Source: Desulfobulbus propionicus DSM 2032
GTDB lineage: Bacteria > Desulfobacterota > Desulfobulbia > Desulfobulbales > Desulfobulbaceae
DNA length: 32,000 bases
NCBI RefSeq assembly: GCF_000186885.1
Contig: NC_014972.1
Span: forward strand, 2,550,001-2,582,000
Direction of reading: 5' to 3'
Positions 1 through 32,000 of the stretch are shown here, in pieces. Each line of letters starts with the position of its first letter. The first letter of the stretch is position 1. The notes beneath the pieces are model-generated. The model was not told the DNA's origin. It was given only the letters and a program-made list of their open reading frames with translations, and did not search any database. The translations under genes were made by a program, and so were the position numbers.

Positions 1-200
1 TCCTGGCCAAGGGGCAGGAACTGGTGGCGGAAAAGATCCGTGAAATAGCCAGGGAAAATGATATTCCCCTGGTGGAAAACCCTCCCGTGGCAAGATTATT
101 GCATTCGAAAGTTGAGGTGGGCCAGGCCATTCCCGAGGAGCTGTTCAAGGCCGTGGCGGAAATTCTGGCCTATGTCTATTCACTGAAAGGCAGGAGATAA
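1..200 (+). CDS. flhB: FlhB flagellar type III export switch protein, C-terminal fragment (5' end outside window)
   Basis: Frame 3 reads LAKGQELVAEKIREIARENDIPLVENPPVARLLHSKVEVGQAIPEELFKAVAEILAYVYSLKGRR-stop, the conserved C-terminal tail of the FlhB/YscU family. The stop TAA (198-200) overlaps the flhA ATG (TAATG). The position immediately upstream of flhA is canonical. Confidence 0.85.
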   Translation, partial: LAKGQELVAEKIREIARENDIPLVENPPVARLLHSKVEVGQAIPEELFKAVAEILAYVYSLKGRR

Positions 201-2302
201 TGGAAGCAACAGGGGCGCAAACACTGCTGAGCCGGGTTCGGATCAAGGAGCTGCTGCAGCGCAGCGACATCCTGGCCTCGCTGGGACTCTTCGGCATTCT
301 CATGCTGATGATCATCCCCCTGCCGCCCATGCTGCTCGACCTCTGCCTGTCGCTCAACATCACCATCGCCATTCTCATCCTGATCATCAGCCTCTACACG
401 GAAAAAGCGACCGAGTTCTCGATTTTTCCCTCGGTGCTCCTCATCACCACCCTGTTTCGCCTGTCGCTCAATGTCGCCTCCACCCGACTGATCCTCCTCC
501 ATGGCAACGAGGGCATGGACGCGGCCGGATCGGTGATCGAGGCATTCGGCCAGTTCGTGGTCGGCGGCTCCTATGTGGTCGGCCTGGTCATTTTCGTTAT
601 TCTGGTGATCATCAACTTCATCGTCATCACCAAGGGCGCGGGCCGGATCGCCGAGGTGGCCGCCCGTTTCACCCTGGATGCCATGCCCGGCAAGCAGATG
701 GCCATCGACGCCGATCTCAACGCCGGTCTGATCGACGAAAACACGGCCCGCAAACGCCGCGAGGAGATCGCGAACGAAGCCAATTTCCACGGCGCCATGG
801 ATGGTGCCTCCAAATTCGTCCGCGGCGACGCCATCGCCGGCATCATTATCACCCTGATCAATATCGGCGCTGGTTTTATCATCGGCGTACTGCAAAAAGG
901 CATGCCGCTGGCCGAGGCCGCCAAAAACTACACCATCCTCACCGTTGGCGACGGCCTGGTCGGCCAGGTCCCGGCCCTGATCATTTCCACCGCCGCCGGC
1001 ATGCTGGTCTCTCGTACCGCCGGCCGCGAGGATTTCGGCACCGAACTGAAGACCCAATTCACCCGCTATGCCAAGGCACTCTGGGTGGTGGCGGCAATCC
1101 TCCTCATTTTTGCCCTCATTCCCGGCTTGCCCTTTATCCCTTTTCTCCTCATTGCCGCTGGCCTCGCCTATACCGCCTACCGGATCGATCAGGCGGAAAA
1201 GGCCAGGCAGCTCGAGGAGGCCGTGGCCGAACGGCCGCAACCGGTGGTCAAACCCGATCAGGATTACGAGAAGATGCTCAATGTCGACCTGATCGAACTT
1301 GAGGTCGGCTACGGCCTGATCCCCTTTGTCGATGCGGCCCAGGACGGAGAGCTGCTCTCGCGCATCCAGTCGATCCGCAAGCAGTTCGCCCTGACCACCG
1401 GTTTCATCGTACCGCCGGTGCACATCAAGGACAACCTGCAACTCAATCCCAACCAGTACACCCTCAACCTCAAGGGCGTCACCATCGCCACCGCTGAAAT
1501 GATGCCCGGCTACTTCATGGCCATGGATCCCGGTCTGGTGACCGAAACCATCAAGGGCCTGCCCACCACGGAGCCGGCCTTTGATCTGCCGGCCATCTGG
1601 ATCACCGAGGACAAGCGGGAACGCGCCCAGATCGCCGGGTACACCGTGGTCGACTGCGTCACGGTCATGGCCACGCACATCAGCGAGGTGATCAAGAAAC
1701 ACGCCCATGAATTGCTCGGTCGCCAGGAAACCCAGACCCTGATCGACAACCTGGCGAAAAGCTATCCCAAGCTGGTGGAGGAACTGGTGCCCCACGTGCT
1801 CAACCTGGGAATCATCATGCGGGTGCTGCAAAATCTGCTCCGCGAGGGCGTGTCCATCCGCGATCTGCGCTCCATCCTCGAAACCATGGCCGACTACGCG
1901 CCCATGACCCAGGATACCGACATCCTCACCGAATATGTCCGCCATGCCCTGTCGCGGTCCATCTCCATGGCCCATACCCAAAACGATGGCGTCATGCCGG
2001 TGATCACCATGGATCGCAAGGTCGAAGAAACCGTCCAGGCCGCCGTTCAGCACCGTGAACGGGGCAGTTATCTGGCCCTGGATCCAAAGACGGCGCAAAA
2101 GATCCTCGACAGTATCAACACCCTGATCACCTCCATGGCGGGCGGACCGCAGCCGGTGTTGCTGGTGCTGCCGCAGATACGACCGCATGTGCGCCGGCTG
2201 ACCGAGCGCTACTTCCCCAATCTGGCGGTGCTGTCGCACAACGAAATCTCTTCGCAGATTCGTATTCAATCCATCGGAACGGTGACCATCGATGCAAGTT
2301 AA
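200..2302 (+). CDS. flhA: FlhA flagellar export apparatus protein
   Basis: 700 aa. Multi-TM N-terminal FHIPEP region including FHGAMDGASKFVRGDAIAGIIIT, a linker, and a large cytoplasmic C-terminal domain. Sits in flhB-flhA-flhF order. Confidence 0.97.
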   Translation: MEATGAQTLLSRVRIKELLQRSDILASLGLFGILMLMIIPLPPMLLDLCLSLNITIAILILIISLYTEKATEFSIFPSVLLITTLFRLSLNVASTRLILLHGNEGMDAAGSVIEAFGQFVVGGSYVVGLVIFVILVIINFIVITKGAGRIAEVAARFTLDAMPGKQMAIDADLNAGLIDENTARKRREEIANEANFHGAMDGASKFVRGDAIAGIIITLINIGAGFIIGVLQKGMPLAEAAKNYTILTVGDGLVGQVPALIISTAAGMLVSRTAGREDFGTELKTQFTRYAKALWVVAAILLIFALIPGLPFIPFLLIAAGLAYTAYRIDQAEKARQLEEAVAERPQPVVKPDQDYEKMLNVDLIELEVGYGLIPFVDAAQDGELLSRIQSIRKQFALTTGFIVPPVHIKDNLQLNPNQYTLNLKGVTIATAEMMPGYFMAMDPGLVTETIKGLPTTEPAFDLPAIWITEDKRERAQIAGYTVVDCVTVMATHISEVIKKHAHELLGRQETQTLIDNLAKSYPKLVEELVPHVLNLGIIMRVLQNLLREGVSIRDLRSILETMADYAPMTQDTDILTEYVRHALSRSISMAHTQNDGVMPVITMDRKVEETVQAAVQHRERGSYLALDPKTAQKILDSINTLITSMAGGPQPVLLVLPQIRPHVRRLTERYFPNLAVLSHNEISSQIRIQSIGTVTIDAS

Positions 2303-3605
2303 GGTCTTTGAAGCAAAAGACATGGCCACGGGCCTGAAAATGGTCAAGGAGGCATTGGGACCCGACGCCCTCATTCTCTCCACCCGCACCATCCGCAGCG
2401 GCAAGTTCGGCATGATTGGCAAACCGATGATGGAGATCACCGCCGCTGTCGACGATGCCTGGCAGGAATCGGCGCGCCCAGTGGAACTCCCGAGAAACGA
2501 GGCGCGCCATCACTGGTCCGACCGGTCAACCAATGGCTGCCTGGAGCAGGGAGAACGCGGGCCGCGGCAGGAAGACATTTCCTATCAGGAGATTTGGCAG
2601 CGTGGCGCGGCAGAACGCAAGGCAGCACCATCGTTTCCGCGGCCGGAGCCGCCGGCCGTCAGCCAGGACATCCACAGCGAACTGGCGGAACTGCGCAACA
2701 TGGTCAAGGGACTGTCGAACCGGATCACCGGCCTTGACTCGGCCGCCCTGCGCGGCCGGCCTTATGTTGAACCGGAATTCACCGCCCCCCCGGCGAACCA
2801 CGCCGCCGCCATCGATCCGGTGGTCGGCCTGCTCACCGGTTACGGCATCAACCAGGAAACCGCCCAGGTGGTGGCCCGATTTACCCGTGACACCATCGAG
2901 AAGGCCCGCTCTTTAAGCAGCGCCGATCTGACCCTGATCCTCAAGGCGGCCGTGGCGCGACTGTTCACCACCCAACCCCTGCTCGACGGCCGCTCGACCC
3001 GACAACGGCGGATCAGCCTGATCGGCCCCACCGGCGTGGGCAAGACCACGACACTGGCCAAAATCGCGGCCCATTACCTCGGCCGCTTCGGCGGTCGTAT
3101 CGGCCTGATCACCATCGACACCTATCGGATCGCCGCGGTCGAGCAGATCAAGGTCTACGGCGAGATCATGCGCCTGCCGGTGGAAGTGGTGATCAAACCT
3201 CGCGAGTTGGAGGAGGCTCTGGATAAATTCCGTGACGTCGACCTGGTGCTGATCGACACCGCCGGCCGCAGTCCACGCAACGGCTTGGATATTCAGGAAT
3301 TGGCCGCCTTTCTCCGGCCGCAATGGGGGATCGAGAACAACCTGCTGCTCTCGGCCGCCACCAGGGAGCGGGAAATCGAACAGACCATCAAACGGTTTTC
3401 CATCCTGCCAATCAGCAACTTTATCTTCAGCAAGATTGACGAATGCGATCAGCTGGGCGTGCTGCTCAATATCCACTACAAGCACGACACGCCGATTTCC
3501 TTTCTCACCAACGGCCAGAGGGTTCCCGAGGATCTGCTCATGCCCTCGCCGGCGGACATTGCCGATCTCATCATGAATGATCACGGAAACCTGACCCATG
3601 GCTGA
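2292..3605 (+). CDS. flhF: FlhF SRP-type GTPase (flagellar placement and number)
   Basis: 437 aa. N-terminal B-domain MQVKVFEAKDMATGLKMVKEALGPDALILSTR. GTPase motifs GPTGVGKTTT (G1), DTAGR (G3), SKIDE (G4). Overlaps the flhA end by 11 nt. Confidence 0.93.
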   Translation: MQVKVFEAKDMATGLKMVKEALGPDALILSTRTIRSGKFGMIGKPMMEITAAVDDAWQESARPVELPRNEARHHWSDRSTNGCLEQGERGPRQEDISYQEIWQRGAAERKAAPSFPRPEPPAVSQDIHSELAELRNMVKGLSNRITGLDSAALRGRPYVEPEFTAPPANHAAAIDPVVGLLTGYGINQETAQVVARFTRDTIEKARSLSSADLTLILKAAVARLFTTQPLLDGRSTRQRRISLIGPTGVGKTTTLAKIAAHYLGRFGGRIGLITIDTYRIAAVEQIKVYGEIMRLPVEVVIKPRELEEALDKFRDVDLVLIDTAGRSPRNGLDIQELAAFLRPQWGIENNLLLSAATREREIEQTIKRFSILPISNFIFSKIDECDQLGVLLNIHYKHDTPISFLTNGQRVPEDLLMPSPADIADLIMNDHGNLTHG

Positions 3606-4497
3606 ACATACAGGACGACCAACGGACCAGGCCGGCACCCTGCGGGCCATGAACAGTCCGAGATTGACCGAGGAACGAACCAGGCAAGCCGCCACCCGGG
3701 TCGTTTCCGTCACCAGCGGCAAGGGCGGTGTCGGCAAGACGGCGGTGGTGGCCAACCTGGCGGTGCTGCTGGCCCGGATGGGCAAGCGAGTGCTCATTCT
3801 CGATGCCGATCTCGGCCTGGCCAATATCGATGTGGTCTTCGGCTTGGCGCCGAGCCACAATCTCAACCACTTCTTCACCGGTGAACAGGGATTGGAGACG
3901 ATCCTCACCGACGGCCCCGAAGGAATCAAGATCCTGCCCGCCGGTTCGGGCGTGCAACGGTTCACCCGGCTTGATTCCGAACAGAAAATGCGGCTGTTGG
4001 AAGGGCTCGACGCGATGAACAACGACTTTGATTTCGTGCTCATCGACACCGAGGCCGGTATCTCGGAAAACGTCACCTATTTCAACACCGCGGCCCAGGA
4101 GATCCTGGTGGTCACCACCCCCGACCCCACGGCGATCACCGACGCCTACGCCCTGATGAAGCTGCTCTCCAATCAGTACCACGAAAAACACTTCAACCTG
4201 ATCGTCAACTTCATCAGAAACGAGGAAGAAGCCCTGGATGTCTACCGCAAGCTCACCATGGTGGCCAACCGCTACCTGGACATCTCCATAGATTATATCG
4301 GATCGATTCCACGGGATAAATTGATGGTGGACGCCATCCGCAAGCAGCAGGTGCTGGTGCAGTTGTTTCCGGAGTCAAAAACCAGCCTGGCCTTCGAGGC
4401 CCTGGCCCGGACCATTGTCCAGGAACCGCAGACCTTGGAACCCAAGGGATCGATCCAGTTTTTTTGGAAACGATTACTGGAGTTCGGCGGCAAATAG
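3598..4497 (+). CDS. flhG: FlhG (FleN/YlxH) MinD-like ATPase
   Basis: 299 aa. Deviant Walker A SGKGGVGKT. N-terminal DQAGTLR fits the DQAxxLR FlhF-activating motif. C-terminal amphipathic helix FFWKRLLEF resembles a MinD-type membrane-targeting sequence. Overlaps flhF by 8 nt. Confidence 0.92.
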   Translation: MAEHTGRPTDQAGTLRAMNSPRLTEERTRQAATRVVSVTSGKGGVGKTAVVANLAVLLARMGKRVLILDADLGLANIDVVFGLAPSHNLNHFFTGEQGLETILTDGPEGIKILPAGSGVQRFTRLDSEQKMRLLEGLDAMNNDFDFVLIDTEAGISENVTYFNTAAQEILVVTTPDPTAITDAYALMKLLSNQYHEKHFNLIVNFIRNEEEALDVYRKLTMVANRYLDISIDYIGSIPRDKLMVDAIRKQQVLVQLFPESKTSLAFEALARTIVQEPQTLEPKGSIQFFWKRLLEFGGK

Positions 4498-4533
4498 CTG
4501 CCGCCCACCAACCAACAGGTATCATAATCACGG

Positions 4534-5277
4534 ATGATTACTATGTTCCCTCCGGTACCGCCTCTTGATGACCGCTCCCAGCTGATTCGGGAAAACATGC
4601 CGCTGGTCGAACTGGTTGTGCAGCGCATGACTCCCCAGGTGCCGAGCTTCATGACCAAGGAAGACATGATCAGCGCCGCCATGGTCGGATTGGTCGACGC
4701 CGCCAATAAATTCGATCCCACCAAGGGGGTCAAATTCAAGACCTTTGCCGAATACCGGGTGCGCGGCGCCATCTTTGACGAAATGCGCAAGCTCGACTGG
4801 TTCTCCCGTTCGATGCGCGACAAGCAAAACACCCTGACCCAGACCATGCTCCGCCTGGAACGGCAGCTGGGCCGCTCGCCGGAGGAAGAGGAAATGGCCC
4901 GCGAAATGGCTCTGAGCATCGACGAGTACCGCGACCTGCTTGCCGAAGTCAGCCACCTGGGCTGCGTCAGCCTGCACGAGACCCTCGATCACACCGAGGA
5001 CGGGCGCAGCTTTCTCGACAGCCTGGAGGATATCGGCGGCCCCGTTCCGGACGATCTGCTGGAAAAGGAGGAGATGACCCGGGTCATGGCCGAGATTCTG
5101 GAAGAGCTCTCGGAAAAGGAACGGCTGGTCATCGCCCTGTACTACTACGAGGAACTGACCCAAAAAGAAATCGCCGAAGTGCTGAGCGTTTCCGAGGGCC
5201 GGGTATCGCAGCTGCACAGCCAGGCCCTGCTCAAGCTGCGGGTCAAACTGCTCAATTCCGAACTGTACGAACCCTGA
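4534..5277 (+). CDS. fliA: FliA/WhiG-family flagellar sigma factor (sigma-28)
   Basis: 247 aa. Region 2 FKTFAEYRVRGAIFDEMRKLDW. Region 4.2 HTH LTQKEIAEVLSVSEGRVSQLHSQALLKLR. Size and position after flhFG fit FliA. An alternative ATG at 4543 is possible. Confidence 0.93.
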   Translation: MITMFPPVPPLDDRSQLIRENMPLVELVVQRMTPQVPSFMTKEDMISAAMVGLVDAANKFDPTKGVKFKTFAEYRVRGAIFDEMRKLDWFSRSMRDKQNTLTQTMLRLERQLGRSPEEEEMAREMALSIDEYRDLLAEVSHLGCVSLHETLDHTEDGRSFLDSLEDIGGPVPDDLLEKEEMTRVMAEILEELSEKERLVIALYYYEELTQKEIAEVLSVSEGRVSQLHSQALLKLRVKLLNSELYEP

Positions 5278-5298
5278 TCGCCACCTTTGAGGTTTCCC

Positions 5299-5712
5299 AT
5301 GCCACTCTCCCTCCCCCTGATTCTCGGCCTCCTTGCAACCGCCTTGGCCCTTTGCCTGCTGGCTGCCCTGCTGGTCCTGCACCGGGACAAGAGCGAGCGA
5401 CTCAGGGCCCGCAAACGGATAGAGGCGCTGCAACAAAAAATAGAAGCCGCCCTGCACGACGAGGGGTTTGACGCCGAACGGCTCGCCTTCGGCACTGCCC
5501 TCAAGGCGGCCAGCCTGACCACCGAGTTGCAGCGTCCGCGCCTGGACACTCTGGCCAAACTCGACAAGCGGCCGCCGGAAAAGTATCGGATCCTCAGCAA
5601 ACTGGCCTCGCAGGGCTTGGAGGTGGAGGAGATCGCGGCCATTCTTGGCATCTCGAGCGTCGAAGCCGGCCAGCTGCTCAGCCTGAGCGCCATGGCCAAG
5701 TACGGTCGCTGA
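5299..5712 (+). CDS. Uncharacterised membrane-anchored protein with a C-terminal helix-turn-helix-like segment (DUF2802-like by my recollection)
   Basis: The ORF track starts at TTG 5287. ATG 5299 is preceded by GAGG (5289-5292) with a 6-nt spacer, so I prefer 5299. N-terminal hydrophobic helix PLSLPLILGLLATALALCLLAALLVL, then a charged coiled-coil-like stretch. The C-terminus ASQGLEVEEIAAILGISSVEAGQLLSL looks like the flagellar-cluster-associated DUF2802 signature. The family assignment is from memory and has not been searched. Confidence 0.6.
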   Translation: MPLSLPLILGLLATALALCLLAALLVLHRDKSERLRARKRIEALQQKIEAALHDEGFDAERLAFGTALKAASLTTELQRPRLDTLAKLDKRPPEKYRILSKLASQGLEVEEIAAILGISSVEAGQLLSLSAMAKYGR

Positions 5713-5824
5713 ACACCGGGAAGGCTGAAAGCGCCTGACCGCCGGTTCATTTCACCGTTAAGATTGCGGCCAGCACAACCGACAAGAAAACCAGCCACCT
5801 TCTCCTCACGACAAGGGCACAACC

Positions 5825-6559
5825 ATGGGATCAGGAAAATACAGCGCGCTGAGCGGCGCGGTTGCCAGGGAACAGGCGATGAGCAACGTCGCCGCCAATC
5901 TGGCCAATGTCAGCACCACGGGCTTCAAAAAGGACCGGATCAGCTTTGCGGCCATCCTGCGGGGTGCCCAGCAGGCGTCCGATGCGCGGGGAATCAATTT
6001 TGCGCGCATCCGCAAGATCGGTGTCGATTTCAGCCAGGGCGGCATGCAGCCCACTGATCGGCCGCTGGATGTGGCCATTGACGGACCAGGGTTTTTCAAG
6101 GTGCGCAAGGGCGGGGAAACATTCTACACCCGATCGGGACGGCTGATGCTCGACGACAACGGCATGGTAAAAACCGAGGACGGCCTCAATGTGCTGGGAG
6201 CGGGCAACGAACCGCTGCAAATCGATACCGCCTTGGGCAAGGATATCGTCATCGCCGAATCCGGAGACATCTCCGTCGCCGGCACCCTGACCGGCAACAG
6301 GATTCAGGTCTTTGCCGTCCCGGATCAGGACAAATTGAAAAAGGCGGGCAACGCCCTTTACGCGCTCGAGGAAGGCGGTGATCAACCTTTGGCCGATTAT
6401 CGGGTGCTCCAGGGCAGTCTTGAAACCTCCAACGTCAACATGATCGAGGAAATGACCGCCATGGTCGACACCCAGAGAACCTTTGAAGCCCACCTCAAGG
6501 CCCTGGAAAGCTATTCCAAGCTTGGGGAAAAACAGGATGAACTGGGTTCGGTCAGCTAA
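5825..6559 (+). CDS. flgF: FlgF proximal rod protein
   Basis: 244 aa. N-terminal rod motif NLANVSTTGFKKD, C-terminal LQGSLETSNVNMIEEMTAMVDTQRTFEA. Directly upstream of flgG. Confidence 0.88.
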   Translation: MGSGKYSALSGAVAREQAMSNVAANLANVSTTGFKKDRISFAAILRGAQQASDARGINFARIRKIGVDFSQGGMQPTDRPLDVAIDGPGFFKVRKGGETFYTRSGRLMLDDNGMVKTEDGLNVLGAGNEPLQIDTALGKDIVIAESGDISVAGTLTGNRIQVFAVPDQDKLKKAGNALYALEEGGDQPLADYRVLQGSLETSNVNMIEEMTAMVDTQRTFEAHLKALESYSKLGEKQDELGSVS

Positions 6560-6611
6560 TGGCCGCGCCTGGTTGCGATATAAAAACTAGCTCTGCACGC
6601 GAGGCACACCC

Positions 6612-7394
6612 ATGCGCTCACTCTGGACATCAACCACCGGCATGTCGGCCCAGAATCTCAATATGGACGTCATTGCCAACAACCTGGCCAACGTATCGAC
6701 CACCGGATTCAAAAAGAGCCGCGCCGATTTTCAGGATCTGCTCTACCAGATCATGAAGGTACCCGGTTCGCCGACTTCGGCCGACACCAGGTCGCCCACC
6801 GGCATTCAGGTGGGTCTGGGCGTCAAACCTGCCGCGGTGACCAAGGTGTTCACCGAAGGCGATATTGTCCAGACCGAGAATACCCTGGACGTGGCCATCG
6901 AGGGCCCGGGATTTTTTCAGGTGACCCTGCCCGACGGCAACATTGCCTACACCCGGGCGGGGAATCTCAAACTCGACGGCGAAGGACGATTAACCACCTC
7001 GGACGGCTTTCCGATCGAACCGGAAATCGTCATCCCCGAGGATGCCCGCGAGGTGACCATCAGCCAAACGGGGGTGGTCAGCGCCATTGTCGGTGATGAC
7101 ACCACCTCCACCGAACTGGGCAACGTCGACCTGGTGGATTTTGTCAACGATGCCGGCCTGATCGCCATCGGGCGCAATCTCTTTCGCGAAACCGAGGCGT
7201 CGGGCGCTCCCTTGATCGGCGCTCCGGGAACCAACGGCATCGGCACCCTGTTGCAAGGATATGTGGAAAATTCCAACGTCAACCTGGTCGAGGAGATGAC
7301 CCACATGATCACCACCCAACGGGCTTTTGAAATCAACTCCAATGTGATCACGACCTCGGACGAAATGATGCAAACCGTCACAAACATGGTGTAA
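6612..7394 (+). CDS. flgG: FlgG distal rod protein
   Basis: 260 aa. MRSLWTSTTGMSAQNLNMDVIANNLANVSTTGFKKSRADFQDLLYQ and C-terminal GYVENSNVNLVEEMTHMITTQRAFE are classic FlgG signatures. Confidence 0.95.
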   Translation: MRSLWTSTTGMSAQNLNMDVIANNLANVSTTGFKKSRADFQDLLYQIMKVPGSPTSADTRSPTGIQVGLGVKPAAVTKVFTEGDIVQTENTLDVAIEGPGFFQVTLPDGNIAYTRAGNLKLDGEGRLTTSDGFPIEPEIVIPEDAREVTISQTGVVSAIVGDDTTSTELGNVDLVDFVNDAGLIAIGRNLFRETEASGAPLIGAPGTNGIGTLLQGYVENSNVNLVEEMTHMITTQRAFEINSNVITTSDEMMQTVTNMV

Positions 7395-7398
7395 CGGA

Positions 7399-8349
7399 TT
7401 GAAATTTGCGCTCTTCCTTTTCTGCATCGTTGCATTGGCCCGGCCAGCTGCGCTGTTCGCGCAGCTCACGGTCAATTTTCAACCGGCTGTCACCATCACC
7501 GGATCCCGGATCGTGCTTGGCGACATTGCGGTGATCGGACCGGCGGGCGAGGAAGCCGAGGCCATCGGCCAACTGCCGGTGGCGGTGTCGCCCGCGCCAG
7601 GCAAAACAAAAGAGCTGTATACGGTTTCGGTGATCAATTCCCTGCGCAACCGGCAGGAAGTGGCCGAGGTCGACTGGCAGGGCAGCCAGACGATCGTGGT
7701 CCGGCGTCAGGGCACGTTCATCAATCGGGACCAGTTGCAGGCAATTATTGATCAGTATCTCAAGGAAAACAGCGGCCGGCTGGCCGGAACCAATATCCGG
7801 TTCACCGCCATGCGGGCCCCCGAAGAACTGACCCTGCCTGCCGGCAAGCTGAGCTGGACGGTCACGCCTTCCCGACCCGGCATCACGGGCAGCTCCAGTT
7901 TTTCCATCGCCTTTGCCGTTGACGACAAGCCGGCCACCACCTGTGTTGTCCGCGGCCGGCTGGAGGCCGTCGCCGAAGTGGTGACCGCCGCGGTTCGCCT
8001 GAACAAGGGCGATGTGATCAACGACAGCAACATCGCGGTCATGCAACAAGACATCGGCGGCCTCAATCACCCGTACACCAGCAAAGAGCAACTCATCGGC
8101 ATGCAGGTGGCGCGCACGGTCAACGCCGGGACCGTGCTGGAACAAGCGCACATTGCCGCGCCGCCCATCGTCAAGGACGGAGAGATGGTCAAGATTTTTG
8201 CCCGCAAAGGCGCCCTGCAACTGTCCACCAGCGGCCTGGCCAAAACGGATGGACGGTTGGGGGAAATCATCCAGGTCAAGAACATCGGTTCCAATAAACT
8301 GATTCACTGCCGGGTCGACGGTCCCGGCATGGTTTCCGTGGAGTTTTAA
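7399..8349 (+). CDS. flgA: FlgA P-ring assembly chaperone
   Basis: 316 aa with a TTG start. Signal peptide MKFALFLFCIVALARPAALFA. C-terminal SAF/FlgA domain (VNAGTVLEQAHIAAPPIVKDGEMVKIFARKGALQLSTSGLAKTDGRLGEIIQVKN). Position flgG-flgA-flgH. Confidence 0.88.
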   Translation: MKFALFLFCIVALARPAALFAQLTVNFQPAVTITGSRIVLGDIAVIGPAGEEAEAIGQLPVAVSPAPGKTKELYTVSVINSLRNRQEVAEVDWQGSQTIVVRRQGTFINRDQLQAIIDQYLKENSGRLAGTNIRFTAMRAPEELTLPAGKLSWTVTPSRPGITGSSSFSIAFAVDDKPATTCVVRGRLEAVAEVVTAAVRLNKGDVINDSNIAVMQQDIGGLNHPYTSKEQLIGMQVARTVNAGTVLEQAHIAAPPIVKDGEMVKIFARKGALQLSTSGLAKTDGRLGEIIQVKNIGSNKLIHCRVDGPGMVSVEF

Positions 8350-8351
8350 TC

Positions 8352-9092
8352 ATGCAACCATCCCTTATGCCCGCCCTGCATATCCGACTGCAGCGCAATT
8401 ACACCGCCCGCATGGCCATGGTGCTCTTGCTGGCGGCGACCTTGGTGACAGCCGGCTGCGGTTCGACTTCACAAGAAGTATCGCCCGTGACGGAACCGCT
8501 CGAGGAACCGGTGGTGGACGATGCCAGACCGCAATCTCCCGGCACCTTATGGAATGGCGACGAGGGAAACTGGCTGGCTGATGTCAAGGCCCGCCGGGTC
8601 GGCGACATCGTCACCGTGATTATTGAAGAAGAGGCCAAGGCCTCCAAGGAAGCGACCACCGACACCGACCGTTCATCCAGCATTTCCGCCGGTATCTCCA
8701 GTTTTTTTGGACTGGAGAAATCGTTGGAAGAAAAAAACAGCAACCTCGAAACCTCCGCCTTGGTGGAAGCGTCGTCGGGCAATCAATTTTCCGGCGGCGG
8801 TAAGACCACCCGTTCGGAGAATTTGGTGGCCACCCTGACCACCCAGGTGGTCGAGGTCTATCCCAACGGCAACCTTAAAATCCGGGGCGGAAAATCGGTG
8901 ACGGTCAACAACGAAAATCAGATCATCTACCTGACCGGCATTGTCCGCTCGTACGACGTGACCGCCGACAACACGGTCAATTCCGGCAACATTCTCAACG
9001 CCCAAATCTCCTACACCGGCAAAGGCGCTGTTTCCGACAAACAGAAACCTGGCTGGATGATGCGTATTTTTGACCATACCTGGCCGTTTTAA
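8352..9092 (+). CDS. flgH: FlgH L-ring lipoprotein
   Basis: 246 aa. Lipobox LVTAGC. Conserved SLWNGDEGNWLADVKARRVGDIVTVII and GNLKIRGGKSVTVNNENQIIYLTGIVR. The start could instead be the internal ATG at 8412 (MAMVLLL...). Confidence 0.93.
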   Translation: MQPSLMPALHIRLQRNYTARMAMVLLLAATLVTAGCGSTSQEVSPVTEPLEEPVVDDARPQSPGTLWNGDEGNWLADVKARRVGDIVTVIIEEEAKASKEATTDTDRSSSISAGISSFFGLEKSLEEKNSNLETSALVEASSGNQFSGGGKTTRSENLVATLTTQVVEVYPNGNLKIRGGKSVTVNNENQIIYLTGIVRSYDVTADNTVNSGNILNAQISYTGKGAVSDKQKPGWMMRIFDHTWPF

Positions 9093-9097
9093 CGACC

Positions 9098-10231
9098 ATG
9101 GAGGGCATTGCCATGACCCCGCGAATTTATCGCCTCGGCCTTTCCGTCCTGCTGACCGTTTTCTGCATCGCAGCGGATGCCTCCGCAACCCGCATCAAGG
9201 ACCTGGCGGATATCGAAGGCGTGCGCGACAATCAGCTGATGGGATACGGCCTGGTGATCGGCCTCAACGGCACCGGTGACGACATCAAGAAATCGGTGTT
9301 CACCAAGCAGGCCATGATCAACATGATCAAACGCATGGGCATGGCCATCCCCGAGGATGTGTTCAAACAGATGAAAACCGACAACGTGGCCGCGGTCATG
9401 GTCACCGCCCAGCTGCCGCCCTTTGCCCGGCCTGGTTCCGCCATCGACATCCAGGTTTCTTCCATCGGCGACGCCTCCAGCCTTTCCGGGGGCACGCTGC
9501 TTATGACCCCGTTGAAAGGCCCGGACGGCAATACCTATGCCGTGGCCCAAGGGCCGTTGGCGGTCGGCGGCATCGCTTTTGGCGGCAAGGCGGCCAAAGC
9601 GCAGAAGAATTTCCCCACGTCCGGCCACCTCACCGGCGGGGCGATTGTCGAGCGGGCGGTCAATTATGCTTTGCCTCCCTCCGGCGACCTGTTGTACCAG
9701 CTCCGCGACACCGATTTCACCACCGCCTCCCGCATGGCCGAGGCCATAAACGCCCATTTTGGCAGCGGGACGGCCAAACCCATGGATTCCCGCACGGTCA
9801 AGGTCACCAAACCGTCGCGTGTCAAGGGAGATGTCGTGAGCTTTATCTCGGATCTGGAGAGCATCGAAATCGAGCCGGACCGACCGGCAAAGATCGTGGT
9901 CAACGAACGAACCGGCACGATCGTCATGGGGCAGGATGTCCGTATTTCCACGGTGGCGGTTTCGCACGGCAACCTCAATCTGGTGATCTCCGAAGCCACG
10001 GAAGTGTCCCAACCCAACCCGCTGGCCGCCGGCACCACCGTGGCGGCCCCGGCAACGACCATCACCGCGACCGAAGAGGCGGGCAATCTGGTTGTCCTGC
10101 CGATGGGCGTCAATCTGGGTGAAATCGCCAGGGCGCTCAACGCCATCGGCGCCACCCCCCGTGATCTGATCGCCATTTTTCAGGCCATCAAGGCCGCCGG
10201 CGCCCTCCAGGGCGAACTGGTCATCTTATAA
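9098..10231 (+). CDS. flgI: FlgI P-ring protein
   Basis: 377 aa. Signal peptide, then RIKDLADIEGVRDNQLMGYGLVIGLNGTGD and C-terminal LGEIARALNAIGATPRDLIAIFQAIKAAGALQGELVIL. An alternative ATG at 9113 is possible. Confidence 0.95.
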   Translation: MEGIAMTPRIYRLGLSVLLTVFCIAADASATRIKDLADIEGVRDNQLMGYGLVIGLNGTGDDIKKSVFTKQAMINMIKRMGMAIPEDVFKQMKTDNVAAVMVTAQLPPFARPGSAIDIQVSSIGDASSLSGGTLLMTPLKGPDGNTYAVAQGPLAVGGIAFGGKAAKAQKNFPTSGHLTGGAIVERAVNYALPPSGDLLYQLRDTDFTTASRMAEAINAHFGSGTAKPMDSRTVKVTKPSRVKGDVVSFISDLESIEIEPDRPAKIVVNERTGTIVMGQDVRISTVAVSHGNLNLVISEATEVSQPNPLAAGTTVAAPATTITATEEAGNLVVLPMGVNLGEIARALNAIGATPRDLIAIFQAIKAAGALQGELVIL

Positions 10232-10262
10232 CGCATTGTGCACAGCCTTTGAGCGTATCTCC

Positions 10263-10574
10263 ATGAAAACAGGTCTTGACGCGAACCCTCTCCTCGCCGT
10301 TCCCCAATCTCCGGAAACGCAGCATGCACTCAAGGATCGACAGGCGCTGAAAAAATCCTGCCAGGATTTTGAGGCGATCTTCATCCAATCCCTATTCAAG
10401 GCCATGCGCAAGACCGTCCCTGACAACGGCTTGTTTCCACGGGACTCCTCCAGCCGTATGTATCAGGACATGATCGATCAGGAAATCGCCACCAATATCG
10501 CCCGGAAACAGAGTATCGGCCTGGCGGATCAAATGTATCGCCAGATGGAAAAAAAACTGCCCCCTGAAAAATAG
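10263..10574 (+). CDS. flgJ: FlgJ-like rod-binding protein (rod-binding domain only, no glycoside hydrolase domain)
   Basis: About 103 aa from ATG 10263 (the track starts at TTG 10236). ALKKSCQDFEAIFIQSLFKAMRKT and IGLADQMYRQM match the Rod_binding (FlgJ N-terminal) pattern. The ORF ends before any muramidase domain. Confidence 0.8.
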   Translation: MKTGLDANPLLAVPQSPETQHALKDRQALKKSCQDFEAIFIQSLFKAMRKTVPDNGLFPRDSSSRMYQDMIDQEIATNIARKQSIGLADQMYRQMEKKLPPEK

Positions 10575-10575
10575 C

Positions 10576-10618
10576 CGGTGCCTAGACAATTTTTTCTCAT
10601 GGCGCCGTGTGTTTTTTT
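10576..10618 (+). terminator. Possible intrinsic terminator after flgJ
   Basis: CGGTGCC (10576-10582) pairs with GGCGCCG (10601-10607), 7 bp including one G-U. The loop is 18 nt. UGUG then U7 follows (10612-10618). The long loop weakens the call. Confidence 0.4.
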
Positions 10619-10619
10619 G

Positions 10620-10647
10620 TAAAGTTTTTCCCCGCCGAGTCCGATAT
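10620..10647 (+). promoter_or_regulatory. Sigma-28 (FliA)-type promoter for the unknown gene-flgM-flgN unit
   Basis: TAAAGTTT (10620-10627) then TCCGATAT (10640-10647), i.e. TAAA-N16-tCCGATAT versus the consensus TAAA-N15-GCCGATAA/T. The geometry is the same as the promoter at 12076. Confidence 0.7.
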
Positions 10648-10655
10648 ACAAACTA

Positions 10656-10722
10656 ACAGGAAGAAAAATGCCTGTGAGCTTGGGCCAGGATGGCCCATAA
10701 TGGACTGCATGGAGGCAGAAAA
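10656..10722 (+). promoter_or_regulatory. 5' leader with GGA-bearing hairpins (candidate CsrA-binding leader)
   Basis: Hairpin ACAGG(10656-10660)/CCTGT(10671-10675). Perfect hairpin GGGCCA(10682-10687)-GGA(10688-10690)-TGGCCC(10691-10696). Further GGA at 10702-10704 and inside the SD GGAGG (10711-10715), 7 nt upstream of ATG 10723. Confidence 0.35.
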
Positions 10723-11289
10723 ATGGTACAAACAATCAATCAGAACCAGATGCACGGCACGCTTGCGACCTACCAGAGCGCAAGCATCGACATATCCAGG
10801 GTGGCCACCACCAGCATCGACGGCACCAAGGCGAGTACCACGGATACGCTTAACCTGCGACGCGAATCAACCGCTGCCGTTACCTATACCCAATCCATGC
10901 AGCTGACTGCCGCTGACGAATCCCGATACGGGATGTTGCGGGATTTGGTGGCCAACCTGCTGCAGGAACAGGGCGTCAACACCAAGATTGCTGTTGGCAA
11001 CAGCGAAATCGATATTGCGGCCGTCACTCCCGAAGAAGCGCAGGAACTCATCAGCGAAGATGGCTACTTCGGAGTGAAGCAGACATCGGAACGGATTTTC
11101 CAATTCGCCATCGGTGTTGCCGGAGGCGACGCGACACGCATCGATGCCATCAAGCAGGGGATTGACAAGGGATTTGCCGAAGCGAAAAAGGCTTTTGGCG
11201 ACTGGTTGCCCGACATCTCCTACGAAACCTACGATGCGGTGATGCAAAAACTCGATGACTGGGCGGCAGAATCAAAGGCTGTGGCTTGA
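10723..11289 (+). CDS. Uncharacterised flagellar-cluster protein (~188 aa): S/T/Q-rich N-terminus plus a conserved helical C-terminal domain
   Basis: The track ORF begins at ATG 10690, but ATG 10723 has a strong GGAGG SD at the ideal distance. C-terminal block GYFGVKQTSERIFQFAIGVAGGDATRIDAIKQGIDKGFAEAKKAFGDWLPDISYETYDAV resembles a domain of unknown function I recall as DUF5610 (unverified). Located between flgJ and flgM behind a sigma-28 promoter. Confidence 0.7.
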   Translation: MVQTINQNQMHGTLATYQSASIDISRVATTSIDGTKASTTDTLNLRRESTAAVTYTQSMQLTAADESRYGMLRDLVANLLQEQGVNTKIAVGNSEIDIAAVTPEEAQELISEDGYFGVKQTSERIFQFAIGVAGGDATRIDAIKQGIDKGFAEAKKAFGDWLPDISYETYDAVMQKLDDWAAESKAVA

Positions 11290-11344
11290 TATCTTTTCTT
11301 TATAGGTGAACGAGATGACCGTGGAATTTTTTGGAGTACGCAAC

Positions 11345-11602
11345 ATGGGGCAGATAGGCGGTCTCAATAAGTTAGGCCCAGCCGGTGAAACGCAAAAAAC
11401 CTCCAAATCCGAAGGCAAGGGAAATGTGTCCTTCTCGTCGGCCTTGCAGGGCGCGACGGCGACGCTTGCGACCGGCAAGGCCGAGGACGCGGAACGCGCC
11501 GCGCGGGTACAGGAACTGAAGGCCCAGGTGGCCAATGGCCAGTACGAGCCGGATCTGAACAAGGTGGCTTCCAGTCTGCTCAAGTTCCTGGTCGAGGGTT
11601 GA
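11345..11602 (+). CDS. flgM: FlgM anti-sigma-28 factor
   Basis: 85 aa from ATG 11345 (GGAG at 11333-11336). Alternative starts are GTG 11306 and ATG 11315. Gly/Ser/Lys-rich disordered N-terminus. C-terminal RVQELKAQVANGQYEPDLNKVASSLL is the typical FlgM sigma-28-binding helix region. Confidence 0.8.
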   Translation: MGQIGGLNKLGPAGETQKTSKSEGKGNVSFSSALQGATATLATGKAEDAERAARVQELKAQVANGQYEPDLNKVASSLLKFLVEG

Positions 11603-11606
11603 GAAC

Positions 11607-11960
11607 ATGGAACGTGAAACCGTGCGCGCCCTGCTGGTTCAGTTGCGCGAAACCATTCAAGCCGAGCGCGAGCATGCCAAAATGTTGGACCTGGCCTCGA
11701 TGATGGCCGATATCCGGCGCAAGGAGGCGATCATTCTCGCGCTCAACGGCGTAGACACTCTCCACCCCGATGACCAACAGGTTGCCCGGGAGATTCAGCG
11801 GGAAAACCGGCGCAACGCCTTCCTCTTCCGCGCGACCCTCAACTGGATCCAGGACACCATGGAATTCTTTGGCCGCAAGTCGGTTCCAGTCACCTACAAT
11901 CCTTATGGGCGTTCGCAGAATTCCACCATCAACGGCCGTCTGCTTTCCGGCAGAATCTGA
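11607..11960 (+). CDS. flgN: FlgN-like export chaperone (for FlgK/FlgL)
   Basis: 117 aa, helical. ALLVQLRETIQAEREHAKMLDLASMMADIRRKEAIILALNG fits the FlgN pattern loosely. The flgM-flgN-flgK-flgL order is conserved in many bacteria. The call rests mainly on position. Confidence 0.55.
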   Translation: MERETVRALLVQLRETIQAEREHAKMLDLASMMADIRRKEAIILALNGVDTLHPDDQQVAREIQRENRRNAFLFRATLNWIQDTMEFFGRKSVPVTYNPYGRSQNSTINGRLLSGRI

Positions 11961-12002
11961 GCGCCCACTTTCCAGCACCGCCGTCTCCTCTCTGTTCCTC
12001 CA

Positions 12003-12020
12003 TCGCCCGCCGCTGGGCGA
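12003..12020 (+). terminator. Weak hairpin after flgN
   Basis: TCGCCC(12003-12008)-gccgct-GGGCGA(12015-12020). A T5 run begins only about 12 nt later, so termination is uncertain. Confidence 0.3.
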
Positions 12021-12075
12021 CACTTCTGAATTTTTCATTCAAATCAAAATATTACGGCATTTTCTCCGCTCGAGC

Positions 12076-12103
12076 TAAACTCATTTCCCCCTCGTGCCGA
12101 TAG
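12076..12103 (+). promoter_or_regulatory. Sigma-28 (FliA)-type promoter for flgK-flgL
   Basis: TAAACTCA (12076-12083) then GCCGATAG (12096-12103), i.e. TAAA-N16-GCCGATAg. The spacing is identical to the promoter at 10620. Confidence 0.7.
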
Positions 12104-12120
12104 TAATATAACGTAACAAT

Positions 12121-12160
12121 TTGTTGCCAAGAATAGACGATCCTCGCTCCGGGGCAACAA
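12121..12160 (+). promoter_or_regulatory. flgK 5' leader stem-loop
   Basis: TTGTTGCC (12121-12128) pairs perfectly with GGCAACAA (12153-12160), with a 24-nt loop. Begins about 10 nt after the predicted sigma-28 transcription start. Confidence 0.4.
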
Positions 12161-12209
12161 CGCGCTCCTAGCCCGATCGCCCTCGATTCGTCAGAGAAAC
12201 CACAGTGCC

Positions 12210-13607
12210 ATGACCAGCCTTCTCAACGCATTGAATGCCGGCAAAACCAGCCTGCTGACCAATCAGAAATCCATCGAGATCGTCGGCAACAACATCGCCA
12301 ACGTCAACACCGAGGGCTATTCCCGGCAGCGCGCCGAGTTGATGCAGATCCCGGCGGTCAACTTCGGTGATTTTTTTGTTGGCCAAGGGGTGACCGTTTC
12401 CAATGTCAGCCGGGATTACAGTGTGTTCATCAACCGGCAGCTGCAAGAGAAGTCGATTGAATATGGCGAGGAAACAGGAAAATCCGATTCGCTCGCCGAA
12501 CTGGAGCGCATCTTCAACGTCACCGAGGACAATCTTGCCTCGGATATCAACGATTTCTTTGACGCCTGGCAGGAGCTGACCGCCAACCCGAGCGGCCAAG
12601 TGGAACGGGATGTGGTGATCCAACGGGGCAACCTGTTGGGAGAGGCTTTCCGCAGCATCACCGACGAGTTGGACACCGTTGAGCAAAACATGAACACCGC
12701 GATCATCGCCGAGGTTGAATACCTCAATGAAAAAATAGCGGAAATCGCCAAACTGAATGATCGGATCAATCTGGTCGAAATCTCCGGTCAAACGGCCAAC
12801 GCCGCCCGCGATCAACGCGATCTGATCATCAAGGATCTTTCGCAAACCCTTGGCATCCAAACCTATACCGACAATCGCGGGATGCTGTGCGTACAGCTGC
12901 CGGGCGGCATGCCGCTGGTCCAGGGCACCATGGCCTCGACCGTCAAGACGGTCACCGTGGGAACGGATGTCAATCTGCAGCTGGAAACCGTTGGCGTGAC
13001 CCTCGACATCGGTTTGAACAATCTTGGCGGTAAATTCAAAGGGATGTTCGAGATGCGCGATGTCTTTATCGACAACCTGCGCAGCGATCTCAACACCCTG
13101 GCCATAGACCTGACCAGCGCAGTCAACGCGGAACATGTGACCGGATATGGTTCAAACGGCCTGAGCGGCTATCTCTTCTTCAATGATATCAGCGCGCTTC
13201 CTCCCGGAGAGATTGCCAGCCGCAATGTTCTCGTCGCCATTACCGACACCACCCAGGTGGCCGCCGCGGGCAACCCCTCGGCCGCGCCCGGAGACAATGA
13301 AACCGCGCTGCGCATCGCCCAACTGGAAGTAACCCACAAGGTTGGCACGACCAACGACACCTTTGACAATTTCTTCAGCCAGATGGTGGCCACGGTGGGG
13401 ATCGAGGCGGCACGCAACGATTTGGCCCTCCAAGGGGCTCAAGACGCGGCAGTGCAACTGCAAAACCTCCGCGACGGCTATTCCGGAGTCTCCCTGGAAG
13501 AAGAAATGATCGATCTCATCCAATATCAGCGCGGGTTTGAATCCTCGGCCAAGTTTCTCGCCACGGTCGATGAAATGATGAATGCACTCCTTCAGCTCAA
13601 GGGATAA
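12210..13607 (+). CDS. flgK: FlgK hook-filament junction protein (HAP1)
   Basis: 465 aa. N-terminus SLLNALNAGKTSLLTNQKSIEIVGNNIANVNTEGYSRQ and C-terminus GVSLEEEMIDLIQYQRGFESSAKFLATVDEMMNALLQL are canonical FlgK. Confidence 0.95.
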   Translation: MTSLLNALNAGKTSLLTNQKSIEIVGNNIANVNTEGYSRQRAELMQIPAVNFGDFFVGQGVTVSNVSRDYSVFINRQLQEKSIEYGEETGKSDSLAELERIFNVTEDNLASDINDFFDAWQELTANPSGQVERDVVIQRGNLLGEAFRSITDELDTVEQNMNTAIIAEVEYLNEKIAEIAKLNDRINLVEISGQTANAARDQRDLIIKDLSQTLGIQTYTDNRGMLCVQLPGGMPLVQGTMASTVKTVTVGTDVNLQLETVGVTLDIGLNNLGGKFKGMFEMRDVFIDNLRSDLNTLAIDLTSAVNAEHVTGYGSNGLSGYLFFNDISALPPGEIASRNVLVAITDTTQVAAAGNPSAAPGDNETALRIAQLEVTHKVGTTNDTFDNFFSQMVATVGIEAARNDLALQGAQDAAVQLQNLRDGYSGVSLEEEMIDLIQYQRGFESSAKFLATVDEMMNALLQLKG

Positions 13608-13610
13608 GTC

Positions 13611-14579
13611 ATGAAAGCCACACAGGGAACGACCTATCGGATGCTGGGTTCTCGTCTCAACACGGTTGCCACGCAGCTGGAAGAACTGCGCAGCATTGGG
13701 GCCACCGGAAAGAAGCTCAACAACCCCTCGGACGATCCAGCCTCGATCCGCCCGGTGCTCAACACCCGCAAGCAGCTCTCCAATGTTGACCGCTACCTCG
13801 AAACCATGGGCAAGTCCCTGGACACCATGCAGGCCACCGACGGCCATCTTGAGCATGTGGAAAATATCATGCAGCGGGCCAAGGAAATCATGACCAATGC
13901 CATCAACGGCTCTCTCAACGATGCCGATCGATCGGTGCTGGCCGATGAAATCGCCCAGATCCGCAAGGAACTGCTCGACGCGGCCAACGGCATGGTGGGC
14001 GGCAAATACCTCTTTGCCGGCTATGAGGAAGATACTGTTCCCTTTGTGACCAATCCGGCCTACGACCCGGCCCTGTACGACCCAACCGATTCAACCACCT
14101 GGCCCTACCTTTATCAGGGGGATGAAAATTCCACCTCGCTGGAAATCACCACCGGCGAACTCATCCAGGTGAACCTGACCGGCAACGATCTTTTTTTCGG
14201 GACCTCAAGCTGGGACCCGGCAAATCCCAACAGCATCGAACCCGGCCGGTACGATCTGTTTGCCGAACTCACCCAAGCCGAGGAAGCCATCCGCGCCAAC
14301 GATCAGACTGCCATGCAGACCAGTCTCGCCGATCTGGAAGGGGCAGCCGAACAGAATCGGCGGTTGCGTTCCCAACTCGGCAATCGGGCCAGCCGGGTCG
14401 AAACCGCGATGGACTATCAGGAAGGCGTGCGGGTGGATCTCAAACAAATCCTTTCCCGCTACGAGGATGCCGATGCCATCGAGTCCTTCAATGCCATCGT
14501 CCAGCAGGAAACCGCTTTCCAGGCGGCGCTCAACGTCACCGCCAAGGTTTCGCAACTGTCCATCCTCGATTTCATCTAG
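13611..14579 (+). CDS. flgL: FlgL hook-filament junction protein (HAP3)
   Basis: 322 aa. Flagellin-like N-terminus (ATGKKLNNPSDDPASI) and C-terminal coiled region (LGNRASRVETAMDYQEG...AIVQQETAFQAALNVTAKVSQLSILDFI). Follows flgK by 3 nt. Confidence 0.92.
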   Translation: MKATQGTTYRMLGSRLNTVATQLEELRSIGATGKKLNNPSDDPASIRPVLNTRKQLSNVDRYLETMGKSLDTMQATDGHLEHVENIMQRAKEIMTNAINGSLNDADRSVLADEIAQIRKELLDAANGMVGGKYLFAGYEEDTVPFVTNPAYDPALYDPTDSTTWPYLYQGDENSTSLEITTGELIQVNLTGNDLFFGTSSWDPANPNSIEPGRYDLFAELTQAEEAIRANDQTAMQTSLADLEGAAEQNRRLRSQLGNRASRVETAMDYQEGVRVDLKQILSRYEDADAIESFNAIVQQETAFQAALNVTAKVSQLSILDFI

Positions 14580-14602
14580 GCACGCCAACCGATTCAAACT
14601 GC

Positions 14603-14631
14603 TTGCCTTTTTCCTCGTTTTACACGATACT
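14603..14631 (+). promoter_or_regulatory. Possible sigma-70-like promoter for csrA-fliW
   Basis: TTGCCT (14603-14608), a 17-nt spacer, then GATACT (14626-14631). The match is moderate and the call is tentative. Confidence 0.3.
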
Positions 14632-14648
14632 GCCCCTCAAGAATCGTT

Positions 14649-14734
14649 GTTGCCACCCGGTGATCGCTGTTGGATTCCAACCGGACGATCGCCTGTGGCA
14701 ACCTCTTCTTCTCTGTCCCTTTTCTCTTTTTTTC
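14649..14734 (+). promoter_or_regulatory. 54-nt extended hairpin plus 32-nt polypyrimidine tract between flgL and csrA (flgL terminator and/or csrA leader element)
   Basis: GTTGCCAC(14649-14656)/GTGGCAAC(14695-14702), GGTGATCG(14659-14666)/CGATCGCC(14686-14693, one G-U) and GTTGG(14669-14673)/CCAAC(14677-14681) give about 21 bp. GGA sits at the apex (14672-14674) and in an internal loop (14683-14685). Positions 14703-14734 are all pyrimidine except G14715 and end in T7. Confidence 0.5.
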
Positions 14735-14766
14735 GGGCCTGTCCCGAATTGTTTACAGGTGCGATT

Positions 14767-15012
14767 ATGCTGGTGCTGACCAGAAAACCCGGTGAAGGCA
14801 TTATCATCGGGGACAATATTACCATCAAGATCATTGAGATGAAAAGCGGTGGCATTCGCATCGGCATCGAAGCGCCGCGCGACACCAAGATTTACCGTCA
14901 GGAAGTCTTTGACCGCATCCGTCAGGAAAACATTGAAGCAGCGGCCGGTTGGGATATGACCGACCTGGATATCCTCAGTGACAAGCTCGCAGGAAGGACG
15001 TTGAAAAAATGA
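14767..15012 (+). CDS. csrA: CsrA carbon storage / translational regulator (FliW-partnered type with C-terminal extension)
   Basis: 81 aa. MLVLTRKPGEGIIIGDNITIKIIEMKSGGIRIGIEAPRDTKIYRQEVFDRI is near-consensus CsrA. AGGTG SD 5 nt upstream. The 250-aa track ORF (14260-15012) is an artefactual upstream extension. Confidence 0.95.
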   Translation: MLVLTRKPGEGIIIGDNITIKIIEMKSGGIRIGIEAPRDTKIYRQEVFDRIRQENIEAAAGWDMTDLDILSDKLAGRTLKK

Positions 15013-15440
15013 AAACCATCATCACCCGTTTTGGCGAGGTTGAATACGACCCATCTCATGTCATTCATTTCCCGGAAGGATTGATCGGCCTTGATCAGTT
15101 GAAGCGTTTTCTTGTGATGCCCAATAAAAAGCAAGGCCCGCTGTTCTGGATCCAATGCGTCGACGATCCGGCTTTTGCCTTTGTGGTGACCGACCCAACC
15201 AATTTCTTTCTCGACTATGTTGTCCTGCCCGATGAAAACGAGCGGCAAAAACTCGGTATCGACGAAAACGGCACCTGTTTTGTCTTGGCGATCGTCTCTG
15301 TTTCCGAGACCAAAGAGATCACCCTCAATCTTTCCGGTCCGATTCTCTATGCTCCGGAAACCAACAGAGGACTCCAGGTTATTCTTGAGGATCCCCGATA
15401 CGACACCAGAACGCCCCTGCCCAAAATAGACAAACGCTAA
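15009..15440 (+). CDS. fliW: FliW flagellar assembly factor / CsrA antagonist
   Basis: 143 aa. ITRFGEVEYDPSHVIHFPEGLIGLDQLKRFLV...PLFWIQCVDDPAFAFVVTDP...NLSGPILYAPETNRGLQVIL is the canonical FliW pattern. ATGA overlap with the csrA stop. Confidence 0.95.
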   Translation: MKTIITRFGEVEYDPSHVIHFPEGLIGLDQLKRFLVMPNKKQGPLFWIQCVDDPAFAFVVTDPTNFFLDYVVLPDENERQKLGIDENGTCFVLAIVSVSETKEITLNLSGPILYAPETNRGLQVILEDPRYDTRTPLPKIDKR

Positions 15441-15469
15441 TTCGCTGGCTTCTTTCTTGTTTTTCCTGG

Positions 15470-15504
15470 CCTCCGGACGAAAAATCGTCTGGAGGCTTTT
15501 TTTA
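15470..15504 (+). terminator. Rho-independent terminator of csrA-fliW
   Basis: GCCTCCGGACGA (15470-15481), AAAA loop, TCGTCTGGAGGC (15486-15497). The stem is 12 bp with one G-U and is followed by T7 (15498-15504). Confidence 0.85.
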
Positions 15505-15543
15505 TCGCTGTCCCGGCGTGCCGTCCACTCTGGGTGACCGGGA

Positions 15544-16212
15544 TCAACACCCTGGTTGTTGGCCGATGATCCCGCGCTGCCGGAGGAAAGCCATGATCGC
15601 ATCGGCAAGAACATCCGGAGGGGTTTCAGCGGCTGACAAAATCACTTCTGGAGACAAGGGGGGTTCATACGGATCATCGACTCCGGTGAACCCAGGGAGT
15701 TTGCCTGCCCTGGCCTGCTTGTACAGGCCTTTTGGGTCTCTGGCTTCGCATACTGCCATGGGGGTGTCGACAAACACCTCGATGAATTCTCCCGGAAGAA
15801 GCGTGTCGCGCACACGGTCCCGGTCGATCCGATAGGGGCTTATGAATGCGGTAATGGCAATGATGCCGGTCTGGGAAAACAACCTGGCCACCGCCCCTAT
15901 CCGCCGAATATTTTCCTCACGGTCGATGGCGGAAAAACCCAGACCGAACCGCTGGGCGAAATCATCACCATGGGTCTCCCGGAGCAGTTGTTTGGTCGCG
16001 TTCAGTCCATGCCGGACATTGTCGCCGTCCAACACCGTGGAATGGATGCCGGCCTGATGGAGCTTGTGGTCAAGCGTGTTGGCGATGGTGCTTTTCCCCG
16101 AGGCGCTCAAGCCGGTCAGCCAAATCACGCACCCCTTGTGCCCATTCAAGAGTTCGCGCTGGCCGCGTGAAACCATCTGCTCATGCCAGAAGACTGCTGC
16201 TTCGTTGTCCAT
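15544..16212 (-). CDS. cysC: Adenylylsulfate (APS) kinase
   Basis: 222 aa from ATG 16212 (GGAGG 7 nt upstream; the track ORF extends to 16278). P-loop [19 protein letters not shown], LGFS...[38 protein letters not shown]. Confidence 0.93.
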   Translation of the reverse strand: [222 protein letters not shown]

Positions 16213-16284
16213 CCTTTTTCCTCCAAAAGAAGTCATTCCCGCGAAAAAAAGGGACCCCTCTCGGCACAAAACACTCAAGCCGGC

Positions 16285-17373
16285 TCACTCACACCTTGGT
16301 GAACCGCCTCCGTGCACGGCGGCATTCGCGGGGTCGATGATGACCGTAACCGGCATGCCCAGGCGTAATTCCTGGTCCGGGTCGCAGGCAAAGATACGGG
16401 CGCGGTAGACCAATTTGGTGCGCAATTCGGTGGTTTCCACGGTCTTGGGGGTAAATTCGGCGGTGGACGAAATAAAACCGACCCAGCCCTTGTAGATCTT
16501 TTTCGGTTGACTGTCAGTCTGCACCTGCGCCGGCATGCCTTCGCGGATTTTGCCTAGATCTGGCTCGCTGATATAGGCCCGAATCCAGAGCGGATCGTTG
16601 AGCGCCAAGGTCAAGACCGGTGCGCCGGCCGCAGCCATGGCACCGGGTTCGAGGATGCGGTTGCGGATCACTCCGTCGGCCGAGGCCAGCAGGCGGCTGT
16701 CGACCAACCGCTGCTGGGCCAGCTCTCGCGCCGACTGGAGCGCGGTCAGGGTCGCCTCGGCAGCGGCGATATCTTCCCTGCGCGGTCCCTCAATGGTCAG
16801 CGACAGTTCTTGCTCGGCGGTCTTCAGCCCGGCCTGCAGCGTCTGCACTCGCGCCTTGGCACTGTCGATCTCCTGCTGAGAAATGCGGTTGGTGACCAGC
16901 AGTGACTGTTTACGGGCAAGGATCAATTCCGCTTCCCTGAGAGTGGCCCTCGCCGATTCCACGGCAGCGCGGGCCTTTCCGATTTCCTGCGGCCGGCTGC
17001 CGGTTCGCAGCCGCTCCAACTGGCGGGTTTGCGCCTCCACCTCTCCCTTCAGGCGGTCGACCTCCATCCGAAACCGGGCAGGATCAAGCTCCGCCACCAC
17101 CTGCCCTTTCTTGACTAGGGCCCCTTCGTCCACGTGCAGGTGAAGGATCCGCCCCGCATCCTGAAACGCCAGCTGCACCTCGCGAATATCGACATTGCCG
17201 TACAAGGTCAGCGGACCGTTGCCCTGCTCCTCTCCCTGATCCGAACAGGCACTGGCACCGAGCAGGCAGCAACACACAAGTCCAAGCAGGAGGAAGCGAT
17301 ATGGCGAGGCGATGGACAGTGGTGCTCGTCGCTTCATCTGGGCCATGCAATCAACAATTTGTTTCGCCGTCAT
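16285..17373 (-). CDS. HlyD/YbhG-family periplasmic adaptor lipoprotein
   Basis: 362 aa. Lipobox [50 protein letters not shown] (YbhG-like). A long coiled-coil hairpin and a C-terminal beta-barrel. Start is either 17373 (ATGA overlap with yjbQ) or ATG 17337 (MKRRAPLS...). Confidence 0.85.
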
Positions 17374-17786
17374 TCGCCAATGATCTTGACCAGCACCCGT
17401 TTCTTGCGCCGGCCGTCGAATTCCCCGTAGAAGATCTGCTCCCAGGTGCCGAAATGGAGTTTGCCCTCGGTGATCGCCACGACCACCTCCCTCCCCATGA
17501 TCTGCCGTTTCAGATGGGCATCGGCATTGTCCTCGTAGCCGTTGTGGCGGTACTGGTTGACCGGTTCATGGGGAGCGAGCCGTTCCAGCCACTGTTCATA
17601 ATCGTCATGCAGCCCCGGCTCATCGTCATTGATGAACACCGAAGCGGTGATGTGCATGGCGTTGCACAACAGCAACCCCTCGCAAATACCGCTTTCCGCC
17701 ACGCATTTTTCCACGTCTGGGGTAATGTTGATCAAGGCGCGTCGGGTGGGGACATGAAACCAGAGTTCTTTATGATAACTTTTCAT
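17370..17786 (-). CDS. yjbQ: YjbQ/UPF0047-family protein (secondary thiamine-phosphate synthase-like)
   Basis: 138 aa. [52 protein letters not shown]...[39 protein letters not shown] matches the family closely. Confidence 0.9.
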
Positions 17787-17824
17787 GTGTCGTCTTTGCC
17801 AAAGGGAAAAAGCGACCGGTCCGG

Positions 17825-18889
17825 TCAGTCGACGTTATTGGCCGCAATGCGGCTGAAGTGAGGTTCGACCTGGAGAAAGGCCTCAATCAAGATCGGGTCG
17901 AAGTGAGTGCCTTTCCCCTCGATCATGATCCGCATGGCCTCGTCATGGGTCATGGAATTCTTGTACACCCGTTTGGAAATCAGGGCATCGTAGACATCGG
18001 CAATGGCCATGATCCGGCCGGCCAGAGGGATAGCCTCGCCGGCGAGTCCGCGCGGATAGCCGCTGCCGTCATACTTTTCATGGTGACTGCCGGCGATCTC
18101 CTTGGCGCAGCTAAGAAAGGAGGTCGGCTGGCCGGCCATCTGCTCCAGATTGGCTATGACCTCCTCGCCGAACAAGGTGTGCATCTTCATCTCTTCAAAC
18201 TCTTCCGGCGTGAGCTTGCCCGGTTTGAGCAGAATCGAATCACGGATGGCCACCTTGCCGATATCGTGCAACGGAGCGGATTTCCACAACAGAACATTGT
18301 ATTCGGGGGTGAGTTGATCACAAAAATGGCCACGATTGACCAAGGTATCGGCCAACAGCTGCACATAGGCGCGGGTCCGATGGATATGGCTGCCGGTTTC
18401 CGGGTCGCGATACTCAGCCAGTTCGCCCATGGCCTCGATGATCACATCCTTGAGCAGTTCGGCCTCCTGGGTCCGCTCTTCCACCAACCGTTCGAGATTG
18501 CTGCGGTAGGCATGCAGTTCCAGATGGTTGCGTACCCGGGAACGGAGTTCCACTCCCTTGAAAGGTTTGGTGATGTAATCGACACCGCCAAGATTGAACC
18601 CCTGGACCACGTCCTCGGATTCGGCCCGAGCAGTCAGAAAGATCACCGGAATGGATCGGGTCGCCGTGTTCTGATTGAGCATCTCCACGGTCTTGAAGCC
18701 GCTCATGCCCGGCATCATCACATCCATCAGGATCAATTCCGGCTGGGTGGCGGCGATCCGTTCCAGGGCCTGCTCGCCCGATGTGGCGTAGGCAAAGTCG
18801 CAGTTGAGTTCCTTCAGATGGGACATGGCGATCTGAATGTTCTCCGGGACATCGTCGACGATGAAGATGAGAGGCTTTTTTCGGTTCAT
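17825..18889 (-). CDS. Response regulator with HD-GYP domain (RpfG-like c-di-GMP phosphodiesterase)
   Basis: 354 aa. REC domain ([10 protein letters not shown]...[14 protein letters not shown]...TKPF). HD-GYP domain with HDIGK and [11 protein letters not shown]. Confidence 0.93.
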
Positions 18890-20892
18890 GAGGTCTTGCC
18901 GTTCACAATCCTGGACAATTTGGCAAGCAGACGATCAACCCCCAGGATATTGGGTTCATTGGCAAACTGCTGCAAGTCCCTGCCCAGCGCGATCAGCATG
19001 GGTTGTCGCGCCGTTTCGCCCTGCCGCTGAAGGGCCTCGCCCAGGGTGGCGGCATCGACCAGGCTGCCGGATCGAACGGCCTGATGGCGCAACCGTTCCA
19101 GGTCGTCGCTCCACTGCTCGGTCATGCTGGCAAGAAAGGCCTGCTCGTCGGCATCATGGCTGTCCGTCTCCAGAGAGGCATCGGCACGTTCCCCCGGCTG
19201 GGCGTAGCGGGCGACGATTTCCTTCAAGGCGTCCAGGCGGAAGGGCTTTTGCAGAAAATCATCGAACAGCGGTTTGTACTCGTCTTCTTCCAGCATCTCA
19301 CCGGTCATGACCACGATCGGGACAGCGCTGGTTTGGGCATGTTGGCGTAACTGTTCGGTGATGCTCCGACCGTCCATTCCGTTGAGGTTGAGATCCATGA
19401 AAATCATTCCCGGATGCTCGGACCGGGCGAGCGCCAACGCCTCTTCACCGTTGGTGGCCGTGACCACGTTGTAGGGAGAGTCCTGAAAGAAATCGATGAA
19501 TACATCCTTGATCAGATCGACGTCATCGACCACCAGGATGGTGGTTTTTTGTTGGTCGGCTCGGGGGGTTCGTTCACAAACCTGCTGCTCGACCGGCCCA
19601 TGTTCGGCCAGGGGAATAGCGCCCAGCGACACGGTGAAACGCGCGCCCTCCCCCTCCTTGCTCAACAGGTCAATCCGGCCGCCCATCATGGTCACCAACC
19701 GGCTGCACAGGGTCAGACCCAGGCCCACGCCGCCATACCGCTTGGCAATGGTATCTTCCCGTTGACGGAACAATTCAAAGATCTTTTGCTGATCTGCCGC
19801 CGGGATGCCTATGCCGCTATCCTGGATCGTGAACGACAGATCGTAACAACCGGCTTGCGCCTTCGATGCCGACCCGTCGACCGTCAGTTCCACCTGTCCT
19901 TCTGAGGTGAATTTGATCGCATTGCTGATCAGATTCTGCAGCACTTGTTTCAACCGCGTTCCATCTAAAATAAAATTCTGCGGGACATGGCCGGCAATCC
20001 GACTGATGAGCACAATTCCCTTTTCCTCGGCCTGATCCTTGAACAGACTTTCGACTTCCCGAATCAGGGTGGGGAGGCGAATCGAACTGGTCATGATCTG
20101 CAACCGACCGGAATCGATCTTGGACAGCTCCATGATATCGTTGAAAATAGCAACCAGCGCCATGCTGCTCTTGTGGATGATGGCGACAAAACGCTTTTCC
20201 TTTGGCCCCAGCAGCGTCGAATTGGCCAGCATCTCGGTATAGCCGATGATGGCGTTCATCGGCGTGCGTACCTCGTGGTTGATGTTGGCAATGAATTCGC
20301 TCTTCATCCGGTTGGCCGATTCCTCCGCCTGCGACAGGGCAACGGCCACATCTCCCGGTTGCATTCGGAGCGTCGGAGGCTGTCCATACCACAGGCCAAA
20401 TTGCTGATCGGCGAGGGAAACAAGCGTGAGCGTGCCGCCAAAATTGGCGGAATTGACGTGCGGTTCGCAACGGCCTGTTTCCTCTGAGGCAAGCACGACC
20501 CGCTCGGACGATTGGAGGGCGGCGACCAGCGGATGGTTTGCCAGCTGCGGTTCCAGGTCCAGCAGACTGCAACCGATCAACGGTTCCCGGTCGTAGGTGT
20601 CAAGGGCACATTCGTTCGTTTCGACTATGTGCAACTCCTGGTCGATGCGCACAATGGGCACGGGGGCCTGCTCAATGATCCGGCGCGCGAACCGCAGTTG
20701 GTCAAGTGCGGCCTTTTTTTCATTGTCGCCGCGACGCCACTGCCGCCAGAGCCACCCGGCGGCAATCGAAACAAGCAAGACAACAAACAGGGGCACGACG
20801 GCTGCGGAAGAGAGGGGACTATTTTGGGCCGCGAGAACGGCACGCGGCGCAAGACAAGCAACACAACCAATGACCAACAGGCATTTCTTCAC
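18886..20892 (-). CDS. Membrane-anchored hybrid sensor histidine kinase (PAS-HisKA-HATPase-REC plus C-terminal helical tail)
   Basis: 668 aa. Signal/TM segments, a PAS-like region, H-box NINHEVRTPMNAIIGY, the HATPase N and G boxes (NLISNAIKFT, DSGIGI, GGVGLGL), and REC (ILVVDDVDL...IFMDLNLNGMDG...QKPF). ATGA overlap with the downstream HD-GYP regulator. Confidence 0.92.
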   Translation of the reverse strand: MKKCLLVIGCVACLAPRAVLAAQNSPLSSAAVVPLFVVLLVSIAAGWLWRQWRRGDNEKKAALDQLRFARRIIEQAPVPIVRIDQELHIVETNECALDTYDREPLIGCSLLDLEPQLANHPLVAALQSSERVVLASEETGRCEPHVNSANFGGTLTLVSLADQQFGLWYGQPPTLRMQPGDVAVALSQAEESANRMKSEFIANINHEVRTPMNAIIGYTEMLANSTLLGPKEKRFVAIIHKSSMALVAIFNDIMELSKIDSGRLQIMTSSIRLPTLIREVESLFKDQAEEKGIVLISRIAGHVPQNFILDGTRLKQVLQNLISNAIKFTSEGQVELTVDGSASKAQAGCYDLSFTIQDSGIGIPAADQQKIFELFRQREDTIAKRYGGVGLGLTLCSRLVTMMGGRIDLLSKEGEGARFTVSLGAIPLAEHGPVEQQVCERTPRADQQKTTILVVDDVDLIKDVFIDFFQDSPYNVVTATNGEEALALARSEHPGMIFMDLNLNGMDGRSITEQLRQHAQTSAVPIVVMTGEMLEEDEYKPLFDDFLQKPFRLDALKEIVARYAQPGERADASLETDSHDADEQAFLASMTEQWSDDLERLRHQAVRSGSLVDAATLGEALQRQGETARQPMLIALGRDLQQFANEPNILGVDRLLAKLSRIVNGKTS

Positions 20893-20934
20893 AATGACGA
20901 CAATCCGTTTGCAAAAAAGGGAATAAGTTACGCT

Positions 20935-20963
20935 ATTATATAGTTGGGCGTGAGGGATGTCAA
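20935..20963 (-). promoter_or_regulatory. Consensus sigma-70 promoter for the kinase/HD-GYP operon
   Basis: The minus strand reads TTGACA (20963-20958), a 17-nt spacer, then TATAAT (20940-20935). Both hexamers are perfect. About 40 nt upstream of the kinase ATG (20892). Confidence 0.65.
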
Positions 20964-21049
20964 AAGCAGCCTATGCCGTTCCCTTTTTCGATACACCAAG
21001 AACTCTGCGCGATATTCGAGCGATCCTCTGGCATCGGGCAACACGCCCT

Positions 21050-22444
21050 TCACCCCTCGGCGCCGCCTGCCACGGTCAGCCCGGCGTGGTGGCGGGCTGC
21101 GGCAATGAAGCCTTCGACCCATTGGGGCGTGCCCGAGGCCATCACATGGGTGTAGAGGGCGAGCACATTGTTTTTCACCAGCCCGTCTCGGCCGCCGGCA
21201 AAACCGGTGCCGCGTTCCATGTTCAGCACCAGACTGTCGCTTTCCCCATCCCATTGATGTACCCGCGAATAGCGGAACTCATGCCCCTTGATCCGGGTGC
21301 CGACAGGGTAAAACCTGTTGTCCTTTTCCACTCTGAAGGTCGAATAGCCGTGGGCCTGGGGTTTGGCGGCCAAGGTGAAGGTCACGGGAAAGACGCCGGC
21401 CAACGGAAATTCGCGGCCATCGAGGATGATCGAACGGCCGAGAAAGATCAACCCGCCACATTCGGCATACACCGGCAGGCCGCCGTCGATCCTTTCGCGG
21501 ACCGATTGGCGAAAACTCGCGTTGTCGGCCAGCTGCTGGGCGCTGGTTTCGGGAAAACCGCCGCCGATGTACAGGCCATCGAGTTCCGGCGGCAGCGCCT
21601 TGGACTGCAGGGCGTCGATCATCACCAGCCGTGCCCCGGCCTGTTGCAGCGCCTCTAAATTTTCCTGGTAATAAAACTGAAAAGCGGCATCGCGGAGCAC
21701 ACCGATGGTCACCAGCGGTTGTGCCGGCGCCGCGACCTTGGGTGGCAGGGGCACCACTCCCCGCATCTGGGCGGCAATGGCGTCGAGATCGAAATGGGTT
21801 TCCGCCAAGGCGGCCAGATTGTCCACTGCCTCGGCCGCAGCCGCATATTCCTGGTGGGGCGTGACCCCAAGGTGACGCATGGGAAAGACATCCTGCTTGA
21901 GCCGGGGCATGATCCCCAGCACCGGCAGATCGGTATACTGTTCCATGGACTGGCGGATGATCGACTCGTGCCGGGAATTGGCGATCTGGTTGAGAATCAC
22001 CCCGGCAAAGCGGATACGCGGGTCAAAGGCTTGGCAGCCGAGCACCAGCGCGGCCACGGTACGGGTGGTCTTGGAACAGTTGACCACCAGCAGGACCGGC
22101 AGGTCGAGCAGTTGGGCCAGTTCGGCGGTGGAAAATTCACCTGCGGCGTTGACACCGTCAAAAATCCCCCGGTTCCCCTCGACCACCGCATAGGCGCTGC
22201 CGTGGAGGTGCCGCTGGAAGGTGGAGACAATGGCTTCCGGCGACATCAGATAAGGGTCGAGGTTATAGCAGGGCTGACCAGCAGCCTTGCTCATCCAGCC
22301 GGCATCGATGTAATCCGGCCCCTTCTTGAACGCGGCCACGCCTTTGCCCCGATTGCGCAGGGCGGCGATCAGGGCCACCGAAACCACCGATTTTCCCGAA
22401 CCGCCGCTGAGCCCCGCCAGCACCACACTTTTTACTTTGTCCAA
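21050..22444 (-). CDS. cobB: CobB/CbiA-family a,c-diamide synthase (cobyrinate- or sirohydrochlorin-type amidase)
   Basis: 464 aa with a TTG start. N-terminal nucleotide-binding domain GLSGGSGKSVVSVAL...FKKGPDYID. C-terminal glutamine amidotransferase with GGFPE and YAECGGLIFLG. Substrate specificity cannot be read from the sequence alone. Confidence 0.85.
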   Translation of the reverse strand: MDKVKSVVLAGLSGGSGKSVVSVALIAALRNRGKGVAAFKKGPDYIDAGWMSKAAGQPCYNLDPYLMSPEAIVSTFQRHLHGSAYAVVEGNRGIFDGVNAAGEFSTAELAQLLDLPVLLVVNCSKTTRTVAALVLGCQAFDPRIRFAGVILNQIANSRHESIIRQSMEQYTDLPVLGIMPRLKQDVFPMRHLGVTPHQEYAAAAEAVDNLAALAETHFDLDAIAAQMRGVVPLPPKVAAPAQPLVTIGVLRDAAFQFYYQENLEALQQAGARLVMIDALQSKALPPELDGLYIGGGFPETSAQQLADNASFRQSVRERIDGGLPVYAECGGLIFLGRSIILDGREFPLAGVFPVTFTLAAKPQAHGYSTFRVEKDNRFYPVGTRIKGHEFRYSRVHQWDGESDSLVLNMERGTGFAGGRDGLVKNNVLALYTHVMASGTPQWVEGFIAAARHHAGLTVAGGAEG

Positions 22445-22526
22445 ACCGTTGTTTCCTTCTCTGCCGCGTTTAGTGCGTTACATATTGAAAAATAATAATC
22501 CGGGCGCATTCGTGCATCCATGGTGC

Positions 22527-23217
22527 TCACGCCCCGGTCCCGCTCCGTTGAGCATCCGCGTCATGCGCCGGCAGGCCGATTTCATTCCAGGCCGCCTCGT
22601 ACAACCGGTTGAGGCGTTGCTCCAGTTCCAGTCGGTACCATTCGATCTGCTCCGGGGTCACCGCCGGCGGCACCGTCAAGGGTTCTCCATGGCGGACGAC
22701 AATGGTGGCAAAGGGCAGCGGTACCAGGGTTCGGTCCCAGCTCTTGAAGCGGAGAAACCGATTACAGGCCCAAGCAAGGGGAAAGATCGGCTTGCCCGAT
22801 TTGCTGGCCATGAGAATCACCCCTGCCTGCGCCCGCCGGGCCGGCCCCTGGGAGCCGTCGGCGACAATGGCGCTGTTCTTGCCGTGCCGCAAGTGATCGA
22901 TCATCTCCCGCAAGGCCTTGACCCCGCCCCGGTTGGAAGAGCCGCGCACCGCTACATGGCCCATCAGCTGGGCCAAACGGGCGATATACTCGCCGTCTTT
23001 GGAAGCACTGACCATGATCGCCGAGGGATAGCGGCGCAGATAAATAAACAGATAGAGAAAGGAGTAGTGCCAGAAGGCGGCAATACCGGTGTCACGCGCG
23101 GCATAGTCACGAAAGGTTGCCCCGTCCCGCACCTTGACCCGGCACGTGGCGCACCACAGCCGCAACAGCCCCAGCACCAGCGGCGGAGCCACAACCAATG
23201 AACATCTGTACCAAAAA

Positions 23218-23225
<8 letters not shown>
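22527..23225 (-). CDS. DUF374-family (lysophospholipid acyltransferase-like) protein
   Basis: 232 aa with a TTG start (start uncertain). [87 protein letters not shown]. Overlaps the uvrB stop by 8 nt. Confidence 0.85.
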
Positions 23226-25254
<2,029 letters not shown>

Positions 25255-25274
25255 GGTTATATGACGCTTTAATC

Positions 25275-25302
25275 TCGTTGAATTTTAGACATCATTCAAC
25301 GA
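25275..25302 (-). other. Inverted repeat at the 3' end of the AT-rich orphan gene
   Basis: TCGTTGAAT (25275-25283) and ATTCAACGA (25294-25302) form 9 bp with a 10-nt loop. It spans the stop codon (25292-25294). No U-tract follows on the minus strand. Confidence 0.4.
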
Positions 25303-25669
25303 TCTGATTTTTTCTTGTGACAAAAGTGCGCTGTAGCTTTTTCTTGAGGTATTCAAGGTATTCCATTCCTTCGCTTGTCAATTCCCAAATACCTCTTCCT
25401 GATTGTTCAGCTGATTTGACATAACCATGGTGTTGTTTGGCTCTTTCTTTTGCCCATGCAACATCATGTTTCCATCGCGGTACGTTGTTTGCTACTTTTT
25501 CATGATATACAGGATCAGAGAATTCTTTTTTTAGCAGTTCGTACATTTTGCCATCGACTTCGGATTTCAACACTTTATTCCCCATTGATCCAATTGCCAG
25601 TATAAGTATAGGGATCAAGTCATCTTGAGATAAATTTTTCCCTTTTAACAATTTCCTGACAAGATCCAT
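25292..25669 (-). CDS. Small stand-alone winged-helix protein resembling the Mrr N-terminal (Mrr_N) DNA-binding domain; compositionally foreign
   Basis: 125 aa. VPRWKHDVAWAKERAKQHHGYVKSAEQSGRGIWELTSEGMEYL follows the pattern of the Mrr_N wing/recognition region (W..v.WA...l...G.i.....rG.W.lT..G). A/T-ending codons dominate, unlike all neighbours. The GAGG SD overlaps the stop of the upstream gene. Confidence 0.6.
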   Translation of the reverse strand: MDLVRKLLKGKNLSQDDLIPILILAIGSMGNKVLKSEVDGKMYELLKKEFSDPVYHEKVANNVPRWKHDVAWAKERAKQHHGYVKSAEQSGRGIWELTSEGMEYLEYLKKKLQRTFVTRKNQIVE

Positions 25670-25678
25670 GCCCTGCCC

Positions 25679-27559
25679 TCAGAATTCCATGTGAAAGCTG
25701 TAGACACCCTCTTCCAGCTGACTGGTGACCTTGAGGCCGGAATGGTTGAACACGTTCTGCATCCGCTCGTTTTCCCGCAGGACCTCGGCGGTGAAGCCGG
25801 CAATGCCGTTGCGTTTGGCGATCTTGATCAGGTGCTGGAAGAGGAAGGTACCCAGTCCCTTGTTCTGCCAGCCATCGCGGACCACGAAGGCCACCTCGGC
25901 CAGGTTGGTCTTTTCATTGAGGTAGTAGGTGCCGACCGCGATGATCTGTTCGCCATGCGCCTCGGGCACAGTGCCCACCACGGCCACGTCGCGGCGGTGG
26001 TCGATATAGACGAAATCCTGGATCTGGCGCGGGGTGAAGCGCTGCTGCCGGCTCATGAAGCGGTAATAGATGGTCTCCTGGCTGAGGTTGTAGATCAGGT
26101 CGCGCATGTGGGGCTCGTCGGTGGGCTTGATCGAACGGAAATCGATCTCGGTGCCGTCCTCCATGAGGAAGGTGGCGCGGATCGATTCCTCCACCGGAAT
26201 CATGAACCGATTGCCGAAACGGGCCAGGTCGGGCCGCAGGTACTTGGCCGCCACCGCCTCGCGGAACAGCTGCTCGCGGAAATCCGGATGGGCAATCGAA
26301 ATCAGGGCCATGACCCGCTCGGCGATCGACTTGCCGTGCAGATAGGCCACGCCGTATTCGGTGACCACGTAGTGGACGCTGGCCCGGTTGATGACCACCC
26401 CCGAACCGGGTTGCAGGGTGCAGACGATGCGCGAGGCATCGCCCTCCCTGTTCAACGACGGCAGGGTGATGATCGCCCGGCCGCTCTCCGCCTTGGCCGC
26501 GCCGCGATTGAAGTCGATCTGGCCGCCGATGCCCGAATAAAAGCGGCCGCCCACCGAATCCGAGCAGACCTGGCCGGTGAGGTCGATCTCCAGGGCCATG
26601 TTGACCGCCACCATCCGCTTGTGCTTGCCGATGACGTTGGCGTCGTTGATGTATTCGGTGGGCCGGAAGCTGAACAGCGGGTTGTCGTGGATGTAGTCGT
26701 AAAGCTTCTTGGTGCCCATGCAGAAACTGGCGGTGATCTTGCCCTTGTCGATGGTCTTCATCGCCCCTGTCACGGCCCCGGATTCGATCAGGGGGATGAT
26801 GGTGTCGGAGATCATCTCGGTGTGGAAGCCGATATCCTTGCGATCATGCAGAAATTCCATCACCACCTGGGGAATGCGGCCATAGCCCGGAACCCGACCG
26901 AGCCCCAATTCGATGGTCGAGCCGTTAGGAATCAGGGCAGCGGCGGTCTGGGCGATCTTGCGGCTGATCGGGTTGGGCGGATCAATGGCCCGCTCCAGGA
27001 TCGGCCGGTCCACCGGCACCAGGATATCGAGATCAAAGACATCGACCAGGGTATCGCCGTGAGTCCAGGGCATGTTGGGGTTGACCTCGGCGATCACCAG
27101 CGAGGCGTTCTCGGTGGCGCTGCGGACGATGTCCACCGAAATGCCCAGGCTGACCCGGCCACGGGTGTCGGGCGGGGTCACCTGGATCAGGGCCACGTCG
27201 ATGGGCAGGCTGCCGGAGTCGAACAGCTTGGGTACGTCGGAGAGCAGGATCGGGGTGTAGTCGCCAAATCCTTCCTGGATGACGTCGCGGATGTTGGAGC
27301 TGATGAAAAAGGCGTTGATGGCGAAACTGTCGGCCATCTTCTTGTCGGCGTAGGGGGCGTCGCCCTTGGTGATCAGCTGGATGATCTCGACGTTGGTCAG
27401 CGAGCGGGCCCGCTGGGTCATGGCCGCGATCAGCTCCTGGGGCGCGCCGCAGCCGGTGCCGATGAACACCCGCTGGCCGGCCTTGAGGTGGCTGAGGGAC
27501 TGGGCCGGGGTGGCGATCATGTCACTGTATTTTTCCTGCCAGTTGTGTTCGTATTCCAT
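25679..27559 (-). CDS. Fusion protein: acetyl-CoA hydrolase/CoA-transferase (AbfT/Cat1-like) plus a C-terminal Pat-type GNAT acetyltransferase
   Basis: 626 aa. Residues 1 to about 440 are the CoA-transferase fold (GTGCGAPQ, GFHTEMISD with the catalytic-Glu context, SGIGGQIDF). Residues about 465-626 (nt about 25682-26167) are the GNAT, with IKPTDEPHMRDLIYNLSQETIYYRF and the acetyl-CoA loop WQNKGLGT. By my recollection this aligns block by block with the C-terminal GNAT of Salmonella Pat. Confidence 0.9.
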   Translation of the reverse strand: MEYEHNWQEKYSDMIATPAQSLSHLKAGQRVFIGTGCGAPQELIAAMTQRARSLTNVEIIQLITKGDAPYADKKMADSFAINAFFISSNIRDVIQEGFGDYTPILLSDVPKLFDSGSLPIDVALIQVTPPDTRGRVSLGISVDIVRSATENASLVIAEVNPNMPWTHGDTLVDVFDLDILVPVDRPILERAIDPPNPISRKIAQTAAALIPNGSTIELGLGRVPGYGRIPQVVMEFLHDRKDIGFHTEMISDTIIPLIESGAVTGAMKTIDKGKITASFCMGTKKLYDYIHDNPLFSFRPTEYINDANVIGKHKRMVAVNMALEIDLTGQVCSDSVGGRFYSGIGGQIDFNRGAAKAESGRAIITLPSLNREGDASRIVCTLQPGSGVVINRASVHYVVTEYGVAYLHGKSIAERVMALISIAHPDFREQLFREAVAAKYLRPDLARFGNRFMIPVEESIRATFLMEDGTEIDFRSIKPTDEPHMRDLIYNLSQETIYYRFMSRQQRFTPRQIQDFVYIDHRRDVAVVGTVPEAHGEQIIAVGTYYLNEKTNLAEVAFVVRDGWQNKGLGTFLFQHLIKIAKRNGIAGFTAEVLRENERMQNVFNHSGLKVTSQLEEGVYSFHMEF

Positions 27560-27601
27560 GGCAAACCCCTTGCGTGGGTGAAAATGGCGCGGCGGGCCGG
27601 G

Positions 27602-29722
27602 TTAGAGACCGGCCAACGGCCGGGCAAAGGTCATACGGGCGTCGGCCACCACCGGTTCGTTGCCGATCTCGCCGACAATCAGGGGATTGATGTCCAGTTC
27701 GACGATCTGGGGAAAATCGGTGGTCAGCTGGCTGATCCGTTGCAGAGACACGGCAATGGCGCTGATGTCCACCTCCTTGAGGCCGCGCTTGCCCTCGAGC
27801 AGCTCGTAGGAGCGGGTCGACTTGAGCATCTGGATGGCCTCGTTCTCGGTGATCGGCGCCAGGTGGAAGGTGACATCCTTCATCACCTCGACGAAGATGC
27901 CGCCCAGACCGAACATCAGCATCGGCCCGAACTGGGGGTCGCGGGTCATACCGATGATCACCTCCAGGCCCTTCTCGGCCATCTTCTCCACATAGACACC
28001 CTCGACAATGGCGTTGGGCGCGTGCTTGTTGATGCGCAGCATCATCAGGTCAAAGGCGTCGGCCACCTCCTGGCTGGAGCCGATGTTGAGCCGCACCCCG
28101 CCCAGATCCGACTTGTGGACGATACTGGGCGAGACGATCTTCATCGCCACCGGAAAGCCGATGAAACGGGCTATCTCCACCGCCTCCTCGAGGCTGGTGG
28201 TCAACCGGCCCTCCATGATGCGGAAGCCGTAGGCCTTGAGAATGTCCTTGGACTTGACCTCGCCCAGCCGGAGCCGGCCGGTGCGCTGGCGGCGGGTGAT
28301 GATCCGCTCCACCCGGCGGCGGTTAACCGGGAAACGGACCACATGGCGAGCCGGCCGTCGTTTCCATTCGCCATACTCGTGCATGGCCTTGAGCGCACCC
28401 ACGGCCCGTTCGGGCGAGTCGTAGAAGGGCAGTCCGGCCGCGGCCAGTTCCTTGCGCGAAGGCATGACGTCCGACCCGCCGAGGAAGGAGGCGAGCACCG
28501 GGGTGGTTTCGTCCATGTGGGCGACAATGGCCCTGACCGTGGCCGCCGGCTGAGTCATGTACTGGGGCGCCAGCACCACCAGGATGGCGTCGATGGAGTC
28601 GTCGGCCACGGCGCTGTCGATGGCGGCGGCATAGTGGCGCGGTTCGGCGTCGGCAGAGATGTCGATCGGGTTGTCGATGAAGGCGGCCGGCGGCAGCTCC
28701 GCCCGCAACCGTGCCACCAGCGAATCGCTCAGCCGGGTGACGCTCAGGCCGGATTTCTCCACCGCGTCGGCGGCCATGGTGCCGGAACCGCCCGAGTTGG
28801 TGATAACCAGCACCCGGTCACCCCGAGGCGTGGGCTGCAGGGCGAGCGCGGTGGCATAGTCGAACAGGGCCTCGAAACTGTCGGCCCGGCAGATGCCGGC
28901 CCGTTTGAAGGCCGCGCCGTAGGCGGTGTCCTTGCCGGCGAGCACGCCGGTGTGATTGGCCGCGGCCTTGGTGCCGGCCACGGTGGTGCCGGCCTTGAGG
29001 ATCACCACCGGTTTGCGGCTGCTGGCTTCCTGGGCTGCCTTGACGAACTTGTCGCCGTCGCTGATGTCTTCCAGATAACCGACAATGACCTTGGTTTCAT
29101 CGTCCTGGGCCAGGGCGGCGAGCACATCGACCTCGGTGATGTCCGCCTTGTTGCCGATGGAGATCGATTTCGACACCCCGAGCTCGCGCTCGTCGGCGAT
29201 GTCCATCATGGCGGTGCACAGGGCCCCGGATTGGGAGAAGATGGCCAGATGGCCGCGCTGGGGAATGCGTTTGGAAAAGGAAGCGTTCAGTTTGATGGCC
29301 GTGTTGATGATGCCCAAGCAGTTGGGGCCCAGGAGCCGCACCCCGCCCCTGCGGCAGATCTCGGTCAGCTCTTCCTCCAGCTTCCGCCCGTGGGGTCCGG
29401 TTTCCTTGAATCCCGAGGCCACCACCACGATGGCGCCGGCCTTTTTCTTGACCGCCTCGCGGGCAGCGGCCGGAACCATCTCCGCCGGGACCGCGATCAC
29501 CACCAAATCCACGGGGTGGGGATAGTCGGCGATGGTGGGGTAGACCTTGAGGCCAAACAGTTCGCCCCCGGCCGAGTTGACCGGCGCGATCGGGCCGGGA
29601 AAACCACTCTTGACCAGATTGCTCACCGTGTCGTAGCCGACCTTGCCCACGGTCTTGGAAGCGCCGATCACCGCGATCGACTCCGGGGAAAACAGTCTAT
29701 CGAGCATGGCCACCTCGTTCAT
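27602..29722 (-). CDS. ADP-forming (NDP-forming) acetyl/acyl-CoA synthetase, fused alpha-beta type
   Basis: 706 aa. CoA-binding N-terminus SIAVIGASKTVGKVG, LGPNCLG, phosphohistidine loop AAANHTGVLAG (His retained), and a C-terminal ATP-grasp (FPVAMKIVSPSIVHKSDLGGVRLN). ATGA overlap with the upstream CBS gene. Confidence 0.92.
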   Translation of the reverse strand: MNEVAMLDRLFSPESIAVIGASKTVGKVGYDTVSNLVKSGFPGPIAPVNSAGGELFGLKVYPTIADYPHPVDLVVIAVPAEMVPAAAREAVKKKAGAIVVVASGFKETGPHGRKLEEELTEICRRGGVRLLGPNCLGIINTAIKLNASFSKRIPQRGHLAIFSQSGALCTAMMDIADERELGVSKSISIGNKADITEVDVLAALAQDDETKVIVGYLEDISDGDKFVKAAQEASSRKPVVILKAGTTVAGTKAAANHTGVLAGKDTAYGAAFKRAGICRADSFEALFDYATALALQPTPRGDRVLVITNSGGSGTMAADAVEKSGLSVTRLSDSLVARLRAELPPAAFIDNPIDISADAEPRHYAAAIDSAVADDSIDAILVVLAPQYMTQPAATVRAIVAHMDETTPVLASFLGGSDVMPSRKELAAAGLPFYDSPERAVGALKAMHEYGEWKRRPARHVVRFPVNRRRVERIITRRQRTGRLRLGEVKSKDILKAYGFRIMEGRLTTSLEEAVEIARFIGFPVAMKIVSPSIVHKSDLGGVRLNIGSSQEVADAFDLMMLRINKHAPNAIVEGVYVEKMAEKGLEVIIGMTRDPQFGPMLMFGLGGIFVEVMKDVTFHLAPITENEAIQMLKSTRSYELLEGKRGLKEVDISAIAVSLQRISQLTTDFPQIVELDINPLIVGEIGNEPVVADARMTFARPLAGL

Positions 29723-30375
29723 GGGGTTTTCTGGGGGACGTGGACCACAAAGCCGTCGGCTTCCAAGGCTTTATGCACCGAACGGACGTTGTAGGTATTG
29801 ATGCGCAGATAGATCATGGCCCGGCGCTTGTCGGTGCCTTCGGCCCGCACCAGGCGGGTAAACTGGACCTGCTTTTCCTCCATGATCCGCACCAGCTTGC
29901 TCAGGGCCTGCGGGTCCTGATTGTCCTCAATCGAGACCAACACCGATCCCTTGGCACCCAGGCCGAACAGGTCGCGGTAGGCGTTCATCAGGTCGGCGGT
30001 GGTGAAGACCCCGACCACCTTTTCCTCCTCGTTGACCACCGGCAGGGCGCCGATCTTGCGCGACTGGAACAGCAGCAGGGCGTCGTCCAGGGTGGCATGG
30101 GGGACAAGGAAGAGGCAATCGCGGGTCATCAGCACGGAAACTGGTGTTTTGTTGACCTTTTCCTCGACCGTTCCCCGTTCTTTGCTCTGGGCCACGGTGG
30201 AAGGCCGGGCCGAACGCAGGTCGCGGTCGGAAAGAATCCCCTGAAGCACGCCCTGTTCATCGACCACCGGCAGGTGGCGGATATTGTAGCGTTGCAGGAT
30301 GTCGATCGCCTCGGCCACGGTCTGCTCCGGAGTAACCGTGACCGGTGACGGTGTCATGTGATCGTGGATGAACAT
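29719..30375 (-). CDS. acuB: AcuB-like CBS-pair plus ACT-like domain protein
   Basis: 218 aa. Two CBS motifs (IRHLPVVDEQGVLQGILSDRDL; IGALPVVNEEEKVVGVFTTADL). The C-terminal segment of about 70 aa (GSVLVSIEDNQDPQALSKLVRIMEEKQVQFTRLV) is ACT-like. Confidence 0.85.
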   Translation of the reverse strand: MFIHDHMTPSPVTVTPEQTVAEAIDILQRYNIRHLPVVDEQGVLQGILSDRDLRSARPSTVAQSKERGTVEEKVNKTPVSVLMTRDCLFLVPHATLDDALLLFQSRKIGALPVVNEEEKVVGVFTTADLMNAYRDLFGLGAKGSVLVSIEDNQDPQALSKLVRIMEEKQVQFTRLVRAEGTDKRRAMIYLRINTYNVRSVHKALEADGFVVHVPQKTP

Positions 30376-30409
30376 CGATATACTCCCCTGGTTTTATTGC
30401 TGTGTGCAC

Positions 30410-31375
30410 TCATTCATCGGTCTCCACAAGCCCGGACAAATAGGCTTCAACGCAAACACCAAGTTTTTCAAGAAAATATCCGCCCTCAAGGATCGAGAGC
30501 ACGCGCCCTTGGGTGTAGTCGCGGGCGAGTTCCGTCACAAAGTTGCCCAGCCGCCGATAGAGATCGACGGTGAAGGCCAGGCCCGACATGTCGTCCTGGC
30601 GGTGGGCGTCGAATCCGGCGCCGACGATCAGGGCATCGGGCCGGATGGTGTCGAGAAAATTTCTGATCTTGGGAAAAAGACGCAGTACTTGCTCCGCGCC
30701 GGCGCCGGGGGGCAACGGCAGATTGAGGATGGTGCCCTTGCCGGGACCGACCCCCTTGTCCTCGGCCCAGCCGGTTCCGGGATAGCTGAAGCTGGGATGC
30801 TCGTGAATCGATATATAGGCGGTGTCCGCCTCTTGCTCGAAAGCGGTCTGGATGCCGTTGCCGTGGTGGGCGTCGAAATCGAACACGCACACCCGGCGGC
30901 GGCTGTACTCCTGCTGCCAGTAACGGGCGGCGATCACGCAGTTGTTGAAAAAACAGAATCCATAGGGCTGGTTGGGTTCGGCGTGATGGCCCGGTGGCCG
31001 GGTCTGGCAGAAGACCACCGTTCCCGGCTGGCGCTCGATCCTGTCCACCCCGACCAGGCCGGCACCAGCGGACAGGGTGGCGATGTCAAAGGATTCGTAG
31101 CCCACTTGATTGTCGGGATGGTCGATATAGGTGCGACCGGAGAGCACCGCCTCCTCGAAGCGAAACAACCAGCCCTCGGTATGGAAGGTCAGCAGTTGGG
31201 CACGGGTGGCCGGACGGGGGGCGAAGGTGCGGATGCGCCCGGCCAGGTGTCCCTGCATGAGCCGGTCAGTGATCACCTGCATCCGCTCGGGCGCTTCCGG
31301 ATGATCACCGCCGCCGGTATCGTGCCGGCAAAAAGCGGGGTCGGTGATGAGGGTAATGGCAGGCTCGTTTTCCAT
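30410..31375 (-). CDS. acuC: AcuC/histone-deacetylase-family protein deacetylase
   Basis: About 321 aa from ATG 31375 (the track starts at GTG 31387). RPPGHHA, FDFDAHHGNG, GFDAHRQD and EGGY are the Zn-dependent HDAC/AcuC/APAH signatures. Confidence 0.92.
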   Translation of the reverse strand: MENEPAITLITDPAFCRHDTGGGDHPEAPERMQVITDRLMQGHLAGRIRTFAPRPATRAQLLTFHTEGWLFRFEEAVLSGRTYIDHPDNQVGYESFDIATLSAGAGLVGVDRIERQPGTVVFCQTRPPGHHAEPNQPYGFCFFNNCVIAARYWQQEYSRRRVCVFDFDAHHGNGIQTAFEQEADTAYISIHEHPSFSYPGTGWAEDKGVGPGKGTILNLPLPPGAGAEQVLRLFPKIRNFLDTIRPDALIVGAGFDAHRQDDMSGLAFTVDLYRRLGNFVTELARDYTQGRVLSILEGGYFLEKLGVCVEAYLSGLVETDE

Positions 31376-31644
31376 TGCAAGGTCCACTGATCAGACGGCC
31401 GACCGGCAGCGCTGCGCCTCCGGTGTGACTGTGTCGCTCAACCTTACCGTATTCCTCGACAAAAACGAAGCGTATCTTCGCTTTCCCGCCACAACTTTTT
31501 GCCCAGTCACGGAAAACCCCTCCCGCCACATCGATACAACGCACGCATCACGCGATCAATCCTGCGGTAGCGAACCTTGAGGCACGATGGCGTCTTGCAG
31601 CGTCCTTGCCCCTCCGTCGGCTCTTTTTTTGCTGATTACAGCAG

Positions 31645-31671
31645 GGGACCCAAACGGCCCTTTATTTTTTT
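31645..31671 (+). terminator. Orphan terminator-like hairpin plus T-tract on the + strand
   Basis: GGG(A)CC (31645-31650), CAAAC loop, GGCCC (31656-31660), then TTTATTTTTTT (31661-31671). A second small hairpin TGCTG-ATTA-CAGCA (31630-31643) follows a T7 run (31624-31630). No + strand CDS lies upstream. Confidence 0.3.
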
Positions 31672-31675
31672 AGGT

Positions 31676-31743
31676 AACTCTAAATGACACTTGACAACAG
31701 ACCTCCGTTAAGGCATAAAACTCTAAATTTAGTTTTATCTAAA
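31676..31743 (+). promoter_or_regulatory. AT-rich control region: repeated AACTCTAAAT boxes flanking a TTGACA-N17-CATAAA promoter
   Basis: AACTCTAAAT occurs at 31676-31685 and 31719-31728. TTGACA at 31691-31696 and CATAAA at 31714-31719. Perfect palindrome CTAAATTTAG at 31723-31732. A third TCTAAA at 31738-31743. Confidence 0.4.
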
Positions 31744-31905
31744 ACTATAAGGTCGTATAAATATACAATCTACCCTCAACACGGTTCGCGCACAAGCACC
31801 GGTCCATCCGTCGCGGCGACCGGCTTGCCTGTCGCACCCGTTGTGCCAATGCCCCATCCGTGATCCCATGAATGAAGGTACGCCCTACTCCTGGAGGTTG
31901 TTATC

Positions 31906-32000
31906 ATGGAAGCGACTGCATCAAGTGTCCGCGCCACGCACCGCAAAAAAATCTGGCATATCGACAGCTGCTACAAATGTGCCCTGATCGGCACCTGCCT
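31906..32000 (+). CDS. 5' end of an unidentified ORF (Cys-rich N-terminus), truncated by the window edge
   Basis: GGAGG (31893-31897) lies 8 nt upstream of ATG 31906. Reads MEATASSVRATHRKKIWHIDSCYKCALIGTC... and contains an H-x3-C-x2-C pattern. Too short to assign. Confidence 0.5.
   Translation, partial: MEATASSVRATHRKKIWHIDSCYKCALIGTC

Follow-up and report, generated by a model that had tools for sequence, protein, structure and literature searches.

What might a locus do in which a Pat-type acetyltransferase is fused to a CoA-transferase and is encoded beside a deacetylase, an AcuB homologue, and an ADP-forming acyl-CoA synthetase (ACD)? Within the window, i.e. the whole 32-kb stretch of Desulfobulbus propionicus DSM 2032 DNA that was analysed, the ORFs give four co-oriented genes on the minus strand in the order deacetylase, AcuB homologue, ACD, and fusion. 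The tight junctions described in an earlier, sequence-only reading are present: a 34-nt gap between deacetylase and AcuB homologue, a 4-nt overlap (ATGA) between AcuB homologue and ACD, and a 42-nt gap between ACD and fusion. Ribosome-binding sites (AGGGGAG and AAGGGG) lie 7-8 nt 5' of the start codons of genes 2 and 4. The four genes may be co-transcribed, to judge solely by how closely they are spaced and by the conservation of their order. A fifth small co-oriented ORF (25292-25669) starts 9 nt past the fusion stop codon.

The promoter and leader should lie in the intergenic region of approximately 525 nt upstream of the deacetylase (31388..31913, minus strand), on the other side of which a divergent plus-strand gene starts near 31914. 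Synteny with relatives stops exactly at this region, and the genes upstream of it differ among loci L001, L005, L068, L008, and L013. Searches of 31388..31913 gave no sigma-70-type promoter match and no Rfam hit. The sole upstream block that can be aligned among the window, L001, and L002, and that other relatives match partially, is a conserved 28-nt motif, TCGTTTTTGTCGAGGAATACGGTAAGGT (31441..31468, minus strand), approximately 55-65 nt 5' of the deacetylase start. This motif overlaps a weak terminator-like hairpin prediction and is a candidate promoter or operator.

Profile HMMs recovered the domains named in the earlier reading, i.e. Hist_deacetyl, the CBS pair, the synthetase, AcetylCoA_hydro/AcetylCoA_hyd_C, and GNAT, while the ACT domain was recovered by structure homology and not by Pfam. 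The fusion ORF (25679-27559, minus strand; 626 aa) carries the Pfam domains AcetylCoA_hydro, AcetylCoA_hyd_C, and GNAT. Its CoA-transferase domain (aa 5-435; 26255..27547, minus strand; PF02550 and PF13336) is of the family I, 4-hydroxybutyrate/butyryl-CoA:acetate type, and aa 11-435 give strong full-length matches to the solved 4-hydroxybutyrate CoA-transferases 9vag (9e-120) and 3eh7 (3e-106). Among 78 relatives GxHTE248 is found in all 78 and GGQxDF in 77-78. E248 corresponds to Glu249 of RipA (PMC3180442), and by its Pfam hits, alignments, and residues the domain has both the two-domain fold and the glutamyl-CoA thioester-forming Glu of family I.

The GNAT domain (aa 462-622; 25694..26176, minus strand; PF00583 and PF13302) had been called Pat-type, and the solved structures bear this out. 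All eight of its PDB matches at E<=0.001 are Pat-clade protein lysine acetyltransferases (SlPatA, PatZ, MtPat), and it matches the NCBIfam mycobacterial Pat model at 3.4e-22, under the whole-protein cut-off. The ETIYYRF and AEVAF signatures align with those of the Pats (AEVAF with AEVAF, AEFAV, and AEIAF), and E555, at the catalytic position, aligns with MtPat E235. The acetyl-CoA motif Q/RxxGxG/A is found as Q565-N-K-G568-L-G570 and is largely conserved (Q565 in 77/78, G568 in 67/78, and G570 in 77/78 relatives); A554-E555 and N597 are invariant (each 78/78). The domain is presumed to be a protein lysine acetyltransferase, i.e. the writer of the locus.

As in Pat/PatZ of Salmonella and E. coli, type I GNAT lysine acetyltransferases, a large domain derived from a CoA-ligand-binding enzyme precedes a homologous GNAT, in which ExxYYRF and AE(V/F)A align and the N-terminal extension is comparable. 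Also shared is a genetic connection with the fold of NDP-forming acyl-CoA synthetases, and in 10 related loci so is a link to the acetyl-CoA synthetase of AMP-forming type (Acs) which Pat acetylates. A type I Pat architecture was nevertheless rejected for the fusion, whose N-terminal 435 aa are a CoA-transferase, the ACD being a separate gene. Read from its sequence, the putative writer is a Pat-clade GNAT; where Pat/PatZ carries its dead NDP-forming synthetase domain, the fusion has a complete family-I CoA-transferase and not an ACD-like domain. The type I-V GNAT typology of PMC12184503 holds no CoA-transferase type. A literature search found no paper on a CoA-transferase::GNAT fusion, in agreement with the earlier view that the combination is uncharacterised, although the fusion is already named in NCBI annotation.

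Conservation differs between the two halves of the protein. A comparison of 86 fusion representatives (50% identity) shows the CoA-transferase nucleophile Glu replaced in 34, but the GNAT acidic residue and N597 retained nearly throughout; in those branches, therefore, GNAT function is independent of CoA-transfer catalysis, which counts in favour of a regulatory role of the CoA-transferase domain. In the clade of the window the CoA-transferase active site is strictly conserved (78/78), which points to real catalysis and not merely to sensing. A sensor role of this domain is plausible.

The ACD (27602..29722, minus strand; 706 aa) is of the fused alpha-beta type, with the Pfam domains CoA_binding_2, Succ_CoA_lig, Ligase_CoA_2, and ATP-grasp_5 and with solved-structure matches to 8wzu (2e-152) and to the alpha and beta subunits of 4xyl. 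The earlier statement that the NDP-forming synthetase is separate and retains its phosphohistidine loop is correct: the loop AAANHTGVLAG is matched by 'aaashtgsiag' in 4xyl, a solved ACD, and His257 falls on the catalytic His of 4xyl, 2csu, and 8wzu, whereas in E. coli PatZ the loop is deleted ('aaqr----llnttag'). Among 73 relatives His257 is conserved in 71, SQSG 163-166 in 69-72, and His536 in 68. By its residues the ACD appears catalytically intact. Its NCBIfam scores are 563.5 against a cut-off of 567.15 for TIGR02717 and 617 against 1300 for the 4-hydroxybutyrate-CoA ligase model. A CoA-transferase and an ADP-forming ligase together form an ATP-yielding acetate pathway (10.1101/2020.04.13.039867). 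This two-enzyme pathway to acetate and ATP, of the SCACT/SCS type, joins a CoA-transferase of the acetyl-CoA hydrolase/transferase family to an ADP-forming CoA ligase from the superfamily of succinyl-CoA synthetase; in the window, however, an ACD takes the place of SCS, and the GNAT-bearing transferase is of the 4-hydroxybutyrate/butyryl type.

The deacetylase (30410..31387, minus strand) is 325 aa from a GTG codon, but translation probably begins at the ATG at 31375 (the MENEP... start shared with relative L001), which gives 321 aa. Hist_deacetyl (PF00850) covers it in full (1.6e-78), and its translation carries RPPGHH, DFDAHHGNG, GFDAH, and EGGY, so that the marks of a class II Zn-dependent lysine deacylase of the arginase-deacetylase fold (PF00850 with RPPGHH, D-x-D-x-HHGNG, GFD, and xGGY) are all found. 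Its best single-domain solved matches are class II enzymes, i.e. 5ji5, HdaH, 5zmp, and HDAC6 domains. On this ground identity as an orthologue of class I AcuC was rejected; the earlier label 'HDAC/AcuC-type' holds as to Zn-dependent deacetylase and is imprecise as to AcuC. RPP and xGGY are marks of robust lysine deacetylases, while class II enzymes of cluster 1b gave no in vitro deacetylation of B. subtilis AcsA-K549ac (PMC11532494). The enzyme is presumed to be the eraser.

The AcuB homologue (29719..30375, minus strand; 218 aa) has a pair of CBS domains (3.9e-33, Pfam). A Pfam search of this protein gave no ACT hit, but a C-terminal ACT-like domain is indicated by homology, since solved AcuB structures can be aligned with residues 8-212 from one end to the other (GsAcuB 9s4w, residues 8-205, 7e-25; also TTHA0829 5awe and BsAcuB 9qs7). 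R33/H34 (in IRHLPVVD) and R51, the AcuB residues named in PMC13039410, are kept. Binding and inhibition of AcuC by Bacillus AcuB depend on AMP or Ap4A (PMC13121692, PMC13039410). By analogy, the homologue is presumed to be an adenine-nucleotide/Ap4A-dependent inhibitor of the adjoining deacetylase, an extrapolation in that the target of Bacillus AcuB is a class I enzyme and the deacetylase of the window is class II.

Resemblance to Bacillus acuABC/acsA thus extends to the joining of a writer, a CBS-CBS-ACT protein, and a Zn deacetylase in one operon, with an AcuB homologue that aligns over its full length. Unlike the small stand-alone GNAT AcuA and the class I AcuC of Bacillus, however, the writer of the window is a fused Pat-type GNAT and its deacetylase is class II; the order is eraser, AcuB, ACD, and writer, an ADP-forming synthetase is added, and acsA is absent from the window.

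Gene neighbourhoods were compared across 80 genome loci with a full-length fusion (48-95% identity). The ACD lies directly upstream of the fusion and co-oriented with it in 75 of these, in genomes labelled Thermodesulfobacteriota, Verrucomicrobiota, Lentisphaerota/Kiritimatiellota, Planctomycetota, Hydrogenedentota, Myxococcota, Magnetococcales, and others, these being MAG labels that may be wrong in places. Twenty-four loci, nearly all from Desulfobulbales and with fusion identities as low as 58%, have the full four-gene form, in which the class II deacetylase sits directly upstream of the AcuB-like gene. Absence of the set outside close relatives had been named earlier as a refuting condition, and the outcome is mixed: conservation of the neighbourhood fails for the four-gene set beyond Desulfobulbales and holds for the ACD and fusion pair across many phyla. 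A deacetylase gene is within 10 kb of the fusion in 41/80 loci. In eight, mostly Planctomycetota/Verrucomicrobiota, a deacetylase approximately 30% identical to that of the window is directly downstream of the fusion; the only downstream case checked belongs to the Pirellulales (locus L077) and is class I/AcuC-like. As read from these sequences, two deacetylase classes are recruited beside the fusion, in different gene orders. Two distant relatives, P0154 and P0183, are single-chain triple fusions of CoA-transferase, GNAT, and Hist_deacetyl.

In 10/80 loci an AMP-forming Acs that carries PKTRSGKIMRR, the canonical acetylation motif, is found no more than approximately 8 kb away and is often adjoined by an MFS transporter; these loci cluster phylogenetically (PVC group and Planctomycetota) and so are not 10 independent events. 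In some Planctomycetota loci the Acs is beside the module in convergent orientation, whereas Bacillus acsA is divergent. No AMP-forming synthetase was found in the window, nor within 10 kb of the fusion in Desulfobulbales loci.

The reading that we favour, at roughly even confidence, is a reversible protein-lysine acetylation module inside an operon for acyl-CoA/carboxylate interconversion. A reversible lysine-acylation module recombining acu-like and Pat-like parts had been proposed from the sequence, and it gains support from the Pat-clade GNAT, the full-length AcuB homologue, the two recruited deacetylase classes, the triple fusions, and the intact ACD. On expression of the operon, the ACD, with or without the CoA-transferase, would turn acetyl-CoA or other short acyl-CoAs into free acid and ATP. 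The writer would acetylate AMP-forming Acs, so that the ATP-consuming reverse reaction is barred from a futile cycle against the ACD, and the deacetylase would remove the mark. The CoA-transferase domain may bind acyl-CoA or carboxylate and tune the GNAT, as does the regulatory domain of PatZ, to which acetyl-CoA binds and which shapes the Acs pocket (PMC12184503). The AcuB homologue could inhibit the deacetylase according to adenine-nucleotide/Ap4A status, cf. Bacillus AcuB and AcuC. Acs is the likeliest target, rather than the enzymes of the locus, the sole basis being its proximity to the fusion in other phyla. Counting against the reading are the absence of an AMP-forming synthetase from the window and from the 10 kb around the Desulfobulbales fusions, and the failure of cluster 1b class II enzymes on AcsA-K549ac (PMC11532494).

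That the GNAT instead acylates the ACD and/or its own CoA-transferase domain and that the deacetylase reverses this, the acyl-CoA enzymes being both sensors and targets, is rather unlikely. The near-invariant adjacency of ACD and fusion (75/80) and the short or overlapping junctions would fit a physical partnership, K27, K528, and K537 of the ACD are nearly invariant at functional sites in the alignment of relatives, and the Desulfobulbales loci encode no other obvious target nearby. However, PX4GK, the motif that Pat-type enzymes recognise in AMP-forming (ANL) synthetases, was not found in any of the four locus proteins, and the earlier claim that the CoA enzymes of the locus are targets is not supported. 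The canonical Pat substrate is near the module in the 10 Acs-linked loci, a literature search found no ADP-forming synthetase regulated by acetylation, and distant fusions keep the GNAT although only one of the eight looked up has an ACD next door. The same distant fusions count against a complex with the live ACD acting in trans in the allosteric and substrate-docking role that falls to the dead domain of PatZ in cis, the pair resembling an ancestor of type I Pat. This is improbable, even though the gene order of ACD and fusion mirrors the Pat domain order (ACD-like, then GNAT), their adjacency is near invariant, and the ACD aligns with PatZ over residues 7-689 (3e-100); with bit scores of 512 for the archaeal catalytic ACD 8wzu and 340 for PatZ, the ACD is nearer to the former.

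Desulfobulbus grows on propionate and lactate, which would suit a supply of donors by the operon itself: the ACD, in the synthetic direction, would feed the CoA-transferase, and a specific acyl-CoA made from free acid (propionyl-, butyryl-, 4-hydroxybutyryl-, lactyl-, or succinyl-CoA) would be handed to the GNAT, so that non-acetyl lysine acylation reports the carboxylate present. Conservation of Glu248 and GGQxDF in 77-78/78 of the ACD-linked clade suggests that catalysis is under selection, and there is a precedent in trans in E. coli, where the CoA-transferase YdiF makes lactyl-CoA for the GNAT lysine acylase YiaC (PMC9636275). These are, however, separate proteins, with a CoA-transferase of another subfamily and a GNAT that is not of the Pat clade. 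We know of no fusion or operon link between YdiF and YiaC. The proposal is rather unlikely: the GNAT is retained where the nucleophile is lost (34/86 more distant fusions), and the CoA-transferase scores so far under NCBIfam equivalog cut-offs (TIGR03948, 288.7 vs 674.8) that no substrate can be assigned. In its fullest form, which we also consider unlikely, the fusion would be a self-supplying lysine acylase. Its live transferase would take a carboxylate from the environment or from metabolism, such as propionate, butyrate, 4-hydroxybutyrate, or lactate, and make from it the corresponding acyl-CoA for use by the GNAT, with the ACD priming or draining the CoA pool and the deacetylase and AcuB homologue resetting the mark. 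A purely metabolic operon, with ACD and CoA-transferase acting on short-chain acids and GNAT and deacetylase on small molecules such as polyamines or amino acids and not on proteins, is very improbable. Many GNATs are small-molecule enzymes, and class II relatives of the deacetylase include acetylpolyamine and xenobiotic amidohydrolases (PMC11532494), its PDB matches also including 3men, 9gku, and 9gkw. Yet the GNAT has solved matches to Pat-clade protein acetyltransferases in 8/8 cases with the signatures aligned, the deacetylase carries RPP and xGGY and is paired with a homologue of a known protein-deacetylase regulator, and Acs is adjacent in 10 loci.

If the fusion were a self-supplying acylase, carboxylate-specific lysine acylations would be a direct read-out of the acid present, and a new class of bacterial protein acyltransferase would extend across many phyla. 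In the favoured reading, i.e. a reversible acetylation module, the fusion would be a new kind of protein-acetylation writer, one whose pairing with an ACD recurs in many bacterial phyla.

GNAT lysine acetyltransferases are sorted by the domain attached to them, which may be a dead ADP-forming acyl-CoA synthetase (ACD), a cAMP-binding, an ACT or an NADP-binding domain, or none. The published bacterial typology (types I-V) holds no CoA-transferase type (PMC12184503). The CoA-transferase::GNAT fusion at 25679-27559 of the minus strand (626 aa) represents a large, uncharacterised further type, in which a complete CoA-transferase is joined to the GNAT. The family comprises at least 86 clusters at 50% identity, distributed over Thermodesulfobacteriota, the PVC group, Planctomycetota, Hydrogenedentota and others. 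Full-text literature searches returned no paper on such a fusion, which bears out the claim of the sequence-only reading that the combination is uncharacterised, and a search on Desulfobulbus CoA-transferase biochemistry gave nothing useful. The architecture has been noticed, though not studied, as it is already named in the NCBI annotation ('bifunctional acetyl-CoA hydrolase/transferase family protein/GNAT family N-acetyltransferase').

Profile searches recover both halves of the fusion as originally read, i.e. AcetylCoA_hydro and AcetylCoA_hyd_C followed by GNAT. All eight solved matches of the GNAT domain at E<=0.001 are the GNAT domains of SlPatA, PatZ and MtPat, placing it in the Pat clade; its signatures ExxYYRF and AE(V/F/I)A align with the Pat enzymes, with E555 opposite MtPat E235. 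Within the ACD-linked clade, all 78 of 78 members retain GNAT residues A554-E555 and N597 and also the transferase nucleophile Glu248 (GxHTE), the counterpart of RipA Glu249 (PMC3180442); GGQxDF is retained in 77-78 of 78. A wider set of 86 two-domain representatives at 50% identity, some only 31% identical to the window protein, behaves differently in its two halves. About 78 of the 86 have E or D as the acidic residue of the GNAT, and N597 hardly varies; the transferase Glu, by contrast, is substituted in 34, and many members have a degraded GGQxDF, both triple fusions described below among them. Judged by these residues, the GNAT is the constant catalytic element of the family, and the transferase domain has lost catalysis repeatedly, a parallel to Pat with its dead ACD domain; in the subfamily of the window it still looks active. 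An AlphaFold2 model of the fusion (11-sequence alignment) was unusable, with mean pLDDT 40.9 and pTM 0.28. A six-residue insertion, RVPGYG (26879-26896, minus strand; fusion aa 222-227), lies in the GxG loop, identified as the acyl-CoA gating loop in work on RipA. About 34 loci have it, most of them labelled Desulfobulbaceae or Desulfocapsa-type; Desulfurivibrionaceae-type loci, the loci of every other phylum and the solved 4-hydroxybutyrate CoA-transferases lack it.

The fusion is the last of four co-oriented minus-strand ORFs at 25679-31387, preceded by a deacetylase (30410-31387, 325 aa), an AcuB homologue (29719-30375, 218 aa) and an ACD (27602-29722, 706 aa). The tight junctions first described were found again exactly: a 4-nt ATGA overlap at the second, between gaps of 34 nt at the first and 42 nt at the third. 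Purine-rich ribosome-binding sites precede the start codons of genes 2 and 4, and the ATG at 31375, the same as in relatives, is the probable start of the deacetylase. The four genes are probably one operon. The synthetase contains CoA_binding_2, Succ_CoA_lig, Ligase_CoA_2 and ATP-grasp_5 domains by profile search, and its description as intact with a phosphohistidine loop holds, as His257 aligns to the catalytic His of the ACDs 4xyl, 2csu and 8wzu and is kept in 71 of 73 relatives. In E. coli PatZ, by contrast, this loop is deleted.

Two of the earlier assignments need qualification. The 'HDAC/AcuC-type' protein does belong to the deacetylase family (Hist_deacetyl, 1.6e-78 by profile search), but its closest solved matches are class II, HdaH/HDAC6-like; Bacillus AcuC is class I, and the two are not orthologous (PMC11532494, PMC13039410). 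For the 'AcuB-type CBS-CBS-ACT' protein, profile searches give the two CBS domains and no Pfam call for ACT, while residues 8-212 align end to end with AcuB structures (GsAcuB 9s4w, 7e-25; BsAcuB 9qs7; TTHA0829 5awe), which upholds the AcuB type and, by homology, a C-terminal ACT domain. R33/H34 and R51, the Ap4A-binding residues of B. subtilis AcuB (PMC13039410), are present in the window homologue.

A one-genome-per-species scan gave 80 loci encoding a fusion of full length, 48-95% identical to that of the window (95% in the closest locus). These are the best 80 among at least 595 relatives, and the four window proteins were mapped onto them. The ACD lies directly upstream of and co-oriented with the fusion in 75 of these best 80 loci and within a few kb in four further loci; it is missing in one, and one contig is too short to judge. 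By label, the loci span Desulfobulbales and other Thermodesulfobacteriota, Verrucomicrobiota, Lentisphaerae/Kiritimatiellae, Planctomycetota, Hydrogenedentota, Polyangia, Magnetococcales and others, the labels being MAG-derived and some possibly unreliable. Twenty-four loci, nearly all of them Desulfobulbales, carry all four genes, the deacetylase and the AcuB homologue being upstream, at fusion identities down to 58%; this form is absent from some Desulfobulbales loci whose flanks are complete (L022, L024, L030). Conservation of the four-gene set thus holds across Desulfobulbales and not beyond, where the ACD and fusion pair is kept. The conserved core, given 75 pairs against 24 four-gene loci, is the ACD with the CoA-transferase::GNAT, and the fusion gene of this subfamily is locked to an ATP-yielding ACD. 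On this distribution the deacetylase/AcuB pair is a lineage-level addition to that core. Upstream of the deacetylase, synteny breaks down, so that the four genes form the unit. Two loci depart from the usual arrangement. In L072 (Pirellulales) a restriction-modification-like cassette of three genes (2802-5373; D12 adenine methyltransferase, DUF6996/DUF6997 protein, N6_N4 methylase) lies between ACD and fusion. L062 (Verrucomicrobiae) carries two full-length fusion paralogues and a transferase-only third match within 17 kb (1409-3250, 10001-11842, 17067-18326), with an ACD-like gene (37% identity) downstream, not upstream.

Upstream of the deacetylase gene, a 28-nt motif, TCGTTTTTGTCGAGGAATACGGTAAGGT (31441-31468, minus strand), is common to the window and related loci L001 and L002, the remaining intergenic sequence being unalignable; it may be a promoter or operator. 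A promoter scan of the window gave three promoter-like sites where 1.9 were expected, and none of them precedes the operon; a terminator scan gave 11 against 5.6 expected, mostly intragenic. Rfam and tRNA scans of the whole window gave no matches. A loosely sigma-54-like string, TGGCAC-N5-GTGC (31834-31848, minus strand), is located some 450 nt ahead of the operon and near the start of a divergent gene (31914-32000, plus strand) whose product begins MEATASSVRATHRKKIWHIDSCYKCALIGTCL and is cut off at the window end; eight related loci have NtrC-type sigma-54 activators close to the module. Past the fusion stop codon by 9 nt begins a small minus-strand ORF (25292-25669, 125 aa) with a weak Mrr_N match (5.3e-06, under the Pfam cut-off), in an AT-rich GC dip (0.51 vs about 0.62). 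It is missing from all close relatives, in which uvrB follows the fusion by about 100-200 nt. The ORF has the look of a strain-specific insertion and may be carried on the operon transcript. Long plus-strand ORFs over the operon (e.g. 25691-29794, 1367 aa) were rejected as antisense shadow ORFs of high-GC genes because of their low-complexity translations and overlap with well-supported genes. Elsewhere in the window, unrelated to the operon, are a large plus-strand flagellar cluster (200-14579; flhA, flhF, a MinD/FlhG-like ATPase, a fliA-type sigma factor, flgF/G/A/H/I, flgK, a flagellin-like gene) and genes for APS kinase, two-component proteins, a cobyrinate diamide synthase-like protein, DUF374 and uvrB.

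Further architectures emerged from a search of 1.84 billion representative proteins for fusion relatives. P0154 (L081 2122-4989) and P0183 (L082 6001-9042) join CoA-transferase, GNAT and Hist_deacetyl, i.e. writer and eraser, in single chains; by sequence motifs one deacetylase is class II-like and the other class I-like. In both, the nucleophile Glu is replaced (HSGL, HTDI) and no ACD gene adjoins. Only one of eight distant members looked up has a neighbouring ACD (P0128, 42% identity), so that ACD pairing belongs to the window's subfamily. The idea that loss of the transferase Glu accompanies loss of the ACD was dropped: the ACD is missing in four of four Glu-less but also in two of three Glu-keeping distant members, and pairing thus tracks subfamily, not residue. 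P0125, an apparent ACD::CoA-transferase fusion, was discarded as a frameshift artefact owing to its out-of-frame, low-complexity stretches. Other forms include P0127 (L083 6001-8883) and P0137, with an N-terminal 4Fe-4S dicluster domain before CoA-transferase and GNAT, and P0212, a response-regulator receiver with a CoA-transferase and without GNAT. The distant fusion P0143 (Glu to Asp; L089/L090 4415-5701, 6001-7926) lies directly downstream of a gene for citrate synthase, another acetyl-CoA consumer.

The module is probably one of reversible lysine acylation. Of the best 80 loci, drawn from at least 595 relatives, 41 have a deacetylase gene within 10 kb. In eight loci, mostly Planctomycetota/Verrucomicrobiota, a deacetylase about 30% identical to that of the window is directly downstream of the fusion, and the one checked (Pirellulales locus L077) is class I/AcuC-like. 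Recruitment of two deacetylase classes in two gene orders points to a functional link rather than shared ancestry of the arrangement. The Pat-clade GNAT, the presence of AcuB as partner and the Acs (AMP-forming synthetase) neighbours in related loci make it unlikely that the operon instead acetylates and deacetylates a small molecule. Such neighbours, with the canonical acetylation motif PKTRSGKIMRR, lie within about 8 kb in 10 loci, which are phylogenetically clustered; in L048 the order is ACD, fusion, AcuC-like gene, Acs. Acs is a plausible, if tentative, target of the GNAT. The sequence-only reading had favoured the locus-encoded acyl-CoA enzymes, ACD or transferase, as targets; nothing was found in favour of this, the Pat substrate motif PX4GK is absent from all four window proteins, and it is improbable. 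The transferase could also make the acyl donor in situ for non-acetyl acylations, with a precedent in YdiF/YiaC (PMC9636275) and a strictly conserved transferase site in the ACD-linked clade, but Glu-less relatives weaken this account and it too is given little weight. A split-Pat complex with the ACD acting in trans is suggested by the gene order and is rated slightly lower still.

With Acs as target, the ACD would convert acyl-CoA to free acid and ATP, a step that might follow the transfer of CoA to acetate from other short acyl-CoAs; the SCACT/SCS pathway is a precedent for an ATP-yielding step of CoA-transferase plus ligase (10.1101/2020.04.13.039867). The co-expressed GNAT would acetylate AMP-forming acyl-CoA synthetases encoded elsewhere, blocking the ATP-consuming back reaction. 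The transferase domain would inform the GNAT of acyl-CoA/carboxylate status, just as in PatZ the regulatory domain relays that of acetyl-CoA and gives the Acs pocket its shape (PMC12184503), and the AcuB homologue would restrain the deacetylase according to adenine-nucleotide/Ap4A status (precedent in PMC13121692, PMC13039410).

The 2026 papers on AcuB are limited to Bacilli and class I AcuC (PMC13121692, PMC13039410); if the model is true, the AcuB mechanism would extend from class I deacetylases and Firmicutes to class II and sulfate reducers. The gradation from intact to degenerate transferase sites, together with the writer-eraser single chains, makes the family a natural series from metabolic enzyme to regulatory domain, the presumed route of Pat itself. 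The module would, if the model is true, show how anaerobes control which way the acetate/acyl-CoA node runs and keep ADP-forming and AMP-forming synthetases from cycling against each other at the cost of ATP.

Follow-up and report, generated by a model that had tools for sequence, protein, structure and literature searches.

A gene of Desulfobulbus propionicus DSM 2032 encodes one polypeptide in which a family I CoA-transferase is followed by a Pat-type GNAT domain. We propose that this fusion is a bifunctional enzyme acting as the writer in an acu-like operon for reversible acylation, tied to an ADP-forming acyl-CoA synthetase (ACD), and we give this reading a probability of about 0.55. The fusion probably represents a variant, undescribed but very widespread, of the bacterial acetylation switch that operates at the acetate/acyl-CoA node. 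Its domains are identified, the catalytic residues of all three enzymes are intact, the genes are arranged as an operon, and the synteny recurs across phyla. All coordinates refer to the window, the 32,000-nucleotide stretch of contig NC_014972.1 (positions 2,550,001 to 2,582,000) that was analyzed.

The fusion is encoded by a single gene

25679..27559, minus strand: whole ORF of the CoA-transferase::Pat-type GNAT fusion, 626 aa plus stop

The ORF begins with an ATG at 27559, preceded 7-12 nt on its 5' side by the ribosome-binding site AAGGGG, and runs without internal stops to the stop codon at 25679-25681. The strand had been left unstated in the earlier sequence-only reading of this DNA. 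A plus-strand reading of the same interval was rejected: it matches no family and is just an antisense frame that lacks stops, as the gene is GC-rich. The motifs quoted in that reading are all found in the protein: GFHTEM at 244, IKPTDEP at 477, ETIYYRF at 495, IDHRRD at 519 and AEVAFVVRDGWQNKGLG at 554-570.

An error of sequencing, assembly or reading frame that merged two genes had been named as one of the conditions that would undo the case for a fusion. We found no point in support of such an artefact. The host genome is a single closed contig of 3.85 Mb, the GC content is even across the domain junction (0.58-0.66), and more than 120 database proteins of 624-634 aa are 69-95% identical to the fusion across 100% of its length. 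A frameshift or assembly join is excluded by the unbroken ORF, the closed genome, the uniform GC and so many homologues of the same length. With hundreds of independent full-length homologues of equal length in many phyla, the probability of an artefact is practically nil, and this explanation is already refuted. It is noted that the RefSeq name of the protein already contains the word "bifunctional".

The C-terminal domain is a Pat-type GNAT

25694..26176, minus strand: Pat-type GNAT domain, residues 462-622, including the Pat-specific N-terminal extension (IKPTDEP...YYRF), from Pfam, NCBIfam, PDB alignments and Foldseek
25895..25897, minus strand: codon of Glu555, predicted catalytic glutamate of the GNAT, aligned with the Glu of PatZ AEFAVLV, SlPatA AEVAFLV and MtPat AEIAFTV
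25850..25867, minus strand: QNKGLG, residues 565-570, the Q/R-x-x-G-x-G/A acyl-CoA pyrophosphate-binding motif, from alignments

Pfam places a GNAT domain at residues 484-621 (2.7e-09), with PF00583 at 526-605, and the best NCBIfam GNAT model is "acetyltransferase Pat" (3e-22). When residues 462-622 were compared to PDB sequences, the matches were the SlPatA GNAT (1e-14), E. coli PatZ (4e-14) and M. tuberculosis Pat (2e-10); the entries 4nxy, 9isq and 4ava score between 3e-15 and 3e-11, and the best unrelated GNAT scores 0.01. A Foldseek search with the model of the domain returned Pat lysine acetyltransferases (PatZ, SlPatA, Rv0998, MsPat) at all of ranks 1-8. Sequence alignment, family model and structural search thus agree with the earlier assignment of a Pat-type domain over a generic small-molecule GNAT. 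The Pat blocks quoted in the sequence-only reading (ILPEDEP, YYRYF, IDYDREMAFVAV and AEFAVLVRSDLKGLGLG) do occur in the PatZ sequence, and each of them lines up with its counterpart in the query.

The extension that is specific to Pat enzymes, with its R-P-x-x-P-x-D-E-P and Y-Y/R-R-F blocks, is present at residues 475-501 (FRSIKPTDEP...ETIYYRF) and aligns with PatZ, SlPatA and MtPat; R475, D481 and R500 are invariant in the alignment of relatives A1. Glu555 is aligned in all four pairwise alignments and is kept in 80 of 80 relatives, and the positions of the QNKGLG motif are kept in 76-78 of the 80. The domain is most plausibly a Pat-type lysine acyltransferase domain, which would acylate proteins and not small molecules.

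The N-terminal domain is an apparently active CoA-transferase

26252..27547, minus strand: AbfT-like family I CoA-transferase domain, residues 5-436, from Pfam PF02550 and PF13336, PDB AbfT entries and Foldseek
26816..26818, minus strand: codon of Glu248, predicted catalytic glutamate, aligned to Glu238 of 3gk7 AbfT (C. aminobutyricum)
26510..26527, minus strand: GGQIDF motif, residues 345-350, common to all AbfT structures
26879..26896, minus strand: six-residue insertion RVPGYG, residues 222-227, from alignment with AbfTs and fusions
26177..26251, minus strand: interdomain linker, residues 437-461, with AF2 pLDDT <50 at 446-457

The glutamate that forms the enzyme-CoA thioester is Glu238 in C. 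aminobutyricum AbfT and Glu249 in RipA. Both fold halves of a family I CoA-transferase are present in the fusion, the N-terminal half as AcetylCoA_hydro (PF02550, residues 5-173, 1.4e-28) and the C-terminal half as AcetylCoA_hyd_C (PF13336, residues 282-435, 2.5e-63). Together with the alignment of Glu248 to Glu238, they bear out the earlier description of a complete family-I-like transferase with its catalytic Glu in the context GFHTEM. Among PDB sequences, residues 6-436 match 4-hydroxybutyrate CoA-transferases (9vag, 9e-120; 3gk7, 4e-97), with E-values for AbfT entries reaching 1e-120. The domain is 37-41% identical to solved, active AbfTs, and Foldseek gives TM scores of 0.92-0.96 to 2oas and 3gk7. 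The G-x-G-G-Q-x-D-F loop is present as GIGGQIDF at 343-350. The RVPGYG insertion, located 21 residues ahead of the catalytic Glu, is absent from solved AbfTs and from fusions beyond the closest Desulfobulbales relatives.

Glu248 is kept in 22 of 24 relatives in one alignment, and its retention in 78 of 78 close relatives in another argues for an active enzyme; the GGQIDF positions are conserved in 67-79 of 79 scorable loci. These observations bear on the possibility that the transferase has no metabolic role and was swapped in as a regulatory domain, an acyl-CoA-binding allosteric and docking body for the GNAT, like the ACD-like domain of PatZ. PatZ itself offers a precedent, since it requires its non-catalytic CoA-binding domain for cooperativity and for the shape of the Acs pocket (PMC12184503). 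There are also relatives, rarer, with a dead transferase, in which the Glu is replaced by Asp or Gln and GGQxDF is degenerate while the GNAT Glu is intact (L026, L032, P0174, P0273, P0274); they indicate that the transferase fold can serve the GNAT without catalysis. However, the clade to which the window protein belongs retains the catalytic Glu, together with both Gly, the Asp and the Phe of the motif, in 76-79 of 78-79 scorable loci. Such retention, along with the identity and fold similarity to active AbfTs, would not be expected of a pure sensor, and we consider the domain-swap explanation rather unlikely.

The substrate of the transferase is not assignable, because none of the substrate-specific NCBIfam equivalogs (butyryl-CoA:acetate, succinate, 4-hydroxybutyrate CoA-transferase) is reached at its cut-off. 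The best match is the butyryl-CoA:acetate CoA-transferase model TIGR03948, with 289 of the 675 bits that its cut-off requires; the scores of the others are lower. The fusion is the sole PF13336 member in the genome. A catabolic propionate:acetyl-CoA transferase role as the only CoA-transferase of the organism cannot be concluded from this, since the genome also has two PF01144 subunit pairs and one family III enzyme.

Alternatively, the transferase might make a non-acetyl acyl-CoA (propionyl-, butyryl-, 4-hydroxybutyryl-, lactyl- or succinyl-CoA) from acetyl-CoA and the corresponding acid and hand it to the GNAT, so that the marks report the abundant acid. In E. coli the CoA-transferase YdiF produces lactyl-CoA, which the GNAT YiaC uses for lysine lactylation, an in-trans precedent for such donor supply (PMC9636275). 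The host is a propionate specialist, the best family model is the butyryl-CoA one, and the flexible 25-residue tether would fit a hand-over. Against these points, all specificity models stay below cut-off, and CoA-transferases release free acyl-CoA, making a fusion unnecessary for donor supply. We regard donor channelling as quite unlikely. It should be mentioned that the interdomain geometry of the AF2 model is not trustworthy, because the pLDDT of the linker falls below 50.

The operon contains an intact ADP-forming synthetase, an AcuB homologue and a deacetylase

27602..29722, minus strand: ADP-forming acyl-CoA synthetase (ACD), fused alpha-beta, 706 aa, from Pfam, NCBIfam and PDB 8wzu (2e-152)
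29719..30375, minus strand: AcuB homologue with a CBS pair and a C-terminal domain, 218 aa, from Pfam CBS and AcuB structures
30410..31387, minus strand: Zn-dependent HDAC-family deacetylase, 325 aa, first gene of the operon, PF00850 (1.6e-78)

The fusion is the final gene of a minus-strand operon in the order deacetylase, AcuB homologue, synthetase, fusion, with gaps of 34, -4 and 42 bp. The end of the AcuB homologue overlaps the start of the synthetase by 4 nt, and no terminator-like site was found between synthetase and fusion. The synthetase has both catalytic histidines, His257 (NHTGVLAG) and His536 (HKSD), and the AcuB homologue matches the Geobacillus and Bacillus AcuB structures over its full length (7e-25).

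According to the sequence-only reading, the GNAT is fused to a CoA-transferase in place of the usual NDP-forming synthetase-like domain. This holds for the polypeptide, whose N-terminus is PF02550 plus PF13336 and lacks the ~700-aa NDP-forming domain of type I Pat, but not for the locus, where the 706-aa synthetase is encoded as a separate gene 42 bp upstream. A classical type I Pat is also present in the same genome, so nothing has been replaced. The canonical set of that genome includes this Pat, an Acs with the PKTRSGK motif and two sirtuin-motif genes, with the AMP-forming Acs ~0.5 Mb from the operon. Given this complete set, the operon is unlikely to be merely the organism's Acs switch.

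The best PDB matches of the deacetylase are HDAC6 catalytic domains, bacterial HDAH and a lysine deacylase. As a counterpoint to the acu-like reading, it is of the HDAH/HDAC6 type and not an AcuC orthologue. HDAC-family enzymes are also capable of polyamine deacetylation. The acetylpolyamine amidohydrolase 3men matches the deacetylase at 2.6e-35, and a distant fusion paralogue lies downstream of a PLP-dependent decarboxylase that would make an amine (L018, L022). From these, one could picture a small-molecule pathway in which the GNAT acetylates an amine, a polyamine or an amino acid, with the HDAC-type enzyme as its amidohydrolase counterpart. Yet protein lysine acetyltransferases make up all eight of the closest structural and sequence neighbors of the GNAT, the scores of small-molecule GNATs are worse by at least 5 orders of magnitude, and the deacetylase is nearer to HDAC6, HDAH and the lysine deacylase than to the amidohydrolase. 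The operon also has an AcuB homologue, and to our knowledge AcuB is known solely as a regulator of a protein deacetylase. A small-molecule role is thus highly improbable.

Across 67 partner synthetases, seven lysines of the synthetase show conservation of at least 85%; two of them are K27, which lies in the CoA-binding loop, and K537, which adjoins His536. As candidate target sites they were set aside; most are also kept in a non-partner paralogue, and no site could be identified from them.

Distribution and synteny

A database survey, suggested in the sequence-only reading, found the fusion to be widespread: proteins of the same length occur in more than one third of 301 sampled Desulfobacterota genomes, and fusions are present in at least 12 further phyla, archaea included. 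Among the 80 closest fusion loci, a set biased to the window's own fusion subfamily, an ACD homologue is present in 65, mostly directly upstream and on the same strand. These loci come from Desulfobacterota, Planctomycetota, Verrucomicrobiota, Actinomycetota, Acidobacteriota, Myxococcota, Chloroflexota, Thermotogota and others. An HDAC homologue is found in about 32 of the 80, and AcuB is limited to Desulfobulbales-like loci of the set. The partner synthetases retain His257 in 61 of 62 loci and His536 in 63 of 65. All active sites (the Glu of the transferase, the Glu of the GNAT and both ACD histidines) are under purifying selection.

In a tree of 99 fusions, the window protein falls into a clade of 65 (support 99), in which the synthetase is adjacent in 62. 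When 20 loci were sampled evenly across the phylum, the ACD was not adjacent to the fusion in 14, and the neighbors were diverse; like the restriction of AcuB, this speaks against the reading that we favor. Distant paralogues adjoin genes for a PLP decarboxylase, 6PF2K/FBPase-2, MoxR/VWA, an SDR with a TPP enzyme, Lgt, an amidase and a cNMP-PilZ protein, and no single partner is conserved outside the synthetase-linked clades. Some paralogues adjoin an AMP-forming acetyl-CoA synthetase, the classic Pat target.

One protein, P0274, is a natural CoAT-GNAT-HDAC triple fusion, a Rosetta-stone observation in support of a writer/eraser module. No natural ACD-CoAT-GNAT triple fusion was found among proteins of 1097-3130 aa, which is weak evidence.

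Proposed function

In the bifunctional-writer reading that we favor, the N-terminal 436 residues would be a catalytically competent CoA-transferase of the AbfT/Cat2 type, moving CoA between a short-chain acyl-CoA and a free carboxylate via a Glu248 thioester. The C-terminal 165 residues would be the Pat-type protein lysine acyltransferase, the "writer" of the four-gene operon, with the HDAC-type deacetylase as its eraser. AcuB has been demonstrated experimentally to inhibit the AcuC deacetylase and to sense AMP/Ap4A (PMC13121692, PMC13039410), and the AcuB homologue may likewise be an adenine-nucleotide sensor gating the eraser. The ADP-forming synthetase would be the metabolic partner, and we infer that it is also the most likely acylation target.

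The transferase and GNAT domains are presumably coupled. By binding or turning over the prevailing acyl-CoA/carboxylate pair, the transferase could set the activity or the donor supply of the tethered GNAT. The GNAT would then acylate a lysine of the neighboring synthetase, or possibly Acs or the fusion itself, and so throttle ATP-linked interconversion of acyl-CoA and acetate; the deacetylase would reverse the acylation upon a change in energy charge. As a counterpoint to this reading of the operon, the adjacency of ACD and transferase could have a purely metabolic basis: the two might form a cycle that makes ATP from various acyl-CoAs, and the GNAT would act on something else.

Bacterial lysine acetyltransferases have been sorted into five types by the part to which the GNAT is joined; the fusion matches none of types I-V, and no type has a CoA-transferase (PMC8556138, PMC12184503). 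In the searchable literature, with subscription journals outside its coverage, we found neither a publication on the CoA-transferase::Pat-GNAT architecture nor a report of acetylation or acylation of an ADP-forming synthetase. More speculatively, the architecture might be a sixth type of lysine acyltransferase, found in more than 12 phyla and archaea, that ancestrally acylates and switches the neighboring ADP-forming synthetase, a member of a class for which control by acylation is not known. Its active transferase might read the dominant acid/acyl-CoA pair or convert it into donor, the mark could be propionyl, butyryl or other, and synthetase and fusion may recreate a Pat-like holoenzyme in trans. 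This wider proposal is tentative.

The architecture is common in anaerobes living on short-chain acids. If the proposed function is true, control by acylation would extend from AMP-forming to ADP-forming, ATP-yielding acyl-CoA synthetases, and a writer would be tied directly to an enzyme that interconverts acyl-CoAs, providing a natural system in which to ask what decides between acetyl marks and other acyl marks in a cell. The fusion, synthetase, AcuB homologue and deacetylase are soluble-looking proteins from a cultivated organism with a closed genome, and are therefore directly testable in vitro.

Comparison with known systems

One of the nearest relatives of the fusion GNAT is Pat/PatZ (YfiQ) of Salmonella enterica and E. 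coli (9isq, 9it0), its top structural match (Foldseek 6e-14), which shares the I/V-x-P-x-DEP and YYR(F/Y) blocks, the catalytic Glu and Q/R-x-x-G-x-G. Both proteins have, ahead of the GNAT, a large N-terminal body that derives from an enzyme handling acyl-CoA. In PatZ this body is NDP-forming synthetase-like, whereas in the fusion it is an apparently catalytically intact family I CoA-transferase, and the synthetase is a separate, catalytically intact neighbor gene. The eraser also differs, being the sirtuin CobB for PatZ and a Zn-dependent HDAC-type enzyme here. The GNATs of Streptomyces lividans PatA (type II) and of mycobacterial Pat (type III, cAMP-regulated) are related to that of the fusion to about the same degree, with 27-28% and 23-26% identity in Foldseek alignments, and sequence alignments show the same YxRF and catalytic Glu blocks. 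In contrast to the CoA-transferase of the fusion, their additional modules are a C-terminal NDP-forming-like domain or a cNMP-binding domain.

The gene logic is that of acuABC-acsA of Bacillus subtilis and Geobacillus, as the locus encodes an acyl-CoA synthetase along with a writer (the GNAT), a sensor (AcuB, CBS-ACT) and an eraser of the HDAC family. However, the small AcuA-type GNAT and its AMP-forming AcsA target are not what is found here. The writer is a Pat-type GNAT fused to a CoA-transferase, the synthetase is ADP-forming and without the A10 catalytic lysine targeted by AcuA, the deacetylase is HDAH/HDAC6-like by its best matches, and the four genes all run in one direction.

AbfT/Cat2 (C. 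aminobutyricum 3gk7, Shewanella 2oas) and Yersinia RipA resemble the transferase domain in their catalytic Glu and GGQxDF, at 37-41% identity, but the fusion has in addition the six-residue insertion and, C-terminally, 190 residues of linker and GNAT. E. coli YdiF, a CoA-transferase, and YiaC, a GNAT lysine acyltransferase, likewise work in the same acylation pathway (PMC9636275). Unlike the fusion, those are separate proteins of other subfamilies (YdiF of PF01144 type, YiaC a single-domain GNAT), with no synthetase or HDAC partner.

The fusion gene and its two domains

The CoA-transferase::GNAT fusion is encoded by a single open reading frame of 626 aa on the minus strand, with the ATG at 27559, the stop codon at 25679-25681 and a ribosome-binding site, AAGGGG, located 7-12 nt 5' of the ATG. 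All of the peptide strings quoted in the sequence-only reading are found in this frame, at residues 244, 477, 495, 519 and 554-570. An artefactual joining of two genes is ruled out by the closed genome (one contig of 3,851,869 bp), by the level GC content over the domain junction and by the many full-length relatives described below. The plus-strand reading of 25679-27559 is a stop-free antisense frame of a GC-rich gene and was rejected.

Pfam recognises the acetyl-CoA hydrolase/transferase fold in two halves, at residues 5-173 and 282-435. The closest PDB sequences to residues 6-436 are 4-hydroxybutyrate CoA-transferases (AbfT), from 9vag (9e-120) to 3gk7 (4e-97). In the residue-level alignment with these structures, Glu248 of the fusion (GFHTEM) aligns to Glu238 of C. 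aminobutyricum AbfT and the GGQIDF loop is conserved, so that the catalytic residues expected of a complete transferase are present. In the AlphaFold2 model of the whole fusion (pLDDT 84, pTM 0.77), the transferase half superposes on 2oas and 3gk7 with TM values of 0.92-0.96; no solved chain spanning both domains was found among the structure matches of this model. As judged from its sequence, the N-terminal half belongs to the family-I CoA-transferases of the AbfT-like branch, a placement that does not assign substrate specificity. One local feature distinguishes it:

26879-26896, minus strand, six-residue insertion RVPGYG, 21 residues before the catalytic Glu248

This insertion is found only in the closest Desulfobulbales relatives (proteins P0045-P0121 and locus L015), being absent in locus L016, in all more distant fusions and in every solved AbfT.

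The GNAT domain is placed by Pfam at residues 484-621. Comparison of residues 462-622 with the PDB returned only lysine acetyltransferases of the Pat group (the S. lividans PatA GNAT, E. coli PatZ and the M. tuberculosis and M. smegmatis Pat). Glu555 aligns to the glutamate of AEFAVLV in PatZ, AEVAFLV in SlPatA and AEIAFTV in MtPat; the acyl-CoA motif is QNKGLG, and the Pat-specific extension with its DEP and YYRF blocks is found as well. Among the NCBIfam GNAT models, "acetyltransferase Pat" scores best (3e-22, compared with 1e-4 for RimI). When the C-terminal 232 residues are modelled by themselves, PatZ, the SlPatA GNAT, Rv0998 and MsPat take the first eight places (6e-14 to 9e-9), with generic GNATs beginning at 2e-8. 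Since sequence, NCBIfam and fold all point to the Pat group, a generic small-molecule GNAT is not what was found, and the Pat kinship noted in the sequence-only reading holds. The C-terminal half is thus assigned, from sequence and the predicted fold, to the Pat-type GNAT domains.

An operon with an intact ADP-forming synthetase

Four co-directional genes end with the fusion, which is preceded by:

30410-31387, minus strand, HDAC-family deacetylase (PF00850, 1.6e-78)
29719-30375, minus strand, 218-aa CBS protein, full-length homologue of the Geobacillus and Bacillus AcuB structures (7e-25)
27602-29722, minus strand, 706-aa fused alpha-beta ADP-forming acyl-CoA synthetase; closest structure 8wzu (2e-152), an ADP-forming 4-hydroxybutyrate-CoA ligase

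The intergenic gaps from deacetylase to fusion are 34, -4 and 42 bp. Between synthetase and fusion, no terminator-like site was found. The synthetase retains His257 (NHTGVLAG) and His536 (HKSD), the two phosphohistidine sites of ACD enzymes such as those of P. furiosus and Ca. Korarchaeum, and it is apparently a working enzyme by sequence. The sequence-only reading had proposed that the CoA-transferase stands in place of the usual NDP-forming synthetase-like domain. The union of GNAT and CoA-transferase in one chain stands; the synthetase, with both histidines intact, is encoded next door and therefore has not been swapped out.

Downstream, a 125-aa Lys-rich ORF (25292-25669, minus strand) starts 9 nt past the fusion stop. 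It has a weak Mrr_N match (5e-06, below cut-off) and a GC content of 0.37-0.39, compared with ~0.61 in its flanks; no homologue was found in loci L013-L032, and in the same-family relative L014 uvrB directly follows the fusion. The ORF has the look of foreign DNA inserted between operon and uvrB.

Elsewhere in the genome are genes for a classical type I Pat homologue of 889 aa (G000:C1:2423479-2426145, plus strand, locus L113; 555 bits to PatZ), for a second ACD paralogue and for one AMP-forming Acs, which has the acetylation motif PKTRSGK; two more genes contain the sirtuin motif GAGIS..SGIP.FR. The type I Pat retains the phosphohistidine-loop His (STHIGAMAG) and the HKSD His of true ADP-forming synthetases; at the first of these sites, E. 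coli PatZ lacks four residues. Synthetase activity may persist in this type I Pat. With type I Pat, Acs and the two sirtuin-motif genes, the canonical Pat/sirtuin/Acs circuit appears complete, from which we infer that the fusion operon serves a separate function, the simplest candidate being one that revolves around its own synthetase.

Distribution and conservation

More than 120 clusters of 624-634 aa, mostly from Desulfobulbus and Desulfobulbaceae, share 69-95% identity with the fusion over the full length, and the RefSeq names of some include "bifunctional". Of 301 genomes sampled evenly over the phylum, 192 contain a match. The best match in ~110 of the 301 has E <= 1e-144, the range where every listed match spans nearly all 626 residues. 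Several of the sampled genomes have multiple copies (two to four or more), as in the Desulfobacterota genome G187 with three paralogues in tandem (L030:7974-13719, plus strand) and G247 with two adjacent copies. A junction query (transferase end, linker and GNAT) gave at least 600 matches in species-representative genomes; the best 80 all span the junction and come from Thermodesulfobacteriota, Planctomycetota, Verrucomicrobiota, Lentisphaerota, Actinomycetota, Myxococcota, Acidobacteriota, Nitrospirota, Chloroflexota, Thermotogota, Deinococcota, Bipolaricaulota and Latescibacterota, and also from Thermoplasmata archaea. When the GNAT domain alone is compared, its 150 nearest representatives at 50% identity comprise 56 CoA-transferase-GNAT proteins, six GNAT-ACD (type II Pat) and one ACD-GNAT, the remainder being GNAT-only or fragments.

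The four-gene order is complete in three of the fetched Desulfobulbales-order genomes, and the synthetase is adjacent in 6 of 20 loci taken evenly over the phylum. Within the fetched +/-6 kb, a synthetase homologue is present in 65 of the 80 closest loci drawn from all phyla, for the most part as the immediate upstream gene on the same strand and in seven loci on the downstream side; the subfamily of the window fusion is over-represented in this set because the loci were chosen as best matches to that fusion. The same loci contain an HDAC homologue in ~32 cases, often immediately 3' of the fusion, whereas AcuB is limited to five, each of them Desulfobulbales-like. Active-site residues are nearly invariant: the transferase Glu is kept in 78/78, the GNAT Glu in 80/80, and the synthetase His257 and His536 in 61/62 and 63/65. 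A FastTree of 99 fusions, whose support values are approximate, places the window fusion in a clade of 65 (local support 99) with the synthetase adjacent in 62; in a second clade, the synthetase lies downstream or an AMP-forming Acs is close by, and neighbours in the remaining clades are diverse.

Some paralogues have other surroundings. An AMP-forming acetyl-CoA synthetase lies beside those of loci L023 and L025 (L023:4819-7974 and L025:10549-12519, both minus strand), and a DRTGG/AAA_26 protein resembling the phosphotransacetylase N-terminal domain beside those of L023 and L029 (L029:12005-13045, plus strand), not L025; this is another acetate-node context. In two related genomes (L018:6192-7904 and L022:6193-7905, plus strand), a 570-aa PLP-dependent decarboxylase precedes the paralogue and a small CBS-pair protein follows on the opposite strand, unlike the synthetase-linked context.

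Longer fusions also occur, two of them (P0274, P0273) among proteins longer than 1096 aa:

P0274, 1103 aa, natural triple fusion CoA-transferase-GNAT-HDAC
P0273, 1101 aa, patatin and another domain, then CoA-transferase-GNAT
P0174, 960 aa, 333-aa unknown N-terminus, then CoA-transferase-GNAT

The triple fusion is additional evidence for the pairing of writer and eraser (the HDAC-type enzyme). In all three, the GNAT Glu is retained, but Asp or Gln takes the place of the transferase Glu and the GGQxDF loop has degenerated; the same pattern is seen in 2 of 24 aligned fusions (L026, L032). This indicates that in some lineages the transferase fold can serve the GNAT without catalysis, by analogy with PatZ, whose ACD-like N-terminal body supports the GNAT in this way (PMC12184503). 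In the clade of the window fusion, however, the transferase is under selection as an enzyme.

Proposed role and comparison with known systems

GNATs of the Pat group acylate lysines of proteins, their classical targets being acyl-CoA synthetases. Here, one operon combines three intact active sites (transferase, GNAT and synthetase) with an eraser and a regulator of the type known for it, and there is synteny across phyla. We propose that the fusion would acylate the neighbouring synthetase and/or other acyl-CoA enzymes, that its transferase domain may couple acylation to the acyl-CoA/carboxylate state by allostery or donor conversion, and that the deacetylase would reverse the modification under AcuB control. 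There are precedents for the parts: PatZ activity needs acetyl-CoA binding to its N-terminal body (PMC12184503), a CoA-transferase can supply a GNAT's donor in YdiF/YiaC (PMC9636275), and AcuC deacetylase is inhibited by AcuB in response to AMP or Ap4A (PMC13121692, PMC13039410). As a whole, the reading of the fusion as writer of a reversible-acylation module is given slightly better than even odds (about 0.55), and any particular target or donor much lower ones. The observation made in the sequence-only reading is confirmed, and its interpretation is partly supported.

Two published classifications distinguish types I-V by an NDP-forming, cAMP, ACT, NADP or no regulatory domain, with CoA-transferase unmentioned (PMC8556138, PMC12184503). 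A full-text literature search, with most subscription journals outside its coverage, found no publication on the CoA-transferase::GNAT architecture. Once seen, this architecture would not surprise a specialist, but it is widespread and unstudied and lends itself to direct testing. The fusion is predicted to work like Pat/PatZ, yet is not a member, the NDP-forming-like domain in cis that defines type I Pat being absent from its chain. Likewise, its operon is predicted to work like the acu system without belonging to it, having neither the AcuA-type writer nor the AMP-forming target. The fusion is best described as a putative Pat-like lysine acyltransferase whose N-terminal body is unclassified, encoded in an acu-like operon together with an ADP-forming synthetase.
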